From Candidatus Poribacteria bacterium (GTDB taxonomy: Bacteria; Poribacteria; WGA-4E; WGA-3G): a stretch of DNA of 64,000 nt. The stretch's first letter is position 1, and the number at the start of each line of letters is the position of its first letter. Position numbers and translations under genes: made by a program. Shown one piece after another: positions 1-64,000 of the stretch. A model generated the notes under the pieces. That model saw only the letters and a program-made list of their open reading frames with translations. It did not search any database and had not been told where the DNA came from. Location of the stretch: the NCBI GenBank assembly GCA_965205015.1, contig OZ242029.1:2944001-3008000 (forward strand), in the 5' to 3' direction.

Positions 1-630
1 GAAACTGTTGTTCTCGTCTGTTCCGACCACGGGGGCACGCCTAACCAATTCCGTGCTGTAGACATTGAAGAAGTGCTTGAAGAAACTGGGTTCATCGTTA
101 AAGACGAAAACGGGACGATAGACTGGACGCAGACACGGGCAGTCAATGTCGGATTGGTGCATATCTTCATCAACTTAGCCGGACGTGAACCCGATGGAAT
201 CGTGGCACCCGAGGACTATGAAGCGACACAACGTGAACTCATTGCAGCATTGCATACCTATAAGGACGAAAAGACCGGACGATATCCCTTTACGTTAGCA
301 GTAACACGGGCGGATGCTGAAATGTTCAACCTACATGGCGATTTAGTCGGCGATGTTGTCTATGCGCTGCGCCCTGAGTTTGACGGTGCACATGGCAAAC
401 AGTTACCTTCCGTGAGTTTCGGTATCGGCGGGCAGCACTCTACATTTATTCTTTCGGGGGCCGGGGTCCGACAAGGCGTCGCCTTGCAGCGGCAGGTTCG
501 TGTCGTTGATGTTGCACCGACGCTCTGCTATCTACTGGGGCTTCCGATGCCTAACAATGTTGAGGGTGGGGTGGTTTACGAGGCGTTAGAGGATCCCAAT
601 TGGCATTTAACTCAACTTGGGGCTATGTAG
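1..630 (+). CDS. Alkaline phosphatase superfamily / nucleotide pyrophosphatase-phosphodiesterase, 5'-truncated by window edge
   Basis: Frame open from base 1 (ETVVLVCSDHGG...); SDHG motif and C-terminal 'VVDVAPTLCYLLGL' typical of the AlkP superfamily. Confidence 0.75.
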   Translation, partial: ETVVLVCSDHGGTPNQFRAVDIEEVLEETGFIVKDENGTIDWTQTRAVNVGLVHIFINLAGREPDGIVAPEDYEATQRELIAALHTYKDEKTGRYPFTLAVTRADAEMFNLHGDLVGDVVYALRPEFDGAHGKQLPSVSFGIGGQHSTFILSGAGVRQGVALQRQVRVVDVAPTLCYLLGLPMPNNVEGGVVYEALEDPNWHLTQLGAM

Positions 631-660
631 CCGTCAGAGGAAGGGTTTTTGAAAGTCCGT

Positions 661-733
661 AAAGTTGTGATAGACCTCAGTACTTCTTACAACTTTAGCT
701 CACTTCGCAACTTTAGTTACACTTCGTAATTTT
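661..733. repeat. Hairpin plus short tandem repeats between convergent genes (possible bidirectional terminator)
   Basis: AAAGTTGTGA (661-670) pairs with TTACAACTTT (687-696); CAACTTTAG..CACTTCG occurs at 690-707 and 708-726. Confidence 0.4.
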
Positions 734-756
734 CTTTCAGCACGCGTGTAAACTTT

Positions 757-2649
757 TTAACCGATATTACACTTCTTTTGCAATTCTTCTAAGGTATATG
801 TGTTGATGACTTCGTCTTTTGTCAACCATCCACGACGGGCGACATTCAACCCGGATTGACGGCGTGCGAGTCGCTCAATACCGTGTGCATCGGTGTTGAC
901 TGCCAAGAGCACGCCGGCTTCTTTTGCCATACGCACAAATTCGGGTGCGAGATCCAATCGGTTCGGTGAGCCGTTAACCTCCAAAACCGTTTTGTTCGCT
1001 GCGGCGGCTGCAATAACCTCCTCAAGATTGACAGAGTACATCGGTCTGCGTCCGAGCAGTCTGCCGGTCGGATGACCGATGATGTTGACGAATGGATTTT
1101 CGATGGCGCGAACAATGCGCTGCGTCATTTCGGCTTCAGTGAGCGTGAAATGACTGTGAACGCTTGCGACGACAATATCAAGTTGTTCTAAAACTTCATC
1201 AGGGTAATCCAACCCGCCGTACCGTCGTATATCTACCTCAGAACCTGCGAGGACTGTGATATCCTCGACCGCTGCATCCAATTCACGAATGCGTGCTATC
1301 TGTTCCAGCAGCCGTTCCCGGTCCAAGCCGTTTGCGACGACAGAGGAGACAGAATGATCGGTAATAGCGAAGTACTCAAGCCCCTCTGCTATCGCTGCTC
1401 CCACCATCTCTTGGAGTGTATGTTGTCCGTCACTCCAATCCGTATGTGCGTGTAAGTCGCCTCGTAAATCGGTAAACTCAACGAGTTTTGGCAAAGTGCC
1501 TGCCTTCGCGGCGGCAACCGAGGTGCCATCCTGTCGAAGTTCTGGGGGGATGTAGGAGAGCCCCAGTTTTTCGTATATTCTCTCTTCCGCCATATCGCGC
1601 GCTTCATGCCAAAAACCGGTCGGTTCCAGAAAACTGTTGTCAGGAAGGGCGTCAATGTGTGCGTCCGTTGCCGTTGTCAAGAAAAGGGTCGCTTCATAGG
1701 TAGCCGCAGTACACAGATAGACAGATACCGGAAAATCTCTGTCAATGTAGAATTGAATCGTGGGGAGCGTGTCTCGAACGTCGCCTGTTCGTTCGCGCTG
1801 ATTTTTTTCATTGTCCTGCCAACCTTGATGGGCTTGCACCAAAGACCGACTGTCGTTGTTATATACGTACTGAAGGCTGTCCGTTTTGAAAACGATCTGA
1901 GTCTGCGGCGTTTTAATGGCGTTTAGGGGCTCAAGAAATGCTTGTAACGGTGCTGGCACGCTGCCACTTTCAAACTGAGACGTGCCTTCGTCTTCACATT
2001 CAACGATCAACTCGATACTTTGACAAACCTCTTCATGCCGCCGCAAATCACCTGTCCATTCGTAACGTTTTATCCCGTTTCCGTCATCTATCAAGTGCGT
2101 CAGATGCTCAGAAAGGTCTTGGATGGTAGGTAAAATTTGCCATAACGGACGTTTGTTCCTATGTTCGATCTGAAACGCCAGACTCTCAGTTATTATCTGG
2201 AGCGTTTTCCGTCCGATGCCTTTCGTGTTTCTCAACTGTCCGCTTTCAATCGATACTTGTAGATCTTCAAGATTTCTGATCCCGAGTTCTCGGTAAAATC
2301 TGCCAGCGGTTTTTACACCAACCCCTCGGAGATTCAGTAATTCAAGGACCTCTGTTCCCGTTTCTGCGGTGAGTTCGTCATAGAATTTGCAGCGTCCGGT
2401 TTCCAACATTTCAATGGTCTTGTCTTCAATGGCTTTCCCAATGCCGGGTGTCGCTCGGAGTTTTTCGACGGCTTCCGTGTTATATCCGGGTGTATTTTGT
2501 TGGGAATCTTTGGAAGTCAATTCATCGGGGAAGTCTTCGATTATATTCGCTGCCCGTTCATAAATCCGAGCGCGAAAACTATCCTCGCCGCGAATTTGTA
2601 GGAGGGATCCGATCGCTTGGAATACGGCACTGATCTCACGATTGGTCAT
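757..2649 (-). CDS. polX: DNA polymerase X family / PHP-domain protein (polymerase active site degenerate)
   Basis: Start MTNREIS at 2649; HhH motifs PGIGK and GIGRKT; GDLRR motif; intact PHP motifs DLHAHT, TDHS, GHPTGR, NTDAH. Confidence 0.9.
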   Translation of the reverse strand: MTNREISAVFQAIGSLLQIRGEDSFRARIYERAANIIEDFPDELTSKDSQQNTPGYNTEAVEKLRATPGIGKAIEDKTIEMLETGRCKFYDELTAETGTEVLELLNLRGVGVKTAGRFYRELGIRNLEDLQVSIESGQLRNTKGIGRKTLQIITESLAFQIEHRNKRPLWQILPTIQDLSEHLTHLIDDGNGIKRYEWTGDLRRHEEVCQSIELIVECEDEGTSQFESGSVPAPLQAFLEPLNAIKTPQTQIVFKTDSLQYVYNNDSRSLVQAHQGWQDNEKNQRERTGDVRDTLPTIQFYIDRDFPVSVYLCTAATYEATLFLTTATDAHIDALPDNSFLEPTGFWHEARDMAEERIYEKLGLSYIPPELRQDGTSVAAAKAGTLPKLVEFTDLRGDLHAHTDWSDGQHTLQEMVGAAIAEGLEYFAITDHSVSSVVANGLDRERLLEQIARIRELDAAVEDITVLAGSEVDIRRYGGLDYPDEVLEQLDIVVASVHSHFTLTEAEMTQRIVRAIENPFVNIIGHPTGRLLGRRPMYSVNLEEVIAAAAANKTVLEVNGSPNRLDLAPEFVRMAKEAGVLLAVNTDAHGIERLARRQSGLNVARRGWLTKDEVINTYTLEELQKKCNIG

Positions 2650-2678
2650 TTCAGAGGATCTCCAGGAGGTACAAACAG

Positions 2679-3536
2679 TTACACAAACTTTCGATGCGCG
2701 AAAAAACCGGCAAGGAACCCAATTACCATTTCGCCGACGACAATCAAAATAGACTGATAAATAGTAAGAAAATTGACTGCCCCTACTTGTGATTTGAAGA
2801 TGTAAAACATTCCGTAAAAGCAGCCAAGTCCACACAATGCGCCAAGAGCACCGAGAAAAAGTCCGTGGACAATAAAAGGGGTGAAGAGATAATGGCGGGA
2901 CATGCCGAGAAGTTTCATGAGGGCTATCTCCTCCACGCGGGCAATCGCTGTTTTATTGATAACAGAACCGATAATAAACCAAATAGTGACAACTGCTATT
3001 CCGATGAAGATGAGAGTCGTACGTTCTGAATCGCGTAGACGATCTTTCAACTGACCCTGCCCTGTCAAAAGCACATCCTCAATTTCGCTGTGGGCTTTAA
3101 TGGTCAACACAATCTGCTCTAAAGTTTTACGCGTTATCAAGTCCTCGTCTACATAAATTTTGAGGGATGCCGGAAATGGATTTACACCCTTGGTCTCTGC
3201 GAATGCCTCCTTAATGAGGATACCCAAATCTTGGAGCTGCATTTCACCGCGGGCGAGGCTTTCTGCCTTTGAAGCGTAATGGACAGCGAGTACCTGCCTA
3301 TTTTTTTCTATTTGGCTCACCAAGGTGCGTCCAGCTGATTCATCAATAGTGTCTTTTAGAAACGCGATGAGGGTAGGGGCATGACTTTTAAACTCAGACT
3401 GTCGTAAGATAAACGAATGGTTCAATAGTAAGGTCGCCAGTAAAAGCGTGATGAAACCGATGCCGAAGAAACTCAGCACACTTGCACTGCCAGCACGGGC
3501 TATATGGGATATGGCATTCTTAAGATGATAACGCAT
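2679..3536 (-). CDS. ftsX: Cell division permease FtsX-like
   Basis: One N-terminal TM, extracytoplasmic domain with NPFPAS, 'RVEEIALMKLLG' motif, three C-terminal TMs; downstream of ftsE. Confidence 0.8.
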   Translation of the reverse strand: MRYHLKNAISHIARAGSASVLSFFGIGFITLLLATLLLNHSFILRQSEFKSHAPTLIAFLKDTIDESAGRTLVSQIEKNRQVLAVHYASKAESLARGEMQLQDLGILIKEAFAETKGVNPFPASLKIYVDEDLITRKTLEQIVLTIKAHSEIEDVLLTGQGQLKDRLRDSERTTLIFIGIAVVTIWFIIGSVINKTAIARVEEIALMKLLGMSRHYLFTPFIVHGLFLGALGALCGLGCFYGMFYIFKSQVGAVNFLTIYQSILIVVGEMVIGFLAGFFAHRKFV

Positions 3537-3549
3537 TTTTTTAGGGTAA

Positions 3550-3638
3550 TCAGTCGTCAGTCGTTAGTTTTCAGTTAAGAGATTTCCGATCATTTGAATA
3601 CCTTTTTGCCGACTGCTGACTGCTGATGGCTGACAGCC
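3550..3638. repeat. Heptamer-flanked palindromic intergenic repeat
   Basis: (TCAGTCG)n-like left arm, central spacer, (CTGACTG/CTGATGG)n right arm. Confidence 0.7.
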
Positions 3639-3644
3639 ATTCAT

Positions 3645-4292
3645 TCAATGGATAGCGCCATCCCGTAGTTCAATAATCCGCTTATTACATTTTTCGGCGA
3701 GGGTTCGGTCGCTCGTAGAGACAAGGATAGTCATCCCCTGAAAGTTAAGCGCATCCAGAAATGCCATCACCTCAAGCGAGAGGCGCAAATCTAACCCTTC
3801 TGTTGGAGCATCGGCAAGCAGTAACAAAGGGTTGTTGATAATTGCTCTCGCTATAGCGAGGCGGCGTCGCTCGTTGCCGGATATTACTGAGGGCAGTGCT
3901 TTGTGATGGTGATAGAGTCCCATCTGATTCAGGAGTTTATCGACATTTTCCTTAATCAGTTGCGTTGGAGCCCCTATCAGTCGCTGGGGCAGTGCCAAAT
4001 TCTCTCGAACTGTCTGGTTTTCTAAGAATTTGAAATCTTGAAAGACGAGCCCTATCTTCTGCCGAAAGTAGGGGAGACTGACTTTATCCAACTTTGCAAG
4101 TTGTTGTCCACCGACACTCAGGTCCCCACCTGTTGGATCTAAATCCGCGTATAACAGTCGTAGGAGTGTTGTCTTACCAGAACCGCTGGGACCCACGAGA
4201 AACACAAATTCGCCGCGCTCCACGCGAAGGCTCACCTTCTCAAGCACGCTAAGTTCGCCATAACTGAAACTGACTTGGTGCAACTGTATCAT
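3645..4292 (-). CDS. ftsE: FtsE-like ABC ATP-binding protein (degenerate Walker B and H-loop)
   Basis: Walker A GPSGSGKTT; FtsE-typical 'LPYFRQKIGLVFQDFK'; adjacent to ftsX. Confidence 0.8.
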   Translation of the reverse strand: MIQLHQVSFSYGELSVLEKVSLRVERGEFVFLVGPSGSGKTTLLRLLYADLDPTGGDLSVGGQQLAKLDKVSLPYFRQKIGLVFQDFKFLENQTVRENLALPQRLIGAPTQLIKENVDKLLNQMGLYHHHKALPSVISGNERRRLAIARAIINNPLLLLADAPTEGLDLRLSLEVMAFLDALNFQGMTILVSTSDRTLAEKCNKRIIELRDGAIH

Positions 4293-4295
4293 TTT

Positions 4296-4414
4296 TTAGT
4301 GGTTTTCGGTTCGCCTGCTCCGCAGGCTTCAGGCTTCGGTTTTCGGTTACAAGAGGATTCTGGTTGAACAACCCTTTCTTTTAACTGACAACCGACAACT
4401 GACAACTGACAACT
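4296..4414. repeat. Heptamer-flanked palindromic intergenic repeat
   Basis: GGTTTTC repeats on the left, AAC(T/C)GAC x4 on the right, central AAGAGG..CTTTCTT hairpin. Confidence 0.75.
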
Positions 4415-6698
4415 ATTTTGTATAGGCACAATCTGCTGTGTGACAGACGAGGCGCGTAGTTGCGACCTCAGTACCTTTTGCTTTTTCCGTCTTCTCAACA
4501 AGGAATGGCGCGTTGCATTTCGGACAAGACTTTGGCACAGGTTTATCCCACGTCGAAAATTCACATTTCGGATAGTTGCTGCAGCCGTAAAAGACCTTTC
4601 CACGCCGACTCCGGCGTTCACCAAGGTAGCCATCACAATCAGATTCTGGGCAATCAATTCCCATCGGAATCGGCTTTGCATTTTTGCATTTTGGGTATCC
4701 GCTACACGACAAAAATTTGGCACCGGCGCGGCTGACTCTCACAACCATCGGTTTACTACACTTTTCACACGCAATGTCCGTCGGCTCCGGTTCCGCAGTA
4801 GGTGCGTCATCTCCAGTTGTTAAACGCTTGATATTCTGGCATTCTGGATAATTCGCACAGCCGAGGAATCGCCCGTATCTGCCCCACTTGATGATCATAT
4901 TGACGCCACACTTTTCACACGTTTCGTCGGATTCCTCTTCCATTGCCTTTCGGGCTTCATACATTCTATCGGGGGCTTCCTTGAGCGCGGTTTGGAATGC
5001 GGGATAAAACTGTCCTAACGTCTCTACCCACTTAATTTTGCCATCAGCGATCACATCAAGCTGCTCCTCCATTTTTGCTGTGAATTCAACGTCAACGATG
5101 TTGGGAAATCCATGTTTCAGAAGTTCGTTAACGAGCCTTCCAACATCTGTAGGCATGAGCCTGCCCCGTTCTTTGGTGACATATCCTCTGTCCTGAACGG
5201 TTGACAGAATAGAAGCGTAGGTACTGGGACGTCCGATCTCCTTGGCTTCCAGCATTTTGACGAGCGTGGCTTCATTGTAACGAGGCGGAGGTTGCGTAAA
5301 ATGCTGTTTCGGTTCTAATTTACGTAAATTAAGTGTGTCGCCTTCTTTAACATCTGGTAAGCTGACATCTTCTTCGTTCGATTCGCGTTCATCGGTAGTA
5401 GGATCATCTCTACCTTCCATATAGACGCGCCTGAACCCTTGAAATTTCATCACTGAACCGGTGGCGCGGAAGAGATAAATGCCTGCTTGGATGTCAATTG
5501 TTGTACCATCGAAAATTGCAGGGTTCATCTGACTCGCTATAAATCGCATCCAAATCAGTTCATAAAGTCGAAACTGATCGTTACTCAAATAGGGTTTTAA
5601 GGCTGCAGGGGTTCGCAACGGCAGGGTCGGACGGATCGCTTCGTGTGCATCTTGCGCCCCTCTTTTGCTTCGGTAATTAACAGCCCGATTGGGTAAATAT
5701 TCTTCACCGTATGTTTCTTTGATGTACGCTCGCGTTGCTTGAAGTGCTTCTTGGGCAACCCGTGTCGAATCGGTACGCATGTAGGTAATGAGACCGATGG
5801 ATCCCTCGTTGCCAATTTCGAGTCCCTCGTAGAGTTGTTGGGCAATCAGCATCGTCTTTTTCGCGACGAAACGGAGTTTCCGAGAGGCTTCCTGTTGTAA
5901 GGTACTCGTGATAAACGGGGGGACAGGTCTCTGTTTCCGTTCCCGCTTTTGGACTTTTTCAACGAGATATGTCTGTGTCTTTGCGTCTGCAGCGAGTTCT
6001 TTGGCACGCGCTTCGTCTATACGGAACCCATAATTATTAATTTCACCCTTCTTTTTGCCAATTTTATGTAACTTTGCGGGGAAGAGATGCTGAACTTCGG
6101 TCGGTGTCAATGTTGCTGTGAGCGTCCAGTATTCCTCTGATTTAAACGCCTCAATTTCTACTTCACGCTCGCAAATCAGTCGGACTGCGACGGATTGAAC
6201 TCTCCCAGCACTGAGTCCCGGTTTCACACTACGCCACAAGATAGGGCTAATCTGGTATCCAACGAGCCTATCCAAGACGCGACGCGCCTGTTGCGCATCA
6301 ACAAGCGCCATATCAATATCGCCCGGTTTTTCAATTGCTTCTAAGATTGCGTTTTTGGTGACTTCGTTGTAGATTATCCGGTAGATGGGTTTCTTTGTCT
6401 TTTTCAGTTCCTCAAAAAGATGCCAACAGATGGCTTCACCTTCGCGATCTGGGTCGGCTGCAAGATAGATATTATCAACCTTACGCGCTTCGCTTTGGAG
6501 AGATTTCACGACCTTCCCTTTCCCCCGAATCAAGACATATTTCGGGGTAAAGGCATTCTCAATATCGACACCGAGTTCCTTCGGCGGGAGGTCACGGATA
6601 TGCCCGACAGAGGATTCAACAATGTAATCCCTACCTAAAATCTTTTTGATGGTCTTCGCTTTCGCCGGCGATTCAACAACGACGAGTGACTTTGGCAT
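4413..6698 (-). CDS. topA: DNA topoisomerase I with C-terminal zinc ribbons
   Basis: VESPAKAK, DPDREGE, SAGRVQS, LITYMRTDS (catalytic Tyr), AHEAIRPT; several C4 zinc fingers. Confidence 0.97.
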   Translation of the reverse strand: MPKSLVVVESPAKAKTIKKILGRDYIVESSVGHIRDLPPKELGVDIENAFTPKYVLIRGKGKVVKSLQSEARKVDNIYLAADPDREGEAICWHLFEELKKTKKPIYRIIYNEVTKNAILEAIEKPGDIDMALVDAQQARRVLDRLVGYQISPILWRSVKPGLSAGRVQSVAVRLICEREVEIEAFKSEEYWTLTATLTPTEVQHLFPAKLHKIGKKKGEINNYGFRIDEARAKELAADAKTQTYLVEKVQKRERKQRPVPPFITSTLQQEASRKLRFVAKKTMLIAQQLYEGLEIGNEGSIGLITYMRTDSTRVAQEALQATRAYIKETYGEEYLPNRAVNYRSKRGAQDAHEAIRPTLPLRTPAALKPYLSNDQFRLYELIWMRFIASQMNPAIFDGTTIDIQAGIYLFRATGSVMKFQGFRRVYMEGRDDPTTDERESNEEDVSLPDVKEGDTLNLRKLEPKQHFTQPPPRYNEATLVKMLEAKEIGRPSTYASILSTVQDRGYVTKERGRLMPTDVGRLVNELLKHGFPNIVDVEFTAKMEEQLDVIADGKIKWVETLGQFYPAFQTALKEAPDRMYEARKAMEEESDETCEKCGVNMIIKWGRYGRFLGCANYPECQNIKRLTTGDDAPTAEPEPTDIACEKCSKPMVVRVSRAGAKFLSCSGYPKCKNAKPIPMGIDCPESDCDGYLGERRSRRGKVFYGCSNYPKCEFSTWDKPVPKSCPKCNAPFLVEKTEKAKGTEVATTRLVCHTADCAYTK

Positions 6699-6977
6699 TT
6701 TTTAAACTATTGCTCCTCGACTGCCCTCCACATGTAAAGCAAAGACAAATGATGCCATTTAAGGCATAATTCCATTTCGGGCAGGTTCGAACCGCCAACG
6801 CGTGCTTTGCTGCTTTGTATCGGAGGCGAGTTGGGGGTTCGGGTTACGTGGCGACTGGACTGAGGTCCATTATATTTACGTCACGATTATACACTTTTAT
6901 TAACGTCTTATGTTAACAGCGGTTTCATATCCCGTTCATTCGTCCATTGGGGAAAAGAGAGAAGACACGGACATACA

Positions 6978-7751
6978 TTAGGTGGCAAAGGCAATCAAAT
7001 CTATGAGCATCTGACGCATATCTGCCCGGTGAACGATCGAATCGATAAATCCATGTTCCAGCAATGATTCAGCTTTCTGGAAGTTTTCCGGGAGTTCCTC
7101 ACGGAGGCTGGCAACGGCTAACGGACCCGCGAAGCCGATCCGTGCGCCTGGCTCAGCAACAATTACATCACCGAGTGAAGTGTAACTGGCAGTCGCACCG
7201 CCAAAAGTTGGATCGGTGACAACGGAGATATAGAAAACGCCAGATTTAGCATACGCCGCGCACGCGGCAGCGGTTTTCGCCATCTGCATTAAAGCGAGCG
7301 TGCCTTCTTGCATCCGCATCCCACCACTCACGGAGACAATCACTAACGGTAACCGGTTTTCAAGGGCGCGTTCAATACATCGCGTAACCTTTTCTCCGAT
7401 AACGGAGCCGCACGTGCCGCCTATGAATCCGACATCCCCAATTGCAATAGCCGTCGGATACCCCCCGATATCGGCTATGCCAGAAAGCATCTCGGATCTG
7501 AGTCCTGTTTTTGCGACATCCCTCTCCAGTTTTTCTGGATATTCTGGGAATTCCAGCGAATCAATAGAGTAAAGGTTCGCATCGTATTCTTCAAAACTAT
7601 CCGCATCTATAATGAGGTTGAGTCGTTCATGAGCGCTCATATAGTGATGATAATCGCAGTGGGGGCAGACCTTGAGATTTTTAGTGAATGTCTCTACCGC
7701 GATCTGCGCATTGCAATTTCTACATGAGATTGTTTTTGCAGTTTCAGACAT
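6978..7751 (-). CDS. accD: Acetyl-CoA carboxylase carboxyltransferase beta subunit
   Basis: N-terminal C4 zinc finger, SGGMRMQEG, DPTFGG, FQKAESLLEHGFID. Confidence 0.9.
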   Translation of the reverse strand: MSETAKTISCRNCNAQIAVETFTKNLKVCPHCDYHHYMSAHERLNLIIDADSFEEYDANLYSIDSLEFPEYPEKLERDVAKTGLRSEMLSGIADIGGYPTAIAIGDVGFIGGTCGSVIGEKVTRCIERALENRLPLVIVSVSGGMRMQEGTLALMQMAKTAAACAAYAKSGVFYISVVTDPTFGGATASYTSLGDVIVAEPGARIGFAGPLAVASLREELPENFQKAESLLEHGFIDSIVHRADMRQMLIDLIAFAT

Positions 7752-7768
7752 TTTTTTATGAATGGGGA

Positions 7769-7792
7769 GGACGAGGTTCGGAAACCTCGCCC
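7769..7792. repeat. REP-like hairpin (GCGAGG..CCTCGC family)
   Basis: GGACGAGGTTCGGAAACCTCGCCC; related hairpins at about 23999-24019 and 52168-52189. Confidence 0.55.
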
Positions 7793-7820
7793 ACTAAAAA
7801 ATAAGTTACGAATTTCAGTG

Positions 7821-8597
7821 TTAGCGTCCCGCTTTCAGGCGACTCCAGGTCGTAGAGAGTTTCCCAGTTGCTTCAACAGCGAGTGCGTCCACGCCCTGCT
7901 CCATGAACGTATTGATCTCTTCCTCGCTCAGTGCGCGATTCCAGAGACGGACCTCGTCGATAATGCCAGCGAAGACGTAGTTAAGACGGTCACAATCCTG
8001 TCCAATCCGCCACGGATCGTCGTTGACTTTAAGTTTCCCCGGGGTATCCCCTTCCATTACCTCTTTGCCGTCATAGTAGATTTTGGTTTTCTTGGTATCG
8101 TTGGTGAAAGCGATATGCACAAATTCCCCAGTCTCAGGCAAATCGGTTGCGATATCGGCGCGCCCGGATTCGGTTTCAAGACGGATTTTGAAGACCCCGC
8201 CTTCACTGAACACCCCGTATTGGACCCTACCGCCACAGCCACCATGAACGGATTTACCGACGATTTGACGGACACCGTTCCATTCTTCGGAGTTGATCCA
8301 CGCCATAAACGAGAATTCATCCACGTTCAGCTTGGCAGTGCTTTCAACGGTGACAAAAACGTCGCTGCCTGGACCTCCAAATTCCAACGCTTTCCCGAAT
8401 TTGCCATTGACCCACTTCGGGTTATCGATGACACCCTCATGCTTGTTTCCGCTGAGATCTTCCGCTTTTTCACCCTTGCCCTCGTCATAAGCGTGGTAGA
8501 CTACTAAGCCGTCCAGAAACTCTTCTGGACCAACGGACAGAGCGAAGGGGGCCACCCCCAAAAGCAGTGTGATGGATAAACAAATAGTCAGTTTCAT
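7821..8597 (-). CDS. Secreted LamG-like jellyroll domain protein
   Basis: Signal peptide; GKFGKALEF, FAGIIDEVRLWNRALS; C-terminal AVEATGKLSTTWSRLK. Confidence 0.9.
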   Translation of the reverse strand: MKLTICLSITLLLGVAPFALSVGPEEFLDGLVVYHAYDEGKGEKAEDLSGNKHEGVIDNPKWVNGKFGKALEFGGPGSDVFVTVESTAKLNVDEFSFMAWINSEEWNGVRQIVGKSVHGGCGGRVQYGVFSEGGVFKIRLETESGRADIATDLPETGEFVHIAFTNDTKKTKIYYDGKEVMEGDTPGKLKVNDDPWRIGQDCDRLNYVFAGIIDEVRLWNRALSEEEINTFMEQGVDALAVEATGKLSTTWSRLKAGR

Positions 8598-8632
8598 AAT
8601 CAGAATTTCCTCCCTATAGGTAAAGATAAGAT

Positions 8633-8661
8633 ATTATAATAGACGGAAAAACATCTGTCAA
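8633..8661 (-). promoter_or_regulatory. Consensus sigma70 promoter of LamG gene
   Basis: TTGACA-17 nt-TATAAT on the minus strand. Confidence 0.85.
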
Positions 8662-8722
8662 GAAAAAATGGAAATGGCGATCAGCACTCAGCAAGCGGCG
8701 GGATTTGGATGATTGTTGGATA

Positions 8723-10630
8723 TCAGGCGTTCAAGCCGAGTTGGGCACTCAATTCTATGATGCGTCTGGTAATGCCGGTTTTATCAATCCGATTGCTATC
8801 CACAAATTCTTGGTATGGGGGCAACAGTCCGTCTGGGATCATGATACGGGAATTCGCCTCTCGCAATGCTAACAATCCCATGAAAATCTGCATTTCTGGT
8901 GAGTAGTCGGGTATAAAGTCCTCCAACGCCTGACGGAGATCGGCATCCGTGAGGGTTTCATGTCCATTACGGCGCGCGACGTTGTTTGCGCGTTGAACAA
9001 TCAGGAATAGATCTCGCGAAGTCAACCCATCCATTGCGGAATCTCCGACAAGTGCCCGGAAGTTGAGTTGGTCAGCGGCTTGTCCTTGACAGAATATCCT
9101 TAAAATTTCTATTCTACCTTCAGCGATTGGCGGTAGCAGGATTAATTTTGTGTCGAAAATACCGGATCGTCGAAAAATCTGCGGCATCAGGTCTGGACGG
9201 CTCGAGGCTCCGACCCATATCACACGTCCGTGCAAAGATGGATCGTTGATAGCGTTCACGAGGCTCTGCGGGAACGGCTGCTGTTCTTCTGGATGCGTTG
9301 CGGTCCGTGGCGATGCCTGCTCAATATCATCCATAAACACAACCGTGGGTGAAATCCCTCGGATAAAATTAAGAGCGGCATTTAAATTCCGCTCATATGT
9401 GTTTCCATTTTCATTGATATTTACGGTTACCTCGCCGACCTGACTGGCATAGCGGAGTTGGACAAACGTCATGTTCGCCTCACCCGCAAGCAATTTCGCC
9501 GCGTAAACCTTACCGGTGCCGGGAGGACCGAGGAAGAGCATACCTCGCGGCACGCGCCGTAGATCCCGATGTCTCATCCCGTCTGCGATATCCTTAATTG
9601 TCCACATCGCATACCAGCCATCCGCAGAGGCATTCGTGTAGGTTTCACCGAGTTCAAGGATTCCGTGGCTGAAAGTCTTAATGCTCTCGCGTCGGTATCG
9701 CACAAGCGGCTCACCGCCCACCTTTTGTTGGGCAGACGCTGCCTGTTTCACGACATCGTGAATACCAAAGAGGTTAAGGCCTATTGTCTCGCGTGCAACG
9801 GATTCTCTGTCATGCTCGTTTCCAAGGCTTGACCGCATTTGTGACGGTGGATCTGAAATAGCATGCAGATATTCAATGAAATGGAGACGTTGGTTATGGT
9901 CTGGGAACGGGATTTCTATCAGCGGAATCTCCGGATTCACGGTGAGATTCGGATGGATATCAAATGTGTTATGGGTAAGGAGCAGGATGATGTGTTTGCG
10001 CTTTCGGATCTCCAGGTCGGATGCCCAATTCTGTATCTGATTGAAAAAACGTTGCAGATCATCGTTAGAGGCACTGCTCAACGAAGGATCGTTTGGTGCG
10101 AGTTGTTCCAGAAAGTTGATAACCAATCCGACCCTCGCTCTGTCTTGCCGCAACAGATGGTTCAATCTCTCTCGCAACTCCTCAGAAGGTGCCGGATCTA
10201 TGTGCATGAACGGGTCTTCGTGAGGTTTATCTAACGCCAAAGCGGCATTAACTCTGCGGCGCGCAACGTGCGGATCTACCTCGTGCTCATCGATATCTAC
10301 CTCTTCAACTTCCCGAAAACGCCGAAGCGTCTGAAGCCATGTCGCTATACTCTGAAAATGAAAGGCCCCGGTTTTCTCGTACTCCGGGACAACCTCCAAC
10401 ATTTTTTGGGTCGCTCGCCACCGCCCAATATTCGGCAGATGGATGCCGTGTGATGTATTATAGCCGAGGACGAGTTCACAGCCCAGCATATTGAGCTGCT
10501 CCATGAGATATTCCGTCGTCGGCAAGTAGCCGTAAGCGTCGTCATATAGCAGGTCTTGGACGTTAAAGTGGAGGAGAAATTGGTGTGCAGACCCGGCATC
10601 GTAGTGTCTTTTTATCTGTTCCCAAAACAT
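8723..10630 (-). CDS. AAA+ family protein (two-domain, catalytic motifs degenerate)
   Basis: PRGMLFLGPPGTGKV Walker A, VVFMDDIE Walker B, GASSRPD, SGIFD; N-terminal degenerate AAA-like region. Confidence 0.8.
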   Translation of the reverse strand: MFWEQIKRHYDAGSAHQFLLHFNVQDLLYDDAYGYLPTTEYLMEQLNMLGCELVLGYNTSHGIHLPNIGRWRATQKMLEVVPEYEKTGAFHFQSIATWLQTLRRFREVEEVDIDEHEVDPHVARRRVNAALALDKPHEDPFMHIDPAPSEELRERLNHLLRQDRARVGLVINFLEQLAPNDPSLSSASNDDLQRFFNQIQNWASDLEIRKRKHIILLLTHNTFDIHPNLTVNPEIPLIEIPFPDHNQRLHFIEYLHAISDPPSQMRSSLGNEHDRESVARETIGLNLFGIHDVVKQAASAQQKVGGEPLVRYRRESIKTFSHGILELGETYTNASADGWYAMWTIKDIADGMRHRDLRRVPRGMLFLGPPGTGKVYAAKLLAGEANMTFVQLRYASQVGEVTVNINENGNTYERNLNAALNFIRGISPTVVFMDDIEQASPRTATHPEEQQPFPQSLVNAINDPSLHGRVIWVGASSRPDLMPQIFRRSGIFDTKLILLPPIAEGRIEILRIFCQGQAADQLNFRALVGDSAMDGLTSRDLFLIVQRANNVARRNGHETLTDADLRQALEDFIPDYSPEMQIFMGLLALREANSRIMIPDGLLPPYQEFVDSNRIDKTGITRRIIELSAQLGLNA

Positions 10631-10829
10631 TTTTTAATTTTACCTTGCGGGAGAACAACGTGGGTTCGGACTTTGACGTGCCTCTCTCGCGAGTCGCCTG
10701 CGCCGTTGTTGCAGGCTACGTTTCCGCTGTGGATGGAGATTACGCTATCTTAATTTTTTTTTTGCTGGATATACATCGCGAGTAAAACTCGCTTCTACAG
10801 CAAGGGGCGTAATCTATAAGGATGGAGAT

Positions 10830-10983
10830 GTGGGCGCGCTTGGATGAAGATTAAGAATTTAATTCGGTAATATGTGGGCAGGCACAAGACCTGGGGAAAC
10901 ACCCAAGCAAAAACCCCCTACAATGTCTTTTTTGGGATAGGATTACCGAAATATTTATTTAAACTTCATGAAAGCGCGCCTAC
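10830..10983. mobile_element. Nested REP / MITE-like element
   Basis: 28-bp imperfect TIRs at 10844-10871 and 10942-10969 (22/28 match) lie inside a split hairpin GGCGCGCTT..AAGCGCGCC; internal REP carries a 21-nt insert. Confidence 0.7.
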
Positions 10984-10989
10984 GATGTT

Positions 10990-11778
10990 TTAATGCGTCG
11001 TTTTGATGTTGCCCCAAGTGGTGGCTAATTTCGCGCGAGGATCAACAGACACCCCTAATTCTGATGCCATACCAATCTCGTCGGCACTCAAAGCCCGGTT
11101 CCAAAGAGAAACCTCGTCTATCAAGCCCGCGAAGACATAGTTAAGGCGTTCACAATCCTGCCCGATCCGCCAAGGATCGTCATTAGTTCTCAACACACCC
11201 GGTACTTCGCCTTCCTCGACCGCTTCAGTGTTGATGTAAATTGTGGCTGTTTCGCCATCGTTGGTAAAAGCAACGTGAATCCACTCACCTGTTGGTGGGA
11301 GATCGGTTGCGATGTCGGCTCTACCGCCTTCGGTTTCAAAACGAAGTTTGAAAACACCACTTTCGCTGAACAGACCGTATTGTGTCCTACCTGCACACCC
11401 ACCATGAACGGATTTACCAACAATCTGACGTGTGCCGTTCCAGTGGTCGGCGTTAATCCATGCTGCAAACGTACATTCGTTCACGTTCAAGAGATCCGTG
11501 CTTTCAACGGTGACGAACACATCGCTGCCTTCGCCGCCAAAGCGAAGCGCACCGCCGATTCTTCCAGAGTCCCAATCCGGATTGGAAATTTCACCATCGT
11601 GTCCGTTACCGCTCGCGTCTACAGCGAGTGTGCCTTCCCCTTCATCGTAAGCGTGATGTAGGATAAGCCCATCTGTGAGAGCTGCCGAGACGAAGGGTGT
11701 GAATAACATAGACAGTGCTACTGAGAAACACACAATCCCATAGAATGAGAATCTGCCAGTCAATATTGCGTTCTTCAT
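10990..11778 (-). CDS. Secreted LamG-like jellyroll domain protein (paralogue of 7821-8597)
   Basis: Start MKNAIL at 11778 with GGAGG RBS; shares SDVFVTVEST, RQIVGKSVHGGC and DDPWRIGQDC with the first copy; ends KLATTWGNIK. Confidence 0.9.
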   Translation of the reverse strand: MKNAILTGRFSFYGIVCFSVALSMLFTPFVSAALTDGLILHHAYDEGEGTLAVDASGNGHDGEISNPDWDSGRIGGALRFGGEGSDVFVTVESTDLLNVNECTFAAWINADHWNGTRQIVGKSVHGGCAGRTQYGLFSESGVFKLRFETEGGRADIATDLPPTGEWIHVAFTNDGETATIYINTEAVEEGEVPGVLRTNDDPWRIGQDCERLNYVFAGLIDEVSLWNRALSADEIGMASELGVSVDPRAKLATTWGNIKTTH

Positions 11779-11806
11779 ATTTTGCCTCCTACAAAAAATA
11801 TGAAAT

Positions 11807-11835
11807 ATTATAACAGATTTATGGGATTCTGTCAA
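11807..11835 (-). promoter_or_regulatory. Consensus sigma70 promoter of second LamG gene
   Basis: TTGACA-17 nt-TATAAT on the minus strand. Confidence 0.85.
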
Positions 11836-11862
11836 AGGAAAACAACGCCATCTATTTTTGTT

Positions 11863-11891
11863 TTGACAGCCGAACGACATTCTGCTATAGT
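11863..11891 (+). promoter_or_regulatory. Sigma70 promoter of MATE/rhodanese operon
   Basis: TTGACA-17 nt-TATAGT with extended -10 TG. Confidence 0.75.
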
Positions 11892-12000
11892 GAAACCCAT
11901 AAGCATCACGCCAAAAAGGTACCATCAAACTTCAATTCGGCAAGGAGATTGAGGCGGAAACGGACAGTAACAGCACGAACGAAAAGCCAAGCATCAAGAT

Positions 12001-13374
12001 ATGAGAAAAACACGGGGCGATTTAACCCGAGGGAGTCTCCTAAGACACCTGCTACGGCTGTCAGGACCGATAATACTCAGTTACATGCTGCAAGAGGCAT
12101 TCAACATCGTCGATATGATCTTCGTTGGAAGGCTCGGTGCTGGCGCGATCGCGGCTGTCGGGGTGAGCGGGAACTTAATCCGATTAATCGGCGTTTTCTC
12201 GCTTGGCATTTCAACGGGGACTGGGATTATGGTGGCACAGTATCTCGGCGCGAGGAACCTCGCACAAGCCGAGCACATCGCCCTGCAGTCAATCCTGTTA
12301 GCTGTATTTTTTTCTATCGGTGTAACCCTCGTCGGCTATCCCTTGGCTGAACAAGGGTTACTTGCTGTGAGAATGGTAGACCCAGAGGTGCTAAGGCTCG
12401 GCACGACTTATATGCATATCATTCTCGCCGGTATTAGTACGATGTTTGTGTCGATGACGCTCGGTTCTATCTTCCGTGCGGGGGGCGACACGATCACTCC
12501 GATGGTGGTGCTGATTTTCGCAACGTTGATTAACATTGTGCTTGATCCGTTACTGATCTTTGGTTTATGGGGATTCCCGAAACTCGGCGTTGCAGGTTCG
12601 GCGTATGCGACGCTCATCGGGCGCGGGGCGAGCGTCATTATCCTACTCTATCTCTGTTGGAGTGGACGCGCCCCTGTTTCATTTCGGAGCGTTCGGTATC
12701 AGGTGGATCTGGGGGAAATGCTTGACATTTTAAGGCTTGGCGTTTACAGCTCTATGCAAGGGTTTTGGCGACATATCTCTCGACTCGGTTTCCTGTGGGT
12801 CATCGGTCCCTATGGGAAGACGGTTGTCGCGGCATATACGATCTGTATGCGGCTTCGGATCCTCGTGATGAATCCTGGCTTCGGTATTGCGAATGCGGTT
12901 GTTCCGTTAGTCGGCCAGAATTTGGGTGCGAATCAGATAGGGCGCGCTGAGAGATCGACACGCGTGGCAAACCTTTTAGGGGCTGCGATCATGGCAGTCA
13001 TCGGCGCGGTGTTCTTCCTTTTTCCACAGACGTTCATCCGGATTTTCACACCGGAAACGGATGTTGTTGAGATCGGCATCATTTATCTGCGGTTTCTGTC
13101 CCCGACCTTCGGATTTATCGCCTTTTCGCTCATCTTGGGAAGAGCCCTCAACGGTGCTGGAGACACCTTCTCTCCGATGGTGATTACACTTGCGGCACAG
13201 GTCATCATCGGTTTGGGACTCGTGATTCTGCTTTCACATTTCATCGGACTCAATGGCGTTTGGTCAGGGATCGCCCTCTCGAACGTTGTGCAAGGTATTG
13301 CGATGTGGGTTTGGTACAGTACTGGAAGGTGGAAGTCAATAAAACTTGTTAAAAAGAAACCAAAGGTAGCGTAG
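12001..13374 (+). CDS. MATE family efflux transporter
   Basis: DLTRGS, VDMIFVGRLG, RAGGDTITPM, NIVLDPLLIFG..LGVAGSAYAT; about 12 TMs. Confidence 0.93.
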   Translation: MRKTRGDLTRGSLLRHLLRLSGPIILSYMLQEAFNIVDMIFVGRLGAGAIAAVGVSGNLIRLIGVFSLGISTGTGIMVAQYLGARNLAQAEHIALQSILLAVFFSIGVTLVGYPLAEQGLLAVRMVDPEVLRLGTTYMHIILAGISTMFVSMTLGSIFRAGGDTITPMVVLIFATLINIVLDPLLIFGLWGFPKLGVAGSAYATLIGRGASVIILLYLCWSGRAPVSFRSVRYQVDLGEMLDILRLGVYSSMQGFWRHISRLGFLWVIGPYGKTVVAAYTICMRLRILVMNPGFGIANAVVPLVGQNLGANQIGRAERSTRVANLLGAAIMAVIGAVFFLFPQTFIRIFTPETDVVEIGIIYLRFLSPTFGFIAFSLILGRALNGAGDTFSPMVITLAAQVIIGLGLVILLSHFIGLNGVWSGIALSNVVQGIAMWVWYSTGRWKSIKLVKKKPKVA

Positions 13375-13424
13375 GACACAATATAGCGAACGTGTCCTAC
13401 AAAAAATTCAGGAGGAGTTAGCGA

Positions 13425-14264
13425 ATGATGGAAACCTACAAAGGTTACGTAAATCCACAACTGGTTATCTCTGCTGAGGAATTGAAAGGCACACTCGACG
13501 ACCAAACCTACTGCATCGTCGATACGCGACCGACGTATGAATATATCCGCGGACACATCCCCGGTGCGCTTCATTTAGATCTGTTCGGTTTAAGCCTCAT
13601 TGATACTCGGAAAGAGACATACGATGCCTTTATGTGGATGATAGCATACCTATTTCAGCAACGCGGTCTTGACCCAGGTAAACCGATCGTATGGTATGAG
13701 GACATATCGGGAACGCGCGCCTCGCGGGGGTTTTGGTTTTGCGAGTACTTAGGGCATTCCGAAACCCGTCTATTGGATGGCGGTTTCAAGGCGTGGCTGT
13801 CGGCAGATGGACCTGTGAGTACTGCGGGGGCTGAACCCTCGGAGGTTCCGCCTTTTCCGATAAATGCGCAACACGATATACACATGGATGCCGATGTGAT
13901 CCGGGTCCTGCTAAACCGGGACGACTTTATTCCGCTTGATACGCGCACTGACGATGAACACTATGGTCGGGTTGCCCGCGCAGAGCGTGCGGGTGCTATT
14001 CCGGGTTCTATCCACATTGAATGGCTCAATAATCTTGACGAGGCGGGGGCATTCAAACCTGCTGACGACCTCCGGGAGATGTATGAAGCCGTCGGGATTA
14101 CACCGGAGAAACAGGTCATGTGCTACTGACAGGGGGGCTACCGCTCTTCCCAAGCCTATTTGGCGTTGCGGCTCTTGGGGTATCCAAAAGTGAGCAACTA
14201 CATAGGTTCCTGGAAAGAGTGGGGAGACCGGCTGGATTTGCCGGTCGAAATTCCAGAGGTTTAG
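13425..14264 (+). CDS. Tandem-domain rhodanese / sulfurtransferase, probable selenoprotein (Sec at 14127-14129)
   Basis: GHIPGA, LDGG, GAIPGS motifs; in-frame TGA gives CY-U-QGGYRS at the catalytic position; read-through yields [14 protein letters not shown] (rhodanese C-terminal signature) and TAG at 14262-14264. Confidence 0.88.
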
Positions 14265-14267
14265 CGT

Positions 14268-15113
14268 TTACATTGCTAAATTCCATATCTGCGCGGCAGT
14301 CCCGCCCAAGATACTGTCCCGATCATCAGCTGTGAGGAACGGAAGTCCTTCCCGAATCAGTTGGAGTTCTTGTGCTAAAGAGGGCCAGTTGTGTTTTTGT
14401 CTGTGATGTCCGGGGTAGCCCGTCCCCCATACCGTTCGCTCCGCACTGAAAGCCGACAGCAACTTCTCAATAAACGGATGCACGTCTGTGTAAGGGAAAT
14501 CCTGATGCGAACGTCCGGCGACATCCGAGAGTTTCAAGTAGACGTTATCATAGCGTGCAAGTTCCACGATGGGTTGAAATGCCGCTGCCTCAGCATCTAT
14601 CTGTGGGTAACCCATGTGATCGAGGATAAGTCTCAGATGGGGGTACCGTTGTGCGATAACGGCAACTTGATCCGCGAACTCCGCGCGGAGGTGAAATTGG
14701 ATAACGGCATCCACCGCTGCGATCTCTTCCCACATTGGTCGGTTCTGTCGAGTGAGCAAAATCTTTTCGTCCGGGTAATACATCGGATGGAAGCGGAAAC
14801 CGACTAAACCTCGCTCTTTTATCCAGTAGCGAACCTGCTCGGCGTTGTTCGGATCTTGTGGATCGATCAATCCGTGTCCGATAAACCGATCAGGAAAACG
14901 CGCGACCGAATCCGCGATGTAGCCGTTATCCCAGGTGGACCAACTCGTCTGCACGAGAACTGTCCAGTCTACGCCGTGCGCGTCCATTTCGGCTAAGAGC
15001 TCATCGGCAGTACCGGGTTCATCTGGATAGGAATTCCAAGTCGGTGCAGTGGGGCCGACGGGATACTTCGGGGGATCGATTTCCCAGACATGCACATGGG
15101 TATCTACAATCAT
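14268..15113 (-). CDS. Amidohydrolase_2 family protein
   Basis: DTHVH, GFRFHP, LDHMG, VYLKLS, WGTGYP. Confidence 0.85.
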   Translation of the reverse strand: MIVDTHVHVWEIDPPKYPVGPTAPTWNSYPDEPGTADELLAEMDAHGVDWTVLVQTSWSTWDNGYIADSVARFPDRFIGHGLIDPQDPNNAEQVRYWIKERGLVGFRFHPMYYPDEKILLTRQNRPMWEEIAAVDAVIQFHLRAEFADQVAVIAQRYPHLRLILDHMGYPQIDAEAAAFQPIVELARYDNVYLKLSDVAGRSHQDFPYTDVHPFIEKLLSAFSAERTVWGTGYPGHHRQKHNWPSLAQELQLIREGLPFLTADDRDSILGGTAAQIWNLAM

Positions 15114-15137
15114 CAAATGCTCCTTAACAAATTAGGT

Positions 15138-16340
15138 TTAGAACAGAAACTGAGCATCCACTGTTTCGCCAGCATCTAACGTTGCACCGGATGGAATCGT
15201 GATTAATCCGTTTGCCAAAACGAGCGAATGCAGAATGCCTGAACCCTGGGGTCCTGTTGTTCCGGCAGTGTAATGTCCATTGGATTCTTTGAGAATTGCG
15301 CGCATATAGTTAACGCGTCCGTCTCTGTTGGTAACGGGTTCGGTTAAGGTGGCTTTGAAGGTCGGACGCAATAGATCGGTATGCCCTGCCATTTTGAGGA
15401 GCGCGGGTCGCACAAAAAGTTCAAACACAACGAGCGAAGAAACTGGGTTGCCGGGCAATCCAAAAATAGGTTTTCCGTCCGAGATACCGTAAGCCTGCGG
15501 TTTCCCGGGTTTCATTGCGACGCGCCAGAAGTTAACTTCGCCTAATCTCTCCAATACACTTTTCACATAATCGTGCTCACCCACTGAAACGCCGCCGCTT
15601 GTAATCAAAGCATCCGACTTGGCGAGTGCTGCACGAAAGATGCGCTCTATTTCTGCTTCATCGTCAGGCGCGATCCCCATATCAATCGGGATGCCGCCGG
15701 CTTCCTCGACCTGGGCATAGAGACCATAACGGTTGCTTTCTCGAATTTTTCCCGGTTCAAGCGATTCGCCGAGTAGCAGGAGTTCATCACCCGTTGAGAC
15801 AATCGCAACGGTGGGCTTGCGGTGGACGGTAACCGCTGGGCGATTCAGAGAGGCGAGCATTGAAACTTCCGGCGGACGGAGGTGTTTCCCGTTTCCCATG
15901 ACCTGCTGGCCCACCGCGACACTCTCACCCGTGAAACGAACGTTTCCGGTTTCGTCAATACTCTCAAAAATTTTGACTATATCCCCCTCTCGCTGGGTCA
16001 CCTCTTGCATCACAACCGCGTCGGCACCTGCAGGCATCATAGCACCCGTCATGATACGTGCTGCCTGTCCGGCTGTGACCTGTTTTGTTGGCGCATATCC
16101 CGCGGCAATTGTTTCAACGATTGTGAGAACCGCAGGTTCAGCTTCAGAGATGTTCTGAACATCCGCTGCGCGAACCGCGTACCCATCCATTGCTGAATTG
16201 TCGAACGGTGGAATATTCTCTTCGGCATGCAGTGTCTCTGCGAGAACATACCCCCCACAATTTAGAATTTCCCGCTTTTCCGTGGGTAAAACCGGAATCG
16301 TATTCAGCATCTGCTGGCGGGCTTCTTCAACACTTAGCAT
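15138..16340 (-). CDS. moeA: Molybdopterin molybdenumtransferase
   Basis: PPFDNSAMDGYA, IMTGA, STGDEL, TSGGVSVG, MKPGKP, LPGNPVS. Confidence 0.96.
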   Translation of the reverse strand: MLSVEEARQQMLNTIPVLPTEKREILNCGGYVLAETLHAEENIPPFDNSAMDGYAVRAADVQNISEAEPAVLTIVETIAAGYAPTKQVTAGQAARIMTGAMMPAGADAVVMQEVTQREGDIVKIFESIDETGNVRFTGESVAVGQQVMGNGKHLRPPEVSMLASLNRPAVTVHRKPTVAIVSTGDELLLLGESLEPGKIRESNRYGLYAQVEEAGGIPIDMGIAPDDEAEIERIFRAALAKSDALITSGGVSVGEHDYVKSVLERLGEVNFWRVAMKPGKPQAYGISDGKPIFGLPGNPVSSLVVFELFVRPALLKMAGHTDLLRPTFKATLTEPVTNRDGRVNYMRAILKESNGHYTAGTTGPQGSGILHSLVLANGLITIPSGATLDAGETVDAQFLF

Positions 16341-16530
16341 CTAATTTTTTCTCCTTTGCGTAATCTCATACTAAATATAATAAAGCATCACACCGATAAG
16401 TGCAAGCGCATCTTTTGCCACGCTTATATATTGCGCGATAACACAAATTTTAAAATATTTTTTTTGCCCAAAATCCCAATGATTTCGTGGCATATCGCGA
16501 TCTAATGACCCTCGTATTTTTCAAGTTCAC

Positions 16531-16559
16531 TTGACATCGACACAATCGTATGATATAAT
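16531..16559 (+). promoter_or_regulatory. Consensus sigma70 promoter of metal operon 1
   Basis: TTGACA-17 nt-TATAAT; near-duplicate at 22803-22831. Confidence 0.85.
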
Positions 16560-16613
16560 ATATCGCAAGTTTTTTTGGCAATCTCATTTTCGATAATAAC
16601 ACGGGCATAGGTT

Positions 16614-16973
16614 ATGAGAAACGGCATCGCTTTTCCAAACACGCTTGCCTTTAAGCGTAGTTTGAAAACCGGCATTTTAATAAGTTTATGTTGTTATGTT
16701 GTGCTGCTGAGTGCCATCGAACTCACGCACGATCATCACGAGCATGACGATCCTGACGAACGCTCCCATTCTGCGGAAGCCTGTGCAGCCTGTTTCTATT
16801 GCAGCCAACATCTCGGAGAGGAGGTTGAGTTCTTTGCACTCATCTTTTCATTCCTTCCGATTACGGTGCTTCCGTTTTATGAGGTTACCGTTTTCCTTCC
16901 TTTAAGACTCATCACGAACACGCGCAGTCGTGCCCCACCTGTATTCTCCAATGAACTTCCAGATTTTGTCTGA
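16614..16973 (+). CDS. DUF2946/CruR-like leader protein with His-rich tract, CxxCxxC and RAPP arrest motif
   Basis: Hydrophobic N-terminal segment, HDHHEH, CAACFYC, C-terminal TRSRAPP; paralogue of identical length at 22888. Confidence 0.8.
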   Translation: MRNGIAFPNTLAFKRSLKTGILISLCCYVVLLSAIELTHDHHEHDDPDERSHSAEACAACFYCSQHLGEEVEFFALIFSFLPITVLPFYEVTVFLPLRLITNTRSRAPPVFSNELPDFV

Positions 16974-17066
16974 AGACAAAATCTTTTTCTATTTTATGTT
17001 GCTATGTTGTCCAAAGGGTTAGGGAGTACTTGCACTCGTCCTCCATTTGGGTACCTATGCTTTAAG

Positions 17067-17145
17067 GGTTATCAGTTAAAAGAGGGTGTTTTTACTTGGG
17101 GCGTTCCCTTGTTAAACGAAAACCTCTTAACCTTAACTATCAACT
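17067..17145. repeat. Heptamer-flanked palindromic repeat with a 21-nt insert
   Basis: GTTATCAGTTAAAAGAGG...CCTCTTAAC..AACTATCAACT; insert at 17088-17108. Confidence 0.65.
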
Positions 17146-17337
17146 CGTGCTTTAACACTTATAACGGAGGATTTTTGTTTGCGTGTTTCTGTAGATTTCT
17201 TCAGGTTGATGGTTAAAACCGACGACTGATAACTGAAAACCATTTAAGTTCATTTTACAAAGTAAGAGGGCTTTAGAAAGCCCACACGCGGCTTTTTTCC
17301 CGCCGTGTGCCATCAGATATATATATAGGAGAATACA

Positions 17338-17979
17338 ATGCTTACGCGCTTTGTAGGACAAGATCTTTCTGTTACCATTTCTCACTTAATGTTACTTGTT
17401 TTTGTTGCCATCCTTCCGTGTATTGGCGGTTGTGGTGAAGATGACAACCCTATCATTGATGATGACCATGACCACGAACACGAAGCGGATGCACCCCTTC
17501 ACGCTGATGCCGACGGCTTTAACCTGGAAATCAATGGAGATGTGGTCTATCATCAACATCAAGGCACCCATGAAGGTGGTCTCACCGTTGGCGTTGGTGA
17601 AGAGATTCAGGTCGATGTACATTTTATTGACGCGAACGAAGCGGAACTCCATCTCGATGAAGTAGCGCCCCCGCCGGATGGAGAGGACGACCATGGAGAG
17701 GACGACCATGGACATGGCGGAGCGGAATTCTTCAGTTTGGGTCTGTCGGGTTACGATTCCTCTATTATTAGGATCCATCTGGACGAAGAGGAACATGGTG
17801 AAGAAGAGGAACATGGTGAAGAAGAGGAACACGAAGAGGAACACGAAGAACACGGTGACGCGTTACCGTTTGGACTCGAAGGATTGAAAGCAGGAAAAAC
17901 GGAAATCAAACTGCAACTGCTTCACGGGAATCATCCGGATTTCACGGCGGCACTTCTGATACCGGTGACTGTCCAATAA
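17338..17979 (+). CDS. His/Glu-rich putative metal-binding lipoprotein
   Basis: AGGAG RBS; lipobox IGG-C; DHDHEH, GEDDH x2, EEEHGE repeats; C-terminal 'LLHGNHPDF'. Confidence 0.8.
   Translation: MLTRFVGQDLSVTISHLMLLVFVAILPCIGGCGEDDNPIIDDDHDHEHEADAPLHADADGFNLEINGDVVYHQHQGTHEGGLTVGVGEEIQVDVHFIDANEAELHLDEVAPPPDGEDDHGEDDHGHGGAEFFSLGLSGYDSSIIRIHLDEEEHGEEEEHGEEEEHEEEHEEHGDALPFGLEGLKAGKTEIKLQLLHGNHPDFTAALLIPVTVQ
17785..17856 (+). repeat. Coding tandem repeat (18-nt and 12-nt units, EEEHGE/EEEH)
   Basis: GAAGAGGAACATGGTGAA x2 followed by GAAGAGGAACAC x2; also a 15-nt repeat x2 at 17680-17709. Confidence 0.85.
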
Positions 17980-17991
17980 GGGGAGAGGTCC

Positions 17992-20352
17992 ATGTTAGGC
18001 ATTTATAGAGGACTTACGCGGTCCCCTTGTAGGTGCGGTTTCAAACCGCACCTACCGCGTGGGGGTATGCGGAATTCTGCGATTTCGCGTGAGTCCTGTT
18101 ATAGGGGTCTGCTGAGGTCTCATCGGATAGGGGCACTTTTTAAGGGGGTCTGTCTATGTATGTTGATGTTTGGAGCGGTAAGTCTGCCCTACTGTTATGG
18201 ACGGGGACATAGTGCTCAAAACCGACTGCATTCCTTGGAAGGTGAAGTTGTCGAAAAGCTGAGGCATGCCCAACTCGGTGCAGTTACCGTCCGTCTGAAG
18301 GGACTGAAAGAAAGTGTCCGGACGGATACAAGCGGTCGGTTTAAGTTCGACGCAGTGCCGGAAGGACAGCAGACGCTTCAGTTCCTGAAGGTCGGTTATC
18401 AACTGTTTGAACAAGTCGTTGATGTCAATGCCGCCACACCTTATCTCAAGATTGAATTGGCGGCGTTGCCGTTTCAACTGAACACCATCAAAGTCTACGG
18501 TTCAAATCGCTATCTGTCACAGTTTGAGGAAACAACCGACTTAGCATTGGATGAGGAAGCGCTCCAAAGACGGTTAGGTATGACCTTAGCGAACACGTTG
18601 GCGAATGAGATCGGCATTTCACAACGAACGATGGGGCGGGCAATCGCTCGTCCTGTGATTCGTGGATTGGGCGGTGACAGGCTGCTCATTCTGGAAAACG
18701 GCGAACGGACAGGCGATAAATCCGCATCCAGTGCCGACCACGCTGTATCGATTGATCCGACGACGGCTGAAGGCGTTGAAATTACGCGGGGTCCCGCATC
18801 GCTCATTTACGGTTCAAGCACTCTGGGTGGGGTTATCAACGTCAAAAGCAATCACATACCCCAAATTCTACCGAGACGGCTCGATATGCACCTAACGTTC
18901 CAGGCGGAATCTGTTAACTCGGGTTTGACGGGAACAACAGGTTTTACGTTCCCAATTGGTGATTTTGCGGGGAATGTCGAATGGAATCGACGCCTTGCCT
19001 CTGACATACAAACGCCGGTGGGGGTCCTCGAAAACACTTCCCTTTCAAACGTCAATTTTTCAGGCGGTGCCTCGCTGATTAAGCCGTGGGGTTTCATCGG
19101 TGCCTCTGGAAGCCGGTATCGTTCAGATTACGGCGTTCCGGGTTCTCCAGAAGGACATATCAGTGGCGTTAACATCGCACTCGACAAGCAACGGTATGAA
19201 GGGCAGATGGAGTACCGCTTCAATACAAGGATGCTTGAAAAGGTAAGACTTCAGACTGCCTATACGCGTTATGAGCATCAAGAGTTGGAGTCGAACGGAA
19301 CACTGGGTGTGGAGTTCGGGGTGATAACCTACAACGTCTCAGCGATGGCGCACGTGTTCGACAACGCCGTTGCGGGTGTTTGGGGGGAATATCGAGACCA
19401 TGCCACAGGTGGGTTTTATTGGACACCGCACACCCGTGAGTTCGCGTTGGCGGGATTTTATCTCAACCAGCGTAACTTTGGCAAACTCACCTTACAGGGG
19501 GCTATCCGCTACGACGTTAGGCGTTCGGAACCGTTTCGACCTGGGGCAGTTGTCCGAGCCGGAACCGTCCAACGCCGCGATTTCAACGGTTTCTCCGGGG
19601 CTACCTCTGGAATTTACCATTGGACGGATAGGGTGAGCACTGGAGCGACCCTGATGAAAACGTTTCGCGCACCCGGTATTGAGGAACTTTTCAGCGATGG
19701 CCCCCACTTGGCTGTCTTTTCCTACGAAATCGGCAATGCAGAGCTGGAATCTGAGAATGGCTATGGCACTGAACTCTTCGTCAAATACGCAGACGAGAGG
19801 TTCAGACTCAATCTGGCACTTTTCAGGAATCAGATACAGAACTACCTCATTCCGACGCAGAGCGGTGAAAAGGAGTGGGGTAGCGGGGCAGCGGGATGGT
19901 TATGGATTTATCAATACATGGGACACGATGTTGTGATGGATGGGGCTGAAATCCAAATAGGGGGTGAGGTCCTCTCACAGGTCCATCTTCAGTTGAATAT
20001 GAGTTACATCCACGGAACTATTCAAACCAGTGGGCGACCGCTGGAGCGTATCCCACCCCTCAACGGTAAATTCGTCATCAGTTACACACCCGCCCCGTTG
20101 CATTTGCATGTTGCATCCCGTTTTTCAGGCAGCCAGACCCGACTCGGCGAATTTGAGGAACCGACAGACGGCTACCTCGTCTATGATATTGGAGGTTCTC
20201 TCAATTTTTCGTGGTGGCAGCTTGAGAACATGGTCGTTTTCGAGATTGAAAACCTCCTTGATACCGCCTACCGCGAACATTTGTCTCGCATCAAAGCGGT
20301 CATGCCGGAACCCGGACGGAACGCGAAGTTGCTGTATAAACTTAATTTTTGA
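17992..20352 (+). CDS. TonB-dependent receptor (probably zinc/metal; ZnuD-like)
   Basis: N-terminal carboxypeptidase-regulatory-like domain, plug RPVIRGLGGDR..DHAVSIDP..RGPASLIYGSSTLGGVINV, FRAPGIEELFSDGPH, NLLDTAYREHLS, terminal Phe. Confidence 0.92.
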   Translation: MLGIYRGLTRSPCRCGFKPHLPRGGMRNSAISRESCYRGLLRSHRIGALFKGVCLCMLMFGAVSLPYCYGRGHSAQNRLHSLEGEVVEKLRHAQLGAVTVRLKGLKESVRTDTSGRFKFDAVPEGQQTLQFLKVGYQLFEQVVDVNAATPYLKIELAALPFQLNTIKVYGSNRYLSQFEETTDLALDEEALQRRLGMTLANTLANEIGISQRTMGRAIARPVIRGLGGDRLLILENGERTGDKSASSADHAVSIDPTTAEGVEITRGPASLIYGSSTLGGVINVKSNHIPQILPRRLDMHLTFQAESVNSGLTGTTGFTFPIGDFAGNVEWNRRLASDIQTPVGVLENTSLSNVNFSGGASLIKPWGFIGASGSRYRSDYGVPGSPEGHISGVNIALDKQRYEGQMEYRFNTRMLEKVRLQTAYTRYEHQELESNGTLGVEFGVITYNVSAMAHVFDNAVAGVWGEYRDHATGGFYWTPHTREFALAGFYLNQRNFGKLTLQGAIRYDVRRSEPFRPGAVVRAGTVQRRDFNGFSGATSGIYHWTDRVSTGATLMKTFRAPGIEELFSDGPHLAVFSYEIGNAELESENGYGTELFVKYADERFRLNLALFRNQIQNYLIPTQSGEKEWGSGAAGWLWIYQYMGHDVVMDGAEIQIGGEVLSQVHLQLNMSYIHGTIQTSGRPLERIPPLNGKFVISYTPAPLHLHVASRFSGSQTRLGEFEEPTDGYLVYDIGGSLNFSWWQLENMVVFEIENLLDTAYREHLSRIKAVMPEPGRNAKLLYKLNF
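18009..18098. mobile_element. MITE-like element inserted in frame in TonB receptor 5' end
   Basis: TIRs AGGACTTACGC (18009-18019) / GCGTGAGTCCT (18087-18097); flanking direct repeat TTATAG (18003-18008, 18099-18104); internal hairpin GTAGGTGCGGTTT-C-AAACCGCACCTAC. Confidence 0.8.
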
Positions 20353-20418
20353 AACTGTAGGATGGGGACGATGGTTTTTATCATTCGTCCCCGTTCTCGA
20401 TTTTCTAAGGAGATAAAA

Positions 20419-20817
20419 TTGAAAAAATACTTTAACCACGAATTAGCGGATACGACTGGCGCGTGTCTCTCTGTAGCGTGCGCCGTCCATTGCCTTTCGA
20501 TGCCGCTTTTAGTCGCAGTTTTGCCTTTGATTGGGTTGGGCTTCCTTGCGAATGAAAGTGCTGAATTGGTGCTTATCCTTGTGGCAATTGGACTGGCAGT
20601 TGGGAGTTTAGCGTGGGGGCTTCGACACCACCGAAGTTGGCGCGCATTGTTGATACTGATAGTGGCATTGGCATTCATCGCCACCGCTCGAACAGCCGTT
20701 GAGGGCACATTTGAAGTGGTCTTCTATAGTATCGGTGCGGTTTTACTCGCCTCCGCACACCTTGTAAATCGGTACTTATGTAAGACCTGTCCAGCATGTG
20801 AGCCGGGAGATGTATAA
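20419..20817 (+). CDS. MerC-domain membrane protein
   Basis: TTG start after AAGGAG; 'DTTGACLSVACAVHCL..P', GLRHH, AHLVN; four TMs. Confidence 0.85.
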   Translation: MKKYFNHELADTTGACLSVACAVHCLSMPLLVAVLPLIGLGFLANESAELVLILVAIGLAVGSLAWGLRHHRSWRALLILIVALAFIATARTAVEGTFEVVFYSIGAVLLASAHLVNRYLCKTCPACEPGDV

Positions 20818-21763
20818 GATTATGCAGAGACTATACATTTCAGTGTGTTTAATAGGTATACTAATATGGTCTGGCTGTGATCCGAAGGGACAACCGGGGG
20901 CTGCCACGGACGATAAACTTCGCGTTGTTGCTACGATCGGTATGATTGCTGATGTTGTTAAAAATGTTGGCGGTCCGCGCGTTGAGGTGACCGGGATGGT
21001 AGCACCTGGCGTAGACCCACACTTTTACAACCCGACGCCTAAAGATGTTCAAAGGCTCGGTTCAGCACACATCATCTTCTATAACGGGCTGCACCTTGAA
21101 GCAAAAATGACGGACATCCTTGCGAAGATGTCGGAGGATACGCTGACGGTCGCCGTAACAGACGCTGTAGATCGGAGTCTACTGCTAACACCCGCAGAAT
21201 ACGAGGGACTCTACGATCCGCACTTATGGTTTGACGTGAAGCTTTGGATGCAAACGGTGGGAAAAGTGCGCGATGCCCTGAGTGAATTCGATGCCGATAA
21301 TACTGACCTGTACCGCAGCAACGCCGAACGCTACCTCACGAAACTCATGGAACTCGATGAATACGTAAAGTCGCAAGTGGAACGCGTGCCATCTCAGCAA
21401 CGCGTCCTTGTGACGGCGCACGACTGTTTTAACTACTTCGGAACGGCATACGGGTTTGAGGTACGCGGATTACAAGGTATTAGCACTGCGACAGAAGTCG
21501 GTATCGCTGATGTACAGGAATTGGCGACGTTTATTGCGGAGCGGGGTATCTCTGCTATTTTTGTAGAGTCATCCGTCTCTTCACGGAGTCTCGAAGCCGT
21601 GAAAGCCGCCGTGAAGTCAAAAGGATTTGATGTGAAGATCGGTGGTGTGCTCTTCACAGACGCTATGGGAAATGAGGGGACACCTGAAGGGACCTACATC
21701 GGGATGATCCGATATAATATTGATACGATTGTACATGCTTTGATTGAGAAATCGGAGTTATAA
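20798..21763 (+). CDS. Metal ABC transporter substrate-binding lipoprotein (TroA/MntA/ZnuA cluster A-I); start uncertain
   Basis: Lipobox WSG-C; GVDPH, YNGLHLE, DPHLWFD, TAHD.F.YF, TDA (His-His-His-Asp ligands). Confidence 0.92.
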   Translation: MSREMYKIMQRLYISVCLIGILIWSGCDPKGQPGAATDDKLRVVATIGMIADVVKNVGGPRVEVTGMVAPGVDPHFYNPTPKDVQRLGSAHIIFYNGLHLEAKMTDILAKMSEDTLTVAVTDAVDRSLLLTPAEYEGLYDPHLWFDVKLWMQTVGKVRDALSEFDADNTDLYRSNAERYLTKLMELDEYVKSQVERVPSQQRVLVTAHDCFNYFGTAYGFEVRGLQGISTATEVGIADVQELATFIAERGISAIFVESSVSSRSLEAVKAAVKSKGFDVKIGGVLFTDAMGNEGTPEGTYIGMIRYNIDTIVHALIEKSEL

Positions 21764-21925
21764 CCCGTTGGCTTCCAGCCAGCGGGTTTCTATCAAGGCT
21801 GGTCACGTGCTGCCTATTGGGATGGTCGAAATGATGTGGGTAAGCGGGTTTCAAGTGGTGTCTATTTCTATCGATTGTCCACACCCTCTTTCCATCAGAT
21901 GAAGCGGATGGTTATTTTGAAATAA
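21764..21925 (+). pseudogene. Orphan 3' remnant of a FlgD-Ig/secretion-tail gene
   Basis: Reads PVGFQPAGFYQGWSRAAYWDGRNDVGKRVSSGVYFYRLSTPSFHQMKRMVILK* with no start codon or RBS. Confidence 0.75.
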
Positions 21926-22002
21926 GTGCCGAGAAAATTCATCACTACGCTTGAATGTCATTGGGTAGTGATGAATGTGTATATTCGCGGGCGTGTAACA
22001 CA
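21897..22002 (+). repeat. About 105-bp direct repeat, copy 1 (contains 12-bp stem hairpin)
   Basis: Near-identical to 23362-23467; stem ATTCATCACTAC/GTAGTGATGAAT. Confidence 0.9.
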
Positions 22003-22167
22003 ACGGCTGATTTTATTGAGTTTGTCCGGTTGCCGCAAGCCGGCGTACTATAACTTTGACTCATGTTAAGAAATAGTGCAAAGAAACCGACAATTCTTGA
22101 CACCGCTTTTGAATTGCTTCGTGACCTTGAGGAGAAGTAGAAGCGGCTTCTTATGGAGGAATAAGTC

Positions 22168-22764
22168 ATGTCTGGCAGAACTGGCAACGAATCTGCGCGT
22201 TGGTCAGGTGCATTGAACAAGGTCAGGAAGATCGGGACGACGCTGTTGGACCAACAGTTGTGGTGTTGGGGACAGGACATTCGCCGGACAGGCGGAAATG
22301 CTTTGCTCGCCTACGGTTTTACCAAACATCGACCGCTGGAAGGCAAGCACGGAAGTACCGCTTATGAGTGGCGTGGCTCTGGCAGAAGCCGAGTTATTTT
22401 ATGGGGATTCGGGTTTTTCTATGGCGATGGGGACCGAGGCGGACTTTTCTTGCAGCGTTACAAATTCGCGCCCAAACAGACGGCAGCGGTCGATTTTTCG
22501 TTGCCCATATGGAAACCAGAGCAACTCCCTGAGCTTACGCATCCACGTGATGTGGAAGCGTGGGGTCGCGTTTTCAGCTTGCTCACTCAAGGTCTCGCAT
22601 GGATAGGCGACTACGAGCGGTGGATTATTTCTGAATACGGACTTGACTATCGCCAACGGTGTACTGACGCATGGAAGAAGAAATGTATTCCGGCACACGA
22701 GATGGCTGCAAAGTGGCATGAACTCGTCGAATACTTGCTTTCACAGCCCGGAAGCGATTGGTAA
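22168..22764 (+). CDS. Hypothetical protein (Trp/Gly-rich, 198 aa)
   Basis: GGAGGA RBS, ATG start, protein-like composition; no recognised motif. Confidence 0.65.
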   Translation: MSGRTGNESARWSGALNKVRKIGTTLLDQQLWCWGQDIRRTGGNALLAYGFTKHRPLEGKHGSTAYEWRGSGRSRVILWGFGFFYGDGDRGGLFLQRYKFAPKQTAAVDFSLPIWKPEQLPELTHPRDVEAWGRVFSLLTQGLAWIGDYERWIISEYGLDYRQRCTDAWKKKCIPAHEMAAKWHELVEYLLSQPGSDW

Positions 22765-22802
22765 ACATAAGGAATAATCCGAATCAACTTTTTAAGTTCT
22801 AT

Positions 22803-22831
22803 TTGACATTGACACAATCGCGTGCTATAAT
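22803..22831 (+). promoter_or_regulatory. Consensus sigma70 promoter of metal operon 2
   Basis: TTGACA-17 nt-TATAAT with extended -10 TG; duplicate of 16531-16559. Confidence 0.85.
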
Positions 22832-22887
22832 TTATCGCAAGTTTATTGGCACTCATTTTTTTTAATCATAACCATAGGTTCTGGTGT

Positions 22888-23247
22888 ATGAGAAACGGCA
22901 CAACTTTTCCCAACAAGTTAATATTTGGGCTTAGTTTGAAAATCTGTGTTTTAACAGGTTTATGTTGTTACGTCGTGCTGCTGGGTATTATCGGACTGGC
23001 ACACGATCATGACGAACATGCCCATTGCAAGGAACATGCCCATTGCAAGGATACCTGCGCAGCCTGTTCCTTTTGCAGCCAGCACGTCGGTGTCGAGATT
23101 GAATCCTTTGCTCTCAACGCGCCGTTCTTTTTTCATACTATACTCCGACTTTATGAAGACACTGTTATCCCTCTAAAACTGGTCATCCACACGCGAAGTC
23201 GTGCCCCACCTGTATTCTCCACTGAACTCGCAAATTATGCCTTTTAA
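22888..23247 (+). CDS. Second DUF2946/CruR-like RAPP leader protein
   Basis: MRNG start matches copy 1; HDHDEHAHCKEHAHCK, CAACSFC, TRSRAPPVFS; 18-nt perfect tandem repeat at 23014-23049. Confidence 0.8.
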   Translation: MRNGTTFPNKLIFGLSLKICVLTGLCCYVVLLGIIGLAHDHDEHAHCKEHAHCKDTCAACSFCSQHVGVEIESFALNAPFFFHTILRLYEDTVIPLKLVIHTRSRAPPVFSTELANYAF

Positions 23248-23361
23248 AGGCAGATTTTGTTTTTCCTTTATATCCTTGATTGTACAAAGATCGCGGGGGT
23301 ACCTATGACGGGTCCCGCGCTTTGTACACCGCTGCTTTGGAACGTATCGTAGCGTTTCTGT

Positions 23362-23467
23362 AGATGAAGCGGATGGTTATTTTGAAATAAGTGTCGAGAA
23401 AATTCATCACTACGCTTGAATGTCATTGGATGGTGATGAATGTGTATATTCGCAGGAGTGTAACACA
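23362..23467 (+). repeat. About 105-bp direct repeat, copy 2
   Basis: Near-identical to 21897-22002. Confidence 0.9.
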
Positions 23468-23479
23468 CAGGAGAAAGGT

Positions 23480-23890
23480 ATGAGCGCAGATAGAATCGAA
23501 TCGTCGTCCAAGCTAGCATCAAAACGGCGCGTCTTAATGCATATACTGGTCTGTAACGGTTGTTGTTGTGGCGTGACAGAGAAACGGAAACCGCCTGTAC
23601 CGGTCGAGTGGCTCATACAGGAGTGGCGGAACAGACGACTGGCCTCTTCAATAACATTGACAATCAGCGCAGGCTGCCTTGGGCCATGCGATCTCGCAAA
23701 TGTCATCTGTATCACATCACCGGACGGTGTCGTGTGGTTAGGACAGATAGAACTCCATCTACACTATGAGCGACTCGTGGATTGGGCGGAAGCCGTGGCG
23801 CGAACAGATGCGCTACTTCCGTTGCCTTCAGCCTTTGAGAGTCACCGTTTTGATCGGTTTCGATCTTCCTACACACCTTCCACAGAATAG
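23480..23890 (+). CDS. Thioredoxin-like (2Fe-2S) ferredoxin-domain protein with CNGCCCG motif
   Basis: ATG after AGGAG; LVCNGCCCG and GCLGPC..ANV motifs. Confidence 0.7.
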   Translation: MSADRIESSSKLASKRRVLMHILVCNGCCCGVTEKRKPPVPVEWLIQEWRNRRLASSITLTISAGCLGPCDLANVICITSPDGVVWLGQIELHLHYERLVDWAEAVARTDALLPLPSAFESHRFDRFRSSYTPSTE

Positions 23891-23960
23891 AGACCGCGGA
23901 CTTGAGAAAAATCTGGTCAAAATCGTGTGCGATGACCGATTCGTGGCGAGATTTCAGATA

Positions 23961-24079
23961 TTATAGTAAAGTTTAGAATTAATTAGACACTTTAAAGAGG
24001 CGAGGATACAATCCTCGCCAGCGGCGGAGAGGATTGTTTCGCTAAGCAACTGTCTCCATATTTTTCGACTTTACTATAA
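23961..24079. mobile_element. MITE-like element with TA-flanked ends
   Basis: TTATAGTAAAGT (23961-23972) / ACTTTACTATAA (24068-24079) perfect inverted ends; internal hairpin GGCGAGGAT-ACA-ATCCTCGCC. Confidence 0.7.
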
Positions 24080-24116
24080 AACAGCATCATATACGAGGAG
24101 AGGAGGCCATACAACA

Positions 24117-24377
24117 GTGCTGAAATTTTTCAATTTGCAAAAAGAGAGTGACCCACAGCAACTCGTCCAAGTCAAATCGTGGGTCTCTGAAGTCTTTGAT
24201 CTATCAGAAGACGTCTCCGTGATGATTACTCAGTTGCAATGCACCGAAGAAGGCTGCCCGCCTATTGAAACGGTCATTGCAATCATGGAAACGCCGGGAA
24301 AACCCCGGCAATACAAGATTCACAAACCGTTGGCGGAGGTGAAGCAGACGGACATCGTTAGCTTGACCGCTGGCTAA
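24117..24377 (+). CDS. Small conserved-looking protein with C-x4-CPP-x-ETVI motif
   Basis: GGAGG RBS, GTG start; CTEEGCPPIETVI; directly upstream of the COG0523 gene. Confidence 0.7.
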   Translation: MLKFFNLQKESDPQQLVQVKSWVSEVFDLSEDVSVMITQLQCTEEGCPPIETVIAIMETPGKPRQYKIHKPLAEVKQTDIVSLTAG

Positions 24378-24396
24378 ATTCAACAAGGAGAGACAG

Positions 24397-25749
24397 ATGA
24401 ACACAGCCATGCTAAACAATCAGGTCCCCGTTACCGTGTTGACGGGCTTTTTAGGGTCTGGTAAAACCACACTTCTCAACCGTATTCTCACCGAAAACCA
24501 TGGCAAACGTATCGCCGTCATCGAAAACGAGTTTGGCGAGATCGGCGTCGATAATGATTTGGTCATCGGTGCCGAAGAAGAGATTTTCGAGATGAACAAT
24601 GGTTGCATCTGCTGCACGGTGCGCGGTGATCTCATCCGTATTTTGGGGAATCTGATGAAGCGTCGCGATAAGTTCGACTACATCATGGTCGAAACCACAG
24701 GGCTTGCGGACCCCGGGCCAGTTGCGCAGACGTTCTTCATGGATACCGAAATGAAGGAGAAACTGCAACTGGATTCCGTCACGACGCTGGTTGATGCCAA
24801 ACACATCTGGCAGCACATCGATGACAGCGACGAGGCGCGTGAACAGATTGCCTTTGCCGATGTTATTTTGTTGAACAAGATTGACCTTGTGACCGAGGGA
24901 GAGTTAGATCAACTGGAAGGTAGAATTCGCAGCATGAACAGTGCGGCGAAGATTTATCGAACGAAAGACGCCGTGGTTGAAATGGACAAGATTCTCAATG
25001 TCGGCGGATTCGATCTGGACCGGGCGATGGAGGTTGACCCACAGTTTATGGAACCGGAGTATCCCTTTGAATGGGCTGGTGTTTATAACCTGTCGTCAGG
25101 CACGCATGAACTGGTGCTTCAAGAAGGTCCTGACCCGACGATGAAAGTCGCGTTGGTGCCCGTAAGTGCGTCAACCGATGAGGCTTTGAATGCGGCTGTT
25201 GAACCGGTCGTTATGGTTTTCTCCGATGATGCGCATGAACTTTCGGCGGGAGGCACGCTTCAACCGAGCGGACAGCTCATTGAATTGAATCTCACAGCGG
25301 ACGAATTACGCTTTGACGTGCAGATCGGCCGCTCCGGTGCTTACGCGCTGTTTACCGAGCATCACCCCGACGAATTTCAAGCACAACTCTTTGGCAGCGG
25401 TGCCCCTGTTAAGCCCGTTGTTGAACGCGAATTTAAGCCAGACCACGAACATGATGACGAAGTCACATCGGTCGGCATCACAACCCCCGGCGATCTCGAC
25501 CCCAACCGGTTGGACGATTGGATTAGCGATCTGCTTCTGACAAAAGGTGTCGACATCTTCCGCATGAAAGGTATTCTGAGCATCAAGGGTCAGCCAAACC
25601 GATTCGTCTTCCAAGGTGTTCATATGCTCTTTGACGGTCGCCCTGACCGCCCGTGGGGTGGTGAACCGCGCTACAATAGCCTCATCTTCATCGGGCGCAA
25701 CCTTGACCGGACCGAATTGACTGAGGGGTTTGAAGCATGTCTCGCTTGA
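24397..25749 (+). CDS. COG0523 / CobW-family G3E GTPase metallochaperone
   Basis: GFLGSGKTT, NEFGE, GCICCTVR (CxCC), ETTGLADP, NKID, HEHD, CobW_C domain RMKG..FQGVH..FIGR. Confidence 0.95.
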   Translation: MNTAMLNNQVPVTVLTGFLGSGKTTLLNRILTENHGKRIAVIENEFGEIGVDNDLVIGAEEEIFEMNNGCICCTVRGDLIRILGNLMKRRDKFDYIMVETTGLADPGPVAQTFFMDTEMKEKLQLDSVTTLVDAKHIWQHIDDSDEAREQIAFADVILLNKIDLVTEGELDQLEGRIRSMNSAAKIYRTKDAVVEMDKILNVGGFDLDRAMEVDPQFMEPEYPFEWAGVYNLSSGTHELVLQEGPDPTMKVALVPVSASTDEALNAAVEPVVMVFSDDAHELSAGGTLQPSGQLIELNLTADELRFDVQIGRSGAYALFTEHHPDEFQAQLFGSGAPVKPVVEREFKPDHEHDDEVTSVGITTPGDLDPNRLDDWISDLLLTKGVDIFRMKGILSIKGQPNRFVFQGVHMLFDGRPDRPWGGEPRYNSLIFIGRNLDRTELTEGFEACLA

Positions 25750-26792
25750 ACGATCTGAGGAGCCGCTTTGTCCAGCCCTCTCAACTGCGCGAAAATTGGA
25801 CCGCAACCATCAGCGACCACGTCATTGATCTGGCGTGGTCCCCTGATGGGAGATACATCGCTGCCGCGTCGGTTCTCGGTCCGGTGACAATTTTTGAAGG
25901 TCGTCGTCGAGCGGTTATCCATGCCTTTGAAGGGCATGAATTCGGCACAATGTCAATCGCGTGGCGTCCAGACAGCAAGGTGCTTGCAAGCGCAGGGCAA
26001 GATGGGAAAATTCGGTTGTGGGATGTGACAAGTGGCGAAGCGACCCATTCGCTTGACGGGGGTGCAGCATGGGTTGAGCACCTGGCTTGGAGTGGCGGCA
26101 AAAGACCGATACTCGTCTCTGCCGCGGGGCGTAAGTTGAAACTCTGGAACGCTATCGGCGATCTTGTTCGCGAATATCCCGACCATCAGAGCACGATTTC
26201 GGGTCTCCAATGGAGACCGCGTGTAAGGCAACTTGCCTCGATTGCCTACGGTGGCGTCACACTGTGGGACCCGCAACAGTCGGAAGCCGTCCGCCGATTG
26301 GAATGGAAAGGCTCATCACTGGTGGTTGCGTGGAGCCCTGACGGCAAATACATCGCCACCGGAGATCAAGATTCGACCGTACATTGCTGGATTATGTCTA
26401 CCGGTGACGACTTGCAAATGTCTGGCTATCCGACGAAAGTGCGAGAACTCTCGTGGGATGCCACGAGTCGATACTTGGCTACGGGCGGCGGTCAGGAAGT
26501 TACGGTGTGGGATTGTTCCGGTCGCGGACCCGCCGGTACCAAACCCATTACGCTTTCCGGGCATCAGGATTTTCTCAGCGTTGTGTGTTTTCAACATCGC
26601 GGAAAACTGCTGGCCTCAGGCGGTGCCGACGGTCTGGTCTACGTCTGGGAATTGCGCGGCAACCTCGGTTCTCAGGCGGTTCATAAAGCCGTTCTGACAG
26701 CAGGGGTCACAAATCTCGTTTGGGCACCGAATGACCAGTATATTGCTGTTGGTGACGAGTCGGGTGGGGTGAGCGTTTTTTCGATAAGTTAA
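25737..26792 (+). CDS. WD40-repeat beta-propeller protein
   Basis: Repeated WSPDG..LAS.G.DG..LWD units; overlaps the COG0523 stop. Confidence 0.92.
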   Translation: MSRLNDLRSRFVQPSQLRENWTATISDHVIDLAWSPDGRYIAAASVLGPVTIFEGRRRAVIHAFEGHEFGTMSIAWRPDSKVLASAGQDGKIRLWDVTSGEATHSLDGGAAWVEHLAWSGGKRPILVSAAGRKLKLWNAIGDLVREYPDHQSTISGLQWRPRVRQLASIAYGGVTLWDPQQSEAVRRLEWKGSSLVVAWSPDGKYIATGDQDSTVHCWIMSTGDDLQMSGYPTKVRELSWDATSRYLATGGGQEVTVWDCSGRGPAGTKPITLSGHQDFLSVVCFQHRGKLLASGGADGLVYVWELRGNLGSQAVHKAVLTAGVTNLVWAPNDQYIAVGDESGGVSVFSIS

Positions 26793-26845
26793 AGTTCAAC
26801 ATTAACTGTTCAATACTGTGGTGTTGCGTCCAAGTCCTCAATGCC

Positions 26846-28303
26846 TCACTTGAGATCACATTTCAGAAAGGACAACTGCGCTGCAGTAAAGAACAGGACA
26901 TTAAAAAGAATCAGGAGTGCGACAGGAAAAATTACACTTTGATACGAGATATGTTCTTTAAACCTTGGCACAACATTCGGATCTACCGGTTTTTGAGACA
27001 ATCCCTCCCGCACCGGATAGATATGTAAGCTATCTGGATCGTTTCTATCCTCCGTTTTGATGAAATCTATAAATGTGTCTCTATAACGGCGCACCTGTTT
27101 AACGAAATCCATATAACTGACGATTCCGGTGTTCGCGAGTCCTTCCATGGCGTATTGGAAACAGACCGTTGGAGAGATTTGGGTGAGTTCGCGGGCGAGT
27201 TGCACCTGCCGCAATTGCTGATCTACACGTGCATCTGCTATGTGAGTTCTCGTTTCAGACCTTCTTCTGAAGTAGGTCGCCCATTGCCGCGTTGCTGATG
27301 GATTGTCGACGGAAGGGGCTTCACTGAGTTTTGTTACTTCCAGCATTTCCCTCGGTTGAAATTCATCCTCTATATTTGCTAATTGCAAGCGTTTTTCCGC
27401 GGATATTCTTTCTATTGATGGGATCGGATCAAGTGTGCCGATGAAGAGGCCAAGTAGACTCGGGAAGATAAATGCTAAACAGACCCAAGTTAGCAATAAC
27501 CACACTAAACTGGTGATGGCATTTGAGACGCGACTTGAAAAAAACAGTCCCAAAAAAATGAAGATAGAAATATGCAACGCGAAGAGCCCGATCATTCCTA
27601 AAATCCGAAGCCAACTGCCTGAATTAAAAGGAATGCTCCGTGACAGGTAGATGGTGAGAAGATTCATGAGGACTCCAATCAGGAGTGGGACGATGAGGGT
27701 TGCAAATGTCCCTAAGTATTTTGCGAATAGTACCTGCCCACGAGAGATTGGGTTGGCCATCATGAGACGGAGTGTTCCCCGAGCGCGTTCCCCAGCGATG
27801 GCATCGAAAGTGAATAAAATGACAAAGAAACTCATGAAGACACCGATAAATACCCAATCAATCTTGATGCGCGTAGGTGCGTCCCCGCCATGATTTGAGG
27901 GTAGATATTCTAAGGACCACAACTCCCGCCACCTATAGTCTTCAACCACACCCCCGTCGTATCCGCTACGTCCCCCGCGTGCGCCTGCGATTGTGATAGA
28001 ACGGGGTATGAAGGCATCAGCACCATCGGCACAGAACTTCAACTGCGTCGGATACTTGGATATCTCCGCGGGTCCGACCATTGCCAACTCTCCTAAACCT
28101 TTGGCAGCGTATTCTTCAATATGAGATAACCCTTGGGTCACGTTGCGGGTATAATCACGTATTTCCGCTGTATACCCCTCATCGCCGAAGCCATATATGA
28201 GGGCATTGGCGATCATCAAGATGGGTAGAAGGAGTAACATCAAGACGAACCGCAGCGTTGTGAGATTCTGATATATCTCTTTTTTTGCAATGTGCCAAAT
28301 CAT
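26846..28303 (-). CDS. ABC-2 type transporter permease (type B of pair 1)
   Basis: MIWHIAKKE, FTFDAIAGERARGTLRLMMANP, ISP motif, large extracytoplasmic loops. Confidence 0.85.
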   Translation of the reverse strand: MIWHIAKKEIYQNLTTLRFVLMLLLLPILMIANALIYGFGDEGYTAEIRDYTRNVTQGLSHIEEYAAKGLGELAMVGPAEISKYPTQLKFCADGADAFIPRSITIAGARGGRSGYDGGVVEDYRWRELWSLEYLPSNHGGDAPTRIKIDWVFIGVFMSFFVILFTFDAIAGERARGTLRLMMANPISRGQVLFAKYLGTFATLIVPLLIGVLMNLLTIYLSRSIPFNSGSWLRILGMIGLFALHISIFIFLGLFFSSRVSNAITSLVWLLLTWVCLAFIFPSLLGLFIGTLDPIPSIERISAEKRLQLANIEDEFQPREMLEVTKLSEAPSVDNPSATRQWATYFRRRSETRTHIADARVDQQLRQVQLARELTQISPTVCFQYAMEGLANTGIVSYMDFVKQVRRYRDTFIDFIKTEDRNDPDSLHIYPVREGLSQKPVDPNVVPRFKEHISYQSVIFPVALLILFNVLFFTAAQLSFLKCDLK

Positions 28304-28306
28304 TTT

Positions 28307-28400
28307 TAGTCGTTGTCAGTTGTCAGTTATCGGTTGTCGGTTACAGGAAGATTCTCGTCTAACTGAAAGGGTTTTCGCAGAAAACCCGTACTGATAAGCC
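28307..28400. repeat. Heptamer-flanked palindromic intergenic repeat
   Basis: GTTGTCA/GTTATCG/GTTGTCG x4 plus hairpin GGGTTTTC..GAAAACCC. Confidence 0.7.
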
Positions 28401-28406
28401 TCCTTT

Positions 28407-29912
28407 TCAATTCAGTTCATACCGAAGGAACGACACATACACGCCTATAAACAGGATGACATTCCACGCCAACAGGATCAGGATATCGCTTGATGCGCGG
28501 GAAAGACTCTGAAATAGAGAAGTACGCGGGTTCTGAAAAACAGGGAGATCTCTAAACTCCGCCGTCCCTTGATCGCTGGAAAGCCACGCTCTCGCGGAAA
28601 AGGCGTTTTTACCGGTGAGATAGTCGACAACTTGACGTTTATAACTCCTTGTGTGTTTAATAAAGTCTTGGTAACGCTCCCTGTCTGTATCGGTTATCGC
28701 GCCAACGGCAAATCGGTATGCGTCCGCGAAAGAAAATCGGGAGATATCTTTGGCGAACCGTCTGTTGCTTTCTTCAACGTCTTCTCTCTGTTTGAGGAGT
28801 GCTTCGGCTTGGTTTGCGTAGTCGATACGTAGCGGTTCTTGGTAGCCCAATACTTCCTGAAGTTTGGAGACATCCACGATGTGGATCGGTTTGAACTCAT
28901 AGAATTCACTAAAGCCAAGTTCTCCCGGTGAACTCATATCAATCAATGTTGACAAAGCACCATCGCCGATCAGAGAAATCGCGCTAAATGGGTATTTATA
29001 TCCCCATTTTTTCAGCAGGTAGGCATCCCGTTCTTCCTTGAAATCTTCCCATCTCTGCTCAATATGCTGCAGAATCTCCTTTTCAGCTTGTGGTTGATAG
29101 GGCGGGAATTTCATGACTGCGAAGGCTGCTATGTTAGAATGGACGATTGTTAGGATTCCCCAAATGAACATTGAAAGGATGAGCGTGGTGGTTGCTTCCT
29201 TTGTCCATACGGATAGGAGCATCCCTAAGAGGTAACAGGTTGACACGTACAATAGGGAAAGGAGGAGCACGGCAACGAGGCGTAACAGATCACGGCTATT
29301 GAAATCGGGCGTAGGAGAAGCGTAAGCGATAAGGAGTCCAACACTAAAACTAACGATCACAATCGGGAACAGGGATAACATGCCGCCGAGGTATTTCCCT
29401 ATCACGAGTGTGTCCTTGGGAATCGGATTGGATAACACTAATTTGAGTGTGCCGTCCTCGCGTTCCCCTGAAATCGTGTTGTAAGCGAATAGGATCGCCA
29501 ATGCACTGACGACAATTTTAAAGACGAAAATAACATCGATGGAAAGAAAGATAGAGAGGAACGGGTTGTCGGAGCCCTGTTTCTGTGCCTCTTTTTCCCA
29601 TATAGGTGTTGCGAGTTCGATACTCACCATATCCGCGCCGGATTTTTCCATGCCGACATTAAAGATGCTGAGCAGATTCGGTTTCCTGTGCGCTTTCGGA
29701 TTAATTTGGCTGTAGAGGTCCCACGTTCGCGTTTCTTCTTGATATTCCTGAAGGGCAACGTGATACGCTGCCAATCGCTTTTCGTAATCTGCAACCTGAA
29801 CAAAAACAGCGGCAGCCGTTGACATTAGACAGACAATAAAACCGATCATGAACCGGGCGGTCAGGACATTTGAGACGAATTCGCGCTGGACGATTAGCCA
29901 AAGTGTTGGCAC
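28407..29912 (-). CDS. ABC-2 type transporter permease (type A of pair 1); start uncertain
   Basis: REF..N..T.RF, PN.LSIFNVG, DNPF, FAYNTISGEREDGTLKL; GTG at 29912 aligns with paralogue starts. Confidence 0.85.
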   Translation of the reverse strand: MPTLWLIVQREFVSNVLTARFMIGFIVCLMSTAAAVFVQVADYEKRLAAYHVALQEYQEETRTWDLYSQINPKAHRKPNLLSIFNVGMEKSGADMVSIELATPIWEKEAQKQGSDNPFLSIFLSIDVIFVFKIVVSALAILFAYNTISGEREDGTLKLVLSNPIPKDTLVIGKYLGGMLSLFPIVIVSFSVGLLIAYASPTPDFNSRDLLRLVAVLLLSLLYVSTCYLLGMLLSVWTKEATTTLILSMFIWGILTIVHSNIAAFAVMKFPPYQPQAEKEILQHIEQRWEDFKEERDAYLLKKWGYKYPFSAISLIGDGALSTLIDMSSPGELGFSEFYEFKPIHIVDVSKLQEVLGYQEPLRIDYANQAEALLKQREDVEESNRRFAKDISRFSFADAYRFAVGAITDTDRERYQDFIKHTRSYKRQVVDYLTGKNAFSARAWLSSDQGTAEFRDLPVFQNPRTSLFQSLSRASSDILILLAWNVILFIGVYVSFLRYELN

Positions 29913-29991
29913 AGGTAATACCACAATTGTTGTTATAGTAGCAGGCACGCGCCGCGTGCCGTCGCATCATTATAGTGTGTTTCAGTCACGT

Positions 29992-32900
29992 CTACTGATT
30001 GACACGTTCAAAACGAAACATACCACGATGTTCCGTACCAACGTAAAAGGCATTTCCATCAACAACCAGGGAAGTTATGGCATCTGGTATTTCCTGCACA
30101 ATCTTTTCCCAGGTTCCTATTTCCTTTTCTAAGTGATAGATACCTTCATCATTAGCCCCATAAACGGAATCTGTCGCTGCAGCTAATGATTTGATGAGAA
30201 CAGGTTTTCCCGTCTCATCGACGAGGGCATTCCAGACAACGCCATCTTTTGAATAACAAACCCCTTTATCCGTCGCGATGTAGACCGTTGAACCTGCGAA
30301 GACTATCTCTTTGAAATGCTCGATAGAGAAGGGGAGATTTGGTGTGATATCATTCCAAGTGTCTCCACCATCAAGCGATTGTAAGAGATGCCCATCCCGC
30401 TTACCGACATAGATGGTTTCGTCCGATGCAGCGATTTTAAAGCCTCTCCACAACGTCTCACTACGGAGTTCACCGGTCTCCTCCACACCGGTATCGTGCC
30501 ATTCTGGGTCCCCAGGTCTCCATCGGAAGAGTTTATAGTTATATTCCATGTAAAACGTTTCGTCGCTGACTGCGAAGCTGCCCCATAATCCTTCCCGTAT
30601 TAACTCATATACCGCTGGCGGGGCTGTTTGCATTTCTATCAACCTTTCAAAGAAATGGTCTGCCCCAAAATCAGCGGTCTTTGATAAATCATCCAATAAG
30701 GCATCAGGTACACCAGAAAAACCGACTCGAAGTTCCGGTTCTGATCGCCTTTCGTCTCTGAAAGTGAAATGTTTACCCGCCAGTACTTTGTGCACCAGTC
30801 CAAATGAACTTAAAGAAGGGGGCGCTCCTGTAACGGGGATGAGGGCATTACCATCGGAAGACAACTGAAGAAGCGTCGTTTCATAACTCCTTTGAATTCC
30901 TTTGGCATAGAGAACGCCATTGGTTTTTGCTATCTGCACAATTTCCGGTTGTTGCTTTTGGGGCAAACGTCCTCTGGGGTTCACTTCCAAGCTGACAGCA
31001 TCCCACGATGTTCCGCCATCGTTCGATTTGACAAAATGTTTACCCACGCTGGCATAAAGGGCTGCAGCCCTGTTTGGTGCCTGCTCTGCCACGAAACTGA
31101 CTAAATTATCAACACGACTTTCCAGTCCGGTATGAAAGCGATGCCACGTTTTACCACCATCCGTTGAACGATGAATCCCACTGCTGCCACCCGTATAAAA
31201 TGTGTTTCCATCTAAAGCTGCAGCGCATCGCACACTGAACTGCATAGGCGCAATCCCTGAAGATTCTATAGAGGTCCAAGTCTCTCCATAATCAACCGAT
31301 CGGCTTACCATACCGTCATCGTTTCCGATCGCCAAGAGTGTCCCTTTTGCAGCCAGCAGTGTTATACTCGGCAGCATCCCCATTAGGTTCCAGGCATCCG
31401 TGGGTGTTATGTCTTTCCATGAGTTCCCGCCATCGGTTGATCGGAAAATCCACCATGAACGCATCTCCCCCTTCCACAGTCGCTCCCAAATATCTTTCGG
31501 AGCCCCATAGAAATCCAAAATATTCACTGATGCCATGACATAAATTTCGTCCTCATATATCGCTAAGGACCCAACATGCACGGCTTCATCCACGGGTAAT
31601 CGTAAGTGTTTCCAGGTGTTTCCCTCAAGACGATAGAGTCCGAGATCGGTTTTCACAAATAGGGTGCCTTGACTCATTTGTAACGAATGAATTCCTGAAT
31701 GTTCAGGCAAGCGATTGTCTAAGCCATTGCTTATATACTTCCAAGAATTCCCGGCATCATCGGATCGGAAGATACCGTCACTGAGGCAAAGGTAAAGTGC
31801 ATCTTCTGTAACCATCACTTCTCTAACATACCCTTTGGGGTAGGTGTTGGGGTAGGTCCCAACTCGATGCCAAGTTTTCCCACTATCAGTGGAAGCGTAC
31901 AATTCATTCGATGGGATAATATAGAGTGTACCGTCCCACTCTGCTATGGGTATATCGCCGCCGGTGTCTTGGCGCAGAAAGGCGTCATTGACAAGCTGCC
32001 ACGCCGCCTCGTCGGCTGGCAATTTATAGATACTCTCGTCCCCTATAACGGTATAGAGTGTATTTTCCGAAGTCACTGACAAAGTACCGACTTCTCCCAA
32101 TATCCCGGGTTCATCCACCTGTGTCCATTTCACGATGTCCTCCATGAGATCATCTGAGTGTTGGAAACCTCTCAAGGTTTCGGGAACCCCAGGCTGTCGA
32201 TGAGCGGCATTGCTCTGGCTTGGCGTTTTGACGTTCCCGAGCTGCGTCCGGACATCAGGTTTGGATTCAAGGTTTAGCACGATAGGTGCCTCAATGAGTT
32301 CAACTGTCATTTCAGATGCCGCATCGAAACTGTAAGGTTTCTGGAAACGCGACAGATATTGACTGCCAAGACCTAACATCAAAAGGACAACGACTACTGT
32401 GGAGACGCCTATTGCCCACGGCACAAACGGTTTACTGCCTGATGGTGCAATCGGTTTCAGGTGCGAGATTTCGCGCATGATATTCTCTGTGAGATTCGGT
32501 GTGATCTGGAAGTTGCCTAAAGCCTCTCTGATCATCGGTTCCTCCTTCTTCAAACGCTGCCGCGCACGGTAGAGACGATTCTTAATCGCACTTACGGATA
32601 CACCCATAAATTCGCTTATCTCTTCGTAGGTCATTTCACCGAGGTAGTAGAGCGTGATGACTGTTCGATCGCTTTCCTGTAACTTCGCAAGCAACTTTTT
32701 GACGGCTTCGTGCTGTGCTTCGGCTACCGTGCGCTCGTTTTCCGCAATGACATATCCTGAATATGCTGCCTCTTCTAACTGCACATTGCTTGTGTTTTCC
32801 AACGACTGCGTCTGCAAACGTTTTTTACGCAGCCACGCCTTGCAGCGGTTCGCCGCGATCACATAAAGCCAACCCGAAAAACGCTGCGGCTCCTTCAGTG

Positions 32901-33084
32901 TTGACAGATTCTGATACGCTTTCAGGAATGTATCCTGTGTGATATCCTCCGCTATGTGAAAATCTCCGATCTTTCGCCACACCAGCGCATGCACCGATCT
33001 CTGATATTTTCTTACAAGCGCGGAGAACGCAGTATCATCGCCTGACAGGACCCGTTGAATGAGTTCAACATCTTCGTTTTTCAT
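29992..33084 (-). CDS. ECF sigma factor fused via a TM helix to a BNR/Asp-box beta-propeller
   Basis: Sigma2 AEDITQDTFLKAY..FSGWLY.IA, sigma4 LYYLGEMTYEEISE..IKNRLYRAR; TM WAIGVSTVVVVLLMLGLG; many S.DGG.TW Asp-boxes. Confidence 0.9.
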   Translation of the reverse strand: MKNEDVELIQRVLSGDDTAFSALVRKYQRSVHALVWRKIGDFHIAEDITQDTFLKAYQNLSTLKEPQRFSGWLYVIAANRCKAWLRKKRLQTQSLENTSNVQLEEAAYSGYVIAENERTVAEAQHEAVKKLLAKLQESDRTVITLYYLGEMTYEEISEFMGVSVSAIKNRLYRARQRLKKEEPMIREALGNFQITPNLTENIMREISHLKPIAPSGSKPFVPWAIGVSTVVVVLLMLGLGSQYLSRFQKPYSFDAASEMTVELIEAPIVLNLESKPDVRTQLGNVKTPSQSNAAHRQPGVPETLRGFQHSDDLMEDIVKWTQVDEPGILGEVGTLSVTSENTLYTVIGDESIYKLPADEAAWQLVNDAFLRQDTGGDIPIAEWDGTLYIIPSNELYASTDSGKTWHRVGTYPNTYPKGYVREVMVTEDALYLCLSDGIFRSDDAGNSWKYISNGLDNRLPEHSGIHSLQMSQGTLFVKTDLGLYRLEGNTWKHLRLPVDEAVHVGSLAIYEDEIYVMASVNILDFYGAPKDIWERLWKGEMRSWWIFRSTDGGNSWKDITPTDAWNLMGMLPSITLLAAKGTLLAIGNDDGMVSRSVDYGETWTSIESSGIAPMQFSVRCAAALDGNTFYTGGSSGIHRSTDGGKTWHRFHTGLESRVDNLVSFVAEQAPNRAAALYASVGKHFVKSNDGGTSWDAVSLEVNPRGRLPQKQQPEIVQIAKTNGVLYAKGIQRSYETTLLQLSSDGNALIPVTGAPPSLSSFGLVHKVLAGKHFTFRDERRSEPELRVGFSGVPDALLDDLSKTADFGADHFFERLIEMQTAPPAVYELIREGLWGSFAVSDETFYMEYNYKLFRWRPGDPEWHDTGVEETGELRSETLWRGFKIAASDETIYVGKRDGHLLQSLDGGDTWNDITPNLPFSIEHFKEIVFAGSTVYIATDKGVCYSKDGVVWNALVDETGKPVLIKSLAAATDSVYGANDEGIYHLEKEIGTWEKIVQEIPDAITSLVVDGNAFYVGTEHRGMFRFERVNQ

Positions 33085-33131
33085 CGGACACCTCTGGAAA
33101 AGAAAAGTTTATTTTTCTGCAGTCACACTTA

Positions 33132-33159
33132 ATGACGCGACTTAATATAGAAAAGTCTC
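33132..33159 (-). promoter_or_regulatory. Candidate ECF-type promoter
   Basis: GAGACT-16 nt-CGTCAT upstream of the ECF gene. Confidence 0.45.
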
Positions 33160-33325
33160 ACAATTTTTCAAAAATAGGAACCAATTCATGTAAAGGAGAT
33201 TGAAATTCCGTCTTGGTGATAATCGGGGGTAAGGAGAAATTGTAGTCGTTCGATTTGTTTTTGCTTCTATCTGTTAGCAGCAGTATAGCATAAATCTGGC
33301 TAAAAGGATATAACGTGAACTTACG

Positions 33326-34735
33326 CTAAACCTCAACACGGACAAAGGCGAGATAAGCACCTGACAGCAGCACCACGGCAAACATTGTTAACAGCAACAT
33401 CTCCATCGCTGCGTCGTTAAAATCCTTGCTGAGACTCAGTGTATCTTCAAATTTTGGGACTGCTGCTGGCGGGATCTTCTTCTCTGTCATACCTTCACGA
33501 ACACCAATAATATGGAGACTCTCCGAATCCGATCTATCAATGTCAACGACAAATTCACGATATTGCCGAGCGTAACGTTCCACATTCTTCACAAATTGTA
33601 GATGCCGCTCAAAACCGGTTCCGGCAAAAGATTCAAGAAGATGTTGAAGGAGAGTCGCGGGCGAAACACGAGTGATGGACCGCGCATGTTGAACCTGCGC
33701 AATCTTGCTGGTGAAGTATTCTTGGTTTAAACCTTCTTCCACTTTTGCATCTTCAATGAAAAACTCACTTTTCGATGTCAACGTTTTTTTGTCCATTTTA
33801 TCTGACCAGATCACGTAGTCGTATTTAGCCCAGAGTTCCTCTAATATTTGGTTATGCCGTCTCCATTTTTCCTCAGTGGGCATTGCGGGGGCGAACTCGC
33901 TTGCGATAGAAGCCAATGTACTCGGCATAAAAACAACAAATGTGACCCAAATCAACAGGAGTATTACCAGGCTCACGGCACTCCGTTGCACACGCGCGGA
34001 TACTAACAATCCCAACGCAAGAAAAAAACAGGTGTATAGAAGTGCTATAAAGAAGATGATACCCAATCGTTCCCACGCTTCTATGTTAAGGTGAACAGCA
34101 GTTGTGGTGGAAATCATCAAAAGGTTCATCAACGCCGCAAGCGTAAAAGGGATGCTGACACTTATCAACGCTCCTAAAAACTTACCGATCAATACGGTAT
34201 GACGTGGCACTGAATTCGCTAACATTAACCGAAGGGTACCGCGTTCGCGTTCACCTGAAATGGCATCGAAAGTGAATAAGAGTGCAATCAAACTCAAGAC
34301 ATAAGCGATGATGAATGCCCAATCCACTTTGGTAACATCCGGACCAACGCGCTTCAGGTTTATGTTGGCATCGGGATATCTCAGTTTCCAAACACCTATT
34401 ATATTAGTGGAGTATACATAAGGCCTGCCGCCTTCAATGATGTTCGGCAGCAAGTGTTCTCCGCCTTCTGCGCAGAAATGCAGGGGTGACGGCTTTTTGT
34501 AGAGTTTTCCCGGTCCCTGTTGTGCGAGTTTATACAAACTGTCATCGGCGTGAGAATTCAGAACAGTCCGAGATTCGACGACAGCCTTGTTATACTTCTG
34601 GATCCGCTTTGGATGCTCGCGGAGATGTCCGAGGGCATTGGTTAACATCAATGCTAAGAGCAAGAGGGTCGTCAGTGCGAATCGAAGGCTATTGAAGTTG
34701 TCGTAAAGTTCACGTTTTGTGATATGTAATATCAT
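33326..34735 (-). CDS. ABC-2 type transporter permease (type B of pair 2)
   Basis: MILHITKRELYDN, FTFDAISGERERGTLRL; paralogue of 26846 and 42326. Confidence 0.85.
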   Translation of the reverse strand: MILHITKRELYDNFNSLRFALTTLLLLALMLTNALGHLREHPKRIQKYNKAVVESRTVLNSHADDSLYKLAQQGPGKLYKKPSPLHFCAEGGEHLLPNIIEGGRPYVYSTNIIGVWKLRYPDANINLKRVGPDVTKVDWAFIIAYVLSLIALLFTFDAISGERERGTLRLMLANSVPRHTVLIGKFLGALISVSIPFTLAALMNLLMISTTTAVHLNIEAWERLGIIFFIALLYTCFFLALGLLVSARVQRSAVSLVILLLIWVTFVVFMPSTLASIASEFAPAMPTEEKWRRHNQILEELWAKYDYVIWSDKMDKKTLTSKSEFFIEDAKVEEGLNQEYFTSKIAQVQHARSITRVSPATLLQHLLESFAGTGFERHLQFVKNVERYARQYREFVVDIDRSDSESLHIIGVREGMTEKKIPPAAVPKFEDTLSLSKDFNDAAMEMLLLTMFAVVLLSGAYLAFVRVEV

Positions 34736-34737
34736 TC

Positions 34738-36240
34738 CTATACCTCACTCCGAACGAAAATCAGGGATATTATCGCGAACAGCACCAAATTAATCATCAA
34801 CAGCAAACATAAATCCGGTAACGCTCGCTTAGCGTTGATGCCAATATCACTTCTTTTGAATGAAAACTGTGGAAGCAGGTCCCACTCAATTTCCCCCTCG
34901 GCACCAACGAACCATAGTCGGGACTCAAATATCTTTTTGTCGAGATAATAGTCAATGACTGCCTGATGATACCGTTGAATTGCGGTGAAAAAGTCTTGAA
35001 GTCCGTTTAAGTCCGTGCCTGTCCAGGCTTGGGTTGCGGCGTCATACAGACCGACGGGTGAAAACTTCAATAGCATCTGCTCCATTTTTGCGGGTTGTGT
35101 ATAAAGCGCATCCAGTGCAGGCTTTCGGACAAGCCATATCCGTTCTGCGGTGTTGGTAACTTGTGTACCAAAAAAGCGATGATAATTCTGAGCGTGTGGC
35201 ACCCGCGGTTCAGATTCCTCGTCAAGTGTTTTATAATGGAATCCAGTAGAATAGTAGTATTGTAATATTGACGAATCGTCCCGGAGACCCCGAAAAGTGT
35301 AGCCTTTACCCTGCAAACTAAATGTCCATTTTTCGCCAGGTACAGGGTCATTGGCGAGATACTGCTTCCGATCTCTATCAAAGTCCTCCCATATCTGTTT
35401 GATTTGGTTGTAAGTGGAGGTTTGCGTATCGGGATGCGGTTCAGTTTTAATCGCGGTTAGAATCATATTTGGATACACCAGCACCAAGAAACCCCAGACG
35501 AACATTGCAAGCATGAGAGCCGTGCTTGTTCGGCGAGTTGCCGCTGAAATCAGCATGCCGATCAGATAGAACAGCGATAGATAGACAAACGACGTGAAAA
35601 CAACCCCACCGATGCGCAGAAAATCATCGGTGCTCAGAAAGATAGATGCGGATGTCGTTAGCATAATGAGTGCGAGGAGAATACACATCAATAAAGGTAT
35701 CAGCAGGCATATCATCCCACTGATGTATTTAGCAAATAGGATTTGCCCGCGCCGAACAGGGTGTGTCAGCACAAGTCGTAATGTGCCGCGCTCGCGTTCC
35801 CCCGCAAGCGTATCGTAGGCAAAGACGAGTGCCAATAGGCTCAAAATTCCTTGAAAAATAAAGACGAGATCTATTGAAGAGAAGAGATTGAGAAACGGAT
35901 TATCCGCCCCATGTTTCCACGCATCCCATAGGGTAGGGACGAAAAAATAATTAACGCTAAGTGTGTTCCCCAATCGTTTGTCTAAACCGACATTAAAGAT
36001 GCTCAACGGGTTGGGCGGACGATCAATTGTTAAGCGTGCTGCTGAATAGGTTGTCTTTTCCAGCATTTCTTGCCGATGCTTTTTGACAGCGGTGTCGTAA
36101 CCCGCCAACCGCCGCTCGTAATCCCTGATAAGCACAGTCGTCGTAGCAACAACAAGCAACAGCATGATGAAAACAGCTGCAGCAAATCGGAATGTCATTA
36201 GGTTGTCGAGGAGTTCCCGGCGAATGAGTGTTGTTAGCAT
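34738..36240 (-). CDS. ABC-2 type transporter permease (type A of pair 2)
   Basis: MLTTLIRRELLDNL, FAYDTLAGERERGTLRL. Confidence 0.85.
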   Translation of the reverse strand: MLTTLIRRELLDNLMTFRFAAAVFIMLLLVVATTTVLIRDYERRLAGYDTAVKKHRQEMLEKTTYSAARLTIDRPPNPLSIFNVGLDKRLGNTLSVNYFFVPTLWDAWKHGADNPFLNLFSSIDLVFIFQGILSLLALVFAYDTLAGERERGTLRLVLTHPVRRGQILFAKYISGMICLLIPLLMCILLALIMLTTSASIFLSTDDFLRIGGVVFTSFVYLSLFYLIGMLISAATRRTSTALMLAMFVWGFLVLVYPNMILTAIKTEPHPDTQTSTYNQIKQIWEDFDRDRKQYLANDPVPGEKWTFSLQGKGYTFRGLRDDSSILQYYYSTGFHYKTLDEESEPRVPHAQNYHRFFGTQVTNTAERIWLVRKPALDALYTQPAKMEQMLLKFSPVGLYDAATQAWTGTDLNGLQDFFTAIQRYHQAVIDYYLDKKIFESRLWFVGAEGEIEWDLLPQFSFKRSDIGINAKRALPDLCLLLMINLVLFAIISLIFVRSEV

Positions 36241-36420
36241 TAATTACTCTCCAGTGTGCGCACTTACAAGACATATATCTAACAAAAAGGTGATGTGTGT
36301 TGGGTTTCGCGCGATTTCCATGTGCATCAACGCTTCATGGAAAGGCGAGATTTTTGTTATAGGGTGTGTTTGTTTTTTCGCGCTCAACCCAACCTGCGGC
36401 CGCCGTGTAAGCATATACGT

Positions 36421-39228
36421 CTACTGATTGGCGCGTTCAAAACGGAGCACACCACGATGTTCGGTGCCAACGTAGAAGGTATCTCCATCAACAACGAGAG
36501 AAGTTATAGCATCCGGAATTTCAGGCACAATTTGTTCCCACGTCCGCGTTTCCTTTTTTAAGTGATAGATGCCGTCATCATTCGCGCCATAGACAGCATC
36601 CTTCGCTGTCGCTAATGACTTAATGATTACGCTTTCACCCGCTTTACCGGTGATTGCATTCCAAACGACACCATCTTTTGAATTGAAAACCCCTTTGTCG
36701 GTCGCGACATGAACCGTTGAATCGGCAAAGACAATTTGATTGAATTGTTCAACAGGTAGCGGTAGGTTTGATGTAATGTCGTTCCAACTATCTCCGCCAT
36801 CAAACGATTGGGCGAGATGTCCATCCCGTTTACCGACGTATACGGTTTCATCCGATGTAGCAAGTTTAAAACCTCGTTCCATGTTTTCACGTGTGAGTTC
36901 GCAAGTCTCTGCTACGCCTGTATCAGACCATCTTGCGTCCCCCGGTGTCCATCGGAAGAGCTTATAATTGTACTCCATGTAGTAGGTTTCTCCACTCACG
37001 GCGAAGTTGCCGTATAAACCTTCCAACATTAAGTCGTAAGCCAGTTCATGATCGTCTTGTTCTTGATCCAACAGTTTTAAAAAGCATTCTGCACCAAACT
37101 TTGGATTTTCCCGTATTATCTGAGTTGATAAAGTCTCAACATCTGCGTCAGGATCTGTAGAGGAGGAAAAGGAAATTTGTACCTCTTGTTCCGGTATCCG
37201 ATCAGAATCGAAGGGAAATGTTGCTTTTCCAAACACGGTCCACATGAGCCTTCCTGAATCTCGGGAAGGCGGTGTCGTTCCTTCAATAGGCAGTGAATAA
37301 CCCTCAATAGCGACCAAACGATTTTTATCGGGAGCGAAACGATAATAAGCCGTCTCACAATTACGTCGAATTGCTTTTGCATACAGAACGCCATCAGCTT
37401 CGGAAATCTGAACAATCCGGGGTGTATAGTCCTTGCCTTTTACTTTTGCCTTAAACTTCGGTACTTCCGAAGTATACTTTTGCAATTCAATGTCAACAGC
37501 GGTCCACGAATTACCTGCGTCTGTTGATTTGACCATACTCCCAGCAACTGTCGCGTAAAGTGCATTTGACATTTTTGAATCTGGACTCGCTTTAAAACTG
37601 ACTAAGTTATCCACACGGCACTCAAGCCTTGTATTGAATCGGTGCCAGGTTTTACCGCCATCCGTTGAACGATGGATGCCAGCGATGCCTCCAGTGTAAA
37701 AGGTGTTTTCGTCTAAAGCTGCAGCACAGCTCACGGTAAACTGCATAGGTGTAATACCGGAAGATTCTACAGATTTCCAGGTGTCTCCACAATCAATTGA
37801 ACGAGCCACGGTCCCGTCCTCACCGTCTATCAGTAAAAGTGTTTTTCCGGAAGCAAGCAGTTTTATCGGAGGTAAGGTTGTCATAAGATTCCGTGCCTCC
37901 GTAGGCGTTATATCTGTCCAAGAATCGCCACCATCGGTTGATCGGAATACCCACCACGAATCCTTACGAATATCGCACAAATCAAAGTAATTTTCTACAG
38001 GCGTTCCTTTACCTTCCGTTATATTTACCGCAACTGCGACATAGATACGATCTTCGGACACCGCTAAAGAATATACCATCACAGTATTGTCCACCGGCAA
38101 CTTCAGGTGTTCCCAAGCTCCTGTTTTAAAGCGGTATACTCCCAGAGAGGTGCCAGCAAATAAAGTCTCTTGGCTCAATTGTAATGTATAGATTCCCGAT
38201 TTCTTTGTGAAGCGGCTGTCTAAACCGTTGTTCATGTTTATCCACGAATTTCCAGCATCGTCAGATCGGAAAATACCTTCATTCAGGACAATGTAAAAGG
38301 TATCTTCTGTAATCCGTAATTCCCTCACATGCCCGTTTGGGCAAGGGCCGATAGAATTCCAAGTTTTGCCCTCATCCGTTGAAGCAAACATTTCATCAGA
38401 TGGGATAATATAGAGCGTCCCGTTGTGTTCAGCAATGGGGATATTGCCTTTGGTCCCTTGACGTAAAAAATCCGCGTTAACAAGTTGCCATTCATTTTCG
38501 CCGAACGGTAGTTTGTAAATGTTCTCAGAACCCATCACTGCGTAGAGCATCCTATCGGACGTTTTAGTGAGTGTGCCTACTGGAACCGCTACACCGGGTT
38601 CATTCATCTGAATCCACTTCATAACATCCTCCATGAGATCGTCTGACACGTGGGAACCGCCCAAGGCCTCGCGAACCATGGGAGCTTCTTTCCTTAATCG
38701 TTTCCGGGCGCGGTGGAGTCGACTCTTGACTGTGTTCGGTGACATCTCGAGAAAGTCACCGATTTCTTCACAACTCATTTCACTCAGATAGTGAAGTGCC
38801 ACCACTGTCCGTTCAGGTGCCGTCAGTTTTTGCAGGAGATATTCAACGATATCGCGTTGTTTTTCAGTTGCTGACCTTTCAGTCTGTTCTGCCATATACT
38901 GGGTGTAAAACAGTGCCTCTACTTCTGCTTCACTCATCGCTTCTAAGGATTGCATCGGATTTCTTTTCTCCGCGAGCCATGTGAGGAAACAGCGGGTAGC
39001 AATCATATAAAGCCATCCGGAAAACCGATTTGGATTCCTCAGTGTGCCGAGTTTTTCGTAAGCTCTGAGAAAAGTATCCTGCGTGATCTCTTCGGCAGCA
39101 TGGTAATCCCTTACCCGCCGCCATACGAAGGCGTGTATCTGCTTTTCGTATTTTTTCACGAGTGCCGTGAAAGCCGCTTCGTCGCCCACCAAGATACGCT
39201 CAATCCATTTTGCGTCGTCGTTTTTCAT
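36421..39228 (-). CDS. ECF sigma factor fused to BNR/Asp-box beta-propeller (no TM)
   Basis: Start MKNDDAK at 39228 after GGAGGG; sigma2/sigma4 motifs; Asp-boxes; no hydrophobic linker. Confidence 0.9.
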   Translation of the reverse strand: MKNDDAKWIERILVGDEAAFTALVKKYEKQIHAFVWRRVRDYHAAEEITQDTFLRAYEKLGTLRNPNRFSGWLYMIATRCFLTWLAEKRNPMQSLEAMSEAEVEALFYTQYMAEQTERSATEKQRDIVEYLLQKLTAPERTVVALHYLSEMSCEEIGDFLEMSPNTVKSRLHRARKRLRKEAPMVREALGGSHVSDDLMEDVMKWIQMNEPGVAVPVGTLTKTSDRMLYAVMGSENIYKLPFGENEWQLVNADFLRQGTKGNIPIAEHNGTLYIIPSDEMFASTDEGKTWNSIGPCPNGHVRELRITEDTFYIVLNEGIFRSDDAGNSWINMNNGLDSRFTKKSGIYTLQLSQETLFAGTSLGVYRFKTGAWEHLKLPVDNTVMVYSLAVSEDRIYVAVAVNITEGKGTPVENYFDLCDIRKDSWWVFRSTDGGDSWTDITPTEARNLMTTLPPIKLLASGKTLLLIDGEDGTVARSIDCGDTWKSVESSGITPMQFTVSCAAALDENTFYTGGIAGIHRSTDGGKTWHRFNTRLECRVDNLVSFKASPDSKMSNALYATVAGSMVKSTDAGNSWTAVDIELQKYTSEVPKFKAKVKGKDYTPRIVQISEADGVLYAKAIRRNCETAYYRFAPDKNRLVAIEGYSLPIEGTTPPSRDSGRLMWTVFGKATFPFDSDRIPEQEVQISFSSSTDPDADVETLSTQIIRENPKFGAECFLKLLDQEQDDHELAYDLMLEGLYGNFAVSGETYYMEYNYKLFRWTPGDARWSDTGVAETCELTRENMERGFKLATSDETVYVGKRDGHLAQSFDGGDSWNDITSNLPLPVEQFNQIVFADSTVHVATDKGVFNSKDGVVWNAITGKAGESVIIKSLATAKDAVYGANDDGIYHLKKETRTWEQIVPEIPDAITSLVVDGDTFYVGTEHRGVLRFERANQ

Positions 39229-39264
39229 GTGTTCCCTCCAATTCATAACAGTGGCTTGTGACCT

Positions 39265-39293
39265 ATGACAGATATTATAGGGGCGCGGGTTGC
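39265..39293 (-). promoter_or_regulatory. Candidate ECF-type promoter
   Basis: GCAACC-17 nt-TGTCAT; conserved at 42112-42140. Confidence 0.55.
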
Positions 39294-39348
39294 AAATTCG
39301 TAATTTTGTGTCTCAAATGTTTTGAAAAGTTTCTTCAGAAGGATATGC

Positions 39349-42075
39349 CTATCTTCTGGTCCGTTCAACCCATAGCACGCCACGATGTTCGGTGCCGACG
39401 TAAAATGTATCCTCATCAACAACGAGGGAAGTTACGACACCTGAAATTTCTGGGGCGACTTGCTCCAAAGTGCTTGTATCACTTTTTAGGGAATAGATGC
39501 CTTCATCGTTAGCACCGTAAACGGAATCCCCTATTGTAGATAACGACTTGATAATAATAGGTTCTCCTGTCTCATCGACAAGGACATTCCAGACAACGCC
39601 ATCTTTTGAATAACAAACCCCTTTATCCGTCGCGATGTAGACGGTTGAACCTGCAAAAACTATCTCTTTGAAATGCTCGATAGAGAAGGGGAGATTTGGT
39701 GTGACATCATTCCAAATGTCTCCACCATCAAGTGATTGCAACAGGTGACTATCCCGCTTACCAACATAGATGGTTTCGTCCAATGCAGCGATTTTAAAAC
39801 CTCTCCATAACGTCTCACGCGAGAGTTCACCGGTTTCCTCTACACCAGTACCGTGCCATTCCGGGTCTCCAGGTTTCCATCGGAAGAGTTTGTAGTTGTA
39901 CTCCGCATAGAACGTTTCATCACTGATAGCGAAGCTTCCGCTTAACCCTGCTTGAACCATTTCATACGCCAACTGAGCGTCTATTTCTACTAATCGCTGG
40001 AAGAAGAGATCTGCCCCAAAAACTGGATTTTCAAACAGCGGTCTTCCGGTCAATGAATCTGTCTCAAAGACTGGAATCTTTCCTCTGATTCTATTTAACG
40101 CATGGTTGAATAGTTCGCGTGAATCAAAAGAAGGCGGCATCCCCTCAGGGCGGCTTAAGACACTGCCATTATCGGACAATCGAAAAATCAAAACTTCAGA
40201 CTTTCTCCGATTTACTTTGGCATAGAGAATGCTATCAGTCCCTGCTATCTGCACGACCTCCAAAGTTGTCTCCCTATATCCACTGTTTGGTAGGACCATC
40301 TCTATGTCAACAGCATTCCAGGATACCCCTCTATCGGTTGACTTGACGACATCTCCACCGATCCTATCCACCGATTTTGCAATTTCCCTTCCAACCCTTG
40401 CATAAAGGACAGTGGGTGTCCCCAGAACTCGATTCGTCATGAAACCGACTAAATTATCGACTCGACTCTCCAACCGTGTATTAAATCGGTGCCACATTTT
40501 ACCACTATCGCTCGAACGGTGGACCCCACTGTTTCCGGCTGTATAAAACGTGTTTTCGTCCAGCACTAACGTCTTTCTCACGCTGGACCACGTAGCGGAA
40601 ATACCTATAGATTGTAAGGGAGTCCATGTGTCTCCTTTGTCCATTGAACGTACCATCGTCCCATCCTCTTTTCCGATCGCTAAGAGGGTCTTCCCGGTAG
40701 TCATCAGCGTTATATCCGGACGCAAGCCTATCAGTTTCCAAGCGTTCATGGGTGTTACGTCTGTCCATGAATCTCCACCATCGGTTGATCGGAAAATCCA
40801 CCATGAACGTTTTTCACCTTGCCACAGTTGCTCCCACATCCCTTCGGGTGCTCCATAGAATCTTAAAAAATTTACGGATGCCGCAACATAAATCTGGTCC
40901 TCATACACCGCGAGAGAGCCGACATGTACAATGTCATCCACTGGCAGTTGTAGGTACTTCCAAATTCCCTCATCAAGGCGATAGAGTCCGATATCTGTCA
41001 TTACAAACAGAGTGTCTTGACTGACTCGTAATGAATGCACCCCAGAATGGTCTGCTAAGCGACTGTCCAAACCATTATTCATAGACTCCCACGAATTGCC
41101 AGCATCATCGGACCGAAATATACCATGACCAAGGCAGAGGTAAAAGGCATCTTCCGTTATTATAAGTTCTCGCGTATAACCTTTTGGACAGGGACCAACA
41201 AATTCCCATGTTAGACCTCCGTCGGTTGACGCGAACAATTCATCAGATGGAATAATATAAAGTATACCATCCCGCTCGGCTATAGGTATTTCGCCGCGAG
41301 TCTTCTGACGCAGGAGATCAGCATTTACAAGTTGCCATGCCTCTTCACCCATTGGTAATTTGTAGATACTTTCGTCCTCCACAACAACATAAAGGGTCTT
41401 TTCCGAAGTTGCAGACAAGGTTCCTACTGATCCCGCTACACCGGGTTCATTTACCTGCGTCCATGTCATGATGTCCTCCATGAGATTGTCTGTGTGTTGG
41501 AAACCTCTTAAGGTCTCGTGAACCACAGGTGCTTCCTTCTTCAGCCGCTTCCGAGCGCGATGGAGTTGGCTCTTAACCGTGTTCGGGGACACCTCCAGAA
41601 AATCGCCAATCTCTTCACATGTCATCTCACTCAGGTAGTGAAGCACCACCGTTGTCCGTTCACGTGCTGGTAATTTTTGAAGGAGATACGCAATCACTTC
41701 GCGTTGTTGTTCTGTTGCCAATTTTTCAGTCTGTGCCGCCATATATTGGGCGTAGAACAGTGCTTCTACTTCTGCTTCACTCATCGCCTCTAAGGATTGC
41801 ATCGGGATTCTTTTCTCTCCGAGCCATGTGAGAGAACAACGAGTCGCAATCATATAAAGCCAGCCTGAAAATCGGTCTGGATTTCTCAGGGTACCAAGTT
41901 TTTCGTAAGTCTTGAGAAAAGTGTCCTGCGTGATCTCTTCGGCAGCGTGATAATCCCTTACCCGCCGCCATACGAAGGCGTGTATCTGCTTTTCGTATTT
42001 TTTCACGAGCGCCGTGAAAGCCGCTTCGTCGCCAGCCAAGATACGTTCAATCCATTTCGCATCCTCATTTTTCAT
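39349..42075 (-). CDS. ECF sigma factor fused to BNR/Asp-box beta-propeller (no TM)
   Basis: Close paralogue of 36421-39228 in the sigma domain; Asp-boxes. Confidence 0.9.
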   Translation of the reverse strand: MKNEDAKWIERILAGDEAAFTALVKKYEKQIHAFVWRRVRDYHAAEEITQDTFLKTYEKLGTLRNPDRFSGWLYMIATRCSLTWLGEKRIPMQSLEAMSEAEVEALFYAQYMAAQTEKLATEQQREVIAYLLQKLPARERTTVVLHYLSEMTCEEIGDFLEVSPNTVKSQLHRARKRLKKEAPVVHETLRGFQHTDNLMEDIMTWTQVNEPGVAGSVGTLSATSEKTLYVVVEDESIYKLPMGEEAWQLVNADLLRQKTRGEIPIAERDGILYIIPSDELFASTDGGLTWEFVGPCPKGYTRELIITEDAFYLCLGHGIFRSDDAGNSWESMNNGLDSRLADHSGVHSLRVSQDTLFVMTDIGLYRLDEGIWKYLQLPVDDIVHVGSLAVYEDQIYVAASVNFLRFYGAPEGMWEQLWQGEKRSWWIFRSTDGGDSWTDVTPMNAWKLIGLRPDITLMTTGKTLLAIGKEDGTMVRSMDKGDTWTPLQSIGISATWSSVRKTLVLDENTFYTAGNSGVHRSSDSGKMWHRFNTRLESRVDNLVGFMTNRVLGTPTVLYARVGREIAKSVDRIGGDVVKSTDRGVSWNAVDIEMVLPNSGYRETTLEVVQIAGTDSILYAKVNRRKSEVLIFRLSDNGSVLSRPEGMPPSFDSRELFNHALNRIRGKIPVFETDSLTGRPLFENPVFGADLFFQRLVEIDAQLAYEMVQAGLSGSFAISDETFYAEYNYKLFRWKPGDPEWHGTGVEETGELSRETLWRGFKIAALDETIYVGKRDSHLLQSLDGGDIWNDVTPNLPFSIEHFKEIVFAGSTVYIATDKGVCYSKDGVVWNVLVDETGEPIIIKSLSTIGDSVYGANDEGIYSLKSDTSTLEQVAPEISGVVTSLVVDEDTFYVGTEHRGVLWVERTRR

Positions 42076-42111
42076 GCATTCCCTCCAATCAACAACATTG
42101 GCTTATGACAC

Positions 42112-42140
42112 GTGACAGATATTATAGGCGAGAGGGTTGC
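42112..42140 (-). promoter_or_regulatory. Candidate ECF-type promoter
   Basis: GCAACC-17 nt-TGTCAC within an upstream block duplicated at 39229-39307. Confidence 0.55.
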
Positions 42141-42325
42141 AAATTCGTAATTTTATAACTTTGGTTCAGTAAATTTCGGTTATAAAGAAGGGCGTTTTCA
42201 GCGGAAAGGTTTAAAACGAAAGTTCAGGTTTCAGAGGATGTAAGGGACATCCAATACGCTCACACGCAGATTTTTTAAAATTGTCCAAACTATAGTGGTA
42301 TTTAGAGACAAAAGATTCACCTATG

Positions 42326-43753
42326 CTAAACCTCAACACGGACAAAGGCGAGATACGCTCCAGATAGCAGGACTATGACGAACAGGGATAGCAACAAAAG
42401 ATCGACTGCCGCTGTGTTGAAGTCCTTACTAAAACTCAAGGTGTCTTCAAATTTTGGGATCGCCTCTAACGGGACCGGTTTCTGTGACATCCCTGCACGG
42501 ACCCCAAAGATATGAAGACTCTCCGGATCGGCTTGATCGGTGTCAACGATGAAAATCCGATATTGTTGGGCATAGGATTTAACGTTCTCTAAAAATTGCA
42601 AATGCCGCTCAAACCCCGTTCCGGCAAAGGCTTCAAGGAGGTGCTGGAAAATGGTGACGGGTGAAATCTGGGTGATCGCACGCGCCCGGTGGACCTGAGA
42701 AATTCGCTGTTTTAGGCGTTCCTCGTGCAGGCGTTCCTGCTGTGCTGCGTCTTTGGTGGCGTACTCGCCTGCCACTTGTAATATTTGGATTTGGGTTAAA
42801 CTCTTATCTGAACCATACCGAAGTGTGTCGTATTCGCGCTCAAGTTCCTCCTCAAGTTGCGCACTGCGTTCAGAAAATCCAAGCGCAGCCGTTGGTGGTG
42901 TGGAACGTCCAGCAATCGAAACGAGTGTACTGGGCATAAAAACGACAAAGGTGACCCAAACCAAGAGGAGTATCACGAGACTCACCGCGCTCCGTTGCAC
43001 ACGTGCCGAAACGAGCAGCCCCAACGCCAGAAACAGACTTATGTAGAGGAGCGTGATCAAGAAAATAAGACATAGACGTTCCCAAGCCTCCGCACCGAGG
43101 TGCACATCGCTCGACGTGGAAATGACTAAGAGGTTCAGCAAAACTGCCAGCGTGAAAGGAATGTTTATACTGATTAATGCCCCTAAAAACTTGCCAATCA
43201 GGACGGTGTGCCGCGGAATCGAGTTCGCGAACATCAATCGGAGTGTGCCTTGCTCGCGCTCGTGGGAAATCGAATCGAAGGTAAATAGGAGCGCGATGAG
43301 GCTTAAGACATAACCGATGATAAAACCCCAATCCACTTTGGTGACATTTGGGCGAACGTTATGCAAATCGGGGGTAGCCGAATGATATGCCAGAATCCAA
43401 AAACTTTCTAAGCGCGGTTCATCTCCTCTCCCCCAACGACTGTAACCCCCCTCCACGTTCCTTGGCAAAAAGGTCTCGCCGCCTTCCGCACAGAAACGGA
43501 GATTAGAGGGCTGTTTGTAAAGATATCCGGGTCCCTTCTCCGCGAGTTTATACAGACTGTCCTCGGCATAATTTGCTAAGCGGTTCTGATGTCTGGTAAC
43601 ACCATTGTGATAGTTCTGGACGCGTTTTGGGTGTTCTCGGAGATGCACAATCGCATTGGTCAGCATCAAGCCCAGCAACAACACCGTCGCCAGTGCAAAT
43701 CGGAGGCTATTGAGGTTATCGTAAAGTTCGCGTTTTGTAATGTGTAATATCAT
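42326..43753 (-). CDS. ABC-2 type transporter permease (type B of pair 3)
   Basis: MILHITKRELYDN, FTFDSISHEREQGTLRL. Confidence 0.85.
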   Translation of the reverse strand: MILHITKRELYDNLNSLRFALATVLLLGLMLTNAIVHLREHPKRVQNYHNGVTRHQNRLANYAEDSLYKLAEKGPGYLYKQPSNLRFCAEGGETFLPRNVEGGYSRWGRGDEPRLESFWILAYHSATPDLHNVRPNVTKVDWGFIIGYVLSLIALLFTFDSISHEREQGTLRLMFANSIPRHTVLIGKFLGALISINIPFTLAVLLNLLVISTSSDVHLGAEAWERLCLIFLITLLYISLFLALGLLVSARVQRSAVSLVILLLVWVTFVVFMPSTLVSIAGRSTPPTAALGFSERSAQLEEELEREYDTLRYGSDKSLTQIQILQVAGEYATKDAAQQERLHEERLKQRISQVHRARAITQISPVTIFQHLLEAFAGTGFERHLQFLENVKSYAQQYRIFIVDTDQADPESLHIFGVRAGMSQKPVPLEAIPKFEDTLSFSKDFNTAAVDLLLLSLFVIVLLSGAYLAFVRVEV

Positions 43754-43755
43754 GT

Positions 43756-45267
43756 CTACACCTCACTCCTAACGAAAATGAGAAATATCACAATGAAAAG
43801 TGTGAGGTTCATCAGGAACAAAAGGCAGACATCTGGTAAGGCTCGCTTAGCATTCACATTCACATCGACCCTTTGAAAAGAAAACTGCGGTAGATTGCTC
43901 CACTCTGGGGCACCTTTGTCGGCAGAAAACCACTGTCGAGATCTGAATATCTCTTCATCATAGAAATAGTCAATAACGCGCTGTCTGTGTCGTCTCACAG
44001 CGTCGAAAAAGTCTCTGATGCCGAGCAGATCGGTGCCAGCCCAGGCTTGTGTTGCGGCATCATATAGCCCCACAGGCGAGAGTTTCAGATAGCGTCGCTC
44101 CACATTTGCGGGTTGAATGAAAATGTCTTCCAATGCGGGGTTTCGGATGAACCATGTTTCGTCTGCTGTCCCGACAACCTGGGGTCCGAGGAATCCGAAA
44201 TAATTTTGGGCGTACGGAACCTTGGGCTCCGCTTCCTTGTTTAGCGAGTCCGCCTCCATTGTGCTTTCGTAGATATAGAATAGGCGATCAAGGTCTCCCC
44301 AAAGATATGCGCCGTACCACCCACTCCCCATAATTTTAAAATGCCAGTCTTCCCCAGGGAGCGCGTCGCTGGCGAGGAAGTGTTTCCGTTCTCTGTCAAA
44401 TTCCTCCCACATCTGTTCAATTTGGCTAAAAGCAGATGCCGCACGCGTCTGTGGGGTCTCCGGTCGCGGGACCACGGCAAGAATCATATTCGGATAGACG
44501 AGGACTAAGAACCCCCAAACGAACATGGAGAGCATCAATGCGGTACTCGTTCGACGGGTCGCCGCCGAGATCAGCATGCCGATGAGATAGAATACGGAAA
44601 GATACACAACGGTTGTAAAAATAATCCCGCCAATCCGTAGAAAATCATCGGTGTTCAGAGAAATGAAGGGGGTCGTCGTGAGCAAGATGACTGAAAGGAG
44701 CAGGCTTATGAGCAATGGGGCGAGTAAGCAGAGCATCGCACTGATGTACTTCGCAAGTAAGATATGTCCGCGACGGACGTGCGATGTCAAGAGCAGACGT
44801 AATGTGCCGCGCTCGTATTCTCCCGCGAGCGTGTCGTAGGCAAAAATCAGTGATAGTAAACTCAGGATTACTTCAAAGATAAAGACAATATCCATGGACG
44901 CGAACATATCCATAAACGGATTATCCGAGCCATGCATTCCGGCATCCCACAGCGATGGAACATACGTATGTGATACCCGTGCCTCGTTTCCGAGCTGCTT
45001 ATCGAATCCGACATTGAAAATGCTTAACGGGTTCGGGGACCGGTCGACAAATAATTTCTCTGTCCCCGCGGAATATGTTTTTTTCTCCTCAAGTTGCCGC
45101 TGATGTTCTTTGACGGCAGCGTTATGGCTTGCCAAGCGTTGCTCGTGGTCCTTGATGAGTACCATAGTATTTGCAAGGACAAGCAGCAACATGATGAAGA
45201 CGGCTGCTGCGAAACGGAATGTCATTAGATTGTCGAGGAGTTCTCGGCGGATGAGTGTTGTTAGCAT
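43756..45267 (-). CDS. ABC-2 type transporter permease (type A of pair 3)
   Basis: MLTTLIRRELLDNL, FAYDTLAGEYERGTLRL. Confidence 0.85.
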   Translation of the reverse strand: MLTTLIRRELLDNLMTFRFAAAVFIMLLLVLANTMVLIKDHEQRLASHNAAVKEHQRQLEEKKTYSAGTEKLFVDRSPNPLSIFNVGFDKQLGNEARVSHTYVPSLWDAGMHGSDNPFMDMFASMDIVFIFEVILSLLSLIFAYDTLAGEYERGTLRLLLTSHVRRGHILLAKYISAMLCLLAPLLISLLLSVILLTTTPFISLNTDDFLRIGGIIFTTVVYLSVFYLIGMLISAATRRTSTALMLSMFVWGFLVLVYPNMILAVVPRPETPQTRAASAFSQIEQMWEEFDRERKHFLASDALPGEDWHFKIMGSGWYGAYLWGDLDRLFYIYESTMEADSLNKEAEPKVPYAQNYFGFLGPQVVGTADETWFIRNPALEDIFIQPANVERRYLKLSPVGLYDAATQAWAGTDLLGIRDFFDAVRRHRQRVIDYFYDEEIFRSRQWFSADKGAPEWSNLPQFSFQRVDVNVNAKRALPDVCLLFLMNLTLFIVIFLIFVRSEV

Positions 45268-45429
45268 AATTATCCTTCAATGCGTACGCGTATCTATTTT
45301 ACCATTACTCGCTTTTGGATGCACCCGTGAGGATTTCATTCCAATCCCACAAGAGAATTGTGCCATCTGCCCCCGTGCTGACGAGCGTTTTACCATCAGA
45401 TGAAAATGCTTAGGTAATGCGGAAGTGGA

Positions 45430-46131
45430 TTAATGCATAGTTTGCATTCTCATATAGGAATCGGCATTTTCAAAGTCTTCAGGTGTGTTGATGTTGAAAA
45501 AGGACATGCCCTTCGGATCGAACGCCTGCCAGACTTCAGGCGAAATACGCTTTATGTGTGCGCGTTCCTGTAAAGCATGGACACGCAACTCGGAGTCCCG
45601 TAGCATTGACTCGATGATAGGCAGACATCTTTTGGAATAGGCAGCGCACAACGTTTGGAGAGTTATCTGACTGTTGTCGGAGGGGTGTGTAACCCCGGTG
45701 TCCTTGTTACGGCAGAACGGCGTCTGCCTACTACTGTAAGTATAGGGCATTACTGCATCATATTCACCCAAGACGGAAGCGAGATAGGCGAGTAGGTTGG
45801 GATTTAAAAATGGACTATCGCACGCAACACAGAGCATAGTATTTTGCGAAGCGTGTGTCAAACCGGTATAGATGCCTCCTAACGCACCGGTGTCCGGAAT
45901 AATATCACCGTGCATCGGTACACGGAGGTGCGTATATTCAGCAGGACTATTGGTGATAAGCAGAAGTTCGTCAACAACGCGGCGCATGCGACGGATAACA
46001 TGTCCGATGAGCGAATTGTCTCCGAGCTGCATCAACGCCTTATTCGCTCCCATCCGCCGACTCTTACCACCGGCGAGGATAACACCCGTGACCGGAAATG
46101 GATTTTTATGCACGTCCAACGACATCGACAA
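45430..46131 (-). CDS. mobA: Molybdenum cofactor guanylyltransferase
   Basis: ILAGGKSRRMG.NKA, GALGGIYTGL, ACDSPF, FFNINTPED. Confidence 0.93.
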   Translation of the reverse strand: MSMSLDVHKNPFPVTGVILAGGKSRRMGANKALMQLGDNSLIGHVIRRMRRVVDELLLITNSPAEYTHLRVPMHGDIIPDTGALGGIYTGLTHASQNTMLCVACDSPFLNPNLLAYLASVLGEYDAVMPYTYSSRQTPFCRNKDTGVTHPSDNSQITLQTLCAAYSKRCLPIIESMLRDSELRVHALQERAHIKRISPEVWQAFDPKGMSFFNINTPEDFENADSYMRMQTMH

Positions 46132-47302
46132 TTAACTCACCTACCTGTTGTAGACTTTTCGTGTTGAGCAGATCACACTTATCTCGTTCCGAATGGATTT
46201 TTAATGCAACACGTCCCACCTCTCCCGCTGTCAACGTAACCGTCTCAAATCCGTGGCTTGCAATGGGGATACTGTCCAATCCTACACCGATTGGTAGGTG
46301 ACGTTCCAAAACCTGTATGCCGAGTGCTTTGCCTGATGTTCGGAACATCTCAGCTAACATATCTGCGGTGTGAACCGTCGGGATTCCATAGCGTGTAACG
46401 ACGCTAACGGCGTTGCCAACGCCGAGTCCGTCTAAGTTGATTACATAGGTATTTTCTTGATCATATTCACGAGCGTGTTTTTGGACGTAGCGTAATGCGC
46501 CGCACATGCCGTATTCTTCCGCACCAGCGGCAAGGAATGTAATAGATTTTTTTTCGCCGCGCGCCATCACCACACGCGCGATTTCAAGCATAACGCCAAC
46601 GCCGGAGGCATTATCAAAACCGCCAGGAGAGCGGTTCTGCGTGAAATTGATTTGCAGAAGTAGCAAACAAAGTATCGTTATTCCAGCGACACTCCAGACA
46701 ATGGCAATGGAATCGGGGAACCAGACGCGGGTGATGTAATCGGGGAACCAAGCGAGGGTAGCGACCTCAATCACCATTACAGTTGTCAATGCAATAAGTC
46801 CGACAATCGCGATACCGTAAGCCACTGCTCGGACGGCAATCGACAATACCTGTGATTTGGAGTCATAGTGTGCAACAAATAGGAGGGCAGGCGTATTATC
46901 ATTCGGTTTCCTACCGTTTGTTGCAACAATGTTCTCCGACTCATACTTTCTGCCCACATTATATAGCCCTTCAAACCGTCTCTGCCACTGCATAAAAAGC
47001 AACGCCACGGAGAGACTGAGTAGACAAGCGAGACATACAGGGATCGGAAACCCTTCACCCAGCCACGGGACAGAAAGGACTACTGGAACGAAGAGACCGC
47101 AAAGCAGACGCGGTAACACCTCCGCGGGGAACTTCGTAAAAGAAAAAGATTCTCGTGAGACATCCAACCCCAACGCTGTGAATTGCTGGACGATGTAGTC
47201 TTGCGCCTTCGCTTCACCCAGGCTGCCCACCAGTCTCGGAAAGGTAAGTTGCGCGATGTGATGGTAGGCACGCTTTGCGTCATAAGTCAGGTTTATATCC
47301 AT
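46106..47302 (-). CDS. Membrane-associated M28 family metallopeptidase
   Basis: AHYDS, DNASGV, AEEYG, NLDG, IHS ligands; two inserted TM hairpins. Confidence 0.85.
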   Translation of the reverse strand: MDINLTYDAKRAYHHIAQLTFPRLVGSLGEAKAQDYIVQQFTALGLDVSRESFSFTKFPAEVLPRLLCGLFVPVVLSVPWLGEGFPIPVCLACLLSLSVALLFMQWQRRFEGLYNVGRKYESENIVATNGRKPNDNTPALLFVAHYDSKSQVLSIAVRAVAYGIAIVGLIALTTVMVIEVATLAWFPDYITRVWFPDSIAIVWSVAGITILCLLLLQINFTQNRSPGGFDNASGVGVMLEIARVVMARGEKKSITFLAAGAEEYGMCGALRYVQKHAREYDQENTYVINLDGLGVGNAVSVVTRYGIPTVHTADMLAEMFRTSGKALGIQVLERHLPIGVGLDSIPIASHGFETVTLTAGEVGRVALKIHSERDKCDLLNTKSLQQVGELIVDVVGRA

Positions 47303-47312
47303 CCGAATTGAT

Positions 47313-48692
47313 TCAATCTGTGCCCAACTCCACTTGGAAGCGCCTTGCCAGACGACCCCTGAGTGTCCGAGCGATTTCACGTTCCGATTCAGCGATGTTG
47401 TGGAGCTCGCACGGATCGTTCTCTAAATCGTATAACTCTGTCACATCGCTGTAGTTCTCGATGAGTTTGTGTGTCGCCGTCCGAATACACCGGAAGTTTC
47501 GGAGGGCACTCACTGTCTCGGTGCGGTGCGTCTCAATTTCACCACGAAGCACAGGCGCGAGGGACCTCGCGTCAATCCGTGGTAACACAGGTACACCTAC
47601 TAACTCACATATCGTCGGATTCAGATCAATCAACTCGACCAAACTCTCCGAAATCTGGTTCCCCGCAATGCCGGGTCCAGCAACGATGAGTGGCACTCTC
47701 AGGGACGCTTCATAGGCAACGCTTTTGGTGTAAAGTCCGTGGTCGCCGAGCATTTCCCCGTGATCGCTTGAATAGATGATATAGGTGTTATCGAGCATCC
47801 CACGGTGTTCAAGTGCGCGAAGCATTTCCCCGATCTGGTCATCAATCAATTCCGTTGCGGCGCAGTACTGCTGTCGCGTGAGAGTAATCTCCTCGGGACC
47901 AATATCAACGACGCGTCGTCTCACCCATTCGGGTTTTCCTTCCATATTATCAACGATGGCGGGAGGCATCTCTGCATTCCGATACTTATCCCCATATTCA
48001 GTGGGTGGATCGAAGGGATCGTGTGGTCCGACGAAACTCACGAACATATGCCATGGGAAATCATCAGGGATGTTCTCAATAAACGCAGTTGCCCGTCTGC
48101 CGATATAGGTATCGGCAAAATCTTCTGTTGAGAGGACGGAATCGTGAGAACCCTCTTTAATCCAACCCCCGCTACTGCGTTTCTGATAATCTTCGTGGAA
48201 CGCTTTGAGCATCCCTTTTTCTTCAAGATAGTGCGTGTAAGGACCGATGGGTGTTGGTGAACTTCCTGCATGCATTTTGCCTTCACACTCTTCAGGATGT
48301 GTGAAACCCCAGCTATAAGTGCGTGGACGGTCGCCGTAGCGTCCGTTATAGCCATCGGGTTTGGCGAGATCGAGTTTACCAACACATCCGACGCGATAGC
48401 CGTGGTCGCGGAGTTGCTGATAGTAGGTCGGCACGGTGGCGGGTAGGAAGCTTCCGTTATCTACGGCTCCCACTCGTGAGGGTTGCAATCCCGATGCGAG
48501 CGCGATACGTGAGGGCGCACAGACTGGGGCGTTCACTGTGCAGTTTGGAAAACTCACACCCGTTTCTGCCAAGTGTCGTAAGTTTGGGGTATTGAGTGCG
48601 GTGGGTGCATTCTCAACTGTCTCCAAATAATCGTATCGGTGCTGGTCTGACATGATGAAAAGAACGTTCGGTCTATCAGTTTTTCGAGTCAT
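47313..48692 (-). CDS. Sulfatase (Cys-type, formylglycine-dependent)
   Basis: RPNVLFIMSDQHR, CAPSR signature, PHDPF, SDHGEMLGDHG, ELYDLENDP. Confidence 0.93.
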   Translation of the reverse strand: MTRKTDRPNVLFIMSDQHRYDYLETVENAPTALNTPNLRHLAETGVSFPNCTVNAPVCAPSRIALASGLQPSRVGAVDNGSFLPATVPTYYQQLRDHGYRVGCVGKLDLAKPDGYNGRYGDRPRTYSWGFTHPEECEGKMHAGSSPTPIGPYTHYLEEKGMLKAFHEDYQKRSSGGWIKEGSHDSVLSTEDFADTYIGRRATAFIENIPDDFPWHMFVSFVGPHDPFDPPTEYGDKYRNAEMPPAIVDNMEGKPEWVRRRVVDIGPEEITLTRQQYCAATELIDDQIGEMLRALEHRGMLDNTYIIYSSDHGEMLGDHGLYTKSVAYEASLRVPLIVAGPGIAGNQISESLVELIDLNPTICELVGVPVLPRIDARSLAPVLRGEIETHRTETVSALRNFRCIRTATHKLIENYSDVTELYDLENDPCELHNIAESEREIARTLRGRLARRFQVELGTD

Positions 48693-48750
48693 TTCCCCTC
48701 CATTTCACATAAAGGCTTTTTTAATTTTAGTTCCATACCTATCGCTATAC

Positions 48751-49356
48751 TTAATTCACAACTACATAAATAGTTTCACCAAGTTCTTGAATGAAGTTAA
48801 TTGCCTTCACCGAATCTGAAGAAGAAATGCCCCAGCGATTCCCTGGACTGCTAGGATCCAAGTCTGACTCATGTACAATCTGATTTCGCCGATTAAGGAT
48901 CAGTTGGAGTTGATTTTTCACATCCTCAACCTTTAAGTTGAGTTCTAACGCAACAGAGTCCCACAATCTACAAGTAGAGAAAAGCCGGATCGCATCGGCT
49001 ATTTTATCAGGATGTTGAAACGGCAGGTGGCCGTGGTTGCGGCGAATTTCCTCATCAAGCCATCTGTTATCACCTTGTGCCGCGGCAATCCCTTGTAATG
49101 TTGCTTCCATCTTAATCTGAAAACGCAAAAAGGCAGGCGTTTGAGGGCGTTTGCCATCATAAACTTCCAGCATGCCAACTCGCGTGATTCCGTGTATGTA
49201 GTGGTCAAGTGCACTGACAGCCATAACGATTTGAGAGCGTAACAAGTCTGTCAAATCCAGAGCAGAAATTATCTGTTGACTGAATATATCATATAACGCC
49301 CCCAAGGTTTGAACCCGTTCAATATCATCACGAAATTGTTGAAGAATATCAAGCAT
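48751..49356 (-). CDS. HEPN-domain protein (RiboL-PSP-HEPN-like)
   Basis: DLLRSQIVMAVSALDHYIH and RRNQIVH (Rx4H) motifs; start overlaps the upstream ParA stop. Confidence 0.75.
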   Translation of the reverse strand: MLDILQQFRDDIERVQTLGALYDIFSQQIISALDLTDLLRSQIVMAVSALDHYIHGITRVGMLEVYDGKRPQTPAFLRFQIKMEATLQGIAAAQGDNRWLDEEIRRNHGHLPFQHPDKIADAIRLFSTCRLWDSVALELNLKVEDVKNQLQLILNRRNQIVHESDLDPSSPGNRWGISSSDSVKAINFIQELGETIYVVVN

Positions 49357-50446
49357 TTTCAATGAGCACCATTATCCTATCAACGCCTTCAGAATAGAGT
49401 TTTTGGAATCGATGCATAGATTTTTTTGTTTGCTCAAGCACCTCACCTGCATGTTCAAGCTGTGTGTCCGTCAATTCAAAAATTGGGGCTTTATGTTCTT
49501 GTGAACGAGCGATAAGACTATTGTAATCTGGCATCTGAAGAATTGGTTTTCCTAAGGATTCCTCTGAAAACAGAGTCTGTTGATTTGGTTCACGTAACAT
49601 TACTTTCTCATATAACTCAATGGGAAGTAACATATCGTTTTTCTTTAAGACAGGTAGGAGACTCGTCTTGACAGCTAGCTCTATAGCATCAATCCATTTT
49701 TGAAATGCAGCAGTAGGTTTCTTGTTTCTAACCCGATAATTCTGAACGATTGTACCGAGAAATTTGGGAATTTTATCTGGGAAAGGATAAGTTGCTTCCC
49801 TTAGAATTGGTAACGCTCTCCCCTGTCTCGACCACGCTGCCCATTGGATCAAAATTGAAGCGAGACTCTCCGCCGCCATGACCGAGAAATAATCAGGAAA
49901 CATCGGAACAAGAAAAAAGTCACTCGTCATCAGCAAATTTCGGTTGATTGCACCTAAACTAGGTCCCATGTCTACAAGTATGAAATCTACATCGTACTTT
50001 TTGGCAGTTTCCATAAAAAGATAATTTAGCGAACCAGGCAAATTCTGGAGACTAGGGAGTGAACCAGACAGTTCTTGAGCCATACCCAAAACGACCTCGT
50101 ATTCAGCAAACCGAATGTGCCCTGGTAACAGATACATATTAGGTTGTCCTTTAACTGGCTCACAGATTACTGGTTCAAGAAGCACGGGGCGAGATTCAAA
50201 AGCTGGAGCGAGCCCTCGGTAGATATCCCGCACTTCTTCTGACTCGTAAAGTGCTTGAAACCCTTCGCTAATCTTATATTTGTTCCCCCTGAGTCCAAAG
50301 ACCATTCCTGTTAGATTACACTGCGGGTCACAGTCAACAAGCATAACCGTTTTGCCTTTATTTGCCAGCATCCACCCTAAGTTGAATGTTGTCGTTGTTT
50401 TGCTGACACCGCCTTTGTGGTTGAAAAGCGCGATTTGTTTCGTCAT
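49349..50446 (-). CDS. ParA/Soj-like ATPase (long, orphan type)
   Basis: FNHKGGVSKTT deviant Walker A, DCDPQCNLT, VDMGPSLG; no parB nearby. Confidence 0.88.
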   Translation of the reverse strand: MTKQIALFNHKGGVSKTTTTFNLGWMLANKGKTVMLVDCDPQCNLTGMVFGLRGNKYKISEGFQALYESEEVRDIYRGLAPAFESRPVLLEPVICEPVKGQPNMYLLPGHIRFAEYEVVLGMAQELSGSLPSLQNLPGSLNYLFMETAKKYDVDFILVDMGPSLGAINRNLLMTSDFFLVPMFPDYFSVMAAESLASILIQWAAWSRQGRALPILREATYPFPDKIPKFLGTIVQNYRVRNKKPTAAFQKWIDAIELAVKTSLLPVLKKNDMLLPIELYEKVMLREPNQQTLFSEESLGKPILQMPDYNSLIARSQEHKAPIFELTDTQLEHAGEVLEQTKKSMHRFQKLYSEGVDRIMVLIENA

Positions 50447-50500
50447 CTAATATCTCCTCAGGTATGGACAATGTGATTATTAAGTCTAACCCTTTCAATT

Positions 50501-50529
50501 ATTATACACAGGATCGTGGTGATTCTCAA
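50501..50529 (-). promoter_or_regulatory. Sigma70 promoter of ParA-HEPN operon
   Basis: TTGAGA-17 nt-TATAAT. Confidence 0.65.
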
Positions 50530-50583
50530 TTAAAAAATCGCTGTTGATTCGCATAGAGTGTTCCTAAAAACATTCTCAAGGTC

Positions 50584-50612
50584 TTGCCATAATTTACCGG
50601 GTATGCTATGAT
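50584..50612 (+). promoter_or_regulatory. Sigma70 promoter of glyoxalase gene
   Basis: TTGCCA-17 nt-TATGAT with extended -10 TG. Confidence 0.6.
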
Positions 50613-50642
50613 GTGCCCATAATTCTCAAAAAGGAGGCTCAC

Positions 50643-51065
50643 ATGGCAGTTTTTTTACATACACGGGTTCGCGTCAGCGACCTTGACGGTTCCATCAATT
50701 GGTATTGCGATCACATGGGGTTCAAAGTCCTCAGTCGGAGCGATAAATCTCCGGCGGGCAACCAGATCGTGCATCTTGAACTCCCGGGCAATGCCCACAC
50801 CTTAGAGTTAACCTATTCACCGGACTTCGATCTTCAGGTGCAAGAGGATCTGATGCATTTTGCGATCGGGGTTCCAGATATTGTCGAATTTTGCGATGGG
50901 TTAGAAAAGGCAGGGTTGGAAATTTGGCCCGATGAATGGCGCGACCAATTCACATCAGGTGGAATGAAAATGGCATTCGTCACCGATCCTGATGGTTACG
51001 AGGTCGAAATTTTAGAACGTGCAGATGCCTCTGGCGATCCGCTCGATGTGCTTGACGAATCTTAA
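50643..51065 (+). CDS. gloA: VOC family / lactoylglutathione lyase (glyoxalase I)-like
   Basis: AGGAGG RBS; LHTRVRVSDL, LELTY, HFAIGV, FVTDPDGYEVEI. Confidence 0.8.
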   Translation: MAVFLHTRVRVSDLDGSINWYCDHMGFKVLSRSDKSPAGNQIVHLELPGNAHTLELTYSPDFDLQVQEDLMHFAIGVPDIVEFCDGLEKAGLEIWPDEWRDQFTSGGMKMAFVTDPDGYEVEILERADASGDPLDVLDES

Positions 51066-51075
51066 GTCGTAACGT

Positions 51076-51106
51076 GTAGGTTGGGTTGAACGCGGAGAAA
51101 CCCAAC
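51076..51106. repeat. GTAG-type REP hairpin between convergent genes
   Basis: GTAG-GTTGGGTT..AACCCAAC; interrupted inverted copy at 36300-36397. Confidence 0.6.
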
Positions 51107-51114
51107 AAAACCGA

Positions 51115-51930
51115 TTAGACATAGGGCCAAAATTGGTTCCATGCCGTCAGCCAATCTTTTGCTCGGCTTTCAACGGTGACGGGACCCGTTATTTCAACGC
51201 CTGTGCGTCCCTTGAATTCCGCGAGTTTATCGACGCTGGAGAGTTCAATTTTGATTGTCGTTGGTGCATCAGGGACATAAGGCTTCACCCGATTTAAATC
51301 CGTGAGAGCATCTCTCGCGGCGTCCTCAATCAATTGGCGGGCACGTACCGGTGGAAGTTGTCGCGCACTATATCGGCTTAGTCCGCGTTTAACAGCGACT
51401 GTGAGCAGTGCATCGCCGAGGAGTGCTTTCGCTTCTCGGCAGACTGCTACGTCGCCTGTGACCAATGCCACTGGCACTCCATAGGCACCGTTGAGCGCGG
51501 CATTCACGCCAGTCTCACCGACAAGGTCATCGTTGAACCAAAGGTTCCGATACTGCACGCTGGAAATCGTATGGCACAACACACCATCAGGTGTACCGTT
51601 GCGGGCATGCATACCGATGAGTAAGCACGCATCACAACCGTCCTTCCACATATCTTCGTAGCGTCCCCATCCGTGATGTGCTACCCACTCACAATCCGGG
51701 TGAATTTTATCTGGGATGAGCGAATTAAAGGTCCACCCTTGTCCTGCCCCGTGGCAATCTACAACGACAATCTCCGTTGCCCCTGCGGCTTTCGCGCCGC
51801 GCACGGCGGCGTTGATCTCCTCCGTATAGAGGTGTCGTCCTTCCTCAAACATCGCCGCGCCGCCGTTCACCTGCTCCCACACGACGATGCCGCTGACACC
51901 CTCCATATCCGACATGATGAGTACTCGCAT
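51115..51930 (-). CDS. M55 family D-aminopeptidase (DppA-like)
   Basis: SDMEG, VDCHG, IGMHA, LCHT, VTGD motifs. Confidence 0.92.
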   Translation of the reverse strand: MRVLIMSDMEGVSGIVVWEQVNGGAAMFEEGRHLYTEEINAAVRGAKAAGATEIVVVDCHGAGQGWTFNSLIPDKIHPDCEWVAHHGWGRYEDMWKDGCDACLLIGMHARNGTPDGVLCHTISSVQYRNLWFNDDLVGETGVNAALNGAYGVPVALVTGDVAVCREAKALLGDALLTVAVKRGLSRYSARQLPPVRARQLIEDAARDALTDLNRVKPYVPDAPTTIKIELSSVDKLAEFKGRTGVEITGPVTVESRAKDWLTAWNQFWPYV

Positions 51931-52222
51931 TGTTCTACTTCCTTTCTTTTGAGTTCGGGGGGTCCGTACTTACAGTATAAACATCTTACGCTTAAAATGC
52001 AAGAGGCAAATCGGTAGGGCTTAAGGGTATTCAGTTTTAGTTTTTTATAGATTTCCCGTAAGGTATCGCGAGTGGGAGGTCCGTTCTACAAGTATGTGTC
52101 CGGAATCGGAGTTCTCTCCTACAGAAGAACTCTGGTAGATTTTACAATTACTGATACATTCCAAAGCGGCGAGGTTAGGAAACCTCGTCAGCAAGGGTGG
52201 GTTTGCGCTGCTATTGAAATGT

Positions 52223-52251
52223 TTGACATACGTCTTCTGTTGTGATATAAT
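52223..52251 (+). promoter_or_regulatory. Consensus sigma70 promoter of argS
   Basis: TTGACA-17 nt-TATAAT. Confidence 0.85.
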
Positions 52252-52321
52252 TCTGTTGTTACAGAAAATACTTAACCTTATGAAGAAAAACTGATGGATA
52301 TATAATTTCAAGTTCACTCGT

Positions 52322-54031
52322 ATGGATACAATTAAAGCAGAAATCTACGATATTATAGGAAGCGCGATCCACGCCGCCGTTGCTGCTGGGGACATCACGA
52401 TACCCGAAGTGCCAAAGATCCCGTTCTCACCCACTAAAACGCCTGAACACGGGGACATCGCCACGCCGATTGCCCTCGGACTCGCAAAACAGGCACGGCT
52501 GGCACCCCGCAAAATAGCTGAGATAATTGTCTCACACATCGATCTCGATGCCCATCCAGCCATCCGCCAAATCGACATTGCGGGTGCTGGCTTCATCAAT
52601 ATTCACCTCGCCGACAACTATCTCTACGACACACTCCAAACAATCGCTACGATGCAGGAAGCATACGGAACCTGTAACAAGGGAGAAGGGAAACCACTTC
52701 AGATTGAATTCGTCAGTGCCAATCCTACGGGACCCATTAATATCGTCAGTGGGCGCGCTGCGGCAGTCGGGGATACCCTCGTCAATCTCCTAAATGCTAT
52801 AGGCTACAACGCCGTGCGGGAGTACTACGTCAACGATGCAGGCGGACAGGTCGAACGCCTCGGTGAATCCATAGATGTGCGTTATCGGCAAGTGCTCGGT
52901 GAAGACGGATTAGAAATTCCAGAAGGCGGGTATCCAGGTGAATATCTACGGGAATTCGCCCAAACTATCGCTGATACGGAAGGGGATGTCTATCGGGAAC
53001 TTGAGACAGCGGAACGAGTGGCAACTTTCCGAGACAAAGGCATTGCCCACATCTTGGCGCAACAAAAAAGATCGCTCAAACGTTTTGGGATCGATTTCGA
53101 TGTCTGGTCGAGTGAAAAAGCGATCCGAGAGAGTGGAAAACCGGAGGAAATTATTGAGCTGTTCCGCGAGAAGGCGTATCTCTACGAAGCGGAAGGCGCG
53201 ACGTGGTTTCGGATGACAAATTTTGGCGATGATAAGGACTGTGTCGTCATAAAAAGCGACGGAGAATATACCTATTTTGTGCCGGATGCCGCCTATCATC
53301 GCGATAAATTTGACCGAGGTTTCAGGACAGTTATTGATCTGCTTGGACCAGATCACCAAGGGCATATCAGTCATCTCAGAAACTTTGCAAAAGCGATGGA
53401 TTTACCCGACGACTGGCTCGAAATCTTTATCATTCAACAGGTGAACCTCGTCGATGCAGAGGGCAAGCGATCGGATATGTCAAAACGTCGCGGACAGTTT
53501 CTGACCCTTGATGACCTCATTGACGAACTCGCGGAGACGGTCGGCGAACAGTTTGCGGTGGATGTCGCTCGCTATTTTTTCCTCATGCGTGCCAACAATA
53601 CCCATCTCGATTTCAATATGGAATTGGCAGTCACGCATGCCAGCGAAAATCCTGTCTTTTATATCCAATACGCCCATGCACGGTGCTGCAGCATCTTCGA
53701 GCAGGGAGATGCGCAAGGAATTACATCGAAACCTATTGAAGCCGTTTCTCTAAATCGACTCACGGAACCGATGGAACATGAATTAATCCGAAAATTAGCA
53801 GAATTCCCATCGGCTGTACTTTTGAGTGCAGAAGCACGGGAAGCGCATCGCCTTGTACATTACTTACACGAACTGGCAGGAATTTTTCATCCCTACTACA
53901 ATCAACACCGGGTCCTTGATCCCACAGACATGGAAAAGACCTACGCCCGACTCATTCTGATACAGAGCGTGCAAAGGGTGTTGAAAAATGGTTTGACGTT
54001 GCTGGGTATTTCTGCCCCGACGGCTATGTAG
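52322..54031 (+). CDS. argS: Arginine--tRNA ligase
   Basis: AGAGFIN, EFVSANPTGP, EYYVNDAG.Q, MSKRRG, NPVFYIQYAHAR, GL.LLGISAP..M. Confidence 0.96.
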   Translation: MDTIKAEIYDIIGSAIHAAVAAGDITIPEVPKIPFSPTKTPEHGDIATPIALGLAKQARLAPRKIAEIIVSHIDLDAHPAIRQIDIAGAGFINIHLADNYLYDTLQTIATMQEAYGTCNKGEGKPLQIEFVSANPTGPINIVSGRAAAVGDTLVNLLNAIGYNAVREYYVNDAGGQVERLGESIDVRYRQVLGEDGLEIPEGGYPGEYLREFAQTIADTEGDVYRELETAERVATFRDKGIAHILAQQKRSLKRFGIDFDVWSSEKAIRESGKPEEIIELFREKAYLYEAEGATWFRMTNFGDDKDCVVIKSDGEYTYFVPDAAYHRDKFDRGFRTVIDLLGPDHQGHISHLRNFAKAMDLPDDWLEIFIIQQVNLVDAEGKRSDMSKRRGQFLTLDDLIDELAETVGEQFAVDVARYFFLMRANNTHLDFNMELAVTHASENPVFYIQYAHARCCSIFEQGDAQGITSKPIEAVSLNRLTEPMEHELIRKLAEFPSAVLLSAEAREAHRLVHYLHELAGIFHPYYNQHRVLDPTDMEKTYARLILIQSVQRVLKNGLTLLGISAPTAM

Positions 54032-54032
54032 G

Positions 54033-54145
54033 TGGCTGTCAGCGGTCAGCGGTCGGCAATCAGCAAAGAGGCGTTAACGATCGTGTGACTTCTGAGGGGA
54101 CCCTGATGGCTGATGGGCTGATAGTTTCCGACAGCCGATGACGAT
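54033..54145. repeat. Heptamer-flanked palindromic intergenic repeat
   Basis: (GTCAGCG)n left arm, (CTGATGG/CTGATAG/CCGACAG)n right arm. Confidence 0.7.
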
Positions 54146-54154
54146 AGGAAAAAT

Positions 54155-55515
54155 ATGACAATGGATTATAGAAAAACCGATAAGGCGCACGTGTGGCATC
54201 CTCTGTTTCAGCATCAACGCCTTGAAGAAACAACGTTAGCCGTTTTTGAATCGGCGCACGGGACAACGCTTGTAGACGCAGAGGGTCGCGAGTATTTAGA
54301 TGCTTACTCGGCACTCTGGAACGTCAATGTCGGTTATGGTAGACAGGAGATTGCGGATGCCGTCTATGCACAGATACAACAGTTGCCTTACTATCCACAC
54401 TCGCAGATTAACGTCCCCGCCACGGTATTAGCGGAGCAGCTCGCGGCGTGTCTTCCGGGTGATTTGAACCATGTCTTTTTCTCCAACAGTGGTTCCGAGG
54501 CGAATGAAACCGCCATCAAAATGGCACGGCAGTACGGTAGACAAACCTATCCGGGTGAGAATCGCTACAAGATCATCAGTCGATACCGTGGGTATCACGG
54601 GTTTACCTTTGGTGCCTTGTCAGCAACAGGGCAGGCACGCAGACGAAAGGCTTTTGAGCCACTCGTTCCAGGGTTTATACACGCGCATCCCCCTTACTGC
54701 CATCGATGTCCCATTGGATTAGACTACCCATCTTGTGGCACGGAGTGTGCTGATGAGATTGAACGGATAATTCGGTGGGAGGGACCCGAAACAGTCATTG
54801 CTGTCATTGCGGAGCCTATTATTGGTGGCGGTGGTGTGATTGTCCCGCCAGATGAATATCTTCCGAAACTGCGGCAAATCTGTGACGACTACGGTTTGTT
54901 GCTCATCCTTGACGAGGTCATCACCGGTTTCGGACGCACGGGAAAGATGTTTGCCTGTGAGCATTGGGATGTCCAACCCGACCTTATTACGCTGGCAAAG
55001 GGGCTGACGAGCGGTTATCTGCCACTCGGGGCATGTGTCGCCTCAACAGAGGTCTTCAATGCGTTCCTCGGGGAATCCGATGAAAACAAGGAATTCGCTC
55101 AGGTCTGCACCTACGGCGGGCATCCGGTGGCATGTGCCGCTGGGATCGCGAATCTCGAGATTCTCCAAAGGGAACGGCTCTGGGAAAATTCGGAAAAGGT
55201 AGGGGCGTATTTGCTCTCGAAATTAGAAACATTGCGGGATTTACCCATTGTCGGTGATGTGCGTGGCAAGGGATTGATGCTGGCGGTGGAGTTTGTCCAA
55301 GCCGATGGGACGCAGCTGGAAACGGCAACGACCAATCGAATTGTGAGTCAGTTGCGAGACTTTGATACGGGGGGATCATCGTTGGAAAAATTGGACACGC
55401 TGTCGACGAACCCGAAAATATCATTTACATTGCACCGCCCCTGATTCTCACAGAAGCAGAGGCGGACAGAATTTTTGAGACGTTACGTCAAGTACTTGTC
55501 CAACAGGAGTTTTAA
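54155..55515 (+). CDS. Class III PLP aminotransferase with frameshift at about 55361-55374
   Basis: NSGSEANE, YHG, DEVITGFGRTG, PDLITLAKGL; native C-terminus (GIIVG..YIAPPLILTEAEAD) lies in another frame ending TAA at 55513-55515. Confidence 0.85.
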
Positions 55516-56340
55516 TTCGTGCCGCTTCGCTGTGGGTATCTTATCCGGTTGCGTAGCGATCGCGAATTGCAGGGCGGTTGAACAGGGGCAGTTCCGTTCT
55601 CCTTCAGGGATTTTAGCGACAGCAGCCCTTACCGTCTTTTTGGAAGTTTCTACATTAAAACGGACATTTTCAAGGATCATCTCTGTTGTCACGTTATCGT
55701 GTTCAGGGTGCCAACAATCGTAATCGGTGCAACAGGCGAGGACCGCGTAGCAGATTTCAGCCTCACGGGCGAGTTTCGCTTCCGGCGCAGCGGTCATTCC
55801 GATGATGTCAAACCCGAGGTGTCGGTAGAGTTCAGACTCTGCCTGTGTAGAAAATGCCGGTCCTTCCATACAGATATAGGTGCCGCCATTATGCACGGAG
55901 GCCCCGATTTCTGTAGCCGCTGTGGCTAAAAGGGAACTGAGTTGTGGAGAAAAAGGATGTGCAAGGCTGACGTGGGCAGCGATACCGTCGCCGAAGAAGG
56001 TGGATTTTCGGTCTTTGGTATGATCGTAGAGTTGATCCGGCACAACGAAATGGCGGGGTTCAATATCTTGCCGTAGGCTTCCGACGGCACTGACAGAGAT
56101 CAGCCACTCAACACCTAACGATTTTAAGGCATAAATATTCGCTCGGACATTAATCTCAGAAGGAAGGAGCCGATGCCCAACACCGTGCCGCGGTAGAAAA
56201 ACGACGGGCTTCCCATCAAGGTTCCCCAGAATAAGCGCATCGCTCGGTTCACCGAACGGGGTGTCGACCCTGATTTCTTCGACGTCTGTTAAGCCTTCCA
56301 TCTGATAAAAACCGCTGCCGCCAATAATTCCGATACGCAT
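55483..56340 (-). CDS. mtnP: S-methyl-5'-thioadenosine phosphorylase
   Basis: GIIGGSG, TPFG.PS, RHG..H, SAVGSL, EGPAFST.AES, GMT..PEAKLAREA, TDYDCW. Confidence 0.95.
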   Translation of the reverse strand: MRIGIIGGSGFYQMEGLTDVEEIRVDTPFGEPSDALILGNLDGKPVVFLPRHGVGHRLLPSEINVRANIYALKSLGVEWLISVSAVGSLRQDIEPRHFVVPDQLYDHTKDRKSTFFGDGIAAHVSLAHPFSPQLSSLLATAATEIGASVHNGGTYICMEGPAFSTQAESELYRHLGFDIIGMTAAPEAKLAREAEICYAVLACCTDYDCWHPEHDNVTTEMILENVRFNVETSKKTVRAAVAKIPEGERNCPCSTALQFAIATQPDKIPTAKRHELKLLLDKYLT

Positions 56341-56417
56341 CTTTTGTCCTTTCGTGAGGCGTGACTATCGCCTCCGCTACGTTACTGAAAACCGATAACT
56401 AAAAACTGATAACTATT

Positions 56418-57239
56418 ATGGCATTATTGCAGTGTGGTAATTTAACACTTGAGGGAAAATCCAGTTCTGCCGTTGCGACTTACGTACGGGTCAGGGAACT
56501 GGACCTCGTTTTCGATTTAGGCAGATGTCCGATGAATTTTATCGGCATCGGCAATGTTTTCATTTCTCATTTCCACCTGGATCACTATTTCGGGTTGCCT
56601 ATCTACATCAGTCAGCGCTGGCTTGCGGGTATACCGCCGGGGAACATCTACGTCCCGTGGAGTGGGTCTAAGCAACTGATGCATATTCTTGATAGGATCT
56701 CCGCGTTGGATACTGGCAAGAGTTGGGCGTATCAAATCACGCCCGTTCGAGTGGGGGATGAGATTCCGTTTCGGCAAAATTTAGTCGCACACATTTTGCC
56801 AAGCGACCACAGTGTTCCCGCTGTTTCTTATCTGATTTGTGAGGTGCGCAAGAAGCTCAAACCCGAGTTTCGGCATTTGTCAGGGCGCGACATCGCAGAA
56901 CTGAAACGTTCGGGGGTCGAAATAACGACAGAGGTGCAATTGCCCTTAATTGCCTACTTAGGGGATACACGGAGTATCCCTCTTGATGCACATCCATTAC
57001 TCAAACAGTGCAAAGTCCTAATTTGCGAATGCACATTCATCTTACCGGAGCATCGGGTGCGTGCGAAGCGGACAATGCATCTCCATCTTGAGATGTTACC
57101 CTCAATTTTAGAAGATATTGAGAGTGAACACATCGTCTTGACGCACTTCTCCCGCCGTTATACACCGGAACTTATTCGAAAAAAAGTTTTCAATTACTTA
57201 CCACCGCCGGAACGCTCCCGCGTACAACTCTTTCTCTAA
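56418..57239 (+). CDS. Metallo-beta-lactamase-fold hydrolase, RNase Z-like (short-arm type)
   Basis: SHFHLDH, KKLKPEF..L.G..I..LK arm, GDT, ECTF, HLH, THFSRRY. Confidence 0.78.
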   Translation: MALLQCGNLTLEGKSSSAVATYVRVRELDLVFDLGRCPMNFIGIGNVFISHFHLDHYFGLPIYISQRWLAGIPPGNIYVPWSGSKQLMHILDRISALDTGKSWAYQITPVRVGDEIPFRQNLVAHILPSDHSVPAVSYLICEVRKKLKPEFRHLSGRDIAELKRSGVEITTEVQLPLIAYLGDTRSIPLDAHPLLKQCKVLICECTFILPEHRVRAKRTMHLHLEMLPSILEDIESEHIVLTHFSRRYTPELIRKKVFNYLPPPERSRVQLFL

Positions 57240-58360
57240 TGTGAGACGGCAGTCTGCTGCGTCCTTGCCCGGTCCATGTAGAGATGTGTTGTCAGGAGTG
57301 CCCAGATGGGTGCGAATATAGCGTCTATCAATATGTTTACAACGACCATCACCGCGATTGCCCAAACGGGGGTATGCTGTAAGGTTATTTGGACCTGAAC
57401 GCCAAAAAAGAGATCAAAGAATTTCTCTGATAGTAGTATCTCACGTAAGGGCACAAATTCAGGGGCAACGACAGAAAACAGTAGCAACGTTAAACCGAAA
57501 ACCGCGGTGGTAAACACCATTGTTCCGCAAACAAGCAACAGATACATACCGAAAAACTGCTTCCATTTCCCGCGCACGAGTTCACCACTGCGGCGCAGTG
57601 CAGCGATCGCCGATAGATTCTCAATAATGATCCCTTGGTTGTAGAGGCTCCATTTTACCAGAAAATAAACCGCGGGAATACCAACGATCATCAGCAACAG
57701 AATCGGTGTAGCGGGTGCTACCGGTACATACGGTATCAAAACTTGAGAGAATCCAGTCAAGATAGGTACGACAATGGTAAAAATTCCCGCTGTAGCGAGT
57801 AGCCCGAATAGGACCCATATCCCCAAAATAGATACGATCTTGCGACGTGTATGTCGCCATGCCTTGCCTGAAGTAGCATTTGTGCCACGGTATTGATGGA
57901 CTATGATAAAAGCCAGTGGACACATTGCAAACCATAGAAAACCGATGTCAAAAGCAGATCCATCGAAGCCACCAGTTGTCTGTACACCCATTGATTTCAA
58001 GGAAGCCTGATGCGTTCCTGTTGATCCACTAAATGCCGTGATTCCTCCTGATGTGCTAAAAGTCCATTGTGCCTCTGAAATCCATAATTGAGAAAATAGA
58101 AGCAAGGCACTGTAGAGTGCAAGGCTGACAATGATGACGGGTAACATCACGCGCCAGAACAGACCAAAATGGTGCCGATACTCTCGAAATATTGTTGACA
58201 TAAGTCCGGACCGCTGTGGTACGGAGGTCGTGTTACCTGTATTTTCCAAGGCGTCCTGCATAGCTTTATTCCTATCTGTGGGTTGGATTTCAGACAAGTC
58301 TGTAAAGGTGTGGTGTCGGGTGGTGTATGTAGGGGCAAGTCCCATGCCATCCATCTTCAT
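57236..58360 (-). CDS. Hypothetical multi-pass membrane protein; start uncertain
   Basis: About six TMs; 'IIENLSAIAALRRSGELVRGKW' motif typical of glycerophosphodiesterase-membrane-domain-like proteins. Confidence 0.65.
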   Translation of the reverse strand: MKMDGMGLAPTYTTRHHTFTDLSEIQPTDRNKAMQDALENTGNTTSVPQRSGLMSTIFREYRHHFGLFWRVMLPVIIVSLALYSALLLFSQLWISEAQWTFSTSGGITAFSGSTGTHQASLKSMGVQTTGGFDGSAFDIGFLWFAMCPLAFIIVHQYRGTNATSGKAWRHTRRKIVSILGIWVLFGLLATAGIFTIVVPILTGFSQVLIPYVPVAPATPILLLMIVGIPAVYFLVKWSLYNQGIIIENLSAIAALRRSGELVRGKWKQFFGMYLLLVCGTMVFTTAVFGLTLLLFSVVAPEFVPLREILLSEKFFDLFFGVQVQITLQHTPVWAIAVMVVVNILIDAIFAPIWALLTTHLYMDRARTQQTAVSH

Positions 58361-58435
58361 GTATTTATGAACGATGAAGGCGCGGGGAGCCTTGCCCTAC
58401 AGCACACAACCGATCACTCTTCTACTAAAGCGGCA

Positions 58436-58468
58436 TAGGGAAACTGGATATAGGAGGGGGTTTCCCTA
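58436..58468 (-). terminator. Possible hairpin terminator after TPR gene
   Basis: TAGGGAAAC / GTTTCCCTA 9-bp stem; long loop and no clear U-tract on the minus strand. Confidence 0.3.
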
Positions 58469-58478
58469 AAAATTGAGG

Positions 58479-59879
58479 TTAGCTGCCTATACCGGGATGA
58501 GAACTGGCATCCTGGTCAGACGTTCCCGCTTCTTGTTCCTCGTAGAACTTGTATCCGTCTTCGTCTTGGTCAAGTTCATACTGACGTACAATCTGCTCTG
58601 CTTCGCGAAGGTAGGGTGTATCTCCCTTGGTAATGCTCATATAGGCTTTGAATCCATCATAAGCCGATCCGAATTCACGGATGGAACGATAGCAAACCGC
58701 CTGTTGGTAAACGGCTTCGTTTCGCCATACGGATTCTGGTGCGTTTTCAAACAGATTGTCATAAGCCTCAATTGCCCGCTCGTATTCACCGTTTTGTTGA
58801 TAAAGGGTGCCGATGCGATACATCGCATCTGCCGCGGCGAACTTCTTATGCGACAGGTCTCTCGCCAACGTCTTGTAGGCGTTAATAGCACGCGGGAAGT
58901 TGCGAAGTTTCTCCCAGTTCCCCCCAATCTGTTGGAAATTTTGAACGACCTGATCGCTATATCCCATCACCCACATGTCAGCAGGCGTAATTTTCCGTCC
59001 AGTCTTTTGGTATTCGACGGCTTTCTTATTGCGGAACTTATTAATCTCATCCATTAGAAAACTGATTTCTATCAGGATTTCATTCGTTTGCTTCAGGAGC
59101 GTTCCAGCCTGCGACGCCTCGTAAGAATCTGGAAACTTCTCAGTGACACCCACAAAGGCGGGCCAGCCACCACCATAGTCGAACAGGGTGTAAAAATAGA
59201 CGTTGCCAATCTGGAATTGCGCCTGCGGTGCCTTGGGATGCTTGGAGAACTCTTCGACCATTCGCTCGTAATTGCGGATGGCTTCGGTATAGTTCTCTAA
59301 GCTTTCATAAGCACGCGACACCTCGTAGAGTGCCTCTGCGGCGATATTAAAGGTCTCATCGGTTGGCGAATTGTCGTAAAGTGCTTTATAGTTTTGGTAT
59401 TCAGCCCGCTTTGCCTTAATGACTTCGCGGTTCTTTCGAATATTCGCCGTACCACTTTTCGCTTCGTTTGCGTAATATCCAGTGGGATCTAACGCAACAA
59501 TCGCTTGATAATGCTCAACTGCTTTATCCCAATCATAGCGGCGCTTGTAAATTTTAGCGATTTGGTAGTGTGCACGCTGTGCCCACTTTCCTTTCGTGTC
59601 GCGTTCAATGACCTCTGAGTAGAGGGCTATTGCTTTATCATAGAGTTCTTGCTGCCTTTGGCGATTCTTCTCCATCCTTTCCGGATCATCATCGCGCACG
59701 TCCATAGTTTCTGCCTCGTCAAACGCAGTGTCGGCGTTTTGGAGTTTGGCACCGAGCGGAACGATGTTAATGCCGCCTGGCCCGCATCCGAGAATCGTTA
59801 CTGCGAGGAAAATGAAGGCAAGCATGAGAAGATGGGCTCGGTCTATTCGAAGACCGAAGCCGTATGTGAAACGGTTCAT
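58479..59879 (-). CDS. TPR-repeat lipoprotein (BamD/CpoB-like repeats)
   Basis: GGAGG RBS; lipobox ILG-C; several TPRs (AHYQIAKIY, AQFQIGNVY, AMYRIGTLY). Confidence 0.85.
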   Translation of the reverse strand: MNRFTYGFGLRIDRAHLLMLAFIFLAVTILGCGPGGINIVPLGAKLQNADTAFDEAETMDVRDDDPERMEKNRQRQQELYDKAIALYSEVIERDTKGKWAQRAHYQIAKIYKRRYDWDKAVEHYQAIVALDPTGYYANEAKSGTANIRKNREVIKAKRAEYQNYKALYDNSPTDETFNIAAEALYEVSRAYESLENYTEAIRNYERMVEEFSKHPKAPQAQFQIGNVYFYTLFDYGGGWPAFVGVTEKFPDSYEASQAGTLLKQTNEILIEISFLMDEINKFRNKKAVEYQKTGRKITPADMWVMGYSDQVVQNFQQIGGNWEKLRNFPRAINAYKTLARDLSHKKFAAADAMYRIGTLYQQNGEYERAIEAYDNLFENAPESVWRNEAVYQQAVCYRSIREFGSAYDGFKAYMSITKGDTPYLREAEQIVRQYELDQDEDGYKFYEEQEAGTSDQDASSHPGIGS

Positions 59880-59968
59880 TGTGAGTCCTCCTTAGGAAAA
59901 TAGAAATGTGCCGGTGTGTTTTCAACCAGAACAATATAACCAACCGGCTCCCGTTCATTGTTGAAAAT

Positions 59969-59996
59969 ATTATACTAAATTTGCAAAAAATGTCAA
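59969..59996 (-). promoter_or_regulatory. Sigma70 promoter of TPR gene
   Basis: TTGACA-16 nt-TATAAT. Confidence 0.7.
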
Positions 59997-60101
59997 CCCT
60001 TTTTTTAATTTTAGAAATTCCGATCGGTTTGCTGCTTGCTCAGGTTTGTGCTAACTCTTAAAAAATTACGTCTATAGGAACAGACAAACAGGAACAGGAA
60101 A

Positions 60102-61463
60102 GTCACTTACCCCCATTTTTTTCTGAAGGTTTGTGGTGAAAGGTTTTAGTTGTAAAAAGTGTGAGAAACTCAGTGGGTTTATGATAAAATACCTCCTTAC
60201 AGCAACTGTTTGTAAACGCATTTTACAAAACATGTAAGGAGGTATTTTATGAAAAAGAGATACCCAAAACGGGTAAATCCAGAAACGATGATAACACGTT
60301 TTGGAGAAATCTTCAAGTCTGTTGGTATGAAAAAACCGGTTTTTCGGAATCTGGTATTGGTCTTGATAGCGATCAGTGTTGCCCCGACGTTTCGGATCAA
60401 TGAAGTTGCGTCGCGTTTGTCGCTCGTCGTCAAGCGGGAGAAGTCGAAACAGAAAAGGTTTCTGCGTTTCCTTGACACCCCACTGCCGATTGATGCGCTC
60501 AAAGAAGCGTGGTTCGTGTCGGTTGTGGGTTGGTTTTTCAAGGATGCGGGTGCTCATCTGTATTTGCTCGTTGATGAGACGTCTCTGATTGCCGGGTGGA
60601 AAGCCCTTGTTGTTTCGATCCCGTTTCGGCATCGTGCGATCCCTGTCTTTTGGTTCATCTATAGCGATCACCAGCTTCACGAGGGTATCTATAAGAGTCA
60701 TAATGAGATTATCCAATACTTCTGTGTCCATGTTTATCAAGAGGCTTTAGGGGTGGTGTCGCGGCATCAACAACGACCTGTTCTGGTGTTTGACCGTGGT
60801 TTTGGGCGTGCGCGATACGTCATCAAGTTTCTCAAGGCACGGGATATCCCGTTCGTGATGCGTGTTGCGAGAAATGTCGGTATCCGGCATGATGGGAGTC
60901 TGAAGAAACTTGATGACCTCGAAGCGGGCTGGTATCGGCATATCCTTTATCAGGCGCAGGAGCAGATACCGCTTCAACTCTATATCCTCAGAGATGAGAC
61001 CTTCAAAGACCCGATGTATCTTATCTCCAATCGCCTCAGTGGACATCAGATACATCACTGCTACAAACGCCGCATGCAGATTGAACACGGGTTTCGAGAT
61101 ATAAAGTCGTGCTTCGGATTTGGTAAACTCGTCTTGAAAAAACCGACACAAGCGCGTCTGGAGGTCCTTTGGTTATGTGCCTGCCTCGCTTATGGATTGC
61201 TGTTTATCAGTTACGAGAAGGTCGCCTCTACGCATTGGCAGAGGGCATATAATAGTAATAACAGAAAAACTTTTTCTGTTATTACTATTATCAAACGCGT
61301 GCTCACCGACTTATGGAACCAACACTTTCTTATCTCCTTTTTCACCGAGATAGGTGCCAGAGGGGATCCACTTTTCGGACCCACTCACTGACTGACTTTC
61401 TCACAGAAAAACCTGACTACATCAACTACAATCTACTCTCGAAAAAAAATGGGGGTAAGTGAC
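60102..61463 (+). mobile_element. Complete IS4-like insertion sequence (1362 bp)
   Basis: 21-bp perfect TIRs GTCACTTACCCCCATTTTTTT; 10-bp TSD GAACAGGAAA at 60092-60101 and 61464-61473. Confidence 0.95.
60249..61391 (+). CDS. DDE transposase (IS4 superfamily)
   Basis: AGGAGG RBS; LVDET, VFDRGF, YKRRMQIEHGFRDIK (YREK signature). Confidence 0.93.
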   Translation: MKKRYPKRVNPETMITRFGEIFKSVGMKKPVFRNLVLVLIAISVAPTFRINEVASRLSLVVKREKSKQKRFLRFLDTPLPIDALKEAWFVSVVGWFFKDAGAHLYLLVDETSLIAGWKALVVSIPFRHRAIPVFWFIYSDHQLHEGIYKSHNEIIQYFCVHVYQEALGVVSRHQQRPVLVFDRGFGRARYVIKFLKARDIPFVMRVARNVGIRHDGSLKKLDDLEAGWYRHILYQAQEQIPLQLYILRDETFKDPMYLISNRLSGHQIHHCYKRRMQIEHGFRDIKSCFGFGKLVLKKPTQARLEVLWLCACLAYGLLFISYEKVASTHWQRAYNSNNRKTFSVITIIKRVLTDLWNQHFLISFFTEIGARGDPLFGPTH

Positions 61464-61600
61464 GAACAGGAAAAACTTGACAAAACACTGCAAATATGTA
61501 AGAATTGCGTTTGCACAAAACGGTTAACATCCCGACGACGGGATCACTTATTCAACATAATTTTTTCCATGTGAAAGTCAAACGTAACAAGGAGGAAAAC

Positions 61601-62503
61601 ATGGCGCATTCGGATTACAAAATTGGTGTTGTAGGGGTAGGCAGAATGGGCGCGAACATCGCCCGACATCTCAACGACGAAGGGTTTGATGTTACGGCTG
61701 TATACGATGTTGCAAGCGAACGTGCCCAAGAACTCGCAGCAGAAATCGGTGCAACGGCGGCGGGAGAACTCGCGAAGGTTACAGCACTCGCGGACTATAT
61801 TATTACTGTGGTTACGGACGATGCAGCAATGCGCGCCATTTTCTCGGACGATGCGGAGGACAGTTTACTTCAAGGCGCGTCCGGCACAGTCTTTATTAAC
61901 TGTGCAACGATTAGCCCTCAGGTCCACGTAGATATCGAGCAACTCGCAGCAAAACATGGGGCAGAGAGTCTTGAAGGATGTATGGCAAGTAGTATCACAC
62001 AAGCACGGGAGGGGACGCTCTACCTCATGTGCGGCGGTAAACAGGAAACATTCGACAAGGCACGCGCGATTCTGGATTCGATGAGCATCTCGCTCCGTTA
62101 CGTCGGTGAAGCCGGTCAAGCAGCACAGGTGAAAGCACTCGTCAATATGGTAATGAATATCAATACGGCAGGGCTCGCTGAAGGACTCGGCTTGGGTGCT
62201 GCACTCGGATTGGATCTGACGATGTTGCAGGAGGTTTTCGCACAAACGGGTGCAAACTCCCGCGTCTTGGAAACCGACGGGGAAGACATGGAGGCACGCG
62301 ATCATGAATGTTATTTCTCATCTGCGCATGCATCCAAAGATTCAGGGATCGCCCTTGACTTGGCGAACGATGCTGGTATTTCTCTCCCACTCGCTCAGGC
62401 AACGAAGGCACAGTACGATCGGATGATTGAACTCGGATTGGGGGATCTGGATAAGTCCGGTGTTGCTGAACTGACTTTCCCGGGACGGGGTCCAGGGAAG
62501 TAA
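61601..62503 (+). CDS. NAD(P)-dependent oxidoreductase, 3-hydroxyisobutyrate dehydrogenase family
   Basis: GGAGG RBS; GVGRMGANIA, TISP, VKALVN catalytic Lys, KD..IAL. Confidence 0.88.
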   Translation: MAHSDYKIGVVGVGRMGANIARHLNDEGFDVTAVYDVASERAQELAAEIGATAAGELAKVTALADYIITVVTDDAAMRAIFSDDAEDSLLQGASGTVFINCATISPQVHVDIEQLAAKHGAESLEGCMASSITQAREGTLYLMCGGKQETFDKARAILDSMSISLRYVGEAGQAAQVKALVNMVMNINTAGLAEGLGLGAALGLDLTMLQEVFAQTGANSRVLETDGEDMEARDHECYFSSAHASKDSGIALDLANDAGISLPLAQATKAQYDRMIELGLGDLDKSGVAELTFPGRGPGK

Positions 62504-62563
62504 AAATGTCCGGGGTCTCATCACGAAATCAGGTTTAAGAAAGGAGCGTCAAATCGCAAACCT

Positions 62564-63313
62564 ATGATGTTTAACCACAAGGAAAGATTAAAAGGCGTCA
62601 TCCTCGCAGGTGGGCTCGGCACCCGTTTGTATCCACTCACAAAAGTCATCAGTAAGCATCTCTTGCCTGTAGGTAACGAGCCGATGGTGTTTCATAGCGT
62701 CAAGCAGCTTACGACTGCAGGCATCACCGATATCCTTATCGTGACGAACCCTCAATACGTTGGAGACTTCGTGAGGGCCTTGGGGAGTGGCAGTGATTTT
62801 GGATGTGAACTCACCTATCGAGTGCAAGAGGAAGCCAAAGGCATTGCGCATGCGCTTGCCCTGGCAGAAGGGTTCGCCGGCGCTGGCAAGATCGCCGTTC
62901 TGTTAGGTGACAACATCTTTGAAACCTCAATTCAGCAAGCCGTTAACGACTTCCACGCCCAACAGCAAGGGGCGCGAATCCTGCTCAAACAGGTATCGGA
63001 TCCTGAGCGTTACGGCGTAGCGACGTTGAACGGAAGGCATATCGTTGCGATAGAAGAGAAACCGAAGCATCCGAAAAGCGATTACGCGGTTGTAGGTGGC
63101 TATTTCTATGACGCATCCGTGTTCGACATCATTCGCACGGTTGAACCTTCAGCACGCGGGGAATACGAAATAACCGCTGTCAACAATGCCTATATTCAGC
63201 GCGGAAAACTTGAATACAGTTTTGTCCAGGGAAAATGGATTGACGCAGGGACCTTTGATTCGCTCACTGAAGCACATCAGATCTTGCTGAATTCCTCGGA
63301 TTGGCGGGGTTAA
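62564..63313 (+). CDS. Glucose-1-phosphate thymidylyltransferase-like (short RmlA/SpsI type)
   Basis: ILAGGLGTRLYPLT...SKHLLPV, LGDN, EEKP, SARGEYEIT, WIDAGT. Confidence 0.9.
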   Translation: MMFNHKERLKGVILAGGLGTRLYPLTKVISKHLLPVGNEPMVFHSVKQLTTAGITDILIVTNPQYVGDFVRALGSGSDFGCELTYRVQEEAKGIAHALALAEGFAGAGKIAVLLGDNIFETSIQQAVNDFHAQQQGARILLKQVSDPERYGVATLNGRHIVAIEEKPKHPKSDYAVVGGYFYDASVFDIIRTVEPSARGEYEITAVNNAYIQRGKLEYSFVQGKWIDAGTFDSLTEAHQILLNSSDWRG

Positions 63314-63400
63314 GAATTGTCGGTTAAGAAGTCCTCTGTTTAACGGAAGTCTCTTGTGCCTGAAAACCGATAACTGAAAGCGAAGCGAACTGAAAACTAT
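63308..63400. repeat. Heptamer-flanked palindromic intergenic repeat
   Basis: TTGTCGGTTAAGA left arm; CTGAAAA/CCGATAA/CTGAAAG right arm. Confidence 0.65.
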
Positions 63401-63405
63401 TAAAA

Positions 63406-64000
63406 ATGGCCGAAAAACTGATTCTATCCATCGTGGTCCCCGTTTACAATGAAGAGGAAAACGTTTGTCCGTTGTTTGAAAAAATCCAAGCCGTATGTGA
63501 GACAATCGGAGATTCTTATGAGGTGTTATTTGTAGATGACGGAAGCCACGATAGGACCTTCGCCGTACTTTCAGAACTCAGCAAACGGAAACCGCAGCTG
63601 GTCGTTATTCGATTCCAAAGAAATGCCGGACAAACCGCAGCGATGGCAGCAGGCTTTGAATTCGCACAAGGGCAACGGATCATTAGTATGGACGGTGATT
63701 TACAAAACGATCCAGCCGACATTCCGAAACTGCTTGAGAAATTGGACGAAGGTTACGATTTAGTGTGTGGATGGCGGCAAGAACGACAGGATAAATTTTT
63801 GACGCGGCGTGTTCCATCCATCATTGCGAACTGGATAATTGGCAAGGTGACGGGCGTTCCTATACACGACAACGGTTGCTCACTCAAAGCATACCGAGCC
63901 TCCGTTATCAAAGAGGTCCCGCTCTATGGAGAGATGCACCGATTTATTCCTGCGATGTCTACAATTGCAGGGGCACGTATCGCGGAAATGGTCGTTACAC
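63406..64000 (+). CDS. Glycosyltransferase family 2 (ArnC/DPM1-like), 3'-truncated; absent from ORF track
   Basis: MAEKLILSIVVPVYNEEENV..VDDGSHD..RNAGQTAAM.AG..MDGDLQNDP..VCGWR..HDNGCSLKAYR..YGEMHRFIP. Confidence 0.92.
   Translation, partial: MAEKLILSIVVPVYNEEENVCPLFEKIQAVCETIGDSYEVLFVDDGSHDRTFAVLSELSKRKPQLVVIRFQRNAGQTAAMAAGFEFAQGQRIISMDGDLQNDPADIPKLLEKLDEGYDLVCGWRQERQDKFLTRRVPSIIANWIIGKVTGVPIHDNGCSLKAYRASVIKEVPLYGEMHRFIPAMSTIAGARIAEMVVT

Follow-up and report, generated by a model that had tools for sequence, protein, structure and literature searches.

An in-frame UGA at the catalytic position of a tandem rhodanese

The stretch of DNA analysed here (64,000 nucleotides, hereafter the window) very probably encodes a full-length two-domain rhodanese-type sulfurtransferase with selenocysteine as its catalytic residue, as judged from sequence. 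In the ORF reading of the window, an ATG-initiated ORF on the plus strand (13425..14129) terminates at TGA 14127-14129, which confirmed what the initial annotation had noticed; public gene calls also close the rhodanese gene at 14129. Reading this TGA as U added 44 codons, up to the TAG at 14262-14264 (Table 1), and the frame read in this way was an exact match to the 49-letter read-through peptide proposed earlier. We propose that SelB would deliver Sec-tRNA(Sec) to decode the UGA, and that translation would then continue to the TAG. Among the 16 TGA-terminated ORFs of at least 100 aa in the window, a convincing read-through extension was found for the rhodanese alone. The original suggestion, namely that the gene hides a selenoprotein whose UGA takes the place of the catalytic Cys in the second rhodanese domain, is supported by the conservation of the TGA, the alignment with Cys homologues, the selection acting on the downstream frame and the Sec machinery of related genomes.

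Table 1 Features of the rhodanese locus and its surroundings, in window coordinates
Feature	Position	Strand	Remarks
MATE-family exporter gene, upstream	12001..13374	+	50-nt gap to rhodanese gene
Shine-Dalgarno-like AGGAGG	13410..13415	+	9 nt 5' of ATG 13425; read from sequence
Predicted full selenoprotein gene, tandem rhodanese (RhdA/COG2897-like)	13425..14264	+	279 codons; stop TAG 14262-14264
Cys233 codon	14121..14123	+	gives C-x-U motif (CYU)
UGA, predicted selenocysteine U235	14127..14129	+	catalytic position, loop U-Q-G-G-Y-R-S
Extended irregular stem-loop (+15..+96), closed by helix P1	14141..14222	+	11 nt after UGA
Hairpin HP2 (+100..+120)	14226..14246	+	7-bp G+C-rich stem, 7-nt loop UGGAUYU; candidate SelB-binding part
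Amidohydro_2 gene, convergent (context)	14268..15116	-	within fetched flank in 43/80 loci
moeA, molybdopterin molybdenumtransferase (context)	15138..16340	-	within fetched flank in 65/80 loci

The 279-aa product matched the Pfam Rhodanese family (PF00581) in two stretches (E 6.5e-37, 126.5 bits against a cut-off of 22.2); it has two rhodanese domains in one chain, as tandem sulfurtransferases of the RhdA/SseA type do. Its best solved relatives were Azotobacter vinelandii RhdA (1e0c, 271 aa) and a Thermus rhodanese (1uar), with E values of 9.1e-39 and 1.3e-35, respectively. The likeness to these enzymes extends to the two-domain fold, the loop C-Q-x-x-x-R-S and the C-terminal GSW.EWG motif; the differences are Cys versus the predicted Sec and, in RhdA, a QTHHRS loop where the window has QGGYRS. 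The RhdA alignment covered residues 11-276, ran through the last RhdA residue and placed U235 on Cys230 within HCQTHHRS, at the start of the six-residue loop of the C-terminal domain, where catalytic Cys is replaced by predicted Sec. The Cys/Sec pairing that the initial annotation had proposed to look for was found in this column, which held Cys in nine full-length homologues (55-61% identical) and was encoded by TGC or TGT in 19 Cys-form genes.

From the 44 residues past the UGA the catalytic domain would gain its C-terminal helices and its active-site loop (U-QGGYRS), so that a 234-aa product ending before them would have no active site. By analogy, we infer that U235 would carry a persulfide or selenosulfide, with Cys233 of the C-x-U motif as a possible resolving partner. 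Of 80 distinct Poribacteria copies, 79 have Cys233, whereas a Lambdaproteobacteria Sec form (L123) lacks it and reads PFU. A predicted Sec where a rhodanese carries its persulfide, with a Cys close by, offers a testable case of why Sec replaces Cys in sulfur/selenium trafficking.

Conservation of the UGA and selection on the downstream frame

We compared the best 80 of 118 relatives found among species-representative genomes, which belonged to Candidatus Poribacteria or to MAGs. TGA was present at the rhodanese codon in 80/80 Candidatus Poribacteria loci, all from independent assemblies of species genomes, and in each of them the 44-52 codons that follow form an open, conserved frame. Two outcomes that would have counted against the initial annotation were thus not observed: relatives had TGA instead of TGC or TGT at this codon, and a base-call error is excluded by the 80 independent assemblies. 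The retention of TGA in orthologues, together with Cys in other homologues, is the pattern expected of a selenoprotein. Downstream of the UGA, dN was 0.019 and dS 0.658, giving a ratio of 0.028, compared with 0.118 upstream; codon differences from the window in this part of the gene amounted to 937 synonymous and 106 non-synonymous changes. The frame downstream of the UGA is under strong purifying selection and evolves as coding sequence.

These data bear directly on the possibility that the TGA is a true stop, leaving a decayed or truncated rhodanese, two separate ORFs or an assembly error. Public gene callers and NCBI do annotate a 232-234-aa form, and 106 of the 120 best database matches (63-96% identity) were gene calls truncated at this codon. 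A true stop is nevertheless extremely improbable, given that the TGA is shared by all 80 assemblies and the frame of the 44 codons after it is undisrupted in each, that dN/dS is lower downstream than in the remainder of the gene, that the product would miss the entire active-site loop and that no start codon preceded by its own ribosome-binding site is present downstream. The genetic code is standard, and TGA is also used as a stop: it terminated 11 of 43 long ORFs in the window and was the real terminator of the rhodanese gene in 7/80 loci. Contigs from RNA libraries of three studies span the TGA position in relatives that are 90-93% alike, with DNA carry-over possible; the sequencing-run data consist of assembled contigs, in which RNA runs are represented by small shares (0.11-0.15).

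The rhodanese appears to be recoded throughout the 80 best of the 118 relatives. In the NCBI records examined, the relatives are named as a 232-244-aa protein, gene callers having cut them at the UGA. As the recoded enzyme is cut in this way, the selenium dependence of Poribacteria, a major sponge-symbiont phylum, would be under-reported.

Selenocysteine machinery in related genomes

A scan of the 64-kb window for tRNA and sel genes found none. The Sec machinery was found in the genomes of relatives, whose rhodanese protein is 94-96% identical to that of the window. In the five closest complete genomes, tRNA-Sec was detected in all (78-79 bits in four, 59.5 in one; cut-off 47), and ARAGORN reported tRNA-SeC (anticodon tca) in four. 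All five had selB adjoining tRNA-Sec, selA, and a selD with one in-frame TGA (Sec-containing). The genes selA, selB, selC and selD, for which the initial annotation suggested a search, were thus all present in 5/5 of these related genomes. In a further set made of four more-distant Poribacteria and one Lambdaproteobacteria MAG, Sec-containing selD was found in 5/5 genomes and selB in 4/5.

An alternative is that downstream RNA structure promotes read-through of the UGA without Sec, by a near-cognate tRNA such as tRNA(Trp), tRNA(Cys) or tRNA(Arg). UGA-C is a weak termination signal, and the base after the rhodanese UGA is C in all copies; the structure downstream is strong, and Sec is itself assigned from the sequence. 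We consider this alternative highly unlikely. Rhodaneses of solved structure and other homologues have their catalytic Cys at this position, where Trp or Arg would be inactive, the complete relatives examined have a Sec system including Sec-containing selD (with selB in 4/5 genomes of the distant set), and Sec forms of the rhodanese family have already been catalogued in published tables.

Relationship to known rhodanese selenoproteins

The 'rhodanese-related sulfurtransferase' (COG2897 (SseA)/cd01449) is listed as a predicted selenoprotein family (PMC2398784, PMC1976440, PMC9312934, PMC13188914), with COG2897-type Sec rhodaneses described in these listings from the Sargasso Sea, GOS and Olavius-symbiont metagenomes. 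The initial annotation's remark on reports of Sec rhodaneses in marine metagenomes agrees with the tables in PMC2398784, PMC1976440 and PMC9312934. As far as the tables describe this family, it resembles the Poribacteria protein in its tandem architecture, in Sec at the catalytic Cys position of the second domain and in its abundant Cys homologues. The U-Q-G-G of the window also fits, by description, the U-x-x-G motif given for forms 2 and 4 (PMC13188914). On these table-described features, the protein is a tandem COG2897-type rhodanese with Sec in U-x-x-G; Sec tandem rhodaneses being already catalogued, it adds a mis-annotated case to an established family.

The published tables on the COG2897 Sec family make no mention of its occurrence throughout Candidatus Poribacteria, and we found no paper on Poribacteria and selenocysteine dealing with a Sec rhodanese by title or abstract. 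Two more specific family models scored below their cut-offs. The 3-mercaptopyruvate sulfurtransferase equivalog (NCBIfam NF008557) reached 96.5 bits against a cut-off of 250, which points to a related protein for which the name 3-MST is unsuitable. NCBIfam NF041203 (rhodanese_LYCAU selenoprotein) reached 34.8 bits against 115 and matched residues 229-275 only, so the Poribacteria rhodanese is not a member. NF041203, a 'rhodanese-related (seleno)protein' with the LYCAU motif (form 3, CxU), is likewise a rhodanese selenoprotein with a Cys two residues before Sec, but it is a single domain of about 126 aa, whereas the protein described here is tandem and has its C-x-U as C-Y-U.

Two conserved RNA elements downstream of the UGA

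Synonymous-site entropy relative to expectation was 0.32 in codons 233-248 and 0.22 in codons 262-276, compared with 0.69 gene-wide. Two RNA elements were identified downstream of the UGA. Helix P1, which closes the extended stem-loop, is formed by 14141-14148 and 14215-14222 (+15..22 with +89..96; 8 bp) and was fully paired in 77/77 sequences; all Poribacteria copies had a complete or almost complete HP2. Both elements were recovered by RNAalifold, and ensemble folding of 78 sequences gave probabilities of about 0.8 for P1 and about 0.98 for HP2. Overall, 94.6% of cells were paired, versus 31-48% when the partners were slid, and the covariation score was reached by 0/500 shuffles. The 135-nt fold of the window sequence had a z of -2.10, and HP2 alone a z of -4.74, with 0/200 shuffles as good and a free energy of -13.1 kcal/mol. 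Compensatory changes were seen at pair 18-93 (C-G 62, U-A 13, U-G 2, broken in none), 36-75 (9) and 102-118 (4). As few as about two events may underlie the change at 18-93. Conservation was only moderate inside the +15..+96 stem-loop, where several inner pairs were broken in 20-30 of 77 sequences. An all-against-all listing of column pairs was too permissive and yielded no usable pairs.

Both elements were also found in L123 (44% protein identity), which kept 8/8 pairs of P1, 7/7 pairs of HP2 and the same HP2 loop, with additional compensatory changes in P1/HP2; 15/23 pairs of the inner stem-loop were kept. All 19 Cys forms had incomplete elements (P1 4-7/8, HP2 3-6/7), including the sister of the Poribacteria clade, in a Sec/Cys contrast that lacks phylogenetic matching, these Cys controls belonging to other, more G+C-rich phyla. 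Part of the P1/HP2 complementarity stems from conserved protein motifs (YRS/KEW and DR/PV), which explains why Cys forms already reach these pair counts. The complementary RNA encoded by these motifs may have been a pre-adaptation for a Cys-to-Sec switch.

No Rfam family matched the window at gathering thresholds, or positions 14050-14330 at E up to 10. HP2 was also considered as a terminator; no terminator-like call was obtained at 14226-14246 on either strand. A search of three Poribacteria genomes for the exact 11-nt motif at the top of HP2 gave 35 matches, and among the 30 loci examined, stems of at least 7 bp occurred in the three rhodanese genes only, with no other HP2-like hairpin found. 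This narrow search, restricted to the exact loop plus two closing pairs, lends no support to HP2 as a shared SECIS motif.

A candidate discontinuous SECIS

In PMC13188914, the bSECIS model specifies a loop of 3-9 nt, a stem of 4-16 bp, a G in the first two loop positions, a distance of 16-37 nt from the UGA and an MFE of at most -7.5; some bacterial selenoprotein genes are said there to fail it. We found no canonical conserved hairpin at +16..+37 of the UGA satisfying this model in full. HP2 agreed with it in everything except spacing (103 nt in linear distance, against 16-37). It resembles the consensus bSECIS (bSECISearch model; E. coli fdhF type) in its 7-nt loop, its 7-bp stem, a G at loop position 2 followed by another G, its MFE of -13.1 and the placing of P1 after an 11-nt spacer, and differs from it in that HP2 comes within range (21 nt) only when the 82-nt P1-closed stem-loop is discounted. 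The HP2 loop begins N-G-G, the loop pattern of the bSECIS model (PMC13188914), as does the local hairpin after the selD UGA of the same genomes (loop CGGGU).

Taking these features together, we lean slightly towards a discontinuous SECIS as the cis signal. The 11-nt spacer would be followed by P1 (+15..22 with +89..96), which would loop out the 82-nt stem-loop and bring HP2 to an effective 21 nt from the UGA, within the 16-37 range; HP2, with its loop starting U-G-G, would then act as the SelB-binding hairpin. We give even chances to a natural discontinuous SECIS of a Poribacteria type, with HP2 about 100 nt downstream and the same solution in the Lambdaproteobacteria Sec form. If this signal is real, bacterial SelB can make use of a hairpin that is remote from the UGA in the linear sequence. 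It would then offer a natural design for Sec insertion in which the residues beside the UGA need not be recoded, and SECIS-based finders scanning just 16-37 nt downstream would miss such genes.

In engineered E. coli constructs, Su, Li & Gladyshev (2005) reportedly placed the SECIS in the 3'-UTR, where it acted at a distance when RNA pairing brought it near the UGA. Those constructs were artificial, whereas the Poribacteria case would be natural; moreover, HP2 lies beside the bridging helix, not atop it, and still within the coding region. No natural bacterial precedent for such a distant SECIS was found in the text available from two reviews (PMC10778597, PMC13188914), and the family tables held no SECIS description for the COG2897 Sec rhodaneses.

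The main competing explanation keeps UGA as Sec and places the working SECIS locally, either in a hairpin at +5..21 or in the stem 14149-14179 and the C29-C30/G36-G37 hairpin inside it. On this view P1 and HP2 would have some other role, for example in stabilizing the mRNA, in binding a protein or in pausing the ribosome to the advantage of SelB over RF2. Such a position agrees with the same reviews (PMC10778597, PMC13188914), in which bacterial SECIS elements directly follow the UGA. It is also seen in other genes: selD of the same genomes uses a local hairpin, and in L198, a third Sec form of the rhodanese family, a canonical 8-bp hairpin with loop GGC occupies +13..31. We regard a local SECIS as possible but unlikely, on the following evidence. 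The local 80-nt fold (14121-14200) was no better than shuffles (z -0.33), and the first 51 nt after the UGA had a z of +0.68, with 153 of 200 shuffles as good, so the RNA folding suggested in the initial annotation revealed no local SECIS-like stability. The +5..21 hairpin (+5..11 with +15..21), obtained by RNAalifold on a 70-nt alignment, was 97.4% paired but showed zero covariation and excludes P1; its loop would lie 8 nt from the UGA, inside the ribosome footprint, and has 3 nt without a conserved G.

The stem 14149-14156/14170-14179 was the SECIS candidate of the initial annotation. Its complementarity is indeed present in the window and some covariation occurs at 28-48, but a role as SECIS was not supported: conservation was weak (84.1% of cells paired, with 5/8 pairs broken in 12-26 of 77 relatives), and the loop is either 13 nt, beyond the published bSECIS model, or UAUUU, with no G. 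Neither local candidate explains the strongest synonymous constraint, in codons 262-276, or the covariation at 18-93.

Gene neighbourhood

Convergent Amidohydro_2 was in the flank of only 43 of the 80 loci, so HP2 is independent of that gene. The MATE gene was a conserved same-strand neighbour in 75/80 loci, and one RNA-library contig covered both the MATE and rhodanese genes; co-transcription of the two is plausible.

Reading through the in-frame TGA completes the second domain of a tandem rhodanese

Reading the TGA as U added 44 codons to the open reading frame and yielded a product of 279 residues, in agreement with the read-through protein of the initial annotation. Pfam Rhodanese matched two stretches of this product (E 6.5e-37), and its top solved relative was the tandem rhodanese RhdA from Azotobacter vinelandii (1e0c; E 9.1e-39). 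The alignment with RhdA spanned product residues 11 to 276, extended to the final residue of the chain and placed U235, the residue encoded by the TGA, on Cys230 in the loop HCQTHHRS. Read-through thus completes the second rhodanese domain with the UGA on the catalytic cysteine, as had been claimed. The segment is therefore not a mere appendage: it supplies both the loop of the active site, U-QGGYRS, and the catalytic domain's C-terminal third. The product scored below threshold for the single-domain LYCAU family (NF041203; 34.8, cut-off 115), TsoB (22.9, cut-off 805) and the 3-MST equivalog (96.5, cut-off 250).

Features at the rhodanese locus (window positions; numbers with + count from the U of UGA, at window 14127, as +1)
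Feature	Position	Strand	Remark
Laminin_G_3 gene	10993-11928	-	
Sigma-70-like promoter pair	11807-11891	both	between Laminin_G_3 and MATE genes
MATE exporter gene (PF01554)	start 12001, end 50 nt upstream of rhodanese gene	+	same position in 75/80 loci
AGGAGG	13410-13415	+	5' of the ATG ORF
ATG ORF	13425..14129	+	stops at TGA 14127-14129
Rhodanese gene, read through	13425..14264	+	ends with TAG 14262-14264
Local stem of the initial annotation	14149-14156 with 14170-14179	+	+23..30 with +44..53
P1, long-range helix	+15..22 with +89..96	+	
HP2, hairpin	+100..120	+	

Selenocysteine-containing rhodaneses had indeed been reported before. 'Rhodanase-related sulfurtransferase' (cd01449) and 'Sulfurtransferase COG2897' are selenoprotein families in the GOS survey (PMC2398784), both are counted as known families in the Olavius symbiont study (PMC1976440), and a 2022 review includes 'Rhodanase-related sulfurtransferase, COG2897 (SseA)' (PMC9312934). 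A 2026 review describes five rhodanese selenoprotein forms, two with the motif UxxG (PMC13188914), a pattern shared by the window protein (U-Q-G-G). Of the three publications found on Poribacteria and selenocysteine, none was about this rhodanese by title or abstract. The Poribacteria copies found are named 'rhodanese-like domain-containing protein', 'sulfurtransferase' or 'hypothetical protein' at NCBI, with lengths of 232-244 aa. The window protein is a member of an already catalogued selenoprotein family, systematically mis-annotated in Poribacteria, and its novelty is therefore below what the initial annotation implied. The present analysis adds its unannotated, phylum-wide occurrence in Poribacteria and a comparative case that its SECIS, the RNA signal for Sec insertion, is non-canonical and possibly discontinuous.

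The TGA is conserved and the downstream frame is under purifying selection

A protein search with the rhodanese product gave 5214 matches. Among the best 120, 106 were gene calls of 212-259 aa (query coverage 76-84%, identity 63-96%), the organism-labelled entries being Candidatus Poribacteria; the remaining 14 were full-length (274-299 aa, 55-61% identity). A scan of species-representative genomes identified 118 relatives, and the best 80 were taken, all from Candidatus Poribacteria or MAGs. At the DNA level, every one of these 80 loci carried TGA at the U235 codon, followed by an open, strongly conserved frame of 44-52 codons. The expected Cys/Sec pairing was borne out, with cysteine in this column in 9/9 aligned full-length homologues and TGA in 80/80 Poribacteria-type loci. 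Two identical copies of the locus (L049 and L050) occurred on two contigs of one Poribacteria assembly; the doubling may be genuine or may come from the assembly.

When the loci were compared with the window, dN was 0.019 and dS 0.658 after the TGA (ratio 0.028; codon differences 937 synonymous, 106 non-synonymous); before the TGA the ratio was 0.118. A nonsense mutation and a split gene are both excluded by the TGA in 80/80 loci, the open downstream frame and the ratio of 0.028, and a sequencing error by the recurrence of the TGA in all 80. TGA is an ordinary stop codon in these organisms, since it terminates 11 of the 43 long ORFs of the window and is the rhodanese gene's own terminator in 7/80 loci.

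Relatives encode the selenocysteine machinery

Neither selA, selB nor selD was found within the 64-kb window, and a tRNA scan of the window was negative. The machinery was present in the five closest complete genomes, whose rhodanese is 94-96% identical to that of the window. All five contained selA, selB, a selD with one in-frame TGA at the expected G-U-x-x-K site, and tRNA-Sec (Rfam RF01852, with scores of 78-79 bits in four genomes and of 59.5 in the fifth; cut-off 47). ARAGORN called tRNA-SeC with anticodon tca in four; the G002 copy, with only 59.5 bits in Rfam, was not called. The tRNA-Sec gene adjoins selB, lying ~60-170 nt from its end on the same strand (L081-L085, L089-L093); in genome G001, tRNA-Sec is at 5259263-5259352 and selB at 5259412-5261307 (L084/L089). 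Five further genomes, four more-distant Poribacteria and one Lambdaproteobacteria MAG, all had a Sec-containing selD, and four had selB. The search for selB was negative in the 3-Mb Lambdaproteobacteria MAG, which may be incomplete.

Given this machinery in relatives and the Sec/Cys pairing at the catalytic cysteine, selenocysteine is by far the likeliest reading of the UGA from sequence, and we are highly confident of it; the initial observation is real and had been read correctly.

SelD was itself a selenoprotein with one in-frame TGA in all ten genomes examined (L105-L109, L199-L203). The hairpin following its UGA varied by lineage: most Poribacteria had the loop CGGGU or GGG, G009 had AGUU and the Lambdaproteobacteria MAG had GGUC.

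A predicted long-range RNA structure is conserved downstream of the UGA

The local stem proposed as SECIS in the initial annotation is present in the window but was poorly kept across 77 distinct sequences: 84.1% of cells were paired, and 5/8 pairs were broken, each in 12-26 of the 77. The first 51 nt past the UGA did not fold better than shuffles (z +0.68), and an Rfam search of the locus and window gave no match. A codon-wise scan of synonymous variation in 80 distinct copies showed minima of 0.32 (codons 233-248) and 0.22 (codons 262-276) of expectation, against 0.69 gene-wide. The predicted fold of the whole +1..+135 stretch explains both.

Folding of 78 sequences gave P1, an 8-bp helix (mean pair probability ~0.8) closing an irregular 82-nt stem-loop, and HP2, a 7-bp hairpin 3 nt past P1 (p 0.98) with loop UGGAUYU; RNAalifold recovered both. 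P1 was fully paired in 77/77 sequences, and its single variable pair, 18-93, covaried (C-G 62, U-A 13, U-G 2, broken 0). Both sides had changed in nine sequences at pair 36-75 and in four at HP2 pair 102-118. Counting every pair of the structure, 94.6% of cells were paired, against 31-48% with partners slid, and 0/500 shuffles reached the covariation score; these values call for caution, as one of the tested sequences had served to define the fold and the sequences are mutually related. Synonymous sites in the HP2 loop were fixed, Leu270 always being CTG and Asp271 GAT except in one copy. The window's 135-nt fold had z -2.10 (7/200 shuffles as good) and HP2 alone z -4.74 (0/200).

We compared these Sec forms with 19 Cys-form genes, 14 from other-phylum genomes and five from metagenomes. 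Among Sec forms without an indel, all 8 P1 pairs formed in 80/80 and all 7 HP2 pairs in 79/80. Two copies with a one-codon deletion (L076, L078) had P1 fully paired in the alignment; HP2 was fully paired in L078 and had 5/7 pairs in L076. In the Cys forms, P1 had 4-7 of 8 pairs (mean 5.1) and HP2 3-6 of 7 (mean 4.6), so that neither element was complete in any of the 19. The link to Sec has three weak points: these controls come from other phyla with higher G+C, conserved peptide motifs force part of the complementarity, and the inner stem-loop is conserved only moderately. L113 (Latescibacterota), the Cys form nearest the Poribacteria clade (sister, support 98/97), had 6/8 P1 and 4/7 HP2 pairs. 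L123, the TGA form of the Candidatus Lambdaproteobacteria MAG (2182-2310), shares only 44% protein identity and was not recovered as the sister lineage of Poribacteria in the tree; it nevertheless had P1 8/8, HP2 7/7, further compensatory changes and an identical HP2 loop. A third, more distant TGA form on a metagenome contig (L198, 900-950), with a divergent C-terminus, lacked both elements (P1 4/8, HP2 1/7) and had a textbook local hairpin at +13..31 (8 bp, loop GGC), which suggests that a canonical SECIS is available to this family as well.

A candidate discontinuous SECIS

According to PMC13188914, the bSECIS model has a loop of 3-9 nt with G within the first two positions, usually then G or U, a stem of 4-16 bp, 16-37 nt from UGA to loop and MFE <= -7.5; the same 16-37 nt range appears in PMC10778597. 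HP2 satisfies all of these except spacing, which is 103 nt. Some bacterial selenoprotein genes fall outside the model (PMC13188914). P1 pairing would loop out 82 nt (+15 to +96), leaving a UGA-to-HP2-loop path of 11 + 10 = 21 nt, inside the model range. Because P1 starts after an 11-nt spacer, it could persist while the UGA occupies the A site. In the same Poribacteria genomes, the local hairpin of selD has loop CGGGU, with an N-G-G start as in the HP2 loop. The fit of HP2 to the model, the shortened path and the selD-like loop together lead us to propose HP2 as the candidate SelB-binding hairpin and the P1-closed stem-loop as a bridge, a reading to which we give an even chance or marginally better. 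Distant SECIS action has a precedent in E. coli, reportedly engineered by Su et al. (2005).

An exact-motif search of three Poribacteria genomes found no second HP2-like hairpin, which is neutral for the SECIS model. In G001 there were 17 occurrences of the 11-nt HP2-top motif and a single one of its reversed control; none of the additional copies forms a hairpin, and the surplus is probably due to the frequency of Leu-Asp-Leu codons.

Genomic neighbourhood and possible function

Co-transcription with the MATE exporter gene, as suggested earlier, is plausible: the genes share a strand across the short gap, no terminator-like site was found between them, and one RNA-library contig covers both. 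Downstream neighbours were variable, with a convergent Amidohydro_2 gene in 43/80 loci and moeA, whose proximity had also been pointed out, in 65/80.

If the enzyme works like other rhodaneses, the sulfur or selenium being transferred would be carried on U235. Cys233, two residues before it (C-x-U), was found in 79/80 Poribacteria copies and could form a selenenylsulfide with U235; L123 has no Cys at -2. Any connection of the rhodanese with sulfuration of the molybdenum cofactor or with selenium delivery is speculative.

Promoter-like counts across the region overall were not above shuffles. The promoter pair upstream of the MATE gene is back-to-back and near-perfect, with 12/12 matches on the minus strand and 11/12 on the plus strand.

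Follow-up and report, generated by a model that had tools for sequence, protein, structure and literature searches.

Two short genes, each ending close to an RAPP motif, head successive parts of a metal-uptake gene row in the 64,000-nt stretch of Poribacteria DNA analysed here (the window). The question they raise is whether their translation could sense a metal and pass this signal on to the genes behind them.

Leader genes and the row they head

The two genes, leaders A and B, and their promoters are arranged as follows:

16531..16559, + strand: leader A promoter, TTGACA and TG-extended TATAAT 17 nt apart, 12/12 match
16614..16973, + strand: leader A, 119 aa, hydrophobic segment at about 16668-16724, His tract 16728-16772
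16782-16793, 16929-16940 and 16971-16973, + strand: CxxC, RAPP and stop codon TGA of leader A
22803..22831, + strand: promoter of leader B, TTGACA-17-TATAAT with TG, 12/12 match
22888..23247, + strand: leader B, 119 aa, CxxC 23056-23067, RAPP 23200-23211, stop codon TAA 23245-23247

An earlier, sequence-only reading had described two 119-aa reading frames behind perfect promoters, and both were recovered at these very positions. ORF calling can extend leader B to a TTG at 22846; the conserved start is the ATG at 22888. Only the two leader promoters reach 12/12 among the 12 promoter-like sites between positions 16300 and 27000. Across loci, conservation extends over the hexamers, the spacer and the initial transcribed bases, and in three related genomes the motif is limited to leader loci, barring three one-mismatch matches elsewhere. 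The leader itself is likewise confined to these loci in three related complete genomes. Leaders A and B are 56% identical at the protein level (66/118, E 7e-45) and share a hydrophobic segment at about residues 19-37, a His tract, C57-x2-C60 and TRSRAPP, as had been claimed; the third cysteine of the proposed CAAC-x2-C motif did not hold up as a conserved feature, Asn being the most frequent residue at position 63. In leader A, 45 residues lie between CxxC and RAPP; leader B has 44.

By sequence comparison, the leaders are probably divergent members of the DUF2946 (CruR/CutF-type) family. Their scores against PF11162 (22.3 bits for leader A, 15.8 bits for leader B) lie below the Pfam cut-off of 23.7, 33 of 47 aligned relatives match DUF2946 at E<=0.1 (best 1.3e-06), and this family is the sole recurring relevant Pfam match among the leader relatives; precomputed PF11162 assignments exist for three homologue clusters (P0006, P0026, P0081). 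C57, C60 and the four residues of RAPP are invariant in 47/47 aligned relatives. RAPP is found in 61/61 leader copies from 52 Poribacteria loci and the window, a set that is partly RAPP-selected because one of the three search patterns contained this motif, and in which all copies passed a filter of 43-47 residues between CxxC and RAPP; as the loci are closely related, counts across them are not independent. Among 24 more distant representatives, 23 have RAPP and one has RSPP, and the Cys pair is invariant in 22/22. The conservation of RAPP, on which the idea of an arrest peptide had been staked, thus extends to every homologue seen, the one distant RSPP excepted. Codon choice in the leader copies is 86-98% uniform from R106 to S112, compared with 40-68% at G68, P79 and T84.

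The genes that follow comprise:

17338..17979, + strand: HisLipo, a His/Asp/Glu-rich lipoprotein, following the leader in 49/52 loci
17992..20352, + strand: TonB-dependent receptor with N-terminal CarboxypepD_reg domain, plug and barrel domains, 47/52 loci
20362..20817, + strand: MerC-like inner-membrane protein with Cys motifs (PF03203, E 4e-23), 37/52 loci
20798..21763, + strand: TroA-like (ZnuA family) substrate-binding lipoprotein (PF01297, E 9e-81)
21897..22002, + strand: repeat D2 copy 1, from the normally intergenic stretch between the binding-protein gene and orf156, 95% identical to 23362-23467
22168..22764, + strand: orf198, part of an inserted segment, present in 10 loci
23362..23467, + strand: repeat D2 copy 2, 95% identical to copy 1
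23420..23890, + strand: orf156, Cys-rich, DUF1636-like by language-model features only
24117..24377, + strand: orf86, small conserved protein, 85-95% identical in 21 loci
24397..25749, + strand: COG0523 GTPase with cobW and CobW_C domains
25737..26792, + strand: WD40 beta-propeller protein, its start overlapping the end of the COG0523 gene, which it follows in 21 loci

Domain matches bear out the identities first proposed for the TonB receptor, the MerC-like protein, the ZnuA-family protein, the COG0523 protein (cobW/CobW_C) and the WD40 protein. Pfam and NCBIfam hold no family for the His-rich lipoprotein, orf198, orf86 or orf156, and the ESM Atlas returned only unnamed clusters for the lipoprotein. 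The synteny comparison that had been suggested for RAPP leaders across Poribacteria, run over the 52 loci, places the leader at the head of a metal-uptake row, usually in the order leader, His-rich lipoprotein, TonB receptor, MerC-like protein, TroA-like binding protein, orf86, COG0523 and WD40. Loci in which lipoprotein or receptor are missing after the leader are contig ends or a locus with leader B only. What the comparison shows is a strictly conserved family signature, made up of a hydrophobic N-terminus, an HxH or His tract, CxxC, 44-45 residues and RAPP, and its fixed place at the head of a metal-uptake row.

Only two DUF2946 leaders are known to have been studied, both copper-responsive, apparently working in opposite directions and with different read-outs. 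CruR (Bp2923) of Bordetella pertussis is a DUF2946 upstream ORF with CxxC, 45 residues and RAPP (PMC9426467). The proposed kinship with CruR is supported by CxxC, RAPP, their spacing and the position as first gene ahead of a TonB-dependent receptor; also shared are an exported-type N-terminus, a long intergenic region and a C>G skew in the 3'-terminal part of the ORF. Unlike CruR, both window leaders fall just under the Pfam cut-off, carry a His tract before CxxC, have 10-11 codons after RAPP instead of 3, occur as two copies in one gene row, end in a hairpin with T-run that holds the stop codon in its loop, and precede genes suggestive of Zn or Co instead of Cu. The synteny taxa given for CruR are Proteobacteria and a few Planctomycetes, Firmicutes and Deinococcus; Poribacteria are not named in the accessible part of that paper (PMC9426467). 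CutF of Rhodobacter capsulatus, another small leader targeted to Sec, likewise combines a Cys motif with a proline motif at its C-terminus, and is described as working solely in cis (10.1101/2022.11.11.516240, 10.1101/2025.02.05.636593). It differs, as far as these sources describe it, by its CxxxC and PPP in place of CxxC and RAPP, by a stem-loop that masks the next gene's ribosome-binding site over a short gap, in contrast to gaps of 365 nt (leader A) and 172 nt (leader B) with a terminator-like hairpin, and by switching on a detoxifying oxidase, whereas the window leaders precede an uptake system. The arrest peptides ApdA, ApdP and the RQH family also combine an N-terminal localisation signal with RAPP close to the C-terminus, and are reported to lie upstream of sec or yidC genes and to monitor protein export (PMC10987492). 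We rejected such a Sec- or YidC-monitoring role: downstream of the window leaders are no secA, secDF or yidC genes, but those for the lipoprotein, receptor, MerC-like and binding proteins, and the leaders carry a metal-binding motif at a fixed distance.

Terminator-like hairpin at constant spacing from RAPP

Two stem-loops follow the RAPP codons of each leader:

16961..16994, + strand: hairpin 1A with T-run, 10-bp stem 16961-16984, loop TGAA with the stop codon, T-run 16985-16994
17010..17051, + strand: hairpin 2A, conserved second stem-loop, dG -11.8, z -0.8, weak alone
23230..23269, + strand: hairpin 1B with T-run, hairpin 23230-23260, stop codon at the loop, T-run 23261-23269
23281..23328, + strand: hairpin 2B, dG -24.5 (61-nt fold) or -23.8, z -3.1 or -4.3

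Hairpin 1A (dG -10.5 kcal/mol, z -3.1) begins 32 nt past the first base of the RAPP Arg codon, and hairpin 1B (dG -10.6, z -3.2, inner stem 23238-23252) starts 30 nt after it. Both are retained in MFE and centroid folds when upstream sequence is added (110 nt for hairpin 1A), and these folds contain no rival, antiterminator-like pairing. A hairpin with T-run starts at an offset of 24-45 from the Arg codon in 48/60 leader copies, 44 of these at 30-32, and in 125/1325 random windows of the same loci; 12/60 copies are without it. Its position is tied to RAPP even where the stop codon comes 4 codons past the motif (L027, L029, L032, L050). Within the stem, 76.9% of cells pair, compared with 27-52% when the partner is slid, and at pair 47-77 there are 37 copies with A-U, 13 with G-C and 5 with G-U. 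Covariation is modest, with 4 pairs changed on both sides, which is not above shuffles; RNAalifold did not predict hairpin 1 from the alignment of 60 sequences, and the stems are A/U-rich and weak (about -10 kcal/mol), with only 3 G-C pairs. Overall, a stem-loop with U-run sits 3' of the leader ORF and 5' of the candidate regulated genes, which is the layout of an intrinsic-terminator attenuator. Because this hairpin keeps a fixed distance from RAPP, the read-out is likely to be other than that of CruR (Rho) or CutF (a ribosome-binding-site stem-loop).

The terminator-like hairpin had not been part of the sequence-only reading, which had instead pointed to T-rich tracts and a shared 11-mer, GGGTACCTATG. 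The tracts are real, each lying 3' of a hairpin. The 11-mer is present at 17049 and 23297, at non-homologous sites: the leader B copy is inside the loop of the second hairpin and the leader A copy 3' of it. The hairpin 2 element is conserved in 56/60 copies and has no part in our preferred model.

Our preferred reading, to which we give a probability of roughly 45%, is that the leaders are cis-acting nascent-chain metal sensors of the DUF2946 type that gate the downstream terminator by ribosome occlusion, with zinc as the most likely signal. In RAPP peptides, the stall site is reported to place the third motif residue in the P site (PMC10987492); by analogy, the ribosome would arrest once the first Pro codon of RAPP occupies the P site, for a time set by metal binding to the nascent chain's His/Cys part, which would by then be just out of the tunnel. 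The read-out would be the terminator-like hairpin with its T-run, 30-32 nt past the Arg codon. The 3' edge of a ribosome lies about +16 nt from the P site, a value on which the geometry of the model depends. A ribosome held at RAPP would end about 8-10 nt short of the hairpin, which would therefore fold and end transcription before the His-rich lipoprotein gene, while a released ribosome would reach the stop codon and cover the whole hairpin, so that RNA polymerase could read through.

This logic, in which arrest would switch the operon off, is akin to pyrBI attenuation, where an intrinsic terminator lies within the leader ORF and is masked by the ribosome translating it. In both, the leader frame crosses the terminator hairpin, and a ribosome close behind the polymerase blocks, or here would block, termination; what varies in pyrBI is the pausing of the polymerase at low UTP, and here it would be the arrest of the ribosome at RAPP. 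For an uptake operon, occlusion implies that metal must prolong the arrest, the direction suggested for CutF, and not relieve it, the one suggested for CruR.

The skew at the 3' end of the leaders also fits the read-out described for cruR, in which arrested and queued ribosomes at RAPP would cover a C-rich site for Rho loading towards the leader's 3' end; metal would relieve the arrest, Rho would terminate in the long intergenic region, and hairpin and T-run would be a pause site. GC skew ranges from -0.25 to -0.30 over 16860-16979 and from -0.37 to -0.44 over 23100-23219 (last ~100 nt), resembling the C>G bubble reported for cruR, and the 365-nt intergenic region is long, as described for cruR homologues (PMC9426467). 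Rho is above cut-off in 3/3 related genomes, and L066, the only distant relative with the order leader, lipoprotein, receptor, yielded no terminator-like site. Against this, the region is A/T-rich overall (GC 0.33-0.50) with two structured elements directly 3', and no rut site was mapped in the leaders. The Rho read-out also leaves the T-run and the fixed distance of the hairpin from RAPP unexplained, and we consider it unlikely, if a serious contender.

Each small gene is bracketed by a perfect promoter and a terminator-like site, and the gene after leader A is 365 nt away, as would be expected of ordinary exported or membrane-anchored metal-binding proteins (CzcI/CopL-like) whose downstream genes are expressed separately and whose RAPP is kept for some reason besides arrest. 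For E. coli and B. subtilis, most proteins with RAPP are reported not to stall, and for CruR and CutF the same source gives arrest as not yet directly demonstrated (PMC10987492); CutF-like proteins without a proline motif, such as CzcI, are also described (10.1101/2022.11.11.516240). However, the invariant RAPP and its distance of 44-45 residues from CxxC argue against this view, as do the cis action of the studied family members and the coupling of leader to lipoprotein-receptor pair wherever a locus extends far enough. Moreover, the gap between leader A and the lipoprotein gene is without a promoter-like site at a match of at least 9/12, and RNA-library contigs from relatives of ~94-95% identity run from the leader A interior through both hairpins into the lipoprotein gene (e.g. 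16655-17684, 16680-17511, 16582-17523), a weak hint that leader A and this gene share one transcript. Independent metal-binding proteins are thus a distinctly improbable explanation.

The metal that may be sensed

Zinc is the most likely metal, with cobalt, nickel and copper as possible ones. It is favoured because the binding protein is TroA-like with His as third ligand, and because the top NCBIfam names are ZnuD for the receptor and AztC for the binding protein. Compared with TroA (1TOA, E 2e-87), the binding protein has DPH, DPH, TAHD and TDA at what we take to be the ligand positions in the TroA numbering. Its ligands are thus His/His/His/Asp, a zinc-type set of the TroA/ZnuA kind, in contrast to MntA and PsaA-type Mn rows with Glu ('TSEGAF') in third place. 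The names of a zinc-starvation (Zur-type) set all remain under their curated cut-offs: ZnuD 178.9 of 950 bits for the receptor, AztC 218.6 of 350 for the binding protein and ZigA 192.1 of 600 for the COG0523 GTPase, whose other matches, PRK11537 (249 bits) and CobW (197), are sub-cut-off as well. For orf156, the ESM Atlas score was 0.95 and the DUF1636 set is common to 29/30 nearest clusters, with 17-26% of the members of the top three carrying it; this likeness, which is a lead only, is a pointer to cobalt. The earlier suggestion of Zn, Ni or Co tuning is tenable only as a possibility, through the TroA-like ligands, ZnuD, COG0523 and orf156, with every zinc-pointing NCBIfam name below its curated cut-off.

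A copper-specific sensor heading an operon that imports copper or a copper chelate would be in line with the two studied DUF2946 members, both described as copper-responsive via a Cys motif, and the Cys motifs of the MerC-like protein and the leader suit soft metals. However, the receptor scores 53.7 bits to the copper receptor model compared with 178.9 to ZnuD, and the binding protein groups with TroA. The metals associated with COG0523 proteins are Zn, Co or Fe, not Cu. The authors of the CutF study themselves do not regard the family as uniformly copper-specific (10.1101/2022.11.11.516240). Copper as the specific signal thus appears improbable.

As initially noted, no Fur/Zur gene was found in the window: none of the 49 called ORFs of at least 90 aa matches the Fur family. 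Related genomes have only one Fur-family gene each, and the switch may therefore be the main control of the uptake system in this uncultivated sponge symbiont. We regard it as a rather speculative proposal that Poribacteria sense zinc or cobalt by a nascent leader in place of a Zur-type repressor, the metal binding the His/Cys segment while the chain emerges in export and holding the ribosome at RAPP, with arrest freeing a terminator 30 nt further on and the whole device duplicated in one operon. If true, the DUF2946 family would gain its first switch for a non-copper metal, and an arrest peptide would for the first time be seen to gate an intrinsic terminator via ribosome occlusion. The Poribacteria clade would then add a third read-out, the intrinsic terminator, and a different metal to the family, linked to a COG0523 chaperone and a TroA-like protein.

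Origin of the second leader

The two leaders had been thought to divide the labour by design, one controlling uptake and the other metal allocation. This view is not sustained: 19 loci have the entire row, through COG0523, behind one leader, and the second leader is a lineage-specific, later insertion together with orf198. The insertion is seen in the window and in 7 loci showing both leaders, and in 2 more edge-cut loci. Inserted leader B would supply the distal genes (orf156, orf86, COG0523 and WD40) with their own copy of the switch, and, if the model is true, the in-operon duplication would uncouple the uptake genes from the COG0523 chaperone genes. The clade offers natural experiments in its early-stop variants, hairpin-less copies and single- versus double-leader operons, and the module from promoter to second hairpin, at ~560 nt, is small enough to be directly testable in E. 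coli or a cell-free system.

RAPP leaders as a putative divergent DUF2946 subfamily

We found two paralogous leader ORFs (56% identity) in the probable zinc-uptake gene row, each behind a perfect promoter, as the sequence-only reading had claimed. Both promoters match TTGACA-17-TATAAT at 12/12 positions with an extended -10 TG, and of 12 promoter-like sites in 16300-27000 no others are perfect. A search with this promoter motif for the regulon of a repressor returned only the leader loci and three one-mismatch matches, and no regulon was seen.

16614-16973: leader A, 119-aa ORF, RAPP at residues 106-109
22888-23247: leader B, 119-aa ORF, RAPP at residues 105-108

The two proteins have the same architecture: a basic N-terminus is followed by ~18 hydrophobic residues, and then come a tract rich in His, C57-x2-C60 and, on the C-terminal side, RAPP. 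Between CxxC and RAPP lie 45 (leader A) or 44 residues (leader B), compared with 45 in CruR (PMC9426467). DUF2946 is their only Pfam match, and both stay just below its cut-off of 23.7 bits (A 22.3, B 15.8); 33 of 47 aligned homologues match DUF2946 at E<=0.1, in line with the relationship given in the initial reading. These 47 come from 115 homologues of 71-166 aa, assigned to Candidatus Poribacteria wherever the source gives a name, and C57, C60, R106, A107, P108 and P109 are invariant among them. RAPP is thus conserved in the homologues, and so is the CxxC part of the CAAC-x2-C motif; its third cysteine is not conserved. Likewise, the 11-mer GGGTACCTATG does occur downstream of both leaders, but at non-homologous positions and not in an equivalent placement. 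A profile search of 1.84 billion representatives yielded 32 clusters at E<=0.001, and in 24 distant representatives of these CxxC is kept in 24/24 and RAPP in 23/24, with RSPP in the remaining one, while an alignment of 22 of them has HxH after the hydrophobic segment in almost every sequence. Because CxxC and RAPP are kept at this spacing, together with HxH and the sub-cut-off Pfam scores, we file the leaders as a putative divergent, His-tract-bearing DUF2946 subfamily.

A terminator-like hairpin at a fixed distance from RAPP

Each leader is followed by two predicted RNA elements, a terminator-like hairpin with a T-run (hairpin 1) and, 20-30 nt further on, a stronger stem-loop without a T-run (hairpin 2).

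16961-16984: hairpin 1 of leader A, 10-bp stem, loop TGAA, which opens with the stop codon, followed by TTTTTCTATTT
23230-23260: hairpin 1 of leader B, stop codon TAA at the loop, then TTTTTCC
17010-17051: hairpin 2 of leader A
23281-23328: hairpin 2 of leader B

Both copies of hairpin 1 reach ~-10.5 kcal/mol (z ~-3.1 against shuffles) and persist in MFE and centroid folds that include 80-110 nt of RNA upstream; these folds contain no alternative pairing that could act as an antiterminator. In 48 of 60 leader copies a hairpin with T-run begins 24-45 nt downstream of the Arg codon's first base, in 44 of these 48 at 30-32 nt; the frequency of such an element in random windows taken from these loci is 125/1325. 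The 12 copies without it belong to loci L002, L010, L011 (first copy), L012, L013, L019, L024, L034, L035, L045, L046 and L047. Where the stop codon comes four codons after RAPP (L027, L029, first copy of L032, L050), the hairpin is still found 30-31 nt from RAPP, and its position therefore follows RAPP and not the stop codon.

In hairpin 1, 76.9% of alignment cells pair, compared with 27-52% for slid partners, and one pair alternates between A-U (37 copies) and G-C (13); overall covariation is modest, and these counts refer to hand-drawn pairs in structures derived from the same sequences. Hairpin 2 is present in 56/60 copies (median -16.6 kcal/mol, z<-2 in 38/56) and missing in L034 and L045-L047, copies that also lack the T-run. 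Its outer stem, GTMCAAAG...CTTTGKAC, pairs in 86.4% of cells compared with <=53% when slid, and its inner stems are variable and G/C-rich. RNAalifold on MAFFT alignments predicted neither hairpin. Rfam returned nothing for 16000-27000 but a sub-threshold CRISPR-repeat match at 24004-24040, and no known riboswitch in Rfam accounts for the intergenic regions.

The 3' edge of a ribosome lies ~16 nt from the P-site codon. Toeprinting of other RAPP peptides locates the third residue of the motif in the P site (PMC10987492). Arrest at RAPP would leave the ribosome edge ~22 nt past the Arg codon and 8-10 nt away from hairpin 1, and this hairpin could form while the polymerase ahead of it is at the T-run. 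If the ribosome instead went on to the stop codon, it would cover the entire hairpin (~27-58 nt past the Arg codon). Arrest would then lead to termination, and release to read-through. Geometry and conservation suggest ribosome occlusion of a terminator, as in pyrBI, which would here be gated by an arrest peptide; we give this reading a probability of roughly 45%. Expression of an uptake operon is expected under metal scarcity, and metal must therefore stabilise the arrest in this model. This is the direction proposed for CutF of Rhodobacter capsulatus in 10.1101/2022.11.11.516240 and 10.1101/2025.02.05.636593, and the opposite of the metal effect on arrest proposed for CruR of Bordetella pertussis (PMC9426467). 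At the point of arrest ~106 residues would have been made, and the peptidyl-transferase centre would be 46-49 residues away from CxxC and 53-67 from the His tract; both motifs would lie just outside the tunnel, where a chain under export could meet periplasmic metal.

The leaders might instead act like CruR through Rho-dependent termination, a reading that we consider possible but rather doubtful. It agrees with a C>G skew over the last ~100 nt of both leaders, with the presence of Rho in relatives, and with the more distant relative L066, which has the same gene order and in which no terminator-like site was found. L066 was the one locus read of three from a metagenome scan with a narrower alignment, a sample too small for an estimate of the hairpin's range. 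As to the transcript itself, no promoter-like site was found between leader A and the lipoprotein gene, and contigs of RNA libraries (X1, X2, X3, X5) from ~94-95% identical relatives extend from leader A through hairpins 1 and 2 into the first part of the lipoprotein gene. These contigs carry no depth, ends or strand, and their uncovered stretches are uninformative; they fit a single transcript from leader A into the lipoprotein gene weakly, since DNA can be present in such libraries.

Gene order, the second leader and the metal probably sensed

Synteny across Poribacteria was examined in 52 leader loci (one genome per species, Poribacteria wherever a taxon is named), to which the window proteins were mapped by tblastn. 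The conserved order is leader, His-rich lipoprotein (49/52 loci), TonB receptor (47/52), MerC-like protein (37/52), TroA-like binding protein (28/52), in some cases orf156, then orf86, COG0523 (22/52) and WD40 (21/52). The lipoprotein, whose ESM Atlas matches are unnamed clusters only, is absent in three loci, two of them contig ends and one (L040) with leader B only, and two further loci are cut before the receptor gene. In 13 loci the row ends at the receptor or MerC-like gene despite at least 3 kb of further sequence. Together with these misses at the edges, this argues that lipoprotein and receptor are the invariant targets of the leader. The leader profile matches only this locus in three related complete genomes, other than the window's own, from which paralogues were counted. 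That the leaders are stand-alone small metal-binding proteins is quite unlikely, because RAPP is invariant at a fixed distance and the leader is strictly linked to the lipoprotein-receptor pair.

The COG0523 GTPase (24397-26792 with its neighbour) is unusually long at 450 aa, its GTPase and CobW_C domains being separated by ~140 additional residues. The WD40 propeller gene begins within the COG0523 gene, and since the two stay together in 21 loci, the WD40 protein may be a fixed partner of this metallochaperone. Always immediately upstream of COG0523 lies orf86 (24117-24377), a small protein of no family with a CTEEGCPP motif, whose copies in 21 loci are 85-95% identical.

In 19 loci the row as far as COG0523 has one leader at its head; both leaders are present in the window and in L001, L003, L008, L011, L023, L032 and L043, and leader B stands at the locus edge in L040 and L041. 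An old intergenic piece is duplicated on either side of the insertion (21897-22002 and 23362-23467, 95% identical), and the second leader arrived together with orf198. In L005 (~12300-13430), orf198 follows the binding-protein gene, the second leader is missing and orf156 is reduced to a fragment; this is an intermediate or decayed form of the insertion. A separate 116-nt insert (23962-24077), whose ends form inverted repeats (arms 23961-23992 and 24048-24079), is missing from this intergenic region in relatives, and contigs of the RNA libraries run directly from 23961 to 24078. The insert looks like a small mobile repeat, with similar pieces at other places in L020 and L007; it contains a 10/12 promoter-like site (23984-24012) and the Rfam CRISPR-DR31 match.

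Although the studied leaders CruR and CutF respond to copper, a copper-specific sensor is unlikely here, and less likely than a zinc one, because the binding protein aligns with TroA of Treponema (E 2e-87) and has His as its third ligand, compared with Glu in Mn proteins, the receptor scores 178.9 bits for ZnuD versus 53.7 for the copper receptor, and COG0523 follows in the row. It counts against zinc that the matches pointing to it are each below their curated cut-off. Cobalt may also be the sensed metal, since orf156 resembles DUF1636 proteins by language-model features, a lead only, and DUF1636 accompanies cobW in cobalamin clusters. As claimed from the sequence, no Fur-family ORF was found in the window; in relatives, the one Fur-family gene per genome lies next to genes for menaquinone and NifU, and a binding protein, an ATPase and two permeases are encoded in an operon of their own.

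According to 10.1101/2022.11.11.516240, CutF-like proteins are not all copper-specific, with Ni and Co named for His-only clusters; they often have TonB-type neighbours, and they differ in their modes of action. The Caulobacter Zur-regulon paper (PMC4176598) mentions two DUF2946 proteins, beside a receptor and beside czrCBA. The word 'zinc' is absent from PMC9426467, 10.1101/2022.11.11.516240 and 10.1101/2025.02.05.636593, supplementary tables with possible neighbour lists aside, and no discussion of zinc for CruR/CutF-type leaders was found among the DUF2946 papers listed, again supplements aside.

Novelty and wider neighbourhood

Among the papers listed on RAPP, arrest peptides and terminators, titles and abstract starts gave no report of a RAPP leader gating an intrinsic terminator. 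New for DUF2946-type leaders are the phylum and the duplication of a leader within one operon; a non-copper regulon with COG0523 is probable, and the geometry and conservation of the hairpin suggest a candidate third read-out.

Downstream, on the minus strand (26846-45267), lie three tandem units, each with two ABC-2 permease genes (DUF3526 occurs in several of these) and with a gene for a ~900-1030-aa protein in which an ECF-type sigma N-terminus is fused to a BNR/Sortilin-like or glycosylhydrolase-like C-terminal part.

29992-33084, minus strand: sigma-fusion gene
36421-39246, minus strand: sigma-fusion gene
39349-42075, minus strand: sigma-fusion gene

This neighbourhood is of interest because Zur-regulated ABC-2 transporter genes stand beside a TonB receptor in Caulobacter, according to PMC4176598. 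A DDE transposase gene (PF01609) lies at 60249-61391. On the minus strand at 48751-50446, a RiboL-PSP HEPN domain protein adjoins a ParA/AAA_31 ATPase, and the two may form a defence or toxin-antitoxin-like pair.
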